Source of the DNA: a virus
Lineage: Duplodnaviria; Caudoviricetes
Virus record (IMG/VR): IMGVR_UViG_3300030419_007568
Location: 1 to 52,260 of that record
Strand: one strand, 5' to 3'
Length of the DNA: 52,260 nucleotides
Below the pieces are notes generated by a model that saw nothing but the letters and a program-made list of their open reading frames with translations, had not been told where the DNA came from and made no database searches. Shown here one piece after another: positions 1-52,260 of this stretch. Both the position numbers and the translations under genes were made by a program. Every line of letters begins with the position of its first letter. The first letter of the stretch is position 1.

Positions 1-29
1 TTAGGATAGAGGTCTTTAAGTTTAATCAT
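1..29 (-). CDS. 5' fragment of a hypothetical protein (MIKLKDLYP...), runs off the window
   Basis: ATG at 29 preceded by GGAG RBS-like sequence and an ATATTTA motif at 53-59 (minus strand). Confidence 0.45.
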
Positions 30-61
30 GAGAAACTCCAGTTATTTATATATAAATATAA

Positions 62-2551
62 CTAACTGAAATTTTTACTTAAACCTATTAGATATTCCAG
101 CCCATAATCACAAAATGAAAGTATAGATAACCTGCAAAAACCATCATAAACATTTTGAAATACTGAACTCGTTATGAGAGTATTGTCAAATCTGTCTTTA
201 ACAATAAATCTTACATCTTTTATGTCCTCTTCGGGGGACGTTATTTCTGCGTTTTCTGCTGCTGTCTTAACTGCATATATTTGAAACCCTTGGTCCTGCC
301 AAGATTCGCCGACGCCATCGGCAGCGGCGGCTTTTTTAGCCCATGTGGTATCTGTCTCATATGGAGACGAAGCACTGGTGGGGGTGTGCCAGCCAAATAA
401 AGAGCACGAAACCATCGAAGGCGCATTATATTCAAGATTGTGAGAATTTTGTCTATTAGGAAATATAAACTCACACTCAGCAGTCATACCAAGAGAGTTC
501 AAAACACCGTCAGACCCAGTAATGAACCCATGAGAGGCAGGATTTATAGAACTTGAACACTGATATACTGTTGCATCGCTACTCGTGGCACTCGTTCGTA
601 AGCCACTAAAATCCACATATTTTTTGTTGCTTGAGATTGTTCTATAATTGTCTTCTAATTCATAAGCATAGTTGTTTGCATATGTGTTTAGGGAAACAAT
701 ATTCTGATCTATGCCGTAGCAGCGGATCAGGTTTCTTATTGCTTTCTCGTTGCCCTTGGATTTATAAATGTAGCCAAGATTGTTGTGAATATTCTTATAT
801 ATTATGCTCTTAATTTGTTGCAATTCTTGCTCAAAGTTTTTAGAATCACTTCGCTTGAAAAACCTCTCAAGAATATCTGCATTTGCAAACATTTCTGTAG
901 TATTTAAACCTTGGTTCTCCAACAGGCGGTTGTTATAGGGAAACTCGTTGGAACTACCAGTCAGAGTACCGCTCAGATATCTAAGATCTTTTGTTTTATT
1001 AAGTTCCGAAATTTGGATATGCAGTGTATCAAAATAACTTCCTATAATTTGACTTAAGTTTTTCAACTCGTTTCCGGATTTTGCGTCCTCATCAATGATC
1101 CATGCCGGCATAGTGTTCATGAGATATGAAGTGTTCCCATGATCATACTCAGATCCCGTGTTAGCTAACTCAGTCCTTGTGTTTTTGAAATTTGTGTTGT
1201 CTCGACGAATTACTGGTGATCTATCTTCGAAAATGTCCTTTTTCGACATCTCATTAATGGCGGAACCTGTCTGTCGTGAATTGCTACTATCATAACCGAC
1301 ATAAGTTCCGTTTGCAACTCGTCCGGAGTAGTCTAAAACAGTTTTATCAAATCTTGCTACACCAGTAATACCTTCGTTAAATTTATAATAAAGACCTAAA
1401 GATGCATCAGCATCGTTTACATTTGCTCCGCCATCAATGTTGGTGAACCAGTTTCTTCCTATCTCTTTGCCGGTTCTTGCTTTTTTCCAGAATCTAAACT
1501 CATCTATAGAGGCGGATATTTTTCCCCAACCTTCGGTGGGTAGAACTGCGCCGCCGACGTTTGTTCCTGATACAGGTGCTCTTAGTGCTCCAATGTTAGC
1601 AACAAGTGTTCCTGTTACTTCGTTTAGGGAGCCTGATTTGACGCCGCCCTCTGAGGGGATATTACCGGCAGCCGAGGGTCCCCCATAACTACTGGCTGTT
1701 ATGTTTGTCTGATGGCATATTCCATCCATGTAAAAATCAATGTTTGGAGTAGGCCCAGAGGTATTAAAGACAAAAGAGTAGTGATGCCAAGATCCGCTGG
1801 CAATAGCCAGTCCGCCTGTAGTCGGAACAGACTGGGTCATGAACCCAGTGGTTCCCGAAACCAGTGTTACTAGAAATCTATCTTGATCTGACGATGTTAG
1901 TTCTATCCTTAGTCGTCCATAATTGCTGGAGCCGGAGGTTGAGCCGTTTGACAGGTCGAAAATAACCTGTTTTTTGCTCTGGCTGTTGTCGTTGGGTATA
2001 AGGTTGTCTTTTTTCAGGAAAAACTCAATGGTCGATCCAGATACGCCAGCAAAAGTTAAGTTGGATGTTGTGTTGCTTCCTGTCGCATATACGTTTCCTG
2101 CGTGTGGTCCTCCTTTTGCTTGCACAAAATCAATCGAAGAGGAATAATACCCGGAAGGGTTGTCTGCAACGTCGCCAGGTGTTCCATACGAGGCTCCGAT
2201 CTTAATATAACCTGTCTCTTTTGGATAGACATGTTGAAGAACGTATTTTTCCAGCGGAGACAATTCATTATAAAACTTTGTTTTTTCTAATCCGGAGCCG
2301 TCATAAGGATAATTGTCTACAATGTGATCAAATGCTGCTTCATAATATTTTTGCGCTGATCCATATTTTGCAAAGTTTTCTGGCCTAGAATAATCTATCG
2401 GTGGTAAGTAATCGTTTTGTCTTCTAACGCTCTCCGAGAGGTGTCCCGACGATTCAATTTTGGAATCAAGCGACTTTACAGAAGATTTTTTTAGGTATTT
2501 TCCAACAGAACCATTTTTTCTGTTTTTATCAAATAACTTTTTTACACTCAT
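62..2551 (-). CDS. Large virion structural protein, baseplate wedge-like with LamG/concanavalin-like domain; C-terminus possibly truncated or chimeric
   Basis: LamG-type motifs TIEFFLK, WHHYSF, IDEFRFW, LYYKFNEG; KSKGNEKAIRNLIRCYG resembles the KGT-type wedge motif; downstream of gp6/gp25-like genes. Confidence 0.65.
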   Translation of the reverse strand: MSVKKLFDKNRKNGSVGKYLKKSSVKSLDSKIESSGHLSESVRRQNDYLPPIDYSRPENFAKYGSAQKYYEAAFDHIVDNYPYDGSGLEKTKFYNELSPLEKYVLQHVYPKETGYIKIGASYGTPGDVADNPSGYYSSSIDFVQAKGGPHAGNVYATGSNTTSNLTFAGVSGSTIEFFLKKDNLIPNDNSQSKKQVIFDLSNGSTSGSSNYGRLRIELTSSDQDRFLVTLVSGTTGFMTQSVPTTGGLAIASGSWHHYSFVFNTSGPTPNIDFYMDGICHQTNITASSYGGPSAAGNIPSEGGVKSGSLNEVTGTLVANIGALRAPVSGTNVGGAVLPTEGWGKISASIDEFRFWKKARTGKEIGRNWFTNIDGGANVNDADASLGLYYKFNEGITGVARFDKTVLDYSGRVANGTYVGYDSSNSRQTGSAINEMSKKDIFEDRSPVIRRDNTNFKNTRTELANTGSEYDHGNTSYLMNTMPAWIIDEDAKSGNELKNLSQIIGSYFDTLHIQISELNKTKDLRYLSGTLTGSSNEFPYNNRLLENQGLNTTEMFANADILERFFKRSDSKNFEQELQQIKSIIYKNIHNNLGYIYKSKGNEKAIRNLIRCYGIDQNIVSLNTYANNYAYELEDNYRTISSNKKYVDFSGLRTSATSSDATVYQCSSSINPASHGFITGSDGVLNSLGMTAECEFIFPNRQNSHNLEYNAPSMVSCSLFGWHTPTSASSPYETDTTWAKKAAAADGVGESWQDQGFQIYAVKTAAENAEITSPEEDIKDVRFIVKDRFDNTLITSSVFQNVYDGFCRLSILSFCDYGLEYLIGLSKNFS

Positions 2552-4071
2552 GGCGCAGGCTCTTCAACCCTAAACTTAAACTCTTCAGACTGTTGTCTGT
2601 ACTGTCCTTGTAAATAGTAAGCAAATTGTAATTTGTAGGTGAACCCCGGCTCTAAATGTGATGTATCCAATTCAAAATAGTTTCCACTAACGTCATATGA
2701 CATTCTAGTGTAGTCTTTAACACCACTGCCTGTACCAAATGGAATAATTTCCATATTATCAATTTCTCTAGTGAGGCGATAATACCCATCATCAATCACT
2801 TCAGGTACAACATTTGTAGTCGCAGATGTGTAAATATTAGGATTCCAGTTTTTCTTTCTTGCAAAAACCCGAAGTCTGGGCTTTTGTCCTTTTATATAAG
2901 ATCCTTTAAGATTTGTTACGTCTGTCACATACTCGTCTTCATAAATAAGCTCCAAAGCACTCAAGGAAGTAGGCTCATATGAGCCTGTGAAAAACTCTGT
3001 GATATTACCGGGCTGAGAAGCTGTAAACCAAACATCATACAGATAATCTTCTGAAGCTGTTGTCGCAAACGAGGCAGAATAAACTCCGACAAGGGCAACG
3101 CCGTTTTCTATAACTTGCCCTCCCGTAACATGGTTTAGGGCGTTATTATCTTCGTCTAAAAGCAGAACGCTATTAGTTGTCGGTGCCGAGACACTGCCGC
3201 TGTAAACTTTAACAAGAACTGTTTCGTTTACCAATCCCGGTATATTTTTCAATTGTCCTCGTATACTGTTGTACAAATAAATCGTGTTTAAATTATCTGA
3301 GCCTGGTGCAAGACTACTACTAAGCATAAAATTGCCTCGGTTGTCTTTTCTGGAAGAATCCCAACGAGCTTCTAGAACAGGTCTTTTAAAGTAAAATTCG
3401 CTATTCCTGCCAAAAAATTTCTTAGTAAAAAATGTTCCGTCGTTGCCAGCGATGGCGGCATCTGTATGCTTTAAAAGAAACCCGTGACTATTAGCAGATC
3501 CAGAGGACACCCATCGATCTACAATCGTATTAACATTTACATCTAGATCTTCCAGTCCGCCGGAGAAAAAATAGTTTACGGAAACGTTGTTCTCTCCTGG
3601 CTCGTAACCACCAGTAATGGCAGTAACCGGGTCAGAAGTGTCGGACCCCCAAAAGGCACCGTTGCTGGCACTTACCCAGTTTGCGGTACCTAAGTCAGAA
3701 TAGTTTTCCATGTCTAGTCCACGGCCCTCTGACCAAGATTGAGTCAACATAACTACATCAAGACTATAACTCATAGGTGTTGTGTTAGCATGTGGTGCAT
3801 TGAACAACTTTAGTCTATAGTCCACGTTAGACGATGGTATCACGCCATTATTAATGTCGTCAATAACATGAGTCATATCAAAATGAAGTAAAATTCTGGA
3901 CTGTTCGGCATTTACGGTGTCAGTAGAAGCCGAAGTTTGACCGTGGATAACGAACGCCTCTAGGATGTCCGACGCCCCCATATTTGAACCAGAAGCACGG
4001 GTAGATAAATTTGCCTTAAAGGCATTTGAGATTGTAGTATCTTTTATAGCAAAGTATCTCTTAATTCCCAT
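2548..4071 (-). CDS. Virion structural protein (tail/baseplate-associated, beta-rich)
   Basis: 507-aa ORF with stop/start overlaps to both neighbours in the baseplate module; beta-sandwich-like pattern (KDTTIS...SRILLHFD...RPVLEARWD); S/T/G rich. Confidence 0.55.
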   Translation of the reverse strand: MGIKRYFAIKDTTISNAFKANLSTRASGSNMGASDILEAFVIHGQTSASTDTVNAEQSRILLHFDMTHVIDDINNGVIPSSNVDYRLKLFNAPHANTTPMSYSLDVVMLTQSWSEGRGLDMENYSDLGTANWVSASNGAFWGSDTSDPVTAITGGYEPGENNVSVNYFFSGGLEDLDVNVNTIVDRWVSSGSANSHGFLLKHTDAAIAGNDGTFFTKKFFGRNSEFYFKRPVLEARWDSSRKDNRGNFMLSSSLAPGSDNLNTIYLYNSIRGQLKNIPGLVNETVLVKVYSGSVSAPTTNSVLLLDEDNNALNHVTGGQVIENGVALVGVYSASFATTASEDYLYDVWFTASQPGNITEFFTGSYEPTSLSALELIYEDEYVTDVTNLKGSYIKGQKPRLRVFARKKNWNPNIYTSATTNVVPEVIDDGYYRLTREIDNMEIIPFGTGSGVKDYTRMSYDVSGNYFELDTSHLEPGFTYKLQFAYYLQGQYRQQSEEFKFRVEEPAP

Positions 4072-5858
4072 TATCTTACAACTCCTGAAATATCTGTGTC
4101 GGGAAATAATATTTCGGCGACGGCATCCTGGGGTATCGTAATATACCTTCCGTCATCAGAAACGTTGGAATCCATGTCATAGAAAAAGTTACTGTATCCA
4201 CTTCCCGCTTTGTTTTCAATTTCTACCCTTACCGTGTCGATAACTCCTGGCACTTCATTTAAAAACTTGTATAGTTCTGAAATGTGAATGGACTGTCCTA
4301 TATCTCCCTTTACTCTCAACTTATCTTGCAGTTTGGCAATACAGGCGCTTATTACGTCAAACCTGTTTGCGTTTTCAACTGTAATAATTTCAAAATTTAT
4401 CCCATAGTTAATAATTTTTGCGTCCAAAATATCAATCGTATCATTGAGCATTCGATATTGGTTTAGCCAAACTTTAAGATTTCTTTTAAGTGTTTCGTTA
4501 GAAGTGGTAAAGTTACCGTCAGCGTCTTCTGACAGAATATATAAGTTTAGGTTTCTTCTCATGGTAGAAGAGTCTTGGAGAATGTTCGCTCTTTTTATTT
4601 TTCCAAATTTTGATGGCATTCTGTAACACAAAGAAATATAATCGGAACGAGTTACCGCCCTATTCTGGGAAGTAAAAGAAGATAGCGCCCTTGTTCTGAT
4701 TTCGTCTGGTGACAACATAGTTGAATCGCCTAGTATCGGCTCTTCGTTCTCTACCTCGATAGATCCCATGACCTCGCTTACGGTTAGCGGATTTAATGTT
4801 GAACGATTTTTAAAAATCACATCAGGAGAAACTACTGTACTCACCGTTCCCGCAGCGGCGTTAACTTCTCCGACATTGTTCGCCCTGTATAAGATTGTTA
4901 GTGTGGTGTTTACTGGAACAACTCCAAACTTATCAGCCTTTATTAGGTTTGACGGATCAAAAGAACTGTCAGTAACATAATTTCTTCCTGTCACGTCCAA
5001 AACAATATCGGCTGGGTCGGCGACCAAATCTGTTGTTAGATTTTCTTCGGATCCGAATCCAAACTGTAAAAAGCAATTTCCGTTTTCGTCAAATTCTGTC
5101 ACAAATCTTCTGGGAACAGGTTTTGCCTTCATTATGCTGGGTGTTACATCTCTGTCTGATGCAAAGTTTCTATTTTCAGACAGAACAATGTCTTGGGTTA
5201 AATGATCAACTTCTATATATTCATTCCCCTGAGAATCAAAAACGTTTTGAACTTCTATCACAGATCGTACTCCCAAAGGAATTCTCAAAAACCTTTGATA
5301 TCCGCCAACTGATATATCTTTTTGAAATAACTGTCCTGAGACTACTTGTCCGTAAGACTTTATGGCAAAATGACTAGGAACACCCGTTGTTGGGTTTACT
5401 TTTGCTACCGTGATTTCGTTAGTAGGCTTTGAAAAATCAATGTCTTCATTCAAGGTGAATGTTAGTCCTGACTGTGATGAAATTAACGATCCTTTTTGCA
5501 ATGTTGGGATATAACTTGAGTCAGGATCACCTAGAACATCCGCAGGTATCACTGCATAAAAAGCGCAAGCCCCCACAGAGGAAGGGGCTCCGGGCATCTT
5601 AAATCCCATCTGCCTAGCTAACCTAACAATGTTTCCATATTCTATGGCACTATCTATAAAACTTTCGTTTGTTTGGTAATCCAAATAAAATGACAACTGG
5701 TCTCCGACATAGGAGACCAAATCAAGCATCATTGCTCCGAACGACGCTTCATTAAAATCCCGAAATGTTGTTGGATAATATCTTTCAGCATAAGACACTA
5801 GGTCACGCTTAATTGTGTCAAAATCTCTGCTAGTATACGAAATGGGTCTTTTTTTCAT
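4071..5858 (-). CDS. Baseplate wedge subunit (T4 gp6 / baseplate J-like)
   Basis: YTSRDFDTIKRDL...DFNEAS.G.MMLDLVSYVGDQLSFYLD N-terminus and SQNRAVTRSDY motif typical of gp6-like proteins; adjacent to gp25-like gene. Confidence 0.85.
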   Translation of the reverse strand: MKKRPISYTSRDFDTIKRDLVSYAERYYPTTFRDFNEASFGAMMLDLVSYVGDQLSFYLDYQTNESFIDSAIEYGNIVRLARQMGFKMPGAPSSVGACAFYAVIPADVLGDPDSSYIPTLQKGSLISSQSGLTFTLNEDIDFSKPTNEITVAKVNPTTGVPSHFAIKSYGQVVSGQLFQKDISVGGYQRFLRIPLGVRSVIEVQNVFDSQGNEYIEVDHLTQDIVLSENRNFASDRDVTPSIMKAKPVPRRFVTEFDENGNCFLQFGFGSEENLTTDLVADPADIVLDVTGRNYVTDSSFDPSNLIKADKFGVVPVNTTLTILYRANNVGEVNAAAGTVSTVVSPDVIFKNRSTLNPLTVSEVMGSIEVENEEPILGDSTMLSPDEIRTRALSSFTSQNRAVTRSDYISLCYRMPSKFGKIKRANILQDSSTMRRNLNLYILSEDADGNFTTSNETLKRNLKVWLNQYRMLNDTIDILDAKIINYGINFEIITVENANRFDVISACIAKLQDKLRVKGDIGQSIHISELYKFLNEVPGVIDTVRVEIENKAGSGYSNFFYDMDSNVSDDGRYITIPQDAVAEILFPDTDISGVVR

Positions 5859-5883
5859 TGTTTATCCTCGCTCAAGCGATGAA

Positions 5884-6291
5884 CTAATTAGTAATTTCCT
5901 CAGTAAAATTTAAGGTATCATTTAAGTTTAGTGATCCGACACTATATTCAATTCTTATAACAACCTGATTTGCTCCCAAAGACGGGTTCTGACTATTGTC
6001 AATAAAGCTAACTTTTCCCAAAGCAATAAAAGGCATCCATTTTTGAACTTGTTCATGAAGTTTTGTTAAAATCTTTTGGTTTGTTCCCGGTGTTATTCCC
6101 TCAAAAAGAAACCTCCTTAAACCAACTCCAAAATCAGGCATCATTATTCTTTCGCCCGAAGAAGTTAAAACTAAATTTTTAAAGTTTTGCTTTATGACCT
6201 CTCCAACAGTTTTGTTGAGTTTGTAAGGACCATCATTAAGATCGACTGTTAAGGGGAGTGAAACAGAAAGTCCTTCTAATTTAAATGCCAT
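5884..6291 (-). CDS. Baseplate wedge protein gp25/GPW-like
   Basis: IKQNFKNLVLTSSGERIMMPDFGVGLRRFLFE signature; AAGGAGG RBS. Confidence 0.9.
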   Translation of the reverse strand: MAFKLEGLSVSLPLTVDLNDGPYKLNKTVGEVIKQNFKNLVLTSSGERIMMPDFGVGLRRFLFEGITPGTNQKILTKLHEQVQKWMPFIALGKVSFIDNSQNPSLGANQVVIRIEYSVGSLNLNDTLNFTEEITN

Positions 6292-6325
6292 GGTGGTTAA
6301 ACCTCCTTAATAAGTATTCTTAAAT

Positions 6326-9300
6326 TTATCCTTGTTCATTTAAGAACTCTCTTAATTTATTGATATCTGACCGAGGGTCGTCTGGATTGGCTGAACTATA
6401 GTATTTTACGGAGTAATAATTGAGAAGATAATAAATGTACGAAATAGCTACCTTATCCAATGTGTCAAAATGTCCGGCAAGGTTATCTGCGGACACAAGA
6501 CCTCTTTCGTGACCTATCAGTCCAAAAGTTATTAAATCTTGGGTATAGTCTATCCCCCTAAACCCGTTTGATCCATAAGGAGGGGGTCCGCCGTTGTAAT
6601 TATCTTGAAAAGCTAATTCACCACCGCTGATCCCCCACATACCTGGGTGAGGATAGGACATACCGTTGTACCCTTGTCCGTCCGCACCTTTTGGTTTATA
6701 CCATCTTGGTATCGGGTCGTAATCGACACCCCAATCAACCGGAAACTCAATTTTTGATTGGTTGTAAAGGGTTGTCCGTTGGTTGCTAATATAATTTTGT
6801 AAAAAAGTTTTGCCGGTGGCAGTGCGAGCGTCTACTGGAGCATAAGGGTTGTAATTTTCTTTAACATCTGCTGAAATTTTATACTGATCTATGAAAGACT
6901 GAGCGCCAGCGTGTTCCATTAATCTTAGTCGTTCTGTAAAAACAACATTTTTGGCATATAATCCCGTAGAAGCGTCTTCAACCACACTTTCATCCCTTGG
7001 CCAAGCACGGATTGAGTTAGAATCTCCATAATTTGCGATGAGTGCATGTCTTTGCCATGTAACTCTTGTGCTTTGCGGTAAAGCTTGAAAACGCTGAAGT
7101 ATTGATTGGTTTCCTTGTGGGCGGAAAGCATAAAGTGTATTCCAAAAATCTCTATTGGTGGAGGCAGTCGCTTCGAGAGGGTCCATGTTCGACGGTTTGA
7201 GGGTCTCCTCTCCGAATGCTACTATAAAGCCAGAATATCCGCCTTGACCATACACAGAAATTCCAAGCATTGTTTGATAATCATTAATTTTATCCCAAAA
7301 CCCTTGAAGTCTCTTGATTTCGTCACGAACTTCCCTTTCTGAATAGTATGTTTTGCCTGAAAGAACCAGAGGAAATGAACTGTAGCTATCACTGAACGCT
7401 GTAATGTTGTCCGGATTAACGGCTGTCATAAAAGTATCATCGGCGGCGGCAATTCTCTTTCCTGTCATAAACTTAAACATCGGAAGGCGGTTCTGAATAT
7501 TTACAACATGATCATGATAAATTGCAAGAAGTCCCATAATCAATGGTTGAGGAAGGTAGTACAAAGAGTCTCGACTATACCAAATTTCAGAATCCGTCCC
7601 AGCGTATCTAGTGTTATGAAGAGCCTTTATTTTAGGGGCAACTCCCGCTGTTTCGCCAGAAAAAGCAGAGGGGCTTTCAGCATTTCCCCCCAGCGACTCT
7701 GCCGTTAGTTGTCTGTTTTCTCCAGCGTTGTGTGTGCCCCGCCTGACAAAGTCGGCAAATGCGGTAAAATGTTCCCTATACTCTCTTTCTTTAAATATAT
7801 TTGTGTTTGCCGAATAATATCTAGTTTTTGTACCTACTCTATACATCATTGTTTTCAGAATTAACTCAATAGCCCTATCAAGCTTGGACCGCAGATCATG
7901 ACGGTCGCCTATTTGGAAGGTAACTCCTGCATCATTAGCGACGCCGCCACTGTACACATCATCTACAGCGTCCATACTTGTCAAATATATCTCATACAAG
8001 CCAGTGCGGCTCGTTTCATATTCAAATTTTTGAGCTAAATATCCCGCCATCATCGATACAGTATCTGGCATATTAAAACCATGATAGGCTCTAAGTATAG
8101 GTCCCAGATTAAGCATAAAAGTTGTAATTCTTGCTTGGAGTGATGCCATACATGATTTGGCTATCATTTCTTTTCGTATATCCGGACACGGATTTCCATT
8201 TGTTACAAACAGTGGTTCAGAAAGCGCCGCAGTATATGGTCTCAAAGCTGCGATACCATCACCGTTGGCGAAGAAATAACTACCAAGATCTTTTATTGGC
8301 GTATAATTTAACCCGAAACCAAGAGGAAAAGCATATCCATCTACATTGCGGTTTCGTACAGTTGTCGGGGCGCTGACTTCAATAGCATTGTTGATAGCGT
8401 TTGCCATCGGTGTCGTAAAAACATCAAAAGTCGTTCCTGCTGGTTTTCCGTCGGGACGGGCTTTGCCTTTAATGACAAAATTATTTCCTTCCATGCCGAT
8501 GGCGTTATCGCTAGCCAGTCGAGCACTGCCAAGAAAAACTGGTGAAATAAGGTTTCCGTCGGCATCGGGCATGACCGCTGACATAAACACTTCTTCGTTG
8601 TTGAAACTAAATTCGACGTAACCGGGACTTTCATCGTTTGGGCTCCCCATGCGCCAAACTGGAACAACTGCACCAGGAAAATCAGGTAGCCTTGAAGCAA
8701 CTACATAAGGCTTTGCCCAGGTGTTACTAAATTCTCCTTGTAGGATTTCATAAAGTACTGTATTGTTTTGTTGTGGCAACGGTGGCTTAGGTGCTGCTGC
8801 GGCTTCAGCGGACATTCGGAGCGCATCTGACATAAACAACTGGAATAGTTTCGAAAGGTAAGCTATTTTTTCTAGAAGTTTTCGCCAATATTCGGCGACG
8901 GGAAAGCCCTCAAAATCTTCAAATAGTTCCCAGTCTCCCCAATCTCCAAACTCAATCCCATTAATCATCTCACAAAGATCATAGATTTGCTCCAATTGTG
9001 CAACAGTCTCTTCTTCGACCTGTTTAGAGTATTGAGCATATGACATGAGGGGTGTCTCTAGTCCTGCGGATCCTATGTCTTTTGGCGCACAAAATTCTTC
9101 AGAAGGTTCTTTTGGTTCGCTAGGAACGGCTTCCGGTCCCAAAGCGTCTCCTAATTTTTTCAAATATTCTTTTAATTTTGCTTCATTTAATTCAAGAGTT
9201 GCGTATCGTTCATCCCCGGCATTAAGAGAATCGGTAGACATTAAAATTCTGGTCTTCATTTCCTCAGACAAGGGAACTATTCTACCGCCATCCTCTATTG

Positions 9301-11224
9301 TAATTTGTGCCTGTTGGTCACCCCATTTGATCATACCAAGAAGAAAACCCCAAGATTCCTCGGTTGATGGTAGTTGATTTGCATTTGAAATTCTTCCTCT
9401 TTGTTGAGCGTTCAAAATATTATTATACTTTGAGGTGTCTATATTGCTGTGGACCATTTCTAATAGTATTTTTATTAGCGACACAGGAGAATTACCATCT
9501 AGAAGACCTTCTAATTCTTCTTTTGTACACTGGTCGGAAATATCTCGATTAAGTTGTCGTATTTGTGCTAAAGTTGGGGCTTTTCTTACTATTTTTGGTG
9601 CGTCAGATGATGGGTCGTCAAGAACTTTATTTACAATCTCTAGTTCAGAAAACATTTTCGAAAGATCTATGTACGTTTCAGATTGATCAATTAGTTCGTT
9701 TAATTGAAGCTCGCCATAGGGGAATTCAGATGTCGGGCGTCCTGTGTCTGGCTTAGATGGGTCTGGCTCAGGTCCACAACCCAAGGCGGCAGCCAGAAGA
9801 TCTTTAAGTGCTGAAAGTATAAATTGCTTAATATACTCAACTAGCATTTTTTCAATGGCTTCTGTCCATAGCGCCAACGAGTTTCTGGTCTTACCCTTGA
9901 ACTTTAAAAGGTCAAACTGGAGACCAGGGTTTGCCTCCGTTACAACCTCCCTAATAAGATTTTTAGCGCCTGGTGCTTCGTCAACAAGTGGGTCTAGAAG
10001 AAAATCACCAGCAGCTTCGCCAATAGCCTCAAGAGCACAACTGATTACTCTGTTGACTTCTGTTTCTATATCTCTGCTAATTTTAGCTGGGTCCCTGACA
10101 TAGTCATCTACATTGTTTGAATTTACTGTAATTGACCCGAATTGAAACTCGGCTTCTTCAACGCCCTCTTTTATTTCTTTCAAAGTTTCGTTGGCATACT
10201 TCGATTGTGCCAAAAACAAAAGATCCTTAGCTTTTACAATAGCGTCGGCGATTATATCTTTTTTTTCCACTTGGTTAAAAATATTAACTATGTCCCAAGC
10301 CTCTTTTATTGTTTGAGAAAGTCCAGTATCACAGGATCCCATAGCACTCCTAAGAGTGTTCGTGACTTCTTTGCCGGTAATATTGGTGGATTGTTCCAGC
10401 ACACGAGCAAGGACGCCCGGTTCTTTAAAAAGTTCTTCGTCTCCCATGGCGGCAGCCATCTTTTGGTTTGCGTTTTTTTTGGCTCCGCCCGCTGATGAGT
10501 TTAAAACGTCCTTTAGGTCTTTTTTATCATCAGGAGAAGGGATGTCGATTGTGGAAGGATATATTGAATTTCTGTTTAAATTAGGGAAAGTGTTTGCTAC
10601 CAAAAACCGTGTCCAGGGAGGAAGTTCTTTAGTTCCAGCATATCCGGCAATTGTTTTCGAATTACAAAGATATGCCATTGAGGTACTGTTTAATGCTTCG
10701 AAAGCATCATAGCTTTCATTATTCTTTATCATCCCATGTTTAGATAACCCAATCCCTTCTAAAATCAAATTACCGTTGTAAAAGACATACCTTAACACAT
10801 AATTGTTGTCAAATCTTAAGTCTATAATATCTTCTGGGTCTCCCTGTAGTCCATTGATTGTTATAAATTTGTCTAAATAACTGCCAAATGGCTCAAGGGT
10901 GGCTATTTCTTGTTCTAAATCAAATCCCGATAAATGAGAAGGAGTTATCCTAGATTTGTCAAGTATATCAGCATACCTCTTTAAAACCTTTAAAGTTTTT
11001 TCTACAGTCCTGCGAAGACTTTCCAAGCCAGACACCACAGAAATTGGCGCAGGAGGAAGCGATAAAAGCAATTTTGATATTTCTAAAGGAGATAAGGCAG
11101 GTGTCTGAGTTAAAACCGGAGGCTGAATGGTGAAATCAGAGAGACGGATGTCTCTTTCTTCCGGGGGGGCGACCTGTCCGGCGTCGCCGCCGCCACCGCC
11201 GCCGTGCTGTGGATTATAAGCCAC
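6326..11224 (-). CDS. Large hypothetical protein in the tail/baseplate module (1632 aa)
   Basis: Long uninterrupted ORF between spike and gp25-like genes; helical-looking; no recognised motif. Confidence 0.6.
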   Translation of the reverse strand: MAYNPQHGGGGGGDAGQVAPPEERDIRLSDFTIQPPVLTQTPALSPLEISKLLLSLPPAPISVVSGLESLRRTVEKTLKVLKRYADILDKSRITPSHLSGFDLEQEIATLEPFGSYLDKFITINGLQGDPEDIIDLRFDNNYVLRYVFYNGNLILEGIGLSKHGMIKNNESYDAFEALNSTSMAYLCNSKTIAGYAGTKELPPWTRFLVANTFPNLNRNSIYPSTIDIPSPDDKKDLKDVLNSSAGGAKKNANQKMAAAMGDEELFKEPGVLARVLEQSTNITGKEVTNTLRSAMGSCDTGLSQTIKEAWDIVNIFNQVEKKDIIADAIVKAKDLLFLAQSKYANETLKEIKEGVEEAEFQFGSITVNSNNVDDYVRDPAKISRDIETEVNRVISCALEAIGEAAGDFLLDPLVDEAPGAKNLIREVVTEANPGLQFDLLKFKGKTRNSLALWTEAIEKMLVEYIKQFILSALKDLLAAALGCGPEPDPSKPDTGRPTSEFPYGELQLNELIDQSETYIDLSKMFSELEIVNKVLDDPSSDAPKIVRKAPTLAQIRQLNRDISDQCTKEELEGLLDGNSPVSLIKILLEMVHSNIDTSKYNNILNAQQRGRISNANQLPSTEESWGFLLGMIKWGDQQAQITIEDGGRIVPLSEEMKTRILMSTDSLNAGDERYATLELNEAKLKEYLKKLGDALGPEAVPSEPKEPSEEFCAPKDIGSAGLETPLMSYAQYSKQVEEETVAQLEQIYDLCEMINGIEFGDWGDWELFEDFEGFPVAEYWRKLLEKIAYLSKLFQLFMSDALRMSAEAAAAPKPPLPQQNNTVLYEILQGEFSNTWAKPYVVASRLPDFPGAVVPVWRMGSPNDESPGYVEFSFNNEEVFMSAVMPDADGNLISPVFLGSARLASDNAIGMEGNNFVIKGKARPDGKPAGTTFDVFTTPMANAINNAIEVSAPTTVRNRNVDGYAFPLGFGLNYTPIKDLGSYFFANGDGIAALRPYTAALSEPLFVTNGNPCPDIRKEMIAKSCMASLQARITTFMLNLGPILRAYHGFNMPDTVSMMAGYLAQKFEYETSRTGLYEIYLTSMDAVDDVYSGGVANDAGVTFQIGDRHDLRSKLDRAIELILKTMMYRVGTKTRYYSANTNIFKEREYREHFTAFADFVRRGTHNAGENRQLTAESLGGNAESPSAFSGETAGVAPKIKALHNTRYAGTDSEIWYSRDSLYYLPQPLIMGLLAIYHDHVVNIQNRLPMFKFMTGKRIAAADDTFMTAVNPDNITAFSDSYSSFPLVLSGKTYYSEREVRDEIKRLQGFWDKINDYQTMLGISVYGQGGYSGFIVAFGEETLKPSNMDPLEATASTNRDFWNTLYAFRPQGNQSILQRFQALPQSTRVTWQRHALIANYGDSNSIRAWPRDESVVEDASTGLYAKNVVFTERLRLMEHAGAQSFIDQYKISADVKENYNPYAPVDARTATGKTFLQNYISNQRTTLYNQSKIEFPVDWGVDYDPIPRWYKPKGADGQGYNGMSYPHPGMWGISGGELAFQDNYNGGPPPYGSNGFRGIDYTQDLITFGLIGHERGLVSADNLAGHFDTLDKVAISYIYYLLNYYSVKYYSSANPDDPRSDINKLREFLNEQG

Positions 11225-11225
11225 C

Positions 11226-12305
11226 TTATTGTCCCCCCTCTTCTTCGTTTGGCACGTTGGTACCCTCTAAATACACAACAAAAGTATTAAATGGAATTCG
11301 TAATCCCAGCAACCAAACACCAACACCATTGGGTGCGGAAGGACGATCAGAATCACCATATCTTGATAAAAAATTGCCCCTATCAAGAATAGAAACGGCT
11401 TGTGTTAAGTCGCTTATCTCTTTCGAGGGCAAAAAATCAATCCCTAAATAGGACAAGAGCTTGTTCACACCCTGTCCTATAAATAATTTTCTTTTTCTTG
11501 CTTGGATGGTACTATTTTTTCCTTTTTCATCAAAACTTCTTATATCTCTGTCGTTAGTTCGAACAATGTAGTACATGTTTTTGTCTCGGTTGTTAAAATA
11601 AATGACCGAGCTTTTTCTATCTGCCGTTAAGTTTTTCGTCCAGTCGTTAAAGTTTAAATCATCTGGCTGCTTGTTCATAATGCTGTTTTTCAAGTTGGCA
11701 GCAGGCTCAAGTGGGGAACCCAAAGCAGGCGAAAATGGTTGAAGCTTAAAACTTCTCCTAATTGCAAACGTTCTTGCTTGTGAAGATTGATATGGTATTA
11801 CTGTAAGTCTCATGTATGCTATATTTGGCTCATCCGAATCATTTCCTGGGTTTAGTGCTTCCTTGGTTGATAATGTGATTAACATATCTCCATTAGTTTC
11901 TTCTGTTATTCTGGTGTACATGTTTGCCAACTGATCGTTTCTTTGTTTTTCCGACAAAGGATGAAAATCAAATATAGTAATGTATTCTTCGTCATTCTTT
12001 GGGAGTGGGAGCTTTTTTATTATTGCGTTTTGCGGGTAAACGGCGGCATAAGCCATTGCATCACCAAGGGTTATTTTTTTATGCCTGTCCGTTACTGGTC
12101 CAGAGGGAACTAAATCCTCACCTATAACCGGAAACTTTCCATAGTTAATATAGGAATCGTGAATTCCTTCTATAACCCACTTATTTCTTGCGTTGGAATA
12201 ATCATAATCTCGACCGTTGCGGCCGCCAGAACCAGCAGCGGTAACCTGATCGGTAAAAAATTCAGGATGAGGATTAACTATGTTTTTATAATCTTTTTTT
12301 GACAT
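11226..12305 (-). CDS. Hypothetical protein
   Basis: 359-aa ORF tightly packed in the operon. Confidence 0.6.
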   Translation of the reverse strand: MSKKDYKNIVNPHPEFFTDQVTAAGSGGRNGRDYDYSNARNKWVIEGIHDSYINYGKFPVIGEDLVPSGPVTDRHKKITLGDAMAYAAVYPQNAIIKKLPLPKNDEEYITIFDFHPLSEKQRNDQLANMYTRITEETNGDMLITLSTKEALNPGNDSDEPNIAYMRLTVIPYQSSQARTFAIRRSFKLQPFSPALGSPLEPAANLKNSIMNKQPDDLNFNDWTKNLTADRKSSVIYFNNRDKNMYYIVRTNDRDIRSFDEKGKNSTIQARKRKLFIGQGVNKLLSYLGIDFLPSKEISDLTQAVSILDRGNFLSRYGDSDRPSAPNGVGVWLLGLRIPFNTFVVYLEGTNVPNEEEGGQ

Positions 12306-12307
12306 GA

Positions 12308-13243
12308 TTAGTTTGTAGTATTATAAGGACTATTAATATAACCCTTTCCTAAAGGTGTGTAAAAATGAGTGTTATGGAGAACAATATTTGATTGATGAGT
12401 TGACAGGTCCAATACTAGTTGCGCTACATTGTTAAGCTGCGTTAAGCAATGTCCTGCAAGATCGGGCGAAGGAGAGACGGGACCACCGGCCAATGGTGCA
12501 GCAATGTGTGTATGTGCAGCTAAAGCTGCCTGAAGGCTTAGGAAGGCATTAACAAGTGAAAAAACAATCCCATTAAGGTCAGTTATCATCTTGTTCTGAT
12601 CTTTCATAGCTGCCATCAATTTTCTTCCTTTTACTAACGGTTCCAGTTCGGCACCTCTGTTTCCAGCGATAAGGTCGATGCCAGGGACAAATTTTGTTCT
12701 TATTCCTTGTGAATTAAAAATATCAGTTCCCGAAGAAACTATTTTAACCCCCTCTCTTGCAACCAGGCGGACAGCATCTGCCTTTATAACTATTCCCGAT
12801 TTGGCTACTGATGATCCTACTTTTCCGTCGTGAAGATTAAAATATTCATCAACATCTGATTTTTGACTGATGTATATTCTTGCTGCATCCAATTCCGGGC
12901 TCTTATCTGTGTAAAGAATTTTCCCTTCCTTGTCTGTACTCCTAGCCAAACGCCCGGTCATGCCTGCAATTATATCAATACACGCAGCGTGTGTGTTTCC
13001 TCGTCCACCGTAACCACTGGAACCTCCACGGGGTCGGTCTCTACCCATCATAATAAAACAATTTGACGGTGGGTGGTCTGGTAGAGCAACCTCATTACCG
13101 AAGAGTGATGGGTTTGGTATTGGTTCTATTATGTGAGAATTTAAAACGCCACTATTTTTTTGACCATAATTTTGGACGTCTGCTGCTTTTTCGAGCAATA
13201 CAGGATCGACGCCGTTTTTTGAATCTACTGGTATATTGGCCAT
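12308..13243 (-). CDS. Baseplate central spike protein (gp5 C-terminal / gpV-like)
   Basis: Beta-helix-like segment (IVIKADAVRLVAREGVKIVS), coiled coil, and AAHTH HxH metal-binding tip motif. Confidence 0.6.
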   Translation of the reverse strand: MANIPVDSKNGVDPVLLEKAADVQNYGQKNSGVLNSHIIEPIPNPSLFGNEVALPDHPPSNCFIMMGRDRPRGGSSGYGGRGNTHAACIDIIAGMTGRLARSTDKEGKILYTDKSPELDAARIYISQKSDVDEYFNLHDGKVGSSVAKSGIVIKADAVRLVAREGVKIVSSGTDIFNSQGIRTKFVPGIDLIAGNRGAELEPLVKGRKLMAAMKDQNKMITDLNGIVFSLVNAFLSLQAALAAHTHIAAPLAGGPVSPSPDLAGHCLTQLNNVAQLVLDLSTHQSNIVLHNTHFYTPLGKGYINSPYNTTN

Positions 13244-13257
13244 TCTTTGCCCTTATC

Positions 13258-14601
13258 TCACTTGGGGACTTTCCCAAAAAACCAATCAGCCTCAATTCTC
13301 CTTCTTTTCATAAGTCCTCGGTTCCTTTTACCTTCGGAATAAATCCATTCTAGGAATTTGGCATGAATTTCAAATTTAGACCCACCTTTTTTAATAACCC
13401 TTATGATGCTTGCGGGTCCTTTTGGTCCCGTATTATATCCCATAGAAACTAACGCATCCATTTGATTTTGAGTAAACTTTGATGCTAAATCTTTGCCGGC
13501 AGAAGTGCGGACTTCCTCGGCTGTGATGTTTTGGAGGTAGCTTGCCAGCAATGATGCTGCTTGTGGTTCTGATATTGCCGAATACAGAGTGTTTGGAACA
13601 GCCTCTTTCCATTTAAAATTCCTTTTTCCGTTTGCGCCCCAAGTCGTAGCTTTGGGGGCAGCCTTTATTTGAGTGGTATCGGGATTGGTTTGAACCCATA
13701 AATAAGACTTCTTTGCGCCGGGATTTGTTCCGATTGTTTTAGCTCCTTGAGGCGAGCCGTCATGCAAAACATATAATAACAATCTTTTATTCCTTTCGGA
13801 CGTTAAAGTAAGTCCGTACCCTACAGCATCATGACCTGCGTCGTACCCCGCTAAAACTGTAGATATGAAGGCTTCCTTTTTCTTAACAAAGTTAATAAGT
13901 TCCTGTGAGGGTATATAAGCAGCGGGAGTTTTTACTATGTTTCCTACCGAGAATATTTTACCGCAAGCTGCTTTTGTTTGAGCCTCTGAAAACCCACCAA
14001 AAGTTGCCTTTTTTCGGCCGCCCTGAGAACCAGCACCCGGAGCGCCAGAACCTGGGACAATTCCAGACGGTGCAATATAATCAGCACAAATTCTAAATTC
14101 TTCGGAAGGCTTAAGTCCGGCAATACTAATGCCTGCTGCATAATTTGATTGCAAAATCCCATTTCCATACTCCCATGGTGTTTTCTTTTGAACATGGGAT
14201 ACCACAACATCGTCTCCTTCTTCCAATTTAGCAAACCTGGCTTTTTGTTGGCTTGTGTATACCGGATGGAGACCTATTTTTAATAAATTCTTCTTTCCGA
14301 GAGGAGTAGTCCACTGAGCGGGACCCTGGGGTATGGGTAGGTAGTCGTGCATACCTTTAACACGACACCTTACAGAAATTGGATCTTTGTTATTTTCGTC
14401 TAGAGCATTTTTTGTTGGAGATGTGAGAACTTTTGCGATGAAAGAATTGACACCATCATAAACATCATGGGTATACCTTTCTGCCAACATTTCCTTCATG
14501 GCTGCATGTGGATTGTCAACATCAGCATTATACCCTGGGCGGGCTCCGGCGCTTCTTTTAATTAATCCCACGGTAGGATTAGGATTATCCTGAACACTCA
14601 T
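13258..14601 (-). CDS. Baseplate hub protein with C-terminal GH24 (phage-type) lysozyme
   Basis: INFVKKKEAF...VGYG, TQNQMDALVSMGYNTG and WIYSEGKRNRGLMKRRRIEADWF match GH24 muramidase; N-terminal part may be gp5 OB-fold-like. Confidence 0.8.
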   Translation of the reverse strand: MSVQDNPNPTVGLIKRSAGARPGYNADVDNPHAAMKEMLAERYTHDVYDGVNSFIAKVLTSPTKNALDENNKDPISVRCRVKGMHDYLPIPQGPAQWTTPLGKKNLLKIGLHPVYTSQQKARFAKLEEGDDVVVSHVQKKTPWEYGNGILQSNYAAGISIAGLKPSEEFRICADYIAPSGIVPGSGAPGAGSQGGRKKATFGGFSEAQTKAACGKIFSVGNIVKTPAAYIPSQELINFVKKKEAFISTVLAGYDAGHDAVGYGLTLTSERNKRLLLYVLHDGSPQGAKTIGTNPGAKKSYLWVQTNPDTTQIKAAPKATTWGANGKRNFKWKEAVPNTLYSAISEPQAASLLASYLQNITAEEVRTSAGKDLASKFTQNQMDALVSMGYNTGPKGPASIIRVIKKGGSKFEIHAKFLEWIYSEGKRNRGLMKRRRIEADWFFGKVPK

Positions 14602-14897
14602 TGGTCGCCTCCTGAATTAATAATGTCGAAGAGTTCGCTTTTGTCTCTGTCCGAAAGTGATTCGAAACCTTTTTGAGCCTCTCTTTTGTGTACTAGTGTT
14701 GCTAATTTAACAAGTTGCTCATTACTCCTTTGGAGGGTTTCCACAAATTTTGCAGCGGTATTCCCAGAATCAGCGTACCTTTCCTTGGAGACATCCATAT
14801 ATTCTTTCAACTGGCTCAACAGAGTTTCTGTCTCCTGTCTATCATTATTGATATTCACAAGTGCCTGTTCTATCAAGGACTCTAGATCTTTTTTCAT
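14598..14897 (-). CDS. Hypothetical coiled-coil protein
   Basis: 99-aa ORF, GAGGGG RBS, ATGA overlap with the next gene. Confidence 0.6.
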   Translation of the reverse strand: MKKDLESLIEQALVNINNDRQETETLLSQLKEYMDVSKERYADSGNTAAKFVETLQRSNEQLVKLATLVHKREAQKGFESLSDRDKSELFDIINSGGDQ

Positions 14898-14915
14898 TAT
14901 TAACCCCTCATCATT

Positions 14916-14922
14916 TAAATAG
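14916..14922 (-). promoter_or_regulatory. Putative late promoter (CTATTTA) heading the baseplate operon
   Basis: Instance of the recurring TAnTTA motif in a short intergenic gap. Confidence 0.5.
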
Positions 14923-14926
14923 GGCT

Positions 14927-15607
14927 TTAATTAATTTCTCCCCGGTTCCATTTTTCCTTAAAAATTCTAAATTTTACTCTCATTTTGTTTAAACAGCTTA
15001 CAACCTGCTTTGTATTGAGTCCTGTTATTTCCCGCATATAAAGATAAATTGCCTTCTTATTGAATATTTCTATATCATCTATGTTTTTCATAAGAAGCAA
15101 AACAGCATCCAAAACTTTCTTCTCGTTTTCTTTAAGTTTGATGTTTTGCCATCCCTCAACTTCTCGAAGCAGGAAAGCCCAAAATTCTTTCTCCTCGGCT
15201 TCAGACAAAATATCCTTACTGTCGGCATTCGAGATTTCGGCTTCTTTGATCATGCTGTCATAATTTACTTCTCGGCGGTTTTTTTGTGTTTGTTTCTTGG
15301 CTTTGTGAGTAAACCAGTTTTTGGTAACCACGGAAAAATAAGAAAAAGCTTTCGTACCTTGCTTTGGGTCAAATTTCGACAATATAGTTGTCAGCCACAC
15401 CTTGCAATCATCCTTGAGAACATCTACATTTTCAAGAGAAGTAAATTTATAAGTATAAACTATTTTATCTACTAGTTCGTTAAATGCTGGCTGTATTTCT
15501 TCAATATAAAGCTTTGATCTTATTGTGTTGTCGTTTGTTTTACAATAATCAATAATTGCTTGTTCTGTTACTTTTGTAAAATAATAGTTCTTACTCTTCT
15601 TCTTCAA
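14927..15607 (-). CDS. Phage sigma factor (T4 gp55-like late sigma)
   Basis: Region-2-like KFDPKQGTKAFSYFSVVTKNWF and C-terminal HTH-like IYLYMREITGLNTKQVVSCLNKMR. Confidence 0.7.
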   Translation of the reverse strand: MKKKSKNYYFTKVTEQAIIDYCKTNDNTIRSKLYIEEIQPAFNELVDKIVYTYKFTSLENVDVLKDDCKVWLTTILSKFDPKQGTKAFSYFSVVTKNWFTHKAKKQTQKNRREVNYDSMIKEAEISNADSKDILSEAEEKEFWAFLLREVEGWQNIKLKENEKKVLDAVLLLMKNIDDIEIFNKKAIYLYMREITGLNTKQVVSCLNKMRVKFRIFKEKWNRGEIN

Positions 15608-15866
15608 TACTAAACCTCTCCGTCATAACACTTAGTTCTTCTGAAAAGTCTTTCGTATGTTCGAGCAATCCTTTCAATGTAGAGTCCCCGTAAAAGGTTT
15701 CTAGGTTATAGACAGTTATTAAGTGTTCTTCATATTTGTTCATATTTTCTTGGAAAATTAAAAAATTTTCCGCATGATCATTAAATCTAATGAGTAGTTC
15801 TCTAACGTACCAAACAAAGAACAAATTCAAAACTAAACTAAGCGTTAGAAAAATATACAAACTCAC
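15591..15866 (-). CDS. Small membrane-anchored protein
   Basis: N-terminal hydrophobic helix LYIFLTLSLVLNLFFVWYV. Confidence 0.6.
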   Translation of the reverse strand: MSLYIFLTLSLVLNLFFVWYVRELLIRFNDHAENFLIFQENMNKYEEHLITVYNLETFYGDSTLKGLLEHTKDFSEELSVMTERFSIEEEE

Positions 15867-16120
15867 TTTTTCCTCTCTTTCAGTTTTTTCTTATCATTTT
15901 TAATTTCTTGTTTGATTTCTTCTATTGTTTGGACAACTAATTTTCCAGATTTCTTATTTTGTTTTGTTATCCCTTTCCTGACTTTGGTGGGGATTGCGAG
16001 TTGTTTTTGTACGCAGCCTTCTTTTTTGCAAAGTTCGCAGGAAGAAATCTTCTCTTTATAAGAGTGTGTTTTTTCAAAAGTTCCGAAACATTCGGAACAA
16101 TAATAATCATACCTCGGCAT
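15863..16120 (-). CDS. FmdB-family zinc-ribbon protein
   Basis: MPRYDYYCSECFGTFE...CELC; start moved to ATG at 16120. Confidence 0.8.
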   Translation of the reverse strand: MPRYDYYCSECFGTFEKTHSYKEKISSCELCKKEGCVQKQLAIPTKVRKGITKQNKKSGKLVVQTIEEIKQEIKNDKKKLKERKK

Positions 16121-16301
16121 CTTGGTCAGGTGATGCTTTGAAAGAGGTCGGTGGATTTTCAACAAAGATCTCACCTCCTTCAACTTTCAGATCCCAGTCA
16201 GCAAGAAGTTCCATGATATCTATTTCTTCAGATAAGCACTTTTGTAGTGTCATAAGAAGAGAAGTCATGGCCTGTTTTGATAGCTTGAGATTATTAGACA
16301 T
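16107..16301 (-). CDS. Hypothetical protein
   Basis: 64-aa ORF with GAAGGAG RBS, fills the operon gap. Confidence 0.6.
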   Translation of the reverse strand: MSNNLKLSKQAMTSLLMTLQKCLSEEIDIMELLADWDLKVEGGEIFVENPPTSFKASPDQDAEV

Positions 16302-16302
16302 A

Positions 16303-17307
16303 TTATTCTCCTTCTGTTTTTAAAATGTATTCATAATCTTGTTCGAACATTGTTTGAGCAAGTTTTTTAAAAGTTATTTTTGGCTCCCAACCCAAAACAG
16401 TCTTCGCTTTGGACGGGTCTCCCAAAAGATAGGGAACCTCATGTGGACGAAAAAGTCTTGGGTCTATCTCCACATGCTTATTTATGTCAAGACCGGCAAA
16501 GTCAAACACTTCTTCTAAAAATTCTTTGACTGTATGGGTTTCACCAGTTGCGATCACATAATCATCCGGATTTTCTTGTTGGAGCATTAACCACATTGCC
16601 TCTGCATAATCTCCTGCGAAACCCCAGTCTCTCTTGGCTTCTAGATTACCAAGATATAATTTATCTTGCAATCCTTGTTTGATCCTGGCAGCCGCAAGGG
16701 TTATTTTTCTCGTGACGAATGTTTCTCCTCGGCGGGGGGACTCATGGTTGAATAATATACCACTCGAAACATGTAATCCGTATGCTAATCTGTAATTTCT
16801 ACAAAGGTTGTGAGCAAAAACTTTTGCACACGCATAAGGGGATGCCGGCATTAATCTAGAATTTTCGTCAAAAGGATAATTTGGATTATCCCCAAACATC
16901 TCTGACGATGAAGCCTGATAAAATCTAGACTCAGGTACCAACTCCTTGAAGGCATTCATAAGCCTCATGGACCCCATAGCAATTCCGTCAACCGTGTTTT
17001 CTGGGATATCAAAAGAGACCCTGACATGGGACATTGCCGCTAGATGATATATTTCATCAGGCTTGTATTTGTTTATTAGTTGCCATGTTCTAGATGTGTC
17101 ATTGAGATCATAATATTCTAAAATAAAATTTGGATGGTCAAAAAGGTGGTCGATTCTGTCGGAACATATTATTGAGGTTCTTCTTTTTGCCCCAACTACT
17201 TTATATCCCTTTTTCAACAAAAGTTCCACAAGATATGATCCATCTTGTCCGGTCACCCCTGTTACAAAAGCTGTCTTAGTTTTTAAATTGTTTTTCGTAC
17301 CAGTCAT
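16303..17307 (-). CDS. gmd: GDP-mannose 4,6-dehydratase
   Basis: TGVTGQDGSYL, YQASSSEMFG, SPYACAK, FNHESPRRGETFVTRKIT, KRDWGFA; start probably ATG at 17307. Confidence 0.95.
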   Translation of the reverse strand: MTGTKNNLKTKTAFVTGVTGQDGSYLVELLLKKGYKVVGAKRRTSIICSDRIDHLFDHPNFILEYYDLNDTSRTWQLINKYKPDEIYHLAAMSHVRVSFDIPENTVDGIAMGSMRLMNAFKELVPESRFYQASSSEMFGDNPNYPFDENSRLMPASPYACAKVFAHNLCRNYRLAYGLHVSSGILFNHESPRRGETFVTRKITLAAARIKQGLQDKLYLGNLEAKRDWGFAGDYAEAMWLMLQQENPDDYVIATGETHTVKEFLEEVFDFAGLDINKHVEIDPRLFRPHEVPYLLGDPSKAKTVLGWEPKITFKKLAQTMFEQDYEYILKTEGE

Positions 17308-18178
17308 AGGTATTCCTAACTCCATCCTCAAATTTAATAAATTCATAACCACCGAGAAGATCGATCAGCCTTTGGTTTGAACCATCTTTTCTATATTGCC
17401 CATCAAGTTCATTATTGTAAACAACTTCAATCTTTTTATTAGATCTTTTTTTAATAATCGAAACCATTTCGGATATAGAAATATTTTCATTCGGCGCAAC
17501 GATAATTGGTATGTCCGTGTGGTGCTTTTCCAATAGTATAGGAATAATTTTTGCCAAATCATCAACATGTAATTGTTGACGAAGGGGTTTTCCTGTTCCC
17601 CATACCTCGATCTCATCACCGTCGGAAGCCTCGGAAAACTTTCTAATCATAGCCGAGACAAAATGGGAAGTATCCAGATCAAAATTGTCCTCTGGTCCAT
17701 AAAGATTTGATGGACAAAAGGCTGAATAATCAAGACCGTATTGGCGGCGATAAGCCATTATTTGTATATACAGGCTTCTTTTAGCATACCCATAAGATAT
17801 ATTTGTGGCAGCAGGTGGACCGTTAAATATATCTTCTTCTTTTAAGGGGTATTCTTCTACAACATCAGGAAATGTACATGTACTTAAAGATACAAGAAGT
17901 CTTTTCACCCCATTCTCATAGGCTTTTTGGACCACATTTGTGTTCATCATGGTGTTCATGTAATAAAAGTCTGCTGGTCTATCATTATTGGCTTTTATTC
18001 CTCCAACCTGTCCCGCTAAATGGATTACGGCATCAGGCTTTAACTCCTTATACATTCTGTCACAATCTTCAGTGTCCATAAGGTTATAGTCTTTTGACGA
18101 CAGATAAATCCACTCAGGCTTTATTAATTGTAGTCTTTTTCCGACGAACCCGGACCCTCCAGTTACTACTACCTTCAT
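17276..18178 (-). CDS. fcl: GDP-L-fucose synthase (epimerase/reductase)
   Basis: TGGSGFVG, HLAGQVGGIKAN, YGYAKR, PSNLYGPEDNF, WGTGKPLRQ; adjacent to gmd. Confidence 0.88.
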   Translation of the reverse strand: MKVVVTGGSGFVGKRLQLIKPEWIYLSSKDYNLMDTEDCDRMYKELKPDAVIHLAGQVGGIKANNDRPADFYYMNTMMNTNVVQKAYENGVKRLLVSLSTCTFPDVVEEYPLKEEDIFNGPPAATNISYGYAKRSLYIQIMAYRRQYGLDYSAFCPSNLYGPEDNFDLDTSHFVSAMIRKFSEASDGDEIEVWGTGKPLRQQLHVDDLAKIIPILLEKHHTDIPIIVAPNENISISEMVSIIKKRSNKKIEVVYNNELDGQYRKDGSNQRLIDLLGGYEFIKFEDGVRNTYDWYEKQFKN

Positions 18179-19461
18179 TATACTTCTATTTCCCCGTCTT
18201 TGGTAACAAGATGTGGGTACGGCATTGGAAATAGTAATTTTCCGCCAGACTGAATATATTCTTTTTCTCTTTCCACAATCTCATCTTTAAAATACCAGGG
18301 CAGAACCAGCATACAACTAGGATTTAGCGATCGTGCGTGTTCTTCTGAAATCAATTCTATGTCAGTTCCTAAAGTTTTTAGTCCTACTTTATCTGGGTTT
18401 CTCTCGCTTATGTACGGGAGCATCTGTTTATCTATGCCGAAAAGCTGAAGTAACATGTTTCCTTTTGTTGATGCTCCAAGACCAATTACAAACTCGCCTT
18501 TGTTAAGTTCTGCTAACATTGAGTTTTTAATTCTGTCTCTAAGGTCTTTGATCTTATCGTAGAAGTTAACATAAGTCTGGGGATTATACAGATCTAATTT
18601 ATCCTCTTCTTCTAGGAGGGTTCTGAGGGCTTGGGATTCTTGATCTGGGTGGTCAATATGTTTTATGAAAACCCTGGCGCTTCCTCCGTTGACATTATTT
18701 GTACTTGCATCAACAATTTTTAAGCCGTTCCTTTTCATAAGAGTGTTTAGAACTTGTAAAGAATAATACTCTAAGTGTTCATTACAAATGTCGTAGAAAT
18801 TAATATTCTCCAACATCAATGGAAGATAACTCAACTGTATACACCAAACACCATCCTTGTCAAGACATTTTTTAATGTCTTTCACGAAGCTGTTCGGATC
18901 GTCCAAATCATAAAACATAGCACAACTGGTAAATATCTTTACTTTCTCTTCCCCAATAGCTGAACTTACGGCATCAAAAGAGAAATAATCATTAACAATT
19001 CTTATATTTTCATTAACGTGAGACCAGTTAATATTTTCCGCTGGCTCGACGCCAACTCTACGCAAATCTTCGGGAAAGTAAGACAGCATAGTGCAGTCGT
19101 TAGCGCCAATATCTACAACAATTTCACCCGGATTACAAGACACTCTTGATGTGACATCTGATACTACATCCTTAAGGTCTTTTCTCATAGTGTCGCTTAC
19201 GGCTGACCTATAAAAATATTGTTTGTATAACAAATCAGGTTTAACTGTTTCCTTTAATTGCAAAAGACCACAATTGTTTTCATCTTTTGATTTATCGCAC
19301 AACAGGAGTGTCTGTGTAACTTTTAAATCTGATAGTTTATTGTTTTCATTCGAGATGACAAATGTTGGCGACAAATGCTGTTCTTCAATTTTGATAACTT
19401 CGATTAGGTCCGAACAACCACAAATTCTGCATCTTTGAATATTTGTAAAATGGTTTGCCAT
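18178..19461 (-). CDS. NDP-sugar C-methyltransferase (Zn-binding, class I SAM)
   Basis: CRICG Zn motif, DIGANDC, YDICNEHLEYYS, GASTKGN, VLPWYFKDEI, GGKLLFPMP. Confidence 0.88.
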   Translation of the reverse strand: MANHFTNIQRCRICGCSDLIEVIKIEEQHLSPTFVISNENNKLSDLKVTQTLLLCDKSKDENNCGLLQLKETVKPDLLYKQYFYRSAVSDTMRKDLKDVVSDVTSRVSCNPGEIVVDIGANDCTMLSYFPEDLRRVGVEPAENINWSHVNENIRIVNDYFSFDAVSSAIGEEKVKIFTSCAMFYDLDDPNSFVKDIKKCLDKDGVWCIQLSYLPLMLENINFYDICNEHLEYYSLQVLNTLMKRNGLKIVDASTNNVNGGSARVFIKHIDHPDQESQALRTLLEEEDKLDLYNPQTYVNFYDKIKDLRDRIKNSMLAELNKGEFVIGLGASTKGNMLLQLFGIDKQMLPYISERNPDKVGLKTLGTDIELISEEHARSLNPSCMLVLPWYFKDEIVEREKEYIQSGGKLLFPMPYPHLVTKDGEIEV

Positions 19462-19464
19462 TTA

Positions 19465-20298
19465 TTAGACTCCTCTTAGTGATTTTCTTTTTTCTAGCTC
19501 TGAACCCATAACTTCTCTTGGTCCTGATTTTCCCATGGACATTTCCACCGTTCTAATACCCTTCACAAGCTTCATAAGCCCCATAGGTTCGACAGACGAT
19601 AGTTGATCTGAGCCCCACATTGTTCTGTCCAATGTCACATGTCTCTCAACCCACTCCGATCCCAGAGCAACTGCGGCAAAGGTTGAAACTAAGCCATACT
19701 CATGACCGCTATATCCTATTTGTGCTTCTGGGAATTTATGCTTAAGGTGGTTAATGTAGTTTAAGTTTAATTCCTCGTACTTGCTTGGGTACGATGAATT
19801 TGTATGCATGATAACTTCTGGGTTACAAATATTTACACATTCTTCGATTTCTTGTTCTGTGCTCATACCTGTTGAAATTATTAAGGTGTCAAAAGCCTCT
19901 CTTGCTTTTTTGCACAACTCTAAATCTGTAATCAAAGCAGATGGGATTTTGCCAATATTCGTATATTTTACCATAAAGTCAACTGATGGTATGTCCCACA
20001 CAGAGGAAAAGCACTGGATTCCGATTTCCTCGCAGTGTCTGTATATTTCGTCGTATTCTTGTTCTTCGAACTCAATTTTTTTCTTGTAGTCGATATATTT
20101 TATTTCACCCCAAGGGGTTTTTCTAAGCTTGTCTTTTTGCTCTTCGGGGACACAGATATCCGGCGTTCTTTTTTGGAATTTTACATAGTCGCAGCCCGCT
20201 AGGGACGAAGCGTTTATTATTTTTTTAGCTAAATCTACGGAACCATTGTGGTTTATTCCTATCTCCGCTATAATTTTAGTCACTATCTTTTTTTCCAT
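19465..20298 (-). CDS. neuB: NeuB-family nonulosonic acid synthase (no C-terminal SAF/AFP domain)
   Basis: IAEIGINHNG, VKFQKR, IISTGMS, GYSGHE, ERHVTLDRTMWGSD. Confidence 0.92.
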   Translation of the reverse strand: MEKKIVTKIIAEIGINHNGSVDLAKKIINASSLAGCDYVKFQKRTPDICVPEEQKDKLRKTPWGEIKYIDYKKKIEFEEQEYDEIYRHCEEIGIQCFSSVWDIPSVDFMVKYTNIGKIPSALITDLELCKKAREAFDTLIISTGMSTEQEIEECVNICNPEVIMHTNSSYPSKYEELNLNYINHLKHKFPEAQIGYSGHEYGLVSTFAAVALGSEWVERHVTLDRTMWGSDQLSSVEPMGLMKLVKGIRTVEMSMGKSGPREVMGSELEKRKSLRGV

Positions 20299-20915
20299 TT
20301 CATAAAATCATAAGGTGTATCTACATCTATAACATCTTCGATAGGATAGAACACGGTATGGTTATTGTACATGTTATTGTTAAGGGTGTTTAGCGAAAAA
20401 ACTTTGAAGATACAAACAAAGTGAGAAATCTCAAAACATTCTGGATAATCTTGTCTTCTATATAGATCATGTTTGATTACCTGATCTCCTTTGTTTCCTT
20501 CTTTTGAGAACATACACAGGTAAGGGTGCGATAGCAGTTTTTTAGAACATAGAAGCGAATTTGGTTTTTCTGTTTCAAAGTATTTTAAAGCGTCCTCGAT
20601 ATTTCTCCAAGTTCTTTCAGGGTATGTTAAATAAAGCATTACAACTGTGTCATCTTGATTCATTTTGAATTTTTGTGTGACATCCTGCATCACGCTTTTG
20701 ATCGTTGTTTCATCCTTTGCTAGATCTTTGCTTCTTTTTAATATTTTGGCACCGCACAACTCAGCTTTTTTTAATATTTCTTCGTCATCAGAAGTAACTA
20801 TAGTTCTATCCCGCATGTATGCTGGAATTGAATTAATAGTGCTATCAAAAAGTTTTCTATTTTTAAGCGGGAAACCTTTAGATCCTTGTCTCGCCGGTAT
20901 CACATACCAAATCAC
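20283..20915 (-). CDS. neuA: CMP-nonulosonate synthetase (acylneuraminate cytidylyltransferase)
   Basis: IPARQGSKGFPLKN, YRRQDYP, IDVDTPYDF; probable GTG start at 20915 overlapping the upstream stop. Confidence 0.85.
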   Translation of the reverse strand: MIWYVIPARQGSKGFPLKNRKLFDSTINSIPAYMRDRTIVTSDDEEILKKAELCGAKILKRSKDLAKDETTIKSVMQDVTQKFKMNQDDTVVMLYLTYPERTWRNIEDALKYFETEKPNSLLCSKKLLSHPYLCMFSKEGNKGDQVIKHDLYRRQDYPECFEISHFVCIFKVFSLNTLNNNMYNNHTVFYPIEDVIDVDTPYDFMKWKKR

Positions 20916-21775
20916 TTTATCTTTCCTTTCGGAAAAACATCGTACCAAGATAACTCATTAAGATTTACAATTTTTGCCCCCAAGTTAGTGGCGCTATCCA
21001 ATAGTATGCTCATGTCCGATAGGAGGTTTTCACTGTTTTCTTGCCACATGGTATAATGTCCCATGGGTATTGATTTTTTATCGTTCGCATAACCCCGGCT
21101 ATAATCTAAATCCATCCCTGAAATATAGATAGGGCTGCATCCCATCAGAATAGCAAAAGCTATCGCATGTAAGGCAACAGTATCACCTGTGCTGTAGTGC
21201 TTTTCGCATTTTGTTAATTTTTGTAAATGCTCTTGAATGGTTAATTCGTTTTTTTCTATTCCCTTGCAGCACCTACCATACAGGTCAAACCCAGCCCAGC
21301 CCTCTCTTCCGCCGATGCGAGGTGGATGCCACATAATATTGTTATTGCCATACCCTTTAAAATCAAAGTTATTATTTTCTGTATGATAATCTTTGAAATT
21401 TTTCAGTATCGTAATACAATTATGACCCTTAAAGTGTCTTTGATCATATGGCAAATAATCACAAGTTAGGGTTTTTTGAATATACTCGTCAGAAGAATCA
21501 TCCCCATCTTTTGAATACAAAACCGGAGATCCATACTCGTTCATCTTTTTGTGCATTAATGGTATTGAATATTCACTATTTGAAATAACCCAGTAATTTG
21601 GTGATATGTCAAAATGATCGTACCAATTATTCACAGAAAAACGAATCAAGTTGTCAGACTTTTGCATATCAACTATTTTTTCTCTATCTTTATTCAAACT
21701 TGGACCATGGGCGCAAATGGCTGCTGGTTTTCCTTTGTGAATATTGATTATATCAGCTATCTTTAACTTCGTCAC
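20912..21775 (-). CDS. DUF115/Maf-like protein, candidate nonulosonate transferase
   Basis: AAICAHGPSL (GxGPSL-type), FSVNN, TVALHAIAFAILMGCSPIYISGMDL; directly upstream of neuA-neuB. Confidence 0.65.
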   Translation of the reverse strand: MTKLKIADIINIHKGKPAAICAHGPSLNKDREKIVDMQKSDNLIRFSVNNWYDHFDISPNYWVISNSEYSIPLMHKKMNEYGSPVLYSKDGDDSSDEYIQKTLTCDYLPYDQRHFKGHNCITILKNFKDYHTENNNFDFKGYGNNNIMWHPPRIGGREGWAGFDLYGRCCKGIEKNELTIQEHLQKLTKCEKHYSTGDTVALHAIAFAILMGCSPIYISGMDLDYSRGYANDKKSIPMGHYTMWQENSENLLSDMSILLDSATNLGAKIVNLNELSWYDVFPKGKIK

Positions 21776-22193
21776 TTAAAACCTTTTCTTTAGCCCATGA
21801 TATAGCAGGTTTTAGATAATCATAAGTTTTTTCTAACATTTCATCCCAGTCCAGCCACCTTAAATGTTCATGTTCTAAAATACCAGAGTGCCTATTTCTG
21901 ACTATCTTTCCTTCTTGTGTGGTCTCAGCTAAGTATACTATCAATCTATCCGCTTTTATATGGTCTCTCCCCCATTTAAAATTTAGTGCTGTAATACTTG
22001 ACTCTTCTTCTGTTTCTCTAATTGCCGTTTCAAAAAAGTCCTCCCCGTCCTCAACATGCCCCTTTGGTATATCATATCCACCACGAGCCCACAAGCCAAG
22101 AACTTTATAGTCTCCACCAACAACACGGACGACAACAATTCCAGAGCCTGGTGCTTTTGGCGCTGTTTCCCAAGTCCATTTAAAATCTCCCAT
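21753..22193 (-). CDS. Nudix hydrolase (Ap4A hydrolase-like)
   Basis: Nudix box PKGHVEDGEDFFETAIRETEEESSI. Confidence 0.9.
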   Translation of the reverse strand: MGDFKWTWETAPKAPGSGIVVVRVVGGDYKVLGLWARGGYDIPKGHVEDGEDFFETAIRETEEESSITALNFKWGRDHIKADRLIVYLAETTQEGKIVRNRHSGILEHEHLRWLDWDEMLEKTYDYLKPAISWAKEKVLSDEVKDS

Positions 22194-24175
22194 TATCTCT
22201 TAAACCCACTAAGAGGATTGAGAATATCCGTTGTTTTGTGTTTTTTTGTTATTTTTGTTCTTTTTGTCTTGCAAGCACCAACTCTTCTGCCCCACCACAA
22301 AGTCTCTTTACCCCATTCGTATAAATCACCATCATAATTCTTAGCATTAAATTCAATTTCGTTTTTATACTTTCTGAGTTTTGATTTTCTGGTAATGACG
22401 TCGTGAATGTTGTACTTAAATACTCTCCTGATGGGGTAAGTAATGGTGGGATCCAGAATCCCGACTTTTTGATATTCAAATAAATCATCTAAAACGTCTT
22501 GTTCTATTTTGACACCTAAATACCTTTTGATCAAGTCGAGCACCTCTAGGTAATATCTTTCTTTGTGCATACAGACATTGATGGCGGTAGCTTCTTCAAA
22601 GTCCCAGCCAAAGTTTTCTCTAACTTCACCAATAATTCGACCCCACGGCTGTGTGGCCCCAAGCGATCCCTCTAAATTAGTGATAGTTTCCTTTAATTCA
22701 TTGCCAAGAAAACTATCAGGATTATCATAGCAATATTTTAAAAGATTAGTATAAAACTTTTTGTAAGATATATCATGCTCTGCTCTTAAAAACCTACTAA
22801 TAAACTGCGTCAAGCCGAGGTAGTGTCCGGACATTACAGCCCATCTAAAGTAATGCATATTTTTATAGTCTTCGAAAGTTAATTTCTTATGCCCGACTAC
22901 CATCTTTTCTCTTTCTAGTTCATTGTCTCCAGATATATCATAATGATTAAAAGCTTGAAACGTGCTGATGATTTGCAGTTCATATTCGTCTATATAAGAT
23001 TGCATACCAAACGGAGTGTTCGGTAAAGCCGTCATGGCATATATTCCAATATAATTGTGTTGATCTAATTCAATCACATCGCTGATGCCTTGGATAAATG
23101 TCTCTAGCGTTTCTTCTGGTAATCCTAAGATCAACTCAACGTAAGCCGGTACTTTTGCTTTATTATACATCTTAAGAAACTCGCCCAATTTGCCATCGTC
23201 TAGGTTCCTTCTTTTTACGGCTTTAAGGGTATCAGGGTTTCTCGATTGTAATGCTACCGTGATCCCTTTATCCATACCTGAGTCCGTAAAAAGTTTTGCA
23301 AGCTCTAAGACTTTGTCCGCTTTGTTTTTAGCCCAGTCACATCTGTGTTTATCCGGATATCCAGTTTCTTTTTTCTTTTTTACAAAATATTTGGTCACCT
23401 CTAAGTGGTTCGGAAGTAGCCCAAAGTTTGAATCAGCATTATAGACAAAAGCCACCTTGTTGTCTGCCATCCAATCTATCTCTTTAAAAACTTTGTCTAA
23501 ATCTTGCCATTTAATCCTTTGATAATATTTCGTCCCAATCTCACAAAAAGTACACTGATAAGGGCAACCTCTCGTTGTCTCCAGGGTTGCCTCCAAAACA
23601 TAGGGACAATCCTTTGCTATTTCGTCGAACAAACCATTTAGATAAGGACTTGGCATACCATTAATGTCCGGTATTCGGTCTCGGCTAGGGGTTACAAAGG
23701 TTGATAAATCTTCAAGAGGAACAGAGCATCCGGCCACTGCGGTCCAGTCTTGTTCCTCTTTGGGTTTTAAATTTTCTAAAAGTACATCCTTGAATGTAAA
23801 TTCGCCTTCGCCGTGGACTATAATATCCACATATGGATTATCCTCAAAAAATCCTTGGCTACGGTCTTGAATGGGTGGGTACCATCCCCCAAATACGATC
23901 TTACAATCAGGCCACCTCTCTTTTATTCTTTTCGAAATGTCTCGATTAAACTTCCAGTTCCAAACAAAACAACTAAAACCTATAACCGAAGGATCTTCGA
24001 TCTGTTCTATAATTTCGTCCATGTCTTGTCTATAATAAAACCAACCATCGAGCTTGTAGTTGTTTGTTATTTGTTCATCCAAAATACAGTAAGACCAGAT
24101 AAGCCCTGTACTATAAGGAAGCTTCATCTGGTTTGCAATTATGTCATTGATTTCGAACAAGTAAACGTTTTGCAT
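22193..24175 (-). CDS. Cobalamin-binding radical SAM enzyme
   Basis: B12-binding GFSCFVWN/VFGG/VHGEGE region; ETTRGCPYQCTFC CxxxCxxC; ELILGLPEET. Confidence 0.9.
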   Translation of the reverse strand: MQNVYLFEINDIIANQMKLPYSTGLIWSYCILDEQITNNYKLDGWFYYRQDMDEIIEQIEDPSVIGFSCFVWNWKFNRDISKRIKERWPDCKIVFGGWYPPIQDRSQGFFEDNPYVDIIVHGEGEFTFKDVLLENLKPKEEQDWTAVAGCSVPLEDLSTFVTPSRDRIPDINGMPSPYLNGLFDEIAKDCPYVLEATLETTRGCPYQCTFCEIGTKYYQRIKWQDLDKVFKEIDWMADNKVAFVYNADSNFGLLPNHLEVTKYFVKKKKETGYPDKHRCDWAKNKADKVLELAKLFTDSGMDKGITVALQSRNPDTLKAVKRRNLDDGKLGEFLKMYNKAKVPAYVELILGLPEETLETFIQGISDVIELDQHNYIGIYAMTALPNTPFGMQSYIDEYELQIISTFQAFNHYDISGDNELEREKMVVGHKKLTFEDYKNMHYFRWAVMSGHYLGLTQFISRFLRAEHDISYKKFYTNLLKYCYDNPDSFLGNELKETITNLEGSLGATQPWGRIIGEVRENFGWDFEEATAINVCMHKERYYLEVLDLIKRYLGVKIEQDVLDDLFEYQKVGILDPTITYPIRRVFKYNIHDVITRKSKLRKYKNEIEFNAKNYDGDLYEWGKETLWWGRRVGACKTKRTKITKKHKTTDILNPLSGFKR

Positions 24176-24197
24176 TTTTGCTCCCAGAGTTACAACG

Positions 24198-24204
24198 TAA
24201 ATAT
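24198..24204 (-). promoter_or_regulatory. Putative late promoter (ATATTTA) inside the glycan island
   Basis: TAnTTA motif in the only sizeable intergenic gap of the island, upstream of the GGGAG RBS of the radical SAM gene. Confidence 0.4.
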
Positions 24205-24216
24205 GATATATTTATT

Positions 24217-24873
24217 CTATTTTTTGAATATATCATACTCAGACAAGTCTTTGTAAGCCCAATCTCCACCTGTGTCTTCGTTTTCTGGATCGAGTTCCTC
24301 AAAAAGTAAAATCCCTCTAGCTGCCTGTTCTGGTGTCATATACATGTTCCATCCCAAAATTTTGTGATCATCTTTTTCGTAGGGAACTTTTAAATTCCTT
24401 CCCTCGTATCGTGCAATCTTAAACCATTCGTAGGCATCCTTGTCATCTGTGAATATCATTCCGCCCTTACCAATCTTTAATCTCTTCCTGTGGTGAAAAG
24501 AAACACACTGGTAAGACCCTGGGACATACATTCCTTTTGTAAATCTTGTAGCTCCGTCATAAACTGGGGTTGGTTTTAATTGATAAACCCCAGACCACTC
24601 AACGTCTTCAAATTTTACGGTACACCCGGCATGTTTAATCATCCCTGGGACAGAGAGCCAGGTCTTTGAAGGAATTGTTATCTCCCCTTGAAAATTCAAA
24701 TATTTTAAACAAAGAAACATCCCGTCAGTACAATTGTCAACAGATACGGCGTATTTGCTACCAGCGAAAGTTGCTAATTTTCTCTCAAAGATATCAACTA
24801 TGTCCCAAGGATCAACAACCCTGTATCCTTGTCTTTCCAATAACGGAACAACGCTCTCAATTGGTTCAAACAT
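24217..24873 (-). CDS. Short DegT/DnrJ/EryC1/StrS-family PLP aminotransferase
   Basis: AVSVDNCTDGMFLCL, YDGA, SFHHRKRLKIGKGGMI, GWNMYM; only 218 aa. Confidence 0.8.
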   Translation of the reverse strand: MFEPIESVVPLLERQGYRVVDPWDIVDIFERKLATFAGSKYAVSVDNCTDGMFLCLKYLNFQGEITIPSKTWLSVPGMIKHAGCTVKFEDVEWSGVYQLKPTPVYDGATRFTKGMYVPGSYQCVSFHHRKRLKIGKGGMIFTDDKDAYEWFKIARYEGRNLKVPYEKDDHKILGWNMYMTPEQAARGILLFEELDPENEDTGGDWAYKDLSEYDIFKK

Positions 24874-24879
24874 TTTTTC

Positions 24880-25548
24880 TCACTTTTCAAAAAAATTATA
24901 ATAACTGCCAACAACAAACTTGGTGCCCTTCTCGGCTGATGCTTTGTTGCTTTCGGGGTCATACCTGTCAAGCGGAAGAACCCTAAAATCCATACTAACC
25001 CTGGTTAATCCTGTTTCATTGGGTTTATTGCCATGGGTACACTTATTGCCGTTAAAGATAGCAAACTCATCTTTTTTTAAATTTACCGGGAAAAAATCCT
25101 TAAGCCCTGGCACTGACTCAATCCACATTGCCTGTGTATTGACAGAATCTGTTAATGCTATTTGAAAGTTTATTTCTCCCTCGGGGTGTTTGTGGTCTTT
25201 GTCACTGTCGTAGTGCCACTTATTTACTGCCTTTTTGTCAGGCAAGTGAACCCTAAAAGATGGAAAACCTTGGTAACAAAAAGATTGACTAAAGAAAGGT
25301 GACACAACCTCCTCTATAAAAAGTCTGTATGCTTTTTTGATCTCAGTGTTTTTTGTTTCATCGTTCAACGACGAGTAGAACATCTTGTGATAATCTGTTT
25401 TTACCTCGTTGTGGAACCCAAGCTCATAGTCTGGAAATAATTCGTGCCTGTATTTGTGCAGGAGGGAGAGGTCGGACACTTTGAATATTTTCTCTACCTC
25501 TTGTGTGAACTTATACCTTTGTTTGTCATACTTGAGAATTTTAACCAT
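24880..25548 (-). CDS. Putative Fe(II)/2OG-type oxygenase (StrG-like)
   Basis: WHYDSD...CTHGN...TRVSMDFR HxD...H...R pattern; start probably ATG at 25548. Confidence 0.65.
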   Translation of the reverse strand: MVKILKYDKQRYKFTQEVEKIFKVSDLSLLHKYRHELFPDYELGFHNEVKTDYHKMFYSSLNDETKNTEIKKAYRLFIEEVVSPFFSQSFCYQGFPSFRVHLPDKKAVNKWHYDSDKDHKHPEGEINFQIALTDSVNTQAMWIESVPGLKDFFPVNLKKDEFAIFNGNKCTHGNKPNETGLTRVSMDFRVLPLDRYDPESNKASAEKGTKFVVGSYYNFFEK

Positions 25549-26422
25549 CTCGTCGTAATCCTTTCTTGATAATTTCATAAAAGAAATCATCTTGTATCAT
25601 GTAATGTTTTGCTGCCTCATAATTTTCTTTTATGTAAGGCATCATCTCATAATACTTCTCTTTTGAAATGTCGTTAAGAATATCCTTAAGTTCACTCGGA
25701 TGGTTAAACTGTAGAATTCCCTTGGGGTTGAAAAAGTCACCTATATTTTTTGGTCCCCAATAAATTGGCACAGTGCCAGTTATCGCACAGTCTAATATTT
25801 TGTCTGTATAATAATACTCTTTCTGCACATTCTCTGTAGCAATTTGAAACATGTAGTCCTTTAGTGTCTCAAGCTTATCATCAACAAAATTTCCAACTCC
25901 TGCTCCGTAATAATCTATTTCATATGAAAGATCTAAGTTAGGTATAATACTTTTGGCAATTATGTGCCTTAATTTGTGCCCAAAAAGTTGTGTCTTTAGC
26001 GAATAAGGGAACGATATAAGTTTAGTTTTTTGATGTATTTTACACCCATCCGTTCTAATTGCAGCAGTATCGCCAGGGCAAAACACATAGTTTTTACCTC
26101 TTTTGATGAGATCAATGTCAAAAGTTAAGATCAGATCATAATGATCCTCATATTGAACTATTACCTCATAAGCCCACGGCAGAAGCTCTCGTGGTTCTTG
26201 TATAATTGCTACTTTATATGTTGACTGAACCTCAGCTACTCTGTGAAGCTGTTTGTCAGTAAAAATAGTTATCCCCTCAAAAGGGTTCTGGTCTCTGACA
26301 TACTCGACATATGTTGGTTTTCTCCAAAACTCTTTTGGACAAGCGGCTGCCATTGCGGATTCGCTAAAACTGTCCTGCAAGGCAGTCAAATCAAATCTAT
26401 TTATAAGCTCTTTCTTTACCAT
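25541..26422 (-). CDS. GT10-like (fucosyltransferase-like) glycosyltransferase
   Basis: YMFQIATEN...YYTDKILDC..TGTVPIYWG resembles the alpha-1,3-fucosyltransferase motif. Confidence 0.75.
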   Translation of the reverse strand: MVKKELINRFDLTALQDSFSESAMAAACPKEFWRKPTYVEYVRDQNPFEGITIFTDKQLHRVAEVQSTYKVAIIQEPRELLPWAYEVIVQYEDHYDLILTFDIDLIKRGKNYVFCPGDTAAIRTDGCKIHQKTKLISFPYSLKTQLFGHKLRHIIAKSIIPNLDLSYEIDYYGAGVGNFVDDKLETLKDYMFQIATENVQKEYYYTDKILDCAITGTVPIYWGPKNIGDFFNPKGILQFNHPSELKDILNDISKEKYYEMMPYIKENYEAAKHYMIQDDFFYEIIKKGLRRDG

Positions 26423-27366
26423 ATAAAGTTTTCTTTATACCACTTAGTTATGTGTTTTATCTCTTCATCAAAATTTTTCTCTGGTCTCCAGCCCAAGGAT
26501 TTTATCTTAGTATCATCAAGAGCATATCTTAAATCCTGACCTACTCTAGAATATGAGTAGTCAATATGTTTTTCCCAGTCCTTGTCTGTGTCATAAAAAG
26601 ATTTGATTATCTTTCGCACAGTCTCTTTGTTCTGTTGTTCAAAATCTCCCGCAATGTTGTAAATCTCATTTACTTGTCCTTTTTCTATGAGAGTTAATAT
26701 TGCATTTGCTGTATCATCAGCGTGTAGCCAATTTCTTACAGGTGTGCCATTGTTGTGTAAGCTTATCTTCCTTCCCCTCAAGAGGTTTTTCACACATAGA
26801 GGTATTAATTTCTCGGGATATTGTCTAATACCATAATTGTTCGTTGGTCTAGCTATCATATACTCTATATCATATGTCCTAGACCACGCCATGACTAGCA
26901 TATCTGCTGATGCCTTGGCTGCTGAATATGGGTTACTTGGGTGTAGTAAGTCTGTCTCTGTGTGGTGTCCTTCTATAATATCCCCATAAACCTCGTCCGT
27001 GCTTATGTGTAAGAACACTGGTCTGTTGCCACAGTTTTTTGGTTTATTCTTTACTAAATCAAGTAAATTTTTTGTTCCTAAGATATTTGTGCTTACAAAT
27101 TCATCACTATCAATAATGCTGTTCCCAACGTGTGATTCAGCAGCAAAATTAACAACGTAGTCACAATCATATAGAAATCTCATATCCTTAATATCAGTTT
27201 TTTCAAACCTGAAGTTTTTATACTTTTCAAACTCTTTAAGAATTTTGGTGTTTGCCGCATATGTGATTTTATCAACACCAAAAACCATCCAGCCCTTGTC
27301 TAGTGCCTTCTTAACAAAATAAGATGGGATAAAACCTAAACATCCCGTGACATAGATTATTTTCAT
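26416..27366 (-). CDS. rfbB: dTDP-glucose 4,6-dehydratase-like
   Basis: DKITYAA, FAAESHV, HISTDEVYG, NPYSAAKAS, NNYGIRQYPEKLIP, DLRYALD. Confidence 0.88.
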   Translation of the reverse strand: MKIIYVTGCLGFIPSYFVKKALDKGWMVFGVDKITYAANTKILKEFEKYKNFRFEKTDIKDMRFLYDCDYVVNFAAESHVGNSIIDSDEFVSTNILGTKNLLDLVKNKPKNCGNRPVFLHISTDEVYGDIIEGHHTETDLLHPSNPYSAAKASADMLVMAWSRTYDIEYMIARPTNNYGIRQYPEKLIPLCVKNLLRGRKISLHNNGTPVRNWLHADDTANAILTLIEKGQVNEIYNIAGDFEQQNKETVRKIIKSFYDTDKDWEKHIDYSYSRVGQDLRYALDDTKIKSLGWRPEKNFDEEIKHITKWYKENFIW

Positions 27367-28739
27367 CTTTCGATGCCACGCTCCTTGAAGAAATCATCTA
27401 AAACATCTTCGATATAATCGAGCTTCTCTGCGGTCAATCCGATATAAGTGCCCAAGAAAAACGTTTGTTTTGTAACAATGTCGGCGTTAGGAAATCTTGT
27501 TACAAGATCGCCGTAATCATTTCCATACTTTTCTGCAAAATCTCTATAAGCAGGATGATACAGACAATTTCCTGTAAAATAAGATCTTGTTTGTACTTTG
27601 TTTTCCTCAAAATGTGAAACAAGCTCTTGTTTGTCAAAAACATCATTTTCTTTCACTGTTAATGCGTAACCAAACCAACAAGGGTCGGCTTTTTCCGTAG
27701 CCTTTGGTAGCATGAAAAAGTCCTCGTATTTAGAAAAAGTCCTTTCCATACGTTTGAAATTCTTACGGCGGGCTTCATCCATCTCTGGCAACTTATCAAG
27801 CTGATGTAGTCCCATTGCTGCCTGGAGATCTAAAGGCTTTGTGTTGAAGCCGATTTCATCAAAAACATAACGGTGATCATAACATATCTTATTCTTTCCA
27901 TCGTTTAACCATTCTTGAAATCTGTCGCCGCAGGCTGTTCCGGCTGTAACATCTCCTGGTTTTCTCTCGTTGCAATAACAAGCCCGTCCCCAGTCTCTAA
28001 TACTGGCTAAAACCTTTCTGATCCTGGCGTTGGAAGTTGCAGCAAAGCCTCCTTCCCCCATCGTCATGTGGTGTGCTGGAAAAAAAGAACAAGTCGAAAT
28101 AAGTCCGAAAGATCCTAATTTTTTCCCATCGTAATAGGAGCCCAAAGCATCACAACTATCCTCTAAAAAGTTTAAATTATACTTTTCAACCAAAGCCATC
28201 AATCTATCCATATTCGGAGGGTTACCAAGAACATGTGCGAAGGTTATTGCTCGAATGTTCGGATCTTTTTCAAGTTCCGCCTCAACCTCATCAAGATTTA
28301 AATTCATACTGGGTAAGTCTACATCAACGAAAACAGGCTCATACCCTGCTTGAATAAGGGGATTGATTGTAGTCGGAAAGCAAACGACTGGGGTGATAAA
28401 TTTAGACCCAGGCGGCATGTGGAATTTTTTCATTGCCAGTGACTTACTTTTGAAAACATTAGCCATCAAAAGATTGGCAGAACTTCCAGAGTTAGTTAAA
28501 ACACCATACCTCTTACCAAGGTGCTCTGGAAATACATTCTCAAAATGTCTTGCTTCTTTTCCGAAAATTAGCCATTCACTAAGTAATATCTTAATAGCGG
28601 AAGTATATTCGTCTGAACTGTAATAGGGTCCTGAGTAATTGACCCAGTCTTCTCCTCTGTTCCAACTCTCTGTTTTTCTTTTTTCGTCGATATACTCTTT
28701 GACTAAATTTAATATTTGATCTACTTTTTCGTTGGACAT
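27363..28739 (-). CDS. rfbH: NDP-4-keto-6-deoxyglucose 3-dehydratase (RfbH/DdhC)
   Basis: NSGSSANLL, EDSCDALGS, SFFPAHHMTMGEGG (His at the PLP-Lys position), RDWGRACYC, YDHRY. Confidence 0.88.
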   Translation of the reverse strand: MSNEKVDQILNLVKEYIDEKRKTESWNRGEDWVNYSGPYYSSDEYTSAIKILLSEWLIFGKEARHFENVFPEHLGKRYGVLTNSGSSANLLMANVFKSKSLAMKKFHMPPGSKFITPVVCFPTTINPLIQAGYEPVFVDVDLPSMNLNLDEVEAELEKDPNIRAITFAHVLGNPPNMDRLMALVEKYNLNFLEDSCDALGSYYDGKKLGSFGLISTCSFFPAHHMTMGEGGFAATSNARIRKVLASIRDWGRACYCNERKPGDVTAGTACGDRFQEWLNDGKNKICYDHRYVFDEIGFNTKPLDLQAAMGLHQLDKLPEMDEARRKNFKRMERTFSKYEDFFMLPKATEKADPCWFGYALTVKENDVFDKQELVSHFEENKVQTRSYFTGNCLYHPAYRDFAEKYGNDYGDLVTRFPNADIVTKQTFFLGTYIGLTAEKLDYIEDVLDDFFKERGIER

Positions 28740-29584
28740 TCCAACCCTCCATATATTTCAAATAAGCCTTTTTGAAATCCCGAAAACAAATCTTTGGGAA
28801 ATGTTTTAGCGCATAGTTTCCAATCACCAGTATAACTGTTAGTTCTTGTATTGTTTAGGGACAAACTATCGTTAGATAAACCAACAGTCCTTTCAAGTAT
28901 TTTTGAAATCTCTCCAAGGTTCATTTTTTCTTCGTAAACAAGGTTTACATCTCTCGGTAAATCAGTTTTTTCGTGGTTGTTCATATAAAATTCTATTGCT
29001 CGACAAACGTCTTTATCATAAAAAAAGTCCATCTTTTTACCTGAGTCTATTTCTGCCTTGGATTGGTTTTTTATTCCCTTATAGAGGATCTTTAATAATC
29101 TGTTTTCTGCCTCGTCAGCACCAAAACAACCAAAAAGCCTAAAGTTATAAACGTTGGAGTTGTGCCTGATAATTTTTCTTGTGATCATGTTTTTTGCTAA
29201 TCCGTAGAAATCTTCTGGCAGGGTGTCAAAAATCTTGTTTTCTTCAAATAAGTCTATATTGTTTCTGCGGTCAAATTCTGCTCCTGATCCAAAATTGATC
29301 ATAAGAGAATATTTTTGACGGCACTCAAATAAGTTTTCAAACATTTTTAAATTTAAAACATAATCCGAAAAAGTATCTGACTGTCCTCTTCTTCCTCCTT
29401 TTATGGCTGTATGGATAACGTAATCCGCTTTGTTGTTTTTAAACCAATCCAAAACCTGTGTTCGATCAGAAACATCCAATTCTTGCCTGGACAAAGGAAA
29501 GACTGTATGACCTTTTTGAATGAAATAATCACTTACTGATTTTCCGAGAAAACCACTAGCTCCTGTAACTAATATTTTTGTCAT
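28721..29584 (-). CDS. NAD-dependent sugar epimerase/reductase (extended SDR)
   Basis: TGASGFLG, GSGAEF, YGLAK, RLFGCFG. Confidence 0.85.
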   Translation of the reverse strand: MTKILVTGASGFLGKSVSDYFIQKGHTVFPLSRQELDVSDRTQVLDWFKNNKADYVIHTAIKGGRRGQSDTFSDYVLNLKMFENLFECRQKYSLMINFGSGAEFDRRNNIDLFEENKIFDTLPEDFYGLAKNMITRKIIRHNSNVYNFRLFGCFGADEAENRLLKILYKGIKNQSKAEIDSGKKMDFFYDKDVCRAIEFYMNNHEKTDLPRDVNLVYEEKMNLGEISKILERTVGLSNDSLSLNNTRTNSYTGDWKLCAKTFPKDLFSGFQKGLFEIYGGLECPTKK

Positions 29585-30063
29585 CGTCTTAAATTAAGGT
29601 AATTTGGTTTGTTATCAAAAAGAAACTCATCAACTATTTCTTCAAGTTCTTCTAAATCTTCTGGCCAATAGCCCGTTATTTTATCAAAGTTTGATATCAT
29701 CTTTTTATCGTCCTCTGCCCAGTGAGAAAACCCAAGATAGCCATAATCTTTATCACGTCCGCCTCCCAATAACTTAACTGGAATTTCTTCATGGTTAACA
29801 TAATTCCTGATAAATTCATAGGGCCTATAAAGAACAAACGGGGTTATCGAATACACCACTGGGATTAATCCCTCTGTGGCAAGCCCACACGCAGCGGCAA
29901 CCATGAGTTGCTCTGATGATCCGAAATCTTGAAACCTGTCTGGAAAGTCTATTTTTATCTTGTCCCAAAGTCCGTATCCAAGATCGCCTGTAAGTAGGAA
30001 AAGTCTTTGATCTTTTCCCATTTTGTCATGCAGTATGCTACTAAATTGTTTTCTCATTACCAA
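29581..30063 (-). CDS. Transketolase-like, pyrimidine-binding subunit
   Basis: LTGDLGYG, GSSEQLMVAAACGLA, YSITPF, GFSHWA, YLNL. Confidence 0.85.
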   Translation of the reverse strand: MVMRKQFSSILHDKMGKDQRLFLLTGDLGYGLWDKIKIDFPDRFQDFGSSEQLMVAAACGLATEGLIPVVYSITPFVLYRPYEFIRNYVNHEEIPVKLLGGGRDKDYGYLGFSHWAEDDKKMISNFDKITGYWPEDLEELEEIVDEFLFDNKPNYLNLRR

Positions 30064-30665
30064 AACCTAACCACACTTGAATGAAAGGGTATTCCTTCAC
30101 TAAATGTGTGTATAACTTGTGTTATAATTTTTTCATATTTTTTATTGACATATTCAAAAACTTCAAAGATTTCTGGTATAGATGTGTCATCAATTATGAG
30201 TAATTTTGAGGTAGCATTCTCCTTTTTATCATCTAATTGCAAAGCAATTTCTGCTAGTTGAAAATCTATCATAGCCATTTCTTTTGTATGATAACCATCT
30301 ATTATACAAACTCCAATATCTAAATCTACTATCTCTTTTTTTGAGAACTTAGACATAAAATCAGATGTTTTCATTTCATGAAATCTAACATTATCGAGTC
30401 CAGCTATATTTTCATGTAAAAGTCTTCTTGTTTGTTTCATTCCGTCTATTTTATTTAATCCATAATCCGGCACTTTTCCGTCGGATATGAACGGATCAAT
30501 ACCATGTATAGTTCTATTCGGAAATTGTTTTGATAGATCCGTTAAGTTGCGACCCTCAAAACAACCTATCTCCAGTATATTTCCCTCGGTAATTGAAAAT
30601 ATTTCCCATATTGAAGATAAAGGTAACAGGGAAAAACTATGTCCTTTAATAATGTTATCTAACAT
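30057..30665 (-). CDS. Class I SAM-dependent methyltransferase (Methyltransf_24-like)
   Basis: LEIGCFEG, GIDPF, IDGYH, IIDD. Confidence 0.8.
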   Translation of the reverse strand: MLDNIIKGHSFSLLPLSSIWEIFSITEGNILEIGCFEGRNLTDLSKQFPNRTIHGIDPFISDGKVPDYGLNKIDGMKQTRRLLHENIAGLDNVRFHEMKTSDFMSKFSKKEIVDLDIGVCIIDGYHTKEMAMIDFQLAEIALQLDDKKENATSKLLIIDDTSIPEIFEVFEYVNKKYEKIITQVIHTFSEGIPFHSSVVRFW

Positions 30666-31299
30666 TTTTATCCAACTCTTTTAATGCCAAATTATAATCA
30701 TCCTCACTCATTATGTGATAGTGTGCGTTCAGACCTTTTAGGAAAGAAAATTCATTCACTTTCGTATACCGTATATTTATGTCCGGTAAAAATGCCTGTA
30801 GTCTTTTGACTAGATAAGTTGAGTCTACTGCATCATAAGCAGAATACCCATTAACAGAGACATATACCTCAATATTCTTAAGATTGTTTTCGTAAATAAA
30901 CTTTAAACTTTCCCATATAGAGCCCTCGGCACACTCTCCGTCACTTATCAAGCAATAAACTTTTCTATCCTTATTTGCAAGTGCTTTCCCTACTGCAAAA
31001 GGAAGTCCCATACCCAAGCTTCCCGTAGAACAATATATACCATCTTTTTCATTTCGGTGCGGATGACCACCATGAACTTTAAACAATTTGGATGCATCGG
31101 CTCCTTCGTATTCTTCTAGAGCAACATACAATGCCAAGGCAGCGTGACCACAGGATAAGATAAAAATATCGTCCTCGGACTTGTTTGAGTATATTTCATC
31201 CACCACAGGAAGACAAGAAAAATAGCTCCCCAAGTGAGATAGTCTGTTTTGGAAAGCTATTTCGGTAATTCTTTTTTTCATTCTTATTAGAGTTTCCAT
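30655..31299 (-). CDS. Transketolase-like, ThDP-binding subunit
   Basis: SHLGS, LSCGHA, GHP, STGSLGMGL, SDGECAEGSIWE; start probably 31299. Confidence 0.88.
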   Translation of the reverse strand: METLIRMKKRITEIAFQNRLSHLGSYFSCLPVVDEIYSNKSEDDIFILSCGHAALALYVALEEYEGADASKLFKVHGGHPHRNEKDGIYCSTGSLGMGLPFAVGKALANKDRKVYCLISDGECAEGSIWESLKFIYENNLKNIEVYVSVNGYSAYDAVDSTYLVKRLQAFLPDINIRYTKVNEFSFLKGLNAHYHIMSEDDYNLALKELDKNVR

Positions 31300-32018
31300 T
31301 TTTCTCTCCAATGAGATTGTATCAAACTATCGTAATTTATTTTAGACCGATGCATTCCCCATGTAGCCTGTTCATCGTGCCATCTATAATTGTATCCCAA
31401 CCAACTTGGAACAGGTAATATAAAAAAACCCTTATCTGCAAGGTCGCAATAAAGATCATAATCAGCGGCACCGCTATATTTCTCTGGGTTTGTTTTTATC
31501 AACCCCTTATCGTATATTTCCCTCTTGTAAAAAACAGTGGGACTTGTTACAGGACACTTATTTACCGCCATATTTTTAAAATGCTCGATGTCATCATATT
31601 GATGACCCACCCTGTTTATCTCATTCCCGTTGGTATCTACTCCTCGGATAGGGCTCTGTATTAAGGAAATTTTATTCCTTAGCTTATCCATAATTTGGAC
31701 ACAGTTTTTTATGTAATCTTTTTCGTAATAATCATCAGAACACAAAGTTGTAATATAATCTCCAGTTGAAATCTCTAACCCTTTTTCTCTTGCCTCATCC
31801 CAGCAAAAGGGGTAAATGTTTTCAGCTTCTGAGAGGATTATGTTATTATTCTTGGAAGCTATATCCTCTAAAATCTTGTATGTGTTATCTGTACTCTCGT
31901 TGTCAACGGCGACTATTTCTATATTGTCGTATTCCTGTTCGATCACCGAGTTTATTGTCTTAGATATGTACTTCTCTGCATTATAACAGGGAATTATAAC
32001 CGATACTCTGGAACTCAT
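31287..32018 (-). CDS. GT2 glycosyltransferase
   Basis: VSVIIPCYNAEKYI, VDNESTD, CSDDY, ADYDL, YRWH. Confidence 0.92.
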   Translation of the reverse strand: MSSRVSVIIPCYNAEKYISKTINSVIEQEYDNIEIVAVDNESTDNTYKILEDIASKNNNIILSEAENIYPFCWDEAREKGLEISTGDYITTLCSDDYYEKDYIKNCVQIMDKLRNKISLIQSPIRGVDTNGNEINRVGHQYDDIEHFKNMAVNKCPVTSPTVFYKREIYDKGLIKTNPEKYSGAADYDLYCDLADKGFFILPVPSWLGYNYRWHDEQATWGMHRSKINYDSLIQSHWREKWKL

Positions 32019-32019
32019 T

Positions 32020-32325
32020 TTACCAATTTTCTGTATTCATCACCTTATCATCTATAAAAAGATCATAATAAGGTTTGTCAAGTTTTAAGTCGTGGTATCT
32101 TACCCCCCATTGGGATAATTGTTTCGTGGTTACATCAGTCCAATCAATACCACTAACGGCACCTCTGGCTGTCCAATATACTATGGTGTGCCCAGCATCA
32201 TAAAGATCGTTAGCTTTTTTTATATTTTCAACAATGGGTTCTGCCAATGTGTAATCACGAGCCACATTTGGTGATTCATTGGGATGATAACATATTGTTT
32301 CGTCAATATCAATGTAAATAATCAT
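32020..32325 (-). CDS. Small capless HAD-family phosphatase
   Basis: DIDETIC (DxD), WTARG, KP, FIDDK. Confidence 0.85.
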   Translation of the reverse strand: MIIYIDIDETICYHPNESPNVARDYTLAEPIVENIKKANDLYDAGHTIVYWTARGAVSGIDWTDVTTKQLSQWGVRYHDLKLDKPYYDLFIDDKVMNTENW

Positions 32326-33239
32326 ACTTTCAATATATTATCTAAGATCTTTGGCAGGCGTTGCTTGGACTCATGTTCTTTTAAAAATCTTTCGTGACCA
32401 TTTTCAGCTATCTTGTTTAAAATATTCTCATTTTTCAACAAAAAACTACACTTCTCGAAAAGCTCTGTGGCTCCTTCATATACAATAACTTCTTTGTCGA
32501 TATCATAATATTCTTCTAAGTTGGGAGTTTTTTCTGTACACAATACTGCTTTGCCGGCAGGGACCTCGAATAATCTTGCCTTAATTTGCCGGCGAGGCGG
32601 TGTCAAGGTCATGTTTTTCGAAAAGTTCAAACTTATCTTTGATCGAGAAAACAGTTCACACATGTCTTCGTGCGAAACACCATATTTGTACTCAACGGAC
32701 AACCCCTCCCTTGTTAATGCGTTTGTCAGACTTTGTCTTTCTGGGTTGGGGATGCCGCAAAAGGATATGTCGATATCTTTCGTTGTAACCTTGGGGTAGA
32801 AATCTAAATTTGTATGCCACATAGAGTGAATTATGTTGTTGTATCCAATTTCTTTAAACCTCTGTATATAATCGACCTCGACAGTAGAGCAAACATGAAA
32901 CAAGTTACACACCTTGCTAGAGAAGTTATCAAACCGCCAGGTGTCATCACAAAACCAGTTAAAAGTCTTACAGCGACCTTTTTGGGTTTCTTTCTCTATA
33001 TCTTCCCATGGTTCGTATGGGGTTAGTGATGGGTCACCCGTCATACAACAATAAATCAACTCAGGCTTAAAACTATCTACAACATCCGACAGTGACTTTT
33101 CTGGCTCTGTTGTGGTATCAAAGAAATGAACTTGGTGCCCTAATTGCAATAACGAATAATATGTATTCCAAAACCCAATGTCTATTTTGTGAACATTCCC
33201 TCTTCTAAGAGTTTTATTCCACACCATAACGATATTCAA
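32322..33239 (-). CDS. Glycosyltransferase (CgeB / Glyco_trans_1_2-like)
   Basis: NWFCDD, SRSKISLNF, KARLFEVPA, IAENGHERFLKEH. Confidence 0.82.
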   Translation of the reverse strand: MNIVMVWNKTLRRGNVHKIDIGFWNTYYSLLQLGHQVHFFDTTTEPEKSLSDVVDSFKPELIYCCMTGDPSLTPYEPWEDIEKETQKGRCKTFNWFCDDTWRFDNFSSKVCNLFHVCSTVEVDYIQRFKEIGYNNIIHSMWHTNLDFYPKVTTKDIDISFCGIPNPERQSLTNALTREGLSVEYKYGVSHEDMCELFSRSKISLNFSKNMTLTPPRRQIKARLFEVPAGKAVLCTEKTPNLEEYYDIDKEVIVYEGATELFEKCSFLLKNENILNKIAENGHERFLKEHESKQRLPKILDNILKV

Positions 33240-34084
33240 AATATCTCTCCTAAAATTTTTGATGGTATTGTCTCTCTTTTGTTTCTCATCTCATTTATCA
33301 AATCTTTACCTTTAAGAGAAAACCACTCCTCACTGGAAGCACCTATTTTACCATTAGTGATAGTTCTCATATTCATCATCCTAGCTTCTACTACCACTCG
33401 ACACAAAGTCTCTAAGGTCTCAGGCATAAATAAAAACGTCCTATTTTCACCTAATTTTTCTAAAAAACTATCATACGGCAAGTTTCCAACCAAATCATAC
33501 TCAAGCCCCTTGAACTTACAATATGCCACCGTTTGTGAAGTGTTTTTTATAGGGTTAAAAGAATCCCATATGGCTATTTTGTCTCTCTTTGATTTTTTAG
33601 AGTTTTCTTCAAGCAAATCTAGTGTCTTTAGATCCCACAAATTTCCTCCAAGATTGTGAATGTTTTTTGTTTTTAAGTTTTTCTTTACGACCTTTTTATG
33701 GAGGTCGCTTTGACAAAAAACAGCCCTAGCGTTTCTGTAAAAATCTAAGTTACAAAGGTATTCCTCCGGTGCAACATATTCAGGAAACCTTGAGGGATCT
33801 CTTGTTGTTAAATATTTGTGGTCATGTTCATAAATGCTATAATTCAAACCTTCATTGATAAGATATTCGATGGAGTTAGAATTCAGGTTTATAAAATTTC
33901 CTATCACAAAAGTGTGATCTTTGTTTTGCTTCAGATACTCAACACTTACAATCTCTGATTTGACTGGGCGGATGTTTATGTTTCTTGCCAGAACTAGTTT
34001 TATAAATTCGTCGTTGTTTAATTCTCCGCCCCCAGGTATTTGGTTCGCAAAAAAATCAGCAACAAAAATAATCTTTTTATTCAT
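33236..34084 (-). CDS. Putative GT-B glycosyltransferase-like protein
   Basis: GGGE N-terminal loop and ETLCRVVVEARMMN (Ex7E-like). Confidence 0.6.
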   Translation of the reverse strand: MNKKIIFVADFFANQIPGGGELNNDEFIKLVLARNINIRPVKSEIVSVEYLKQNKDHTFVIGNFINLNSNSIEYLINEGLNYSIYEHDHKYLTTRDPSRFPEYVAPEEYLCNLDFYRNARAVFCQSDLHKKVVKKNLKTKNIHNLGGNLWDLKTLDLLEENSKKSKRDKIAIWDSFNPIKNTSQTVAYCKFKGLEYDLVGNLPYDSFLEKLGENRTFLFMPETLETLCRVVVEARMMNMRTITNGKIGASSEEWFSLKGKDLINEMRNKRETIPSKILGEIF

Positions 34085-35351
34085 TATCTTCTAAGTTTTT
34101 TTCTATCTCTTTTAGCCAATCTGCTACCTCAAAAACTTCTGGTGGATAAACTTTGTTTATCATGTCTACATATTTTTCTTGTATTTTTTCTTCTGTGTTA
34201 TTTTCGAGTAGGTGGTCCTTTAGTTCTTCTGCCATTTTTAACTTGTGTCCGTGGGTTTCATAAACGTTTCTCATGACTTTCTTAAAAGACTTTTCATCAC
34301 TAAAAGCCCACTTTGATTCGGGGATGATTACATTTTCCCAGAGAACATTTTCTTGGACATTTTGTAGTTCATACTTCACTTTATTAAAGAGACATTTTTT
34401 ATCAGTTCGTCCATTTTTTTTCTGGTATGTTTTATATAAAAAATCCACATGCCCAGACCAAGCCGGAGCAATTACCGGAAGACCGCTATACGCCGCTTCA
34501 TAAATAGGTAACCCAAAACCTTCTCCGTGAGTTGTTGTAACATATGCCTTTACGAAATCATTGTTATACAGATAGTGAATTTCCTCATCCGACAAATTAC
34601 CATGCAAAAGATAAACCTTGCACTTTTTGTCTTCGATTTGAGCTATCCATTGTTTAATTTGTACGAGAATATTATGCCGATCTGGTGTTGAGTTGTTTGC
34701 TAAATTTGTTTTAATGATAAGTCCAACATCTTCATCATCCTTAAACTCTTCGGCAAACCATCTTACAGTTGCATCAAGACATTTTCTTGGTCCCGCTTGG
34801 GCAACTGTCAAAAAGTTAAATTTCGTAGATATATCTAAATCTATAGGAGAAGGTTCGATCGTTTTAACCGGGTACCCAATTACATCTATTGTCTTTTCGC
34901 ACTTCAGTAAAACTTCCGTACCTGTATTAGGGTCTCTTCCTGAGTGTTTTGATTTTAGAAAAACATCTTTCGCATGATTAGAAACAACAACAACATGGTC
35001 AACCTGATTACAGGCGTGTACCCATTGTGCCGAAGCTCTGTCTGTTTCAATTCCTGCCGTTACACCTATGTTTTTCTCAGCTAGCGGTTGCCATTCATTA
35101 GGTATCATAACCTGTAGAGATACGTTTGCCTTAAATCCTGCGCCAGCATGTTCTCTTTTCATAATGCATCTTTTGATTGCTTCATTCTCTTCATTATCCT
35201 TGTATGACCAACTTGTGGTACCCCAAACTGTTGGTTCGATATACACATCATATAAATCTGGTCGGGTCTGTAATGCTCTAAATACACACCGAACATGTTC
35301 TCCATATCCGCTGCGGCTGTATATTGGTCCTTTTAATAAAACAGATCTCAT
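34077..35351 (-). CDS. GT4-family glycosyltransferase
   Basis: SRSGYG, PRK, HGEGFGLPIYEAAYSGLPVIA; start ATG 35351 overlapping the upstream stop. Confidence 0.88.
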   Translation of the reverse strand: MRSVLLKGPIYSRSGYGEHVRCVFRALQTRPDLYDVYIEPTVWGTTSWSYKDNEENEAIKRCIMKREHAGAGFKANVSLQVMIPNEWQPLAEKNIGVTAGIETDRASAQWVHACNQVDHVVVVSNHAKDVFLKSKHSGRDPNTGTEVLLKCEKTIDVIGYPVKTIEPSPIDLDISTKFNFLTVAQAGPRKCLDATVRWFAEEFKDDEDVGLIIKTNLANNSTPDRHNILVQIKQWIAQIEDKKCKVYLLHGNLSDEEIHYLYNNDFVKAYVTTTHGEGFGLPIYEAAYSGLPVIAPAWSGHVDFLYKTYQKKNGRTDKKCLFNKVKYELQNVQENVLWENVIIPESKWAFSDEKSFKKVMRNVYETHGHKLKMAEELKDHLLENNTEEKIQEKYVDMINKVYPPEVFEVADWLKEIEKNLEDNE

Positions 35352-36619
35352 ACCTCTATTAACTCCCATCTTTTATGGTTTTTTCTTGTGTCCCAAGAGC
35401 CGTACTTTTCATGGATACCGAGCATGACTTCAACCCAGGTTTTATTAAAATCTTCAAAGTTGTAGTTCTTTTCAACGTGTGCTCTGCCTTTTCGTCCAAG
35501 TTCTCGACGCTCTTCTTCAGTCATCAGGAACATTCTTTCCATAGCGTCAACAACTTCATCCTCATTAAGACGGTCTTCTCTAATAAAAGGAACATTCAAT
35601 GATCCAATTATCGCTTTTGAACAAGGTTCAATACCAATACCAAACCAATCTTCTCCGTCGGTCACCTGTTCTTGAAGTCCTCCGGTCATATTAACAATAA
35701 TGGGAGTTTCACAAGACAGGGATTCTAGCGTTGCTAATCCAAAACCTTCAGCATCTGCTATGTTTATGGTGCAATCTGCCATGTTATACATTAAAGCAAG
35801 TTGATCAGGGTCTACTTTTTTCTTACTAAACACTACTTGTCCGTCTGTTAATCCTAGATGTTGTGTTATGAATTCAAGCGGTTGCCCATTTGGGTCAACA
35901 ACTTCTGTATGCATCAACAAACAGGCTTTATCGTGACCAACTTTATCAAGGAACTTCTTAAACCAAAATATTATAGTCCCGCTTTGTTTTCTTCTTGCGT
36001 TTCTGTTGTTCCAAAAAAATACAAATTTATTTTTTAAAAATGCGTTGTTATCTTTTGCGTCTTTCAATATACGGCTAGTATTCGGATCGTCCCTTAAATT
36101 CTTGAAATAATCAGGAACGGCGTGAGGTACATATTTCTCTTCAACTTCAGGAGCGACACCCCTAACACACTCGCTTGTTACTTTCGAGATTGTTGCTATA
36201 AAATCGTTGGAAGTGTAATAGGGCTTGTTGAAAACCGGAATCGGTTTATTGTCCCAAACGTGATAATAAACCATTGGAATATTTTCTCTGATTTCGTCTT
36301 CAATTTGCCATAACCAATCATAAAAACGAGGATCCGTCATGAACCATAAAATATCAGGTTTATGGGCGTGCAGAACTTGCCTTATCGTGTTAACATCACC
36401 ATACCCATCAACTGGGATTATCGTCCATGCTTCCCGCCATTCTTCTGTTTGCATCGGGGTATAGTCGGGGTGTTTAATAGCTCCTCCGAGGGAAATAATC
36501 TCAAATTTACCCGATCTTAAAAGTGCTTCTATCACATATTTTGTCTGTGTACCAACACCCGAAGGTAACATGGGGTGATCACTGATTGTTAAAACCTTTA
36601 TTTTTTTATCTTCTGACAA
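35348..36619 (-). CDS. GT4-family glycosyltransferase
   Basis: PSGVG, NRNARRK, AEGFGLATLESLSCETPII. Confidence 0.88.
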   Translation of the reverse strand: MSEDKKIKVLTISDHPMLPSGVGTQTKYVIEALLRSGKFEIISLGGAIKHPDYTPMQTEEWREAWTIIPVDGYGDVNTIRQVLHAHKPDILWFMTDPRFYDWLWQIEDEIRENIPMVYYHVWDNKPIPVFNKPYYTSNDFIATISKVTSECVRGVAPEVEEKYVPHAVPDYFKNLRDDPNTSRILKDAKDNNAFLKNKFVFFWNNRNARRKQSGTIIFWFKKFLDKVGHDKACLLMHTEVVDPNGQPLEFITQHLGLTDGQVVFSKKKVDPDQLALMYNMADCTINIADAEGFGLATLESLSCETPIIVNMTGGLQEQVTDGEDWFGIGIEPCSKAIIGSLNVPFIREDRLNEDEVVDAMERMFLMTEEERRELGRKGRAHVEKNYNFEDFNKTWVEVMLGIHEKYGSWDTRKNHKRWELIEV

Positions 36620-36631
36620 GTGAATATCCTC

Positions 36632-37471
36632 CTACGAACAATATTCCGTCTGGTAAAATTCGCAAACCCCAAAACGGTCTTTACAACTTGTACAAGCAGT
36701 ACGGTTCTTGATATAGTTCTGTTTGTTAATATTATGCAACGCTTTTGTTAAGGCGTTAAGTGCGTCTGTTGTTCTTTTTTTGGCTGCCGTCACCCGCACG
36801 AACTCAGCTTTCTTGCCAGGCTTGGCTGTGCGCTTCAATAAAACGAAGTGACAATCAACGTCTTTTGGATCTACGTCATATTTACGAGCATAAAAATGTT
36901 TGTAAAAAACAAGTTGATACGCCATAATCTTGTCGCTCTTTTTTTCACGACGCCATCCCCATGAGCAGGTTTTCCAATCAATCAGGTGAACCTTTTCATC
37001 CTTTTTGGAGTAGACTACAAGGTCAATAAAACCTTTGAAGTTTTTTTCTGCTTCCGTGAATTCGGTGATGGGAACATAGAGTTGTTCTTCTGCCTTGAGT
37101 ACTTCCCAATCCTCGCCGAGCTTACCAAACTTATCCACCAAACAGCGATAAAGGTCAGGGATGATGTCGAGACCATTTACAAGCCAATCTTTGAGTTTAA
37201 AATTAGCTTTAGCATCGTGCTGTGCGTCTTCGGGCAGAGCCTTCAATTCTTTCAGAAATTGCTCTTTAACTAGCGCATCAATCTTGCCCGGCTCTCTGTA
37301 CTTTTCGGGGGAAGTCAAAGTAAATTCACAAACAGTGTGAATGGCTTTCCCAAAAGCAGTGTAGATATTGCCCTCGAACTGGGCAACCTTGTCAATGTAA
37401 GTGAGTTTGTGGTAGTGAGGGCAGATGTGCCAGTTCCGCCACTCGGAATAGGAGATGTGTTTGCCAGCCAA
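36632..37471 (-). CDS. PD-(D/E)xK nuclease, Cas4/RecB-like
   Basis: ISYS...CP, FGKAIH, GFIDL, DWKT, QLxxY and a C-terminal Cys cluster. Confidence 0.85.
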   Translation of the reverse strand: MAGKHISYSEWRNWHICPHYHKLTYIDKVAQFEGNIYTAFGKAIHTVCEFTLTSPEKYREPGKIDALVKEQFLKELKALPEDAQHDAKANFKLKDWLVNGLDIIPDLYRCLVDKFGKLGEDWEVLKAEEQLYVPITEFTEAEKNFKGFIDLVVYSKKDEKVHLIDWKTCSWGWRREKKSDKIMAYQLVFYKHFYARKYDVDPKDVDCHFVLLKRTAKPGKKAEFVRVTAAKKRTTDALNALTKALHNINKQNYIKNRTACTSCKDRFGVCEFYQTEYCS

Positions 37472-37488
37472 TGTAACCTACTTTCGTA

Positions 37489-38154
37489 TTATATTCTGTA
37501 GTGGTGAAGCTCGTTAATTTTATCATAGAGCATAGGACTAATTCTTTCTAGAGTATTTTCCTGTCCTAAATAGTAGGCTTCGAAACCAGTCGCAAAATAT
37601 TCTCGCAAAGAAACGGAAGCATATGGTCTTATGAACATTCCCGCCGTAACCATTTGAAGCATGTTCTTTCCAACCCTTTTGTACAAGAACTTATCAAAAT
37701 CTTCATCAAACTTTAAATTATCAAAATCAAACTCCTCTGTCCAATAACCCTCAGAGCGTAGTTCAAAATTTAATTCTTTTCTTTTTCTTCGGAATTCGTT
37801 GATAAGGGTTTCGTCACTGTAAATTAACTCTGGGAATTTCATTTCCATATGGTGTGCAAATTCGTGGACTATGTCATCCATAAGGTCCTTAGAGTTTTCT
37901 TGTTTGTTCGTGATATAAAATATTCCATCTTTATAAACAGCATTGACTTCTCGTTCATCAAATTCTTGTATGTGTTGTATTTTAATACCCTTTAAATCCC
38001 TAAAATAATAAGGGGGAAAACTCCTATCAATTGTTTTTAAAATTGCCTCTAAATCAATACCATCTGGCATTGGGTCGATTTCATGCACTTTAACATTACC
38101 AAATTTAAAGTGTCGAGTTGTGTTCTTAACTTTTTCTAATATGTATTCTCTCAT
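37489..38154 (-). CDS. Putative zinc metallopeptidase-like protein
   Basis: VHEFAHH (HExxH) and downstream REYFA. Confidence 0.6.
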   Translation of the reverse strand: MREYILEKVKNTTRHFKFGNVKVHEIDPMPDGIDLEAILKTIDRSFPPYYFRDLKGIKIQHIQEFDEREVNAVYKDGIFYITNKQENSKDLMDDIVHEFAHHMEMKFPELIYSDETLINEFRRKRKELNFELRSEGYWTEEFDFDNLKFDEDFDKFLYKRVGKNMLQMVTAGMFIRPYASVSLREYFATGFEAYYLGQENTLERISPMLYDKINELHHYRI

Positions 38155-39458
38155 AATATCTCTGCTGCCAATGTGGCTAATTTTGACCTTTCTCCCTTAT
38201 AAAGAGTGACATGCCCAGAAATACTGTATTCTTTAAATTTTTCTACAGCATGGGTGAGTCCGTTAGACACAGCATCTACATATGAATTATCAATTTGTTG
38301 AATGTCGCCCGTAAGCACTAATTTGGTCCCATGTCCTACTCTAGTTATTATAGTCTTTAATTCGTGTGCTGTTAAGTTCTGGGCTTCATCTACTATCATA
38401 AAAGCATTGGATATGGACCGACCTCTGATATATGTCATTGCCTCTATCTCGACTACACCTTGCTCCATGTGCATATCCAAGGCTGTTTTATCTCCAAATA
38501 AATATTCAAGATTATCTCTTAGTGGGGCGATCCATGGCATCATCTTCTCTTCTAAGGTGCCTGGCAGGAAGCCTATATCACGTCCCATGGGTTGCACTGG
38601 TCGGGTGATGATCAGTTTATCATATCCTCCTTGGGATTTGGTACTGTTCAATACTTGTTCTAATCCACATGCCGCAGCGATTAAAGTTTTTCCCGTTCCT
38701 GCTTGTCCTGTCAATGATACGATCTGTATCTCCTTGTCGAATAGCAGATCCATCGCATATTTTTGCTCTTTGTTATTCGCAGTGAGCCCCCATATATCCC
38801 TATAAGAGTACACTTTTCTTAGCGGTGTTTCATAATTCTTAAACCGGCAAATTGCAGACTTTTTCTCGTCTTTTTCGGACTTTAATAAAATGTAGTGGTT
38901 TGGATATAATTTACTTTTCTGTTCTGGAAGAAATATTTCTTTATTCTCATAAAAAGAATCGATCAATTCGTCGGCGACTAAAGCCTCTACGGTCCCATCG
39001 AACAACTTGTCTACAGATTTAACCGCTTGTTGTGGCTGGTAATCATAGCAAGTTATCCCAAAAGAATCGCATTTAACTCTCATATTCAAGTCACGAGATA
39101 CAACAACTATGTCACGACCTTCCATTCTCAAGCGAATTGCAATTGCTATAATTTTGTTATCAGAATCGTTGGGCTCCATTCCAGCCGGCAAATAACGAGG
39201 ATCATATTGAGCAGCGAAAATTTGTCCTTTTCCACGACCGAGGGGAACCCCTGTAAACAAACTACCTTTTGCTCTGAGTTGATCAAAGACACGATTCATA
39301 GATCTAGCATTTAATCCTGCTGTATCTTGTCTGTGTTTATGTTTGTCAATCTCGTCCAACACTATTGTCGGGAGAGCTATATCATTTTTTCCGAAAGTAA
39401 AAAGCGAGTTAACTTCTGTTAGGTACACGTTCGTGTCTAATATTATTGTTTTTCTCAA
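38151..39458 (-). CDS. phoH: PIN-PhoH protein
   Basis: PIN: ILDTNV, LDEID, DNKII, SRDLNMR; PhoH: GQAGTGKT, GFLPG, IRGRS, DEAQN, GDIQQID; probable TTG start 39458. Confidence 0.93.
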   Translation of the reverse strand: MRKTIILDTNVYLTEVNSLFTFGKNDIALPTIVLDEIDKHKHRQDTAGLNARSMNRVFDQLRAKGSLFTGVPLGRGKGQIFAAQYDPRYLPAGMEPNDSDNKIIAIAIRLRMEGRDIVVVSRDLNMRVKCDSFGITCYDYQPQQAVKSVDKLFDGTVEALVADELIDSFYENKEIFLPEQKSKLYPNHYILLKSEKDEKKSAICRFKNYETPLRKVYSYRDIWGLTANNKEQKYAMDLLFDKEIQIVSLTGQAGTGKTLIAAACGLEQVLNSTKSQGGYDKLIITRPVQPMGRDIGFLPGTLEEKMMPWIAPLRDNLEYLFGDKTALDMHMEQGVVEIEAMTYIRGRSISNAFMIVDEAQNLTAHELKTIITRVGHGTKLVLTGDIQQIDNSYVDAVSNGLTHAVEKFKEYSISGHVTLYKGERSKLATLAAEIL

Positions 39459-39484
39459 AATAAAACATCCTTCCAAGTCTTAAG

Positions 39485-39491
39485 TAATTAG
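39485..39491 (-). promoter_or_regulatory. Putative late promoter (CTAATTA) upstream of phoH and the glycan operon
   Basis: TAnTTA motif between the tmRNA terminator and the phoH RBS. Confidence 0.5.
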
Positions 39492-39512
39492 ATCCAACTA
39501 ATAAAAGAAGGT

Positions 39513-39539
39513 AAAACAAAAAGCCGCCCGAAGGCGGCT
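39513..39539 (-). terminator. Rho-independent terminator after tmRNA
   Basis: AGCCGCC-TTCG-GGCGGCT hairpin followed by TTTTGTTTT. Confidence 0.9.
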
Positions 39540-39861
39540 GGTGGAGGTAGGGAGAATCGAACTCCCGTCTTGTCTAGTTCCATAGAAGGGTCATTCACAA
39601 GGTTAGGTCTGTTTTTTTCGTCAGACAGCCCGCTTGACTAGATCATCTTATTATGGCTGAGATAATCAAAAGCACTTACAGGACACAATACGGCTTTCTG
39701 TTTTTTGGCTGCCGTCGCCTCAAGCTAAGTCAGGTTATTAAGCTGCTTGTGCTAGTTCGAAATCGTCGTTTGCGATTAGAGTTTAAGCGTTTTTAGTGAG
39801 CCACGCTTCCCTCACCCTTGCACCTTTTCTACTTTCCCATCAATCGATACCGTTTACCCCC
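39539..39861 (-). ncRNA. ssrA: tmRNA, tag peptide ANDDFELAQAA
   Basis: 5' GGGGGTA pairs with 3' TACCTCC-ACCA (G3-U70); T-arm GGGAG-TTCGATT-CTCCC; tag frame GCA AAC GAC GAT TTC GAA CTA GCA CAA GCA GCT TAA TAA at 39773-39735. Confidence 0.95.
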
Positions 39862-39873
39862 AAGATTAAATAG

Positions 39874-39902
39874 ACTATACAATAATACGCAACAGTTGTC
39901 AA
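39874..39902 (-). promoter_or_regulatory. Sigma70-type promoter for tmRNA
   Basis: TTGACA-17 nt-TATAGT, ending 12 nt before the mature 5' end. Confidence 0.8.
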
Positions 39903-40005
39903 CTTATTTACTCTTATTTATATGCTAGCAATTGCTGGCATAGTTTTAAAGGCTGACAATAGCAGTATAATAGTAATTTAAAAAGTGTTAAGGGTAAGAA
40001 TATAT

Positions 40006-40803
40006 TTAAGCTGCTGGTTCGATATCTGCTAAATCTCCACCTTCTTCTGTTTCTTCTTCCGCAGGTTCTGAATCTTCTCCAGTTTCGCCTTTATCTTTTT
40101 CTTCCTCGTATTCTGGAGTTGTAGTATCTGGCAATTCTGGGGCTAACTCATCTTCAAACTTATCAAAATAAAGAAGCATGTTTGTGATTAGGTAGTCATA
40201 AAACAAATTTTGATCTTCTTCGTCTGCCAACATATCATAAGCATCTACAATTTGTTTTTCAATCTTTTTAAAGCTTGTAGCTGCAAAATTTCTTCCTGTT
40301 TCATTTTGATCGTCAATTTGTACAAAATCATCAATTTCTTCAGTGCCCTCAATGTCAATAAATTCTCCCTCGATAGATTCTCCGGCACTATCTTCCTCTG
40401 GGTCTAAATCGATTTTTAATTTTTCTAGAAGTTTTTCGGGAGAATATAAAAACTCATAGTTTTCAGGTAACTTTTCCGCACCTGAAGCTGCTTCAATTGG
40501 TCTTAATGAGTTTTTAATCGCATGTACAACATGATTTCGGAAAGATTCTCTTTGTTCTGCGGATGTTGTAAGCATTTTATAGTCATTTTCAATAGTTGGG
40601 ATAATTTTTTCCAACAGGTCAGCTAAAACGTTAATTCCGGTGTTTTGGCTTGGTTCTTCTGTACCTGTTTCGGTTTCCAGAAGTCTTTTAACTGCTTTTC
40701 TTATTTCTGTTTCGACTAGCTTTTTTTGATCTAGTTTTTTCTTAATCCTTTCGTGAATATAATCACGAATTAATTGCTCTGCTAAAATCTGGTCTCTTTT
40801 CAT
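40006..40803 (-). CDS. Acidic hypothetical protein
   Basis: Start ATG 40803 (MKRDQ...) avoids overlap with the upstream gene; very acidic C-terminus; ATAATTA motif just upstream. Confidence 0.65.
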   Translation of the reverse strand: MKRDQILAEQLIRDYIHERIKKKLDQKKLVETEIRKAVKRLLETETGTEEPSQNTGINVLADLLEKIIPTIENDYKMLTTSAEQRESFRNHVVHAIKNSLRPIEAASGAEKLPENYEFLYSPEKLLEKLKIDLDPEEDSAGESIEGEFIDIEGTEEIDDFVQIDDQNETGRNFAATSFKKIEKQIVDAYDMLADEEDQNLFYDYLITNMLLYFDKFEDELAPELPDTTTPEYEEEKDKGETGEDSEPAEEETEEGGDLADIEPAA

Positions 40804-40813
40804 AGTACTATAA

Positions 40814-42865
40814 TTATCTCCGCCTTTGTCGTTTTGCTCGTTTAACTTTAGGGCGCTTACTTTTAGCCCTTTTATTGGGGTTGTTTTTTCTTCTTTTGTT
40901 AAAGACGTTATAGGTGTTCGGAGGACCAAACCCAACTCCCCCTGGGGATCCTTCGACGGCTCCGGCACCCATTGTGGTCATTTCTTCAATAGTTGTGTCA
41001 ATATAAGAATTTAGAGCAGTATTGTTATTGCTTACAATATCCCATGCACTCTCAGCTTCTGAAACTAGCAAGTGTTTGGGAATTTTTGATAGAAATCTTT
41101 CTTTTTGATCAGCCGCTATCATATTTCGAAGAGCAGTTCCTCCCATGTTTTTACCACCAATCATCGGAAAAACCATTTCTTCTACATTTACACCGGGATT
41201 ATGCATCTCAGCATAAGACTGCGCTCGGGCATATCTTGTATCGCCAACATCTTTATCGCTTTTCCCGAGGACCACAGTATCTCCTTCAGAAAAAGAATTT
41301 TTATCTGCTATTAAATCATAGACATCCGCAACAGGAGTTTTACCTTCTTGAATTCTAACCTTAATATTTTCATCTTTCATGGTATAAAGATCCCACAGAT
41401 CCTTGGATTGCTCCGCTGTGATTGTAATCTTTGGTTCTATTTCTGAAAAGCGAGGGTTTTTGCCAATAATAACTATAACCTCATCAATGTCGGGAAGGGA
41501 GGATAATTCTTTAGCAAGACCATAATGTCCTGCATGAGGAGGCTTAAATCCTCCTGGCAATAAAGCTACTTTTTTCCCTCTCTGGTCGGTTATAACTTGG
41601 GAATTAAAGTTTATATTTTCTTTAGCTAATTTTTTTGGAGATTTCGGGTACTTGAACATTCCTAATATTTGATTCAAGGGAGCAAAATTCCCAGCAAATT
41701 TATATGTGTGTCCATCATAGTCAAAAACAATTGCTTCAATTGGAGTTGTAATATTTGAAAAATCTTTAATTTTATTCAGATGAAATTGCATTATTTCCAT
41801 GGCGTGGGGGTCTTCTTCGCCTCTAGATTTAATTTCTTCTACTGCCTCTGATAAGTTTTCTTTTAGACGCATGACCTCAGCATCTGTATCGGCAATAAAA
41901 ACACTTTTTAAGCCTTTTAAGATTTCAACCGTAAAATCATGTACTGCCATCTCTATTGGGTGTATTGCTTCTTTGAGTAGCATCTTTTTGTTAGAAATAA
42001 TTGAAGTTAGATCTTGTAAATCTTCCGGACTTAGTCCTTTTTTTAGCGCCTTGAGTCCAATGTTTCCAGGCATTCCTAGGATATATTTTGCTATTCCTTC
42101 TTTTAGATTTTTGGGCAATTCTGCATCTATCCCGTTTAATATGCGAGAAAACATATAATCCTGAATTGTTGAATTATCAGACAACTCCTCTGCCGAAAGG
42201 GTAGAATCTATTTTGGACTTTGCTTCTAGAAGTGGTGCTTTATCTTCTAATTTTTGCAACTGAATAACTGCTCGTCTTGCTAACGAAAAATCATGAGAAC
42301 TTAAGGTATTTTGCATCCTGTCATAAGCGGCATCTAAAGTTTCGAGAGTTCCGTCAGGGATATCGCTTTTTTCTCCTGTTTTTCTATCAAAAATAAAATG
42401 ACCTACATTATGAATTTTTAATGTTTTGCTATCATATTTAATGACATTTGTAGACCCAGGATCATTGGGATCATCGGGAGTGCCTGGGTCCATTACTTCG
42501 GCATTGTACCATATATTGGTGTCTGGTCCGAATATTCTTTGTTTTTCCTCATCAGATAGAGCCTCTGCTGCTTTTTCGAAAGCATCAAATCCGCCTGTAA
42601 ATGCTTTTTCTAACCCGCCTCGACCAGCAAACTTGTTTGCTAATCCAGCAGCGTCAAGACCACCTGTTCTTAAGTTACCTTTATTTCTGGCACCTTTTGC
42701 TTTGCCTTCGGGTATAGAATAGGAAAGAAAAAGATTTTGTCCGTCTACTTTTTCTTCGACATCCAATTCTGCATTAGACGCTGCCTCCATAATTTCTTTC
42801 ATTTTGGCAAAAGTTAAATTTGGATTATCATAAAGATGATCCATGTGTCCTGCAACGCCACCCAT
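40814..42865 (-). CDS. Fusion of a ligase-like (KxDG) nucleotidyltransferase domain and an HxGH cytidylyltransferase-like domain
   Basis: EEKVDGQN near the N-terminus; LLPGGFKPPHAGH and GGTALR near the C-terminus; basic tail. Confidence 0.65.
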   Translation of the reverse strand: MGGVAGHMDHLYDNPNLTFAKMKEIMEAASNAELDVEEKVDGQNLFLSYSIPEGKAKGARNKGNLRTGGLDAAGLANKFAGRGGLEKAFTGGFDAFEKAAEALSDEEKQRIFGPDTNIWYNAEVMDPGTPDDPNDPGSTNVIKYDSKTLKIHNVGHFIFDRKTGEKSDIPDGTLETLDAAYDRMQNTLSSHDFSLARRAVIQLQKLEDKAPLLEAKSKIDSTLSAEELSDNSTIQDYMFSRILNGIDAELPKNLKEGIAKYILGMPGNIGLKALKKGLSPEDLQDLTSIISNKKMLLKEAIHPIEMAVHDFTVEILKGLKSVFIADTDAEVMRLKENLSEAVEEIKSRGEEDPHAMEIMQFHLNKIKDFSNITTPIEAIVFDYDGHTYKFAGNFAPLNQILGMFKYPKSPKKLAKENINFNSQVITDQRGKKVALLPGGFKPPHAGHYGLAKELSSLPDIDEVIVIIGKNPRFSEIEPKITITAEQSKDLWDLYTMKDENIKVRIQEGKTPVADVYDLIADKNSFSEGDTVVLGKSDKDVGDTRYARAQSYAEMHNPGVNVEEMVFPMIGGKNMGGTALRNMIAADQKERFLSKIPKHLLVSEAESAWDIVSNNNTALNSYIDTTIEEMTTMGAGAVEGSPGGVGFGPPNTYNVFNKRRKNNPNKRAKSKRPKVKRAKRQRRR

Positions 42866-43105
42866 TTACTTTTCCTCTTTGAGTAAATTTAATTCTTCTT
42901 CTAAAGTTTCAATACGTTCATTAAGGGACCTTAATTGTCTCTTTATACCACGAAGATGCTCTTTTGCCAAGGAAATTCTGTTAGTATCTCTTTTGTTTGA
43001 AACACGAATATTACTGACAATATCATAAAGTGCTTGCACTGATGCGGCAGCATCAACCTTTAAATTCTCGTTCATCAGGAACGCTTTTGTTATTTTTCTT
43101 AACAT
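42866..43105 (-). CDS. Small coiled-coil hypothetical protein
   Basis: 79-aa ORF with GAGGG RBS. Confidence 0.6.
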   Translation of the reverse strand: MLRKITKAFLMNENLKVDAAASVQALYDIVSNIRVSNKRDTNRISLAKEHLRGIKRQLRSLNERIETLEEELNLLKEEK

Positions 43106-43124
43106 TTTAAACCCTCGTTAACAT

Positions 43125-43958
43125 TTATTCTAAGTCGTCGTCAATTATTTTCAGAAACCCATTTTCAACGCCAATTCTCATCTTCGAAGCGTTGCCATCG
43201 GCATCTGTTCCTTGTATAAATAGTTTCGCTCCGGGTATTCCATCACTACCAATTGAGCTTGAAACATAAAGATCGACACTTGAAGAGATAGCACCGTGCG
43301 TACTGTTATATTGGAGTTGGGATATGCCTTGTAGTGTGTTTGCTACACCAGTAGCGGTCAAGAAATAACCGTTGGTATTATTATTAATGGTTACTGCGCC
43401 ACCACCGACACCACCGCCTACATCGCCAATCCTCATTATATTCACCGTTGTGCCAAGGTTTGGAAAAATATTTGCCGTACCATCATCTTCATAAGTGACA
43501 GTAACAGTATCTCCCGCATTTAGGGACAAGACTACACCTGTAGTACTTTCATCAGGATCAGTGGTGGCTGCTGATCCAATTCTCTTTGTGTGTTTAAGTA
43601 CAGCCGAACCCCCAGAAGCTGCGACCTTTACCCTAACATCATACTGAGTCGTAGTAGATACTTTGCATATAAACGTAACCTCTATATAATAATTACCGTC
43701 CTTTTCAACGACAAATGTTCCACCCGAAGCGGTAAAAGTCATATCGGTAGATTCACTATTAGTAGTTAAAGTAGGCGTAGTTCCTTGTTCTGACGTGTTG
43801 AACAAAGTTCTTTCGTTTCCTGATCCAGCATCTGATCCAATAGAGGTAATATCATTAGTTTGTGTTACAGAAATAAATGATGGCTCATCTAAGTTTAGCG
43901 CACCACCCATTCCGTCTTTGATTGGACCTAGAGTTCTTCTAGCAAGATACGGAGCCAT
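43125..43958 (-). CDS. Putative virion fibre/decoration protein with C1q/BclA-like jelly-roll
   Basis: GTFVVEKDGNYYI...LSLNAGDTVTV pattern; T/S/G rich. Confidence 0.55.
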   Translation of the reverse strand: MAPYLARRTLGPIKDGMGGALNLDEPSFISVTQTNDITSIGSDAGSGNERTLFNTSEQGTTPTLTTNSESTDMTFTASGGTFVVEKDGNYYIEVTFICKVSTTTQYDVRVKVAASGGSAVLKHTKRIGSAATTDPDESTTGVVLSLNAGDTVTVTYEDDGTANIFPNLGTTVNIMRIGDVGGGVGGGAVTINNNTNGYFLTATGVANTLQGISQLQYNSTHGAISSSVDLYVSSSIGSDGIPGAKLFIQGTDADGNASKMRIGVENGFLKIIDDDLE

Positions 43959-44455
43959 TATTCAGTTGCCTGACCACCAAAATTAAAACCAGCTACCGCT
44001 GTATTTGCACGATCTCTTGGGTAATGTCTAACAACAAATCCATACAACAAAAGCTTGCTATTTGCACTAGCTTTTGCAAAAATATTCGGATTATTATTGG
44101 CTATATCATCATCGCCTGGTTCCGGTGGTTGGTGGGGTATACCAGGCCAAACAAGATTTAAACCAGATTGAGCACCTATTTTTATAATCAATGAAGTTGC
44201 GGTAGCAAAAGAACTATTTCCATCAAAATTTAAATATAAAGAAGCCTCAGTGGTGGAATAATTTGCACACCACAAATATACCTCCTCAATAACCCCCTGA
44301 GAAAGAGTATGTACAGTAGAGGCACCTGTACTTAATTGTATCGCACGCCCCAGAGGAGACCCCGACAAAGGAAACCTAGCACTTCCCTGAGACGCTGCTC
44401 CAACTGCGGCATCCGAAACCACACCAGGGGATGCCGGTCTGTTTCTTGCTCCCAT
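43958..44455 (-). CDS. Putative small virion protein
   Basis: 165-aa beta-rich ORF with AAGGAG RBS and a TTAATTA motif at 44475-44481. Confidence 0.55.
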   Translation of the reverse strand: MGARNRPASPGVVSDAAVGAASQGSARFPLSGSPLGRAIQLSTGASTVHTLSQGVIEEVYLWCANYSTTEASLYLNFDGNSSFATATSLIIKIGAQSGLNLVWPGIPHQPPEPGDDDIANNNPNIFAKASANSKLLLYGFVVRHYPRDRANTAVAGFNFGGQATE

Positions 44456-44487
44456 AATTCAACTCCTTGCCTAGTAATTAAATATTA

Positions 44488-45378
44488 TTAAATCCCAAAA
44501 ACTTCATCAAGTTTTGTTTTCATTTTTTGAATCCACAAACGATCAATTTGTGTATCTAATTTTGGATCGTTACCTTTTTCCCACAGAGCCATTTCTCCTT
44601 TGGCAATTGCTTTTTTTAAAAATACTTTGATTGCTACAAGAGGAGAAGATAATCCTACATTTTCTATCATAGGATACCCTGCAAAAATTACTCCGACTAG
44701 TTTGTTGTCTTTGTTGATGATAGGTGATCCGCTTGATCCTGGCTTGGTAGGAATTGTATATATCGAATATCCTTTATTGTGGTACCCTGAAAACTGACCC
44801 TTAAAAATTAAGACTGTTCCTGGCCAATAAAGTCCGTGAGGTGCTGCCATGTTTGTTACAGTTTCTCCCCTTTTTGGCTCCTTATCAGCAACCTTTAATA
44901 CAGGTGGACTCATTAATACATCTGAAACTCTTAGTAAGCACAGGTCAAATCTGTTATTTATATCAATTACTTCAGCATCGTGTTTGAAGCCATTTAAATC
45001 CACAGCCTTGAAAGTAGACCCTTTGTTTAAAACTTTAAACCCTTCAATGTCTTGTTCTTTCGGAATTTTACTCTGACAGGAGTGCCCCGCCGTCAAAACA
45101 TAGGAAAACCCTTGGGTGACCTCGCTATGAAATACATACGCACCAGAGGAAACGTATCTCATTACCGCTGTTTGGCATCTTTTTTCTTTAGTCTCGGCGT
45201 CGATGCCACAACCTTCTAATTCTACCGATTGTTGAATTTGAACAAAAGATTGTCGAGGTAATATTTCTTGTTTTTCACCATTTGTGATCTTAATTGTGGT
45301 ACAACCACTTACACAACTGGTGATACAAAGCATAACAATTATCAGAAACTTGACGTAAAATGATGTTTTTTTGTGCAT
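44488..45378 (-). CDS. Secreted trypsin-like serine protease
   Basis: LTAGHSC, DLCLL, PGSSGSP catalytic-triad motifs; N-terminal hydrophobic/lipoprotein-like signal. Confidence 0.9.
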   Translation of the reverse strand: MHKKTSFYVKFLIIVMLCITSCVSGCTTIKITNGEKQEILPRQSFVQIQQSVELEGCGIDAETKEKRCQTAVMRYVSSGAYVFHSEVTQGFSYVLTAGHSCQSKIPKEQDIEGFKVLNKGSTFKAVDLNGFKHDAEVIDINNRFDLCLLRVSDVLMSPPVLKVADKEPKRGETVTNMAAPHGLYWPGTVLIFKGQFSGYHNKGYSIYTIPTKPGSSGSPIINKDNKLVGVIFAGYPMIENVGLSSPLVAIKVFLKKAIAKGEMALWEKGNDPKLDTQIDRLWIQKMKTKLDEVFGI

Positions 45379-45385
45379 AGTATAG

Positions 45386-45411
45386 TAACTAGATTGATAG
45401 GGGACTAATTA
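45386..45411. promoter_or_regulatory. Divergent pair of putative late promoters (CTAGTTA minus, CTAATTA plus)
   Basis: Back-to-back TAnTTA motifs at 45386-45392 (-) and 45405-45411 (+) in the strand-switch gap. Confidence 0.5.
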
Positions 45412-45460
45412 TCCTCAGTAAATCAATTACAGTGATTTCAAGAAAGGACTGGATTAATCA

Positions 45461-45715
45461 ATGATAAATAGCATTATGTTGTCAGGGCTATTGCTCTTTT
45501 CAGGACAACCTATTGACTTTCCTCAAGTTTGGCAGAAAATAGAGGGCAAATGGTCCTACGTTGGACAAGTCAAGGAAAAAAACCAAATTTTGGTTTGGAT
45601 AGAAAAGAAAACAAAAACCCCCAATACAAAGATACTTAATAAAGAGATAAAGAAGATGCCTTTCATTACTTTATCACCGACAGGAGAGGTGCTAAATTTA
45701 GAACCTCTCCACTAA
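45461..45715 (+). CDS. Small secreted/membrane hypothetical protein
   Basis: Hydrophobic N-terminus; first gene of the plus-strand block. Confidence 0.55.
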   Translation: MINSIMLSGLLLFSGQPIDFPQVWQKIEGKWSYVGQVKEKNQILVWIEKKTKTPNTKILNKEIKKMPFITLSPTGEVLNLEPLH

Positions 45716-45730
45716 GGAGTTGTTTTCTAA

Positions 45731-46201
45731 ATGTTTGGTTTTCTTAAGAAACGAGTTACACTTTTAAGCATATTGGCTCTTGTTAGTGCTGTGGGTCTTC
45801 ATTACCAGATTAAAGCCAATAACCTTTATCAAACTGTTTTCCCCAAAGAGTCAACGTACTATACACCCGGTCAGCACGGCAACTGTAAATGGGTTGTTCA
45901 TATTAGTAGCCGCATCACAACTGAGGCTGGAGACAATTCCGCAGCCCAAATTGGCATCCCTGAAGTTATCAAAGACGGATATATTGCCGGTATCTTACAA
46001 AATGGTCCTGGGAATTCTTTGCTTTTTGCTTTCAAACTTCCGACACAGTCCGAAGAATCTCCCCCTATCATAATGACGGCATCTTATAAAAAAGAAAGCC
46101 TACCATTAAAAAAAATTAGATTTCGTGTGTTTAACAGCACAGCGATGAGTATGGTTCTTTATAGTTCTTACGAGGCTTGTGTTGAGGCAACAATGGAATG
46201 A
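45731..46201 (+). CDS. Secreted/membrane-anchored hypothetical protein
   Basis: AAGGAG RBS; KKR followed by hydrophobic helix; ATGA overlap with the next gene. Confidence 0.65.
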   Translation: MFGFLKKRVTLLSILALVSAVGLHYQIKANNLYQTVFPKESTYYTPGQHGNCKWVVHISSRITTEAGDNSAAQIGIPEVIKDGYIAGILQNGPGNSLLFAFKLPTQSEESPPIIMTASYKKESLPLKKIRFRVFNSTAMSMVLYSSYEACVEATME

Positions 46202-47460
46202 AACGGTTAGTTTTATTTTTTGTGCCCTTAATTTTGATGTCATGTCAAGCTTGTCTCGAAGATGATCAACTGGTGCCGCTTGAGTGCCGCCCAGGACAAA
46301 AGCAAGTGTGCGATCATCATGGGGCAATATTATCTTCACTTAACCCAAACGATATTCCTCAGAAATCGGGCGTATGTAAATATGGATTAAGAACTTGCAG
46401 CTTTGATGGGTGGTCTGAATGTATCGGTGCCGTAGGTCCCGAACCAGAAATCTGTGATGGGCTAGATAATGACTGCGATGCAGCTATTGATAATAACTTT
46501 CCGGAACAGCACCAATTGTGCGGCTTTGTAGAAGGGGCTGACTATGGCGTCGGTATTTGTACGCCGGGGGTCATGAAATGCGATGATGGTAGTCTTTATT
46601 GTGATGGTCATGTTGGACCATCTGAAGAAACCTGTGATGGGTTAGATAATAACTGCGATGGGTCGATTGATGAGGGAGTAGCAAACACAACGGCTATTGT
46701 TTGTTATGACGGACCAGATGGTACAATGGCAGTTGGCGAATGCCGAGCGGGTGTTCGATATTGTCAAGATGGTGGTTTTGATGGACCTTGTGATGGACAG
46801 GTTTTACCTGTTGAAGAAATCTGTGATAATCTTGATAATGATTGTGATGGTGAAGTTGATGAAGGTTTTGATACTCGTGGTGTAGACTTAGTTTTTATAA
46901 TTGATATTTCCGGCTCATTTGAGGATGAGATCACATCAATGATAGAAGGGATCACACCGCTTTTAGACGACCCGATCACGAGCAATTTTCGATTTGGACT
47001 TGCTGTTATAGGTAGACAGAACCAGGGAAACCTTGAACCTCCATTTAGACGCCATTCTGAGATGGTAACTAACTTTGTGGCGGCTGATGAGTTTTTGGAA
47101 TACCTTGAAGCTATGAGACTATTAGAAGATGGAGGAATTGAACCATCTATAGATGTGGCGTTGTGGTCGATGGACGGGACGTACCCTTTTGGTTGGACCC
47201 AAGGGAATCAAAAAGTAATAATATTAATGACGGATGAAATAGCCCAGACTATTGTCAATAACAATGTAGCGCAAGTAAATGCTCATGCTATAGACCAAGG
47301 ATTTGAAATATTTGTTTTTGCTCTTCCCGAGCATCATACTTCATTTATTCAGATGGTAAGAGGGGACCCAGCAAGATTATATACCCCCGCTGTTAATTCA
47401 GAAACGGTCTTCCTTCAAATTAAGCAAATCTTCGAAGATCTTTGTATTGGCAGAAACTAG
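46198..47460 (+). CDS. Lipoprotein with Cys-rich (ExCDGLDNDCDG) repeats and a C-terminal VWA domain
   Basis: Lipobox LMSC; three EICDGLDNDCD/ETCDGLDNNCDG/EICDNLDNDCDG repeats; VDLVFIIDISGS MIDAS and ILMTDE. Confidence 0.85.
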   Translation: MKRLVLFFVPLILMSCQACLEDDQLVPLECRPGQKQVCDHHGAILSSLNPNDIPQKSGVCKYGLRTCSFDGWSECIGAVGPEPEICDGLDNDCDAAIDNNFPEQHQLCGFVEGADYGVGICTPGVMKCDDGSLYCDGHVGPSEETCDGLDNNCDGSIDEGVANTTAIVCYDGPDGTMAVGECRAGVRYCQDGGFDGPCDGQVLPVEEICDNLDNDCDGEVDEGFDTRGVDLVFIIDISGSFEDEITSMIEGITPLLDDPITSNFRFGLAVIGRQNQGNLEPPFRRHSEMVTNFVAADEFLEYLEAMRLLEDGGIEPSIDVALWSMDGTYPFGWTQGNQKVIILMTDEIAQTIVNNNVAQVNAHAIDQGFEIFVFALPEHHTSFIQMVRGDPARLYTPAVNSETVFLQIKQIFEDLCIGRN

Positions 47461-47708
47461 TCGTCAAACTCTTGCACAAAGGGTACCAATCTAGATAGTT
47501 CTTGACAAGTTTCTTCTAAGACTTCTACCATACCTTGCAAACTTTGCAGAGTGTCGGCTTTTGTTCCGGACTCTATTTGATCTTTTATAACTTCAAGTTG
47601 ATTAGAATATTTTGCCCCGTGTCTTCCTAGAATAAAAGTTAAACTCGCCACAGCTAATCTTCTTGTATCGTCTTTGTGAACGGATATCGTAAATGTTTTA
47701 TCACTCAT
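47457..47708 (-). CDS. Hypothetical protein
   Basis: 83-aa ORF, ATGA overlap with the upstream gene. Confidence 0.55.
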   Translation of the reverse strand: MSDKTFTISVHKDDTRRLAVASLTFILGRHGAKYSNQLEVIKDQIESGTKADTLQSLQGMVEVLEETCQELSRLVPFVQEFDD

Positions 47709-48253
47709 TGAATATCTCCCTTTTTGTTTAATATATACTGTATAATTTCATCTTTTTCACTGTTAGACTTTGCCTGAGCCCATAACCATGCTGATGTTTG
47801 TTTCTTGCTTTTGATTTCTTTCTCTAGGTCGTCTATATTTTTATCTAGTAAAATTATAGTTTTTTGTGAAAGTTCTTGTATTTCTATGCCTATAGTTCCT
47901 GCTATCTCTAATAGTTTTCCTATATCGCTTTCACTATAAGCTTTTGCGGCTTTGGAAAACAAGTCTCCATCACCCCTATCTTTGTCTGGGTGTATTTTCG
48001 AAGCTATTTTTCTATATAACGTTTTCAGGTCTTTGTTTTTTATTTTTGGCACTGGTTGGTTTTCTTTGTGTGGGTTGTCTTCTGTTTGGTTTTTTGTTTG
48101 CAATCCAAAATACGCCTGATAATGTTCAGGATAATGCTCGTCTAGATAAGACCGCATTTCTCCCTCAACAGAAGAGCATATTTCTTCTATTTCCTCTTTT
48201 TCAAGACTTAAATAGGCATACTTTAAGGTCAATTTTTTGATTTTGAAGCGCAT
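47705..48253 (-). CDS. J-domain-containing protein
   Basis: LKTLYRKIASKIHPDK...FSKAAKAY (HPD motif). Confidence 0.75.
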   Translation of the reverse strand: MRFKIKKLTLKYAYLSLEKEEIEEICSSVEGEMRSYLDEHYPEHYQAYFGLQTKNQTEDNPHKENQPVPKIKNKDLKTLYRKIASKIHPDKDRGDGDLFSKAAKAYSESDIGKLLEIAGTIGIEIQELSQKTIILLDKNIDDLEKEIKSKKQTSAWLWAQAKSNSEKDEIIQYILNKKGDIQ

Positions 48254-48266
48254 ATAATAAATAGAT

Positions 48267-48297
48267 AAAAAAATAGGGAGCCGAAGCCCCCTATTTT
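48267..48297 (-). terminator. Rho-independent terminator after the fibre gene
   Basis: ATAGGGGGC-TTCG-GCTCCCTAT followed by a T run; CTATTTA motif follows at 48258-48264. Confidence 0.85.
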
Positions 48298-48322
48298 AAA
48301 AACCATAATTTTATAAAACTTA

Positions 48323-49900
48323 TTACTTCTGAGTAACTTGGAACATGCCTCCTGAAACTTGCAGCCTGTAAATTCTAAGTTTAGCATCCTCATCTACACC
48401 CATCATTTCAATGTAGGGTATTTGATTAATAGTATTAGCTGTAGCAGCAGCGCCAAGCTCAATCTTAGCCATGCTTGCGTTATATACAACTCCGGATACT
48501 CTCATATTAGCAGCATCAAATCCACCACCGAGGGCGGGTGAACCTGCAAGGATCTGCCCACTACCTGTCAATGCGTCTCCGACATTCACAGTATTAAACG
48601 TAGCAGCACCCATGTTTACGAGTGTCCCATCAAAGTTAACATTTCCGTTTGTTGGATCAATGTTAACATGTGTCCCGGTTAATGAAGCTGATAACGAAAT
48701 ACCATTAGCAATGATTTGATTATTCACATTTATAGCTACGTTACCAGAAATAGCCGATGGAGAAAAAGTGGCAGCAGTTAAAGTACCTGACACATTCACA
48801 TCTTCAGCAAAAAGACTTCCCAAAAAGCTTGCTCCAGCAGAAGATGATAGTGTACCTGACAAAGTTAATGCGGAAGCCCCAGCTTTACTAAGTGTAACTC
48901 CACCACCGACAATTAATGCACCAGCCGATGAGGATATTGAACCTGTTGTTACCAACGAGTTAATAAATCCTGTACCACCAATGTTTAAATTACCAGCAGA
49001 CGAAGATATCGAGCCAGAGGTCGTAAGCGATCCACCAAAAACATCTCCAACAAATCTTGCTGCCGCTGAAGAACTGACATTCCCAGCAGTAGTAAGAACA
49101 CCAGAAACATTAACTGTGTTGGAAAGTGTAGTTCCGCCACCAATGATCAGTGACCCAGCAGACGATGAGACAGAACCCGAGGTTGTCAACGATCCACCAT
49201 AAACATCTCCAACAAATCTAGCCGCTGCCGAAGAACTGACATTCCCAGCAGTAGTAAGCACACCGGAAACATTAACTGTGTTACTAATTGTAGTACCACC
49301 ACCAATAATTAGTGCGCCGGCTGAAGACGATATTGAGCCAGAGGTCGTGAGCGAGCCACCAAAAACATCTCCAACAAATCGAGCCGCTGCCGAAGAACTA
49401 ACATTTCCAGCAGTAGTAAGCACACCGGAAATATTAACCGTGTTGCTAATCGTGGTTCCGCCACCGATAATCAAAGCACCGGCAGACGACGATATCGACC
49501 CGGTTGTTACTAAAGAACCTATGAACCCTGCACCAACTATATTGATTGGACCAGAACCGCTTATTGTATCAGTTCGACTTGGGTCACCTAAAAGTATAGA
49601 CCCAGTGGACTCCTGAAGTGCGTTATTCACTTCTACAAAAGTAACATCACCACCCTCAGCGGTAATCGCCTTGAGATAATTTAATGCTTGAATAACACTA
49701 CCCGTAGCATCTGCATCGGCAAACGATCTACTGAGAGTATATTTTCTGTGATAACCGACGGGAGCGCCGTCTGTAGATCCGGTCCAGGCTGGCAAACCAC
49801 CGAAGCCCGAACCACTCATTACAACACCACCGAGAACTTCACCGTTTAGTTGAAATGCTCGGTTTCCCGTATTAGAACCGGAAAATGTTGAAAAAGCCAT
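48323..49900 (-). CDS. Ser/Gly/Thr-rich repetitive fibre-like virion protein
   Basis: 54-aa tandem repeats, AGGAGG RBS, own putative promoter (CTAGTTA 49978-49984) and terminator. Confidence 0.7.
   Translation of the reverse strand: MAFSTFSGSNTGNRAFQLNGEVLGGVVMSGSGFGGLPAWTGSTDGAPVGYHRKYTLSRSFADADATGSVIQALNYLKAITAEGGDVTFVEVNNALQESTGSILLGDPSRTDTISGSGPINIVGAGFIGSLVTTGSISSSAGALIIGGGTTISNTVNISGVLTTAGNVSSSAAARFVGDVFGGSLTTSGSISSSAGALIIGGGTTISNTVNVSGVLTTAGNVSSSAAARFVGDVYGGSLTTSGSVSSSAGSLIIGGGTTLSNTVNVSGVLTTAGNVSSSAAARFVGDVFGGSLTTSGSISSSAGNLNIGGTGFINSLVTTGSISSSAGALIVGGGVTLSKAGASALTLSGTLSSSAGASFLGSLFAEDVNVSGTLTAATFSPSAISGNVAINVNNQIIANGISLSASLTGTHVNIDPTNGNVNFDGTLVNMGAATFNTVNVGDALTGSGQILAGSPALGGGFDAANMRVSGVVYNASMAKIELGAAATANTINQIPYIEMMGVDEDAKLRIYRLQVSGGMFQVTQK
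48895..49520 (-). repeat. 162-bp coding tandem repeat, about 3 full plus partial units
   Basis: acatctccaacaaatc recurs at 49041, 49203 and 49365; unit GSLTTSGSISSSAGALIIGGGTTISNTVNVSGVLTTAGNVSSSAAARFVGDVxG. Confidence 0.9.
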
Positions 49901-49992
49901 TCATATTTCCTCCTGCTATGGCTAAACTTTTATAACCAATTTGAGGAACCTAGGTGAAGATAATCTTCACGATATTATAACTAGTTTCGAAA

Positions 49993-50199
49993 CTATTCTT
50001 TTTTGTCGAAATTAACTTTTAAAGTAGAGATATTTTCTTCTGCTTCCGCAAGTTTTTGAGACCACTCTAGAATTTCTTTTAATAGATTGGAATGCTCCCC
50101 AATACCTACAGAATTATCAAAGTAGACCTCTAGCACTGCAAGAGCTTCATCTCGTTGTGCCTCGTAGTGACTTAACGCTGCTTTGAGAAGTTTATTCAT
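49993..50199 (-). CDS. Small hypothetical phage protein
   Basis: 68-aa ORF (YFDNSVGIGEHS) with GAGGA RBS. Confidence 0.65.
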   Translation of the reverse strand: MNKLLKAALSHYEAQRDEALAVLEVYFDNSVGIGEHSNLLKEILEWSQKLAEAEENISTLKVNFDKKE

Positions 50200-50200
50200 T

Positions 50201-50773
50201 TTATTCTTCCTCTTTCAAATAGGTCTGCAAAATTTGCACAAATGCACTAGCGCCTTTTTTGCAGTTTTCAATCCACTCATTGGCGGCGTCTTCATCGGCA
50301 CCGTCTGTAATATATTTGAAAGAAACAAAATCTACCCCACATTCGTGGCAACATTTAGCAATTGCATAAGCTTCCATGTCAACTACATCACAAGGAAGGC
50401 TGCTCATATCGCTAACAAAAGTATCCCCCGTTCCGCAAACTAACCTTTTGTTGATTGGATTTTTTGAAGGAAACTCTAAGAAAGAAGTATCTTGATCTTC
50501 AAACGGAGTAACCCCAAAATCAAAACCAAGCTCTTTGATATGCATGTCTCTTTGAATAAATCTTGTACAATCAACTAATGTATGTTGATCGACCGTTTTA
50601 CTACCCGCAGTTCCAAAATTTATAATAAGATCGGGATTATAATCTATGATCGATTTCATCGCAGTCATTGCTGCGTTTACTTTTCCAACACCTGTATAAT
50701 ATGTCGGAACATATTCTTCGACCAATCCTTGAGATTCTTCTGGTAACGCACAAAGGACTATTATTCTATTCAT
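50201..50773 (-). CDS. mtnN: MTA/SAH nucleosidase (PNP/UDP family)
   Basis: ALPEE, TGVGKVNAA, INFGTAGS, TGDTF, VDMEAYAIA, KYITDGAD. Confidence 0.82.
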   Translation of the reverse strand: MNRIIVLCALPEESQGLVEEYVPTYYTGVGKVNAAMTAMKSIIDYNPDLIINFGTAGSKTVDQHTLVDCTRFIQRDMHIKELGFDFGVTPFEDQDTSFLEFPSKNPINKRLVCGTGDTFVSDMSSLPCDVVDMEAYAIAKCCHECGVDFVSFKYITDGADEDAANEWIENCKKGASAFVQILQTYLKEEE

Positions 50774-51251
50774 ATATGATCACACTTTTAGCACTTATAT
50801 CATTATCGTGTAAAAACTTTAAGTCGATTAAAACACCACAATCTAAAACATTATAACCAGCACGATTACATAGTTCTTTTGTTACCTTGAGTGTTCCGCC
50901 TGTTGCGAGCACATCGTCGATTATCACGACGTTTCCTGTTCCGGGTGCGATCTCTAGAGAATCCTCTCCATATTCTAAGCTATATTGTTTCGTGACCACG
51001 GGAGGTGGAAGTTTTCCTTTTTTTCGGACGAGAACCAACCCTTTATCGAACAAAACCGATAAAGCGGAAGCAAAAATAAATCCCCGTGAATCAATGCCCA
51101 CAAAATGATCAACAGAACTTAAATCAAATTGGTCACCAAGATTTCTTACGGCGTTTTTAAATTCTTTAGATTTAAGTAACGGGCTGATATCCTTAAAGGA
51201 AACACCCTCTTTTGGCCAGTCGGCGATCTCATTGATTAAGTGTTTATACAT
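50766..51251 (-). CDS. apt: Adenine phosphoribosyltransferase
   Basis: DWPKEGVSFKDISPLL, DSRGF, RKKGKLP, YSLEYG, IIDDVLATGGT. Confidence 0.95.
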   Translation of the reverse strand: MYKHLINEIADWPKEGVSFKDISPLLKSKEFKNAVRNLGDQFDLSSVDHFVGIDSRGFIFASALSVLFDKGLVLVRKKGKLPPPVVTKQYSLEYGEDSLEIAPGTGNVVIIDDVLATGGTLKVTKELCNRAGYNVLDCGVLIDLKFLHDNDISAKSVIIYE

Positions 51252-51264
51252 TTTATTTTCCTTG

Positions 51265-51339
<75 letters not shown>

Positions 51340-51342
51340 TTA

Positions 51343-51418
51343 TGGTGCCCAAAGTAGGATTCGAACCTACGACCTGATGATTACAAATCAACTGCTCTCC
51401 CATCTGAGCTATTCGGGC
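51343..51418 (-). tRNA. tRNA-Thr(TGT)
   Basis: GCCCGAA...TT-TGT-AA...TTCGAAT...TTTGGGC-ACCA. Confidence 0.95.
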
Positions 51419-51419
51419 A

Positions 51420-51496
51420 TGGTAGGGGACCAGAGACTTGAACTCTGAACCTCCCGATTATGAGTCGGATGCTCTAACCAATTGAGCTAATCCCCC
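51420..51496 (-). tRNA. tRNA-Ile2(CAT), lysidine-type
   Basis: GGGGGAT...CCGA-CTCATAA-TCGG...GTCCCCT-ACCA; anticodon arm resembles bacterial Ile2 tRNAs; no initiator features; abuts tilS. Confidence 0.85.
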
Positions 51497-52102
51497 TTAG
51501 TATAATAGATTATATTCCCTTTCCACCATTTTTTTAAATGTTTTTTCGAGCCCTTTATTTACCTTGCGGGCATGAGGCATAATATCGTTTCTGATAATAC
51601 TTCTCATAAACTTTCTGTCTGTGTTTCCTGGGTCAACCATAAACGGCACATCCTTGCGTTCGCACCAGTCTTCTAGCGATCGTTTAGAAGTAGAGATAAA
51701 CGGTCTATAAACGTTTTGGTTCTTATAGGGCATAAGTTTACCCTGTCCATGCAAAGACGAGAATAAAAACCACTCAATCACATCGTCTAAGTTATGACCT
51801 GTAATAACCGTCGGCTCAAAGGTGCGAAAGAATTTGTAACGCTCATCACGCCAGTGTTCCTCTGTTGATTTCTCGGGCGGACAATCAAGAAAAATATTAC
51901 CCGTAACTAAAGGAATATTACGTTCTTCACAAAAGTCTTTTACAAAATATTTACACTCTTCTCCAAATGGTGTTCCGTGGTTAAAATAGGCAGCAGTTAC
52001 TTTATGGTTGTTAGAGAGGAAATCTAAGATAGCCATAGAGTCTGGGCCGCCGCTCACAGCGACGACCAGTTCTCTTGGCAACTTTCCTAAAACTCTCAAC
52101 AT
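51497..52102 (-). CDS. tilS: tRNA(Ile)-lysidine synthetase, catalytic domain only
   Basis: VAVSGGPDSMA PP-loop, FNHG, RDERY, TGHNLDD, RPF, DPGN, RSIIRN; ATG 52102 with GGAG RBS. Confidence 0.9.
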   Translation of the reverse strand: MLRVLGKLPRELVVAVSGGPDSMAILDFLSNNHKVTAAYFNHGTPFGEECKYFVKDFCEERNIPLVTGNIFLDCPPEKSTEEHWRDERYKFFRTFEPTVITGHNLDDVIEWFLFSSLHGQGKLMPYKNQNVYRPFISTSKRSLEDWCERKDVPFMVDPGNTDRKFMRSIIRNDIMPHARKVNKGLEKTFKKMVEREYNLLY

Positions 52103-52112
52103 CTCAACTCCT

Positions 52113-52189
<77 letters not shown>

Positions 52190-52192
52190 AAA

Positions 52193-52260
52193 TGGTCGGA
52201 ATGGTAGGATTCGAACCTACGACCCCCTGCTCCCAAAGCAGGTGCGCTAACCAGACTGCT
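52193..52260 (-). tRNA. tRNA-Pro(TGG), 5' end outside the window
   Basis: CCTGC-TT-TGG-GA-GCAGG anticodon arm, TTCGAAT T-loop, ACCA end. Confidence 0.9.

What the first reader, a model, noticed from the sequence alone, without database searches (positions are those of the whole stretch)
62..4071. [S/T]-[G/A/S]-[S/T] tripeptide saturates a subset of virion proteins: candidate glycosylation sequon
Seen (manual counts, approximate): ~22 SGS/TGS/SAS/TAS/SSS/SGT-type tripeptides in the 829-aa protein, ~12 in the 507-aa protein and ~25 in the 525-aa fibre (48323-49900, partly repeat-driven), with further copies in 43125-44455. The 595-aa gp6-like protein has ~1 and the 1632-aa protein ~2. In the first two proteins the motifs are dispersed through non-repetitive folded domains (ASGSW, VTGTL, YSGSV, FTGSY), so they are not low-complexity tracts. 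Inference: a selected acceptor motif on surface-exposed virion proteins, most plausibly for O-glycosylation by the neighbouring island, which would amount to a phage glycan coat with its own sequon.
Basis: partly seen in the sequence, partly recalled or inferred. Interest (0 to 1): 0.85.

Follow-up and report, generated by a model that had tools for sequence, protein, structure and literature searches.

The report
Ser/Thr-Gly-Ser motif on phage tail proteins
Two outer tail proteins of this uncultured marine phage, and those of its whole lineage, carry the short motif Ser/Thr-Gly/Ala-Ser/Thr three to five times too often; it may mark where the phage's own sugar-adding enzymes attach sugars, but no chemistry shows this yet.

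Summary
Counts are exactly as stated: 22, 12, 25, 1 and 2. In the 829-aa and 507-aa proteins the excess depends on residue order. [ST][GA][ST] occurs 17 times against 4.2 expected and 11 against 2.3. It survives local-window shuffles, and same-composition permutations are not enriched. The 525-aa fibre excess is driven by repeats and composition. The ORFs at 43125-44455 are not enriched.

The excess is lineage-wide. It appears in 120+120 homologues and in 80 related loci. TGS and SGS rank among the three most over-represented of all 8000 tripeptides in the outer tail proteins of four divergent phages, two of them cultured, but not in T4.

The glycan island is syntenic and hypervariable, encodes only soluble proteins, and is always led by two conserved GT4 glycosyltransferases. 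DNA is an unlikely target.

No GT-free relative was found, so co-occurrence could not be tested. Enrichment does not track island size. Most sites are conserved in position, and burial could not be computed. The sequon reading is therefore plausible (about 0.4) but unproven; a structural motif is the main rival.

This scan noted the same signature earlier on other DNA. The 829-aa ORF is the truncated N-terminus of a protein of about 3500 aa.

The parts
62..2551 (-). p829: N-terminal ~800 aa of a giant distal tail/baseplate protein (3543 aa in the closest relative), cut by the contig end. LamG/pentraxin-like jelly roll at about residues 140-360. 22 motif copies.
   Evidence: (PF13385, 8.6e-8)
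2548..4071 (-). p507: distal baseplate protein directly after the gp6-like gene. No known family. Modelled as a string of beta-sandwiches. 12 motif copies, 9 of them at one of the 12 family-conserved motif columns.
4071..5858 (-). gp6-like baseplate wedge protein; internal negative control (1 motif vs 3.0 expected).
   Evidence: (phrog_6, 8.3e-22)
5884..6291 (-). gp25-like baseplate wedge protein; not enriched.
   Evidence: (PF04965)
6326..11224 (-). 1632-aa protein of the inner baseplate/hub block; no family; not enriched (2 vs 5.6).
14927..15607 (-). Conserved 226-aa protein that marks the downstream edge of the glycan island in all relatives.
16303..34084 (-). Variable part of the glycan island. 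Genes: GDP-mannose dehydratase, epimerases, sugar C-methyltransferase, NeuB, cytidylyltransferase, Maf/MptE-like (20912-21775), NUDIX, B12-radical SAM, aminotransferases, GT10-like, split transketolase, methyltransferase, GT2, GT1-like. All predicted soluble.
34077..35369 (-). GT4b: second of two conserved lead glycosyltransferases; EX7E motif present.
35348..36619 (-). GT4a: first conserved lead glycosyltransferase; EX7E motif present. 55-66% identical in the uncultured relatives and 36-45% in the three GenBank phage records. The best solved-structure relative by sequence is chlorovirus B736L.
36632..37471 (-). Exonuclease that marks the upstream edge of the island in all relatives.
48323..49900 (-). 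p525 fibre-like protein with ~54-aa repeats; its motif excess is repeat- and composition-driven.
43125..44455 (-).

Best explanation
h-[S/T]-[G/A]-[S/T], with core T/S-G-S, is an acceptor-type motif on the exposed distal tail proteins of an abundant marine myophage lineage. The proposed mechanism is as follows. The two conserved soluble GT4 enzymes (GT4a, GT4b) act in the cytoplasm during late infection and put the first sugars on Ser/Thr of the folded tail proteins. The hypervariable island behind them supplies unusual nucleotide sugars and further transferases, here including a nonulosonic-acid branch with a Maf-like transferase, which elaborate a strain-specific glycan.

Shown: the motif excess, its order specificity, its restriction to outer tail proteins, its spread across the lineage, and the conserved gene neighbourhood. 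Inferred: that the GTs act on these proteins and that the motif is what they recognise.
For: (1) The excess is strong and order-specific in p829 and p507.

(2) The result was checked on data the motif was not chosen from. In 120+120 homologues the median z is 5.1 and 4.2, with 98% above 3. In 80 viral loci the median z is 4.5 for the p507 family and 7.1 for the giant protein.

(3) An unbiased ranking of all 8000 tripeptides was run on the outer tail proteins of four divergent phages. TGS and SGS are ranks 1-2 in three of them and ranks 1 and 3 in the fourth. They are absent from the T4 top 15. None of 30 T4 ORFs of 250 aa or more (26 + 4, mostly structural) reaches z 1.2 for [ST][GA][ST].

(4) The motif occurs in different fold contexts: LamG jelly roll, Ig-like sandwiches and a helical segment. 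It also occurs in proteins with no detectable similarity to p507 or p829 (immuto, Mel-JY01, and the 3302-aa protein of G011).

(5) There is turnover with the count kept. G011's p507 homologue retains only 5 of 12 family-conserved sites yet has 24 copies vs 8.7 expected.

(6) The GT4 pair is a core feature of the lineage. GT4a was found in 8 of 8 relatives among G001-G010 whose contig reaches the exonuclease edge, in 7 of 7 loci where the exonuclease lies within 10 kb of the anchor, and in 5 of 5 records including two cultured phages. The EX7E motif is intact.

(7) No flippase, polymerase or ligase-type polytopic membrane protein occurs among the 27 window ORFs checked, 25 island ORFs plus two flanking genes, or among 198 island ORFs of 10 relatives. 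Assembly on a cytoplasmic acceptor therefore fits.

(8) DNA is an unlikely acceptor. No ThyA-family hydroxylase homologue occurs in two relatives that are 98-100% complete. Published LC-MS of DNA from the cultured relative immuto shows dA, dC, dT and fdPreQ1 only (bioRxiv 10.1101/2023.04.13.536721, passages).

(9) Maf-type O-glycosylation is described as having no strict sequon but a preference for Ser/Thr flanked by hydrophobic residues (PMC11339370 and PMC9290775, passages).
Against: No glycan has been observed on any of these proteins.

Most of the excess sits at position-conserved columns: 14 in the p829 family and 9 in the p507 family. Outside them the excess is only about 1.6-fold (155 vs 98.9; 86 vs 51.8). 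Several copies lie in invariant blocks.

Enrichment does not scale with the island. G011 (GT4 pair only) and G013 (1.6-kb island) are strongly enriched, whereas G008 (GT4 pair only, both genes intact) is the weakest of 80 loci.

No GT4-free relative exists in my sample, so shared ancestry alone can explain the co-occurrence.

The Maf-like gene matched at E <= 0.001 in only 3 of 5 long relatives, and only 1 of the 5 over Pfam's cut-off. The major capsid protein of G011 is not enriched.

Non-target proteins do not avoid the motif: the observed/expected ratio is 0.75 (z -1.3) in the window and 0.98 in G011.

Model confidence is moderate (pLDDT 68.0 and 68.8) and solvent exposure could not be computed. 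Strand-end proximity does not differ from the S/T/G/A background (p 0.13).
Confidence: 0.4

Rival explanations
1. The motif is a structural feature of this lineage's outer tail proteins, unrelated to glycosylation. It would be a small-residue strand cap or turn with two outward hydroxyls between buried hydrophobic residues. The island would instead modify the host envelope, for example to block co-infection, which is the published default for glycosyltransferase islands of marine myophages.
For: Most copies are conserved in position, and several are invariant. The motif has hydrophobic residues at -1 and +3 and excludes charge next to it. In the models it sits mainly at strand ends and in loops. 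Enrichment is independent of island content and size. The host O-chain modification reading is in print for pelagimyophage islands (PMC7029224, passages).
Against: It occurs in several fold types and in proteins with no detectable homology. T4 fibres and baseplate proteins lack it. G/A/S interchange at the middle position argues against a Gly-specific turn. G011 shows turnover with the count kept. No membrane export or ligase genes are present for a surface polysaccharide. The GT4 pair is conserved across phages of very different hosts, Flavobacterium and Microcystis.
Confidence: 0.35
2. The motif forms hydroxyl-rich patches that bind host polysaccharide or other ligands. This would be a lectin-like adhesive surface of receptor-binding proteins, not an acceptor for modification.
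For: The motif is restricted to distal tail proteins. It lies within LamG/pentraxin- and CBM-like folds that commonly bind carbohydrate.
Against: Copies are dispersed along 500-3500-aa proteins without arrays or periodicity. Many lie in conserved N-terminal parts next to gp6 rather than at variable tips. No binding data exist.
Confidence: 0.1
3. The motif is an acceptor for a different modification or a different enzyme, such as a host glycosylation system or another Ser/Thr modification. The phage island would play no part.
For: Enrichment is independent of island content. The hosts of the cultured relatives have their own protein-modifying systems; this is general knowledge and was not tested here.
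Against: The same motif is found in phages of unrelated hosts, Flavobacterium and Microcystis. That would require the same host specificity in both. The sequon I recall for Bacteroidota general O-glycosylation, D-[ST]-[ALIVMT], is different.
Confidence: 0.08
4. The excess is a chance or compositional artefact of a motif chosen after looking at the sequence.
For: The motif was defined post hoc on these same proteins. The fibre p525 excess is indeed compositional or repeat-driven.
Against: Local-window shuffles and order-permuted controls were run. The excess replicates in hundreds of homologues and in unrelated proteins of other phages. It holds top rank among 8000 tripeptides. Codon usage is diverse.
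Confidence: 0.02

Closest known systems
Virion O-glycosylation of mycobacteriophages by phage-encoded glycosyltransferases (Freeman et al. 2023, Cell Host Microbe 31:1216)
   Same: A tailed phage encodes its own glycosyltransferases, and structural proteins are the proposed acceptors.
   Different: I saw that work only as a citation and a one-sentence summary in PMC11256854; the paper itself is not held. There glycans were reported on capsid proteins of siphoviruses of Actinobacteria. Here the candidates are distal tail proteins of a marine myovirus lineage, the capsid protein is not enriched, the island is far larger and hypervariable, and no glycan has been measured.
Maf-type flagellin O-glycosylation with nonulosonic acids (Campylobacter, Aeromonas, Clostridium)
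   Same: The window has NeuB, a cytidylyltransferase and a PF01973 Maf/MptE-like protein. That system uses soluble cytoplasmic transfer to Ser/Thr of a folded protein, with no strict sequon but a hydrophobic-flank preference.
   Different: There is no flagellin. The Maf-like gene matched in only 3 of 5 long relatives, whereas the motif is universal. Maf therefore cannot be the enzyme that defines the motif and at most caps the glycan.
Chlorovirus and giant-virus capsid glycosylation by virus-encoded soluble glycosyltransferases
   Same: The virus encodes the whole cytoplasmic glycosylation machinery. GT4a's best solved relative by sequence is chlorovirus NY-2A B736L (3oy2, E 2.6e-8).
   Different: The match is weak and covers only the C-terminal half. 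From recall, those viruses N-glycosylate the major capsid protein at atypical sites; here the candidate is O-linked, on tail proteins, in a bacteriophage.
Glycosyltransferase/LPS-gene islands of marine T4-like myophages (pelagimyophages, cyanomyophages)
   Same: A large hypervariable island of sugar-synthesis and transferase genes lies beside tail genes (PMC7029224, passages).
   Different: Those islands are interpreted in print as modifying the host O-chain, and no motif on tail proteins is described there. This lineage has no match to GenBank phages for p507 and only 31-32% identity for gp6.
GtfA/GtfB O-GlcNAc transfer to serine-rich-repeat adhesins
   Same: Two adjacent GT-B/GT4-type proteins are present. 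From recall, the acceptors there are S-x-S-type serine repeats with a small middle residue.
   Different: Pfam found no DUF1975-type insertion in either protein. Both phage proteins keep the EX7E catalytic motif. The two share no significant similarity. The acceptor motifs here are dispersed in folded domains, not in a low-complexity repeat.

Membership tests
Phage virion O-glycosylation (mycobacteriophage type) | Phage-encoded glycosyltransferases present | tested here: met
   GT4 x2, GT2, GT1-like, GT10-like and Maf-like proteins. GT4 pair conserved in relatives.
Phage virion O-glycosylation (mycobacteriophage type) | Glycan mass detected on virion structural proteins | not testable with these tools
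   Needs glycoproteomics of virions. The cultured relatives immuto and Mel-JY01 carry the same signature.
Maf-type nonulosonic-acid protein O-glycosylation | Maf (PF01973) together with NeuB and a CMP-sugar synthetase | tested here: met
   PF01973 at 53.1 bits (cut-off 34.6), PF03102 at 1.5e-65, PF02348 at 2.8e-7. These are three adjacent genes at 19465-21775.
Maf-type nonulosonic-acid protein O-glycosylation | Flagellin as the acceptor, and the enzyme present wherever the acceptor motif is | tested here: not met
   No flagellin in the window. The Maf-like gene matched at E <= 0.001 in only 3 of 5 long relatives (1 of 5 over Pfam's cut-off). BLASTP also finds it in G010 but not in G002, G004 or G006-G009, while the motif excess is near-universal.
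Lipid-carrier (Wzx/Wzy, WaaL or PglL) surface-glycan or en-bloc protein glycosylation | Polytopic membrane proteins: initiating phosphoglycosyltransferase, flippase, polymerase, ligase/oligosaccharyltransferase | tested here: not met
   Kyte-Doolittle scan. The 27 window ORFs checked (25 island ORFs plus two flanking genes) have at most one marginal hydrophobic segment. Among 198 island ORFs of 10 relatives there is no large multi-span protein. Use of host machinery is not excluded.
Phage DNA glycosylation (glucosyl/arabinosyl hydroxypyrimidines) | Enzyme making a hydroxylated pyrimidine (ThyA-family hydroxymethylase/5hoC synthase, or TET/JBP) | tested here: not met
   PF00303 is absent from G011 (100% complete) and G015 (98%). 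The PF12851 search found nothing, but its control also found nothing, so it is uninformative. Immuto DNA holds dA, dC, dT and fdPreQ1 only (passages).
GtfA/GtfB-type two-protein O-GlcNAc transferase | DUF1975 insertion domain; one catalytic and one non-catalytic GT-B partner | tested here: not met
   Pfam lists no such domain at E <= 0.01. Both proteins keep EX7E.
Concanavalin A-like / Laminin G domain | PF13385 match over the curated cut-off and a jelly-roll fold | tested here: met
   32.9 bits vs cut-off 27.6, residues 161-288 of p829. Foldseek probability 1.00 to pentraxin and laminin-G domains.

The most novel reading that the evidence does not exclude
An abundant, mostly uncultured marine myophage lineage, whose distant cultured relatives include Flavobacterium phage immuto and Microcystis phage Mel-JY01, O-glycosylates its own distal tail proteins at a definable sequon, h-[S/T]-G/A-S. 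A conserved pair of soluble GT4 enzymes primes the sites. A hypervariable island then builds strain-specific glycans with nonulosonic acids and with methylated, aminated and branched sugars. This would give the virion tails glycan 'serotypes'. It would be the first acceptor motif defined for phage protein glycosylation, and a new role for the glycan islands of marine phages.
Probability: 0.35. Interest if true: 0.85.

Novelty: new variant of a known kind. Interest (0 to 1): 0.62.

Why it matters
Glycan islands of marine myophages are usually read as tools for altering the host surface (PMC7029224, passages). If they instead decorate the phage's own receptor-binding apparatus, several things follow. 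Their hypervariability would reflect selection on the virion surface, for example shielding from proteases, from host decoys or from grazing, or tuning of adsorption. The motif would give a sequence-level handle for predicting which phage proteins are glycosylated. The GT4 pair would be a candidate tool for protein glycoengineering.

The result here makes the idea directly testable. The same signature and the same exonuclease-GT4-GT4 arrangement occur in two cultured phages, one of which already has clean DNA-composition data.

My literature searches found no description of such a motif. One search returned no paper for phage + tail fiber + O-glycosylation + sequon, and the listing held none.

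Tried and rejected
- DNA-level motif: rejected, because the codons are diverse.
- Local compositional clustering: rejected for p829 and p507, accepted for p525.
- General property of tail fibres: rejected by the T4 controls.
- Shared Pfam domain carrying the motif: not found. Of 19 enriched or neighbouring proteins, only 2 match Pfam over its cut-off (LamG in one Mel-JY01 protein and, in p829 itself); the giant relative's LamG match, CBM96, ig and YadA_head all fall below cut-off.
- Fold identification of p507: only generic Ig/MG/CBM-like matches with low TM-scores.
- Co-occurrence test: no relative without the GT4 pair was found. The apparent natural experiment was G008, which has a minimal island and is the weakest of 80 loci in both proteins. 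It did not generalise: G011 and G013, with minimal or small islands, are strongly enriched, and G008's GT4 genes are intact.
- Avoidance of the motif in non-target proteins: not seen.
- Strand-end preference: not significant.
- Close GenBank relatives: none for p507 or the DNA.
- Capsid and sheath in the 124-kb relative G001: not identifiable by PHROGs. The capsid protein was found only in G011.
- TET/JBP search: uninformative because the control did not ring.
- Freeman et al. 2023 could not be read.
- No paper mentions Mel-JY01.

Full report
WHAT THE WINDOW IS

The window is the whole 52,260-base contig held for this genome. Nearly all genes lie on the minus strand.

In transcription order it carries:
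- Nucleotide-metabolism and PhoH/exonuclease genes.
- A glycan-synthesis island of about 20 kb (16303-36619).
- A conserved 226-aa protein (14927-15607).
- A baseplate block: a protein with a C-terminal lysozyme domain, two proteins of unknown family, a 1632-aa protein, a gp25-like protein and a gp6-like protein.
- Finally the 507-aa and 829-aa proteins of the finding.

There is no near relative among GenBank phages at DNA level or for p507. The gp6-like protein reaches only 31-32% identity, to Microcystis phage Mel-JY01, Flavobacterium phage vB_FspM_immuto and a 484-kb uncultured phage.

THE OBSERVATION

Against 2000 composition-preserving shuffles the z-scores are 5.6, 4.4 and 3.5. None of the other 43 ORFs exceeds 1.7.

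I tested whether this merely reflects Ser/Thr/Gly-rich loops. In p829 and p507 the narrower motif [ST][GA][ST] occurs 17 times vs 4.2 expected and 11 vs 2.3. It remains at z 4.2-5.3 when residues are shuffled only within windows of 6 or 10. The same-composition permutations [ST][ST][GA] and [GA][ST][ST] are not enriched (z 2.0 at most). So the order of residues matters.

The fibre p525 fails this control (z 1.4-1.8). Its copies sit in repeats of about 54 aa. The ORFs at 43125-44455 are at expectation.

Codons for the motif are diverse, so the signal lies in the protein, not the DNA. A hydrophobic residue precedes the motif far too often: 15 vs 2.6 in p829. Pooled over 172 copies from four phages, hydrophobic residues are favoured at -1 and +3, and charged residues are disfavoured next to the motif.

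p829 IS A FRAGMENT

Homologues are about 1235 aa, or more than 3300 aa. The closest relative (G001, 75% identity in p507) has a 3543-aa protein here. The window's ORF follows it to about residue 803 and then runs into unrelated sequence and a stop within the last ~150 bases of the contig.

REPLICATION ON INDEPENDENT DATA

The motif was chosen on these same proteins, so independent data matter.
- 120 homologues of each protein (36-75% identity) show median z 5.1 and 4.2, with 98% above 3.
- In 80 related viral loci the p507 family has median z 4.5 (82% above 3) and the giant protein 7.1 (95% above 3). gp6-, gp25-, 311-aa- and hub-like neighbours are never above 3.
- Of 30 T4 ORFs of 250 aa or more (mostly structural), none reaches z 1.2 for [ST][GA][ST].
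- In immuto and Mel-JY01, the proteins after the gp6-like gene have no detectable similarity to p507. Yet they are enriched at z 2.4-8.4 for most of them.
- An unbiased ranking of all 8000 tripeptides places TGS and SGS first and second in G001, G011 and immuto, and first and third in Mel-JY01. Neither appears in the T4 top 15.

In the complete 180.7-kb relative G011, 7 of 79 ORFs of 200 aa or more exceed z 3. The strong ones lie in the distal tail block at 60.7-91 kb. The major capsid protein is not among them.

CONSERVED SITES VERSUS TURNOVER

Most of the excess is carried by conserved columns: 14 in the p829 family and 9 in the p507 family (in at least 50% of sequences). S/T interchange occurs at the outer positions and G/A/S interchange in the middle. 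Outside those columns the excess is about 1.6-fold (155 vs 98.9; 86 vs 51.8). Some copies lie in invariant blocks. This is what structural residues look like.

Against a purely inherited explanation, G011's p507 homologue keeps only 5 of 12 conserved sites yet has 24 copies vs 8.7 expected. In addition, non-homologous proteins carry the excess.

STRUCTURE

AlphaFold models have moderate confidence: pLDDT 68.0 for p507 and 68.8 for residues 1-800 of p829.
- p507 looks like a string of beta-sandwiches with only generic matches.
- p829 has a LamG/pentraxin-like jelly roll followed by helical and low-confidence parts.

Of the 13 p829 motifs in confident regions, 10 have the central residue in coil, 2 in strand and 1 in helix. 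Eight lie within two residues of a strand end, which does not differ from the S/T/G/A background (p 0.13). Nine more p829 copies lie in low-confidence regions. Solvent exposure could not be computed.

THE ISLAND

In all ten long relatives examined, the region between the exonuclease and the 226-aa protein holds sugar genes. The content is largely non-orthologous between genomes. The island always begins with two GT4 genes, GT4a and GT4b.

GT4a was found:
- In 8 of 8 relatives among G001-G010 whose contig reaches that edge (two contigs end inside the island).
- In 7 of 7 loci where the exonuclease lies within 10 kb of the anchor.
- In 5 of 5 further records, including immuto, Mel-JY01 (split into two ORFs) and the 484-kb phage.

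Immuto shows the same order: nuclease, GT, GT, then an 11-kb sugar cluster. Both GT4s keep the EX7E motif. GT4a's nearest solved relative by sequence is chlorovirus B736L at E 2.6e-8; GT4b has none.

Island size ranges from about 1 kb (G008, G011: GT4 pair only) to more than 20 kb.

No large multi-span membrane protein occurs among the 27 window ORFs checked (25 island ORFs plus two flanking genes) or among 198 island ORFs of relatives. The pathway looks cytoplasmic and soluble.

WHAT THE ISLAND ACTS ON

DNA is unlikely.
- The two near-complete relatives lack a ThyA-family enzyme.
- The TET search was uninformative.
- Published LC-UV-MS/MS of immuto DNA shows dA, dC, dT and one 324-Da deazaguanine derivative replacing dG (bioRxiv 10.1101/2023.04.13.536721, passages).
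- Glycan hypermodification of phage DNA is otherwise a known use of phage GTs. For this I saw the abstract and outline of PMC13326640 and only the start of the abstract of bioRxiv 10.1101/2023.12.21.572611 in the listing.

Host-envelope modification is the published default for such islands (PMC7029224, passages). It is not excluded, because host export machinery could be used.

Virion proteins remain a good candidate but are untested.

G008 has only the GT4 pair and is the weakest of 80 loci in both proteins: z 1.1 and 2.2. I picked it before seeing the per-locus scores.

However, G011 (GT4 pair only; z 5.9, 4.4, 5.9), G013 (1.6-kb island; giant protein z 7.0) and G014/G015 (about 4-kb islands; z 7.0 and 7.8) are strongly enriched. 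G008's GT4 genes look intact.

So the excess does not need the sugar-synthesis genes, and G008 stays unexplained. The 484-kb phage has a GT4a orthologue and only weak enrichment: 1 of 5 post-gp6 proteins above z 3. With no GT4-free relative in hand, the test cannot discriminate.

Non-target proteins show no avoidance of the motif.

VERDICT

The motif excess is real, specific and lineage-wide. Its link to glycosylation rests on circumstantial points:
- A core pair of soluble GTs with no known acceptor.
- Restriction of the motif to outer tail proteins.
- Its occurrence in several folds and in non-homologous proteins.
- Partial turnover of sites.
- Exclusion of DNA as acceptor in one cultured relative.
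- Resemblance to the loose hydrophobic-flank preference of Maf-type O-glycosylation (PMC11339370 and PMC9290775, passages).

I put the sequon reading at about 0.4 and a glycosylation-independent structural motif at about 0.35.

Earlier notes of this scan describe the same or very similar signatures on other DNA. They are unchecked leads, not support. One of them claims the motif is lost together with the island, which my sample reproduces only in G008.

Phage virion glycosylation as such is known from mycobacteriophages; I saw this only through a citing paper. My searches found no acceptor motif described for phage tail proteins.

Noticed in passing
window 1-150 and 62-2551: The last ~150 bases of the contig are unrelated to the homologous gene of the closest relative. 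The 829-aa ORF ends in about 26 residues of unrelated sequence and a stop. This is probably an assembly-end artefact that truncates a ~3500-aa gene.
   Followed up: yes
L045/L091 (record G008), p507 homologue at contig 30935-32407 and giant protein at 32408-42406: This relative is the weakest of 80 loci in motif excess (z 1.1 and 2.2) although both GT4 genes are intact. Its island holds nothing but the GT4 pair. Other minimal-island relatives are strongly enriched, so the outlier is unexplained.
   Followed up: partly
window 29581-31311: A split transketolase (pyrimidine-binding and TPP-binding halves as separate ORFs) has a methyltransferase gene between the halves. It lies near a B12-radical SAM protein (22193-24175) and a sugar C-methyltransferase (18178-19461). 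This suggests branched-chain or C-methylated sugars in the glycan.
   Followed up: no
window 37489-38154: A 221-aa protein has weak, below-cut-off matches to metallopeptidase families (ATLF, Peptidase_M90). It is conserved at 37-60% identity between PhoH and the exonuclease in all relatives examined.
   Followed up: no
L100 record PP395634 (Mel-JY01), 83444-84536: The GT4a orthologue of this cultured phage is split into two ORFs (198 and 313 aa). This is either a frameshift or a sequencing error. Its tail proteins are nevertheless strongly enriched.
   Followed up: no
window 14927-15607: This 226-aa protein has no family match, is lysine-rich and is highly conserved (53-80% identity over 10 genomes, 78 invariant columns). 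It always lies between the glycan island and the baseplate genes and may be a late-gene regulator.
   Followed up: partly
record G011 (L190-L198, L186), 47487-58538: The complete 180.7-kb relative encodes a 3684-aa protein upstream of gp6, plus 2263-aa and 3302-aa proteins downstream. These three giant genes together make up about 15% of the genome.
   Followed up: no
window 40006-40968 and 40814-42865: Two long same-strand ORFs overlap by 155 bases. In relatives the two genes abut or overlap similarly, so the upstream start of the 320-aa ORF is probably called too early.
   Followed up: no
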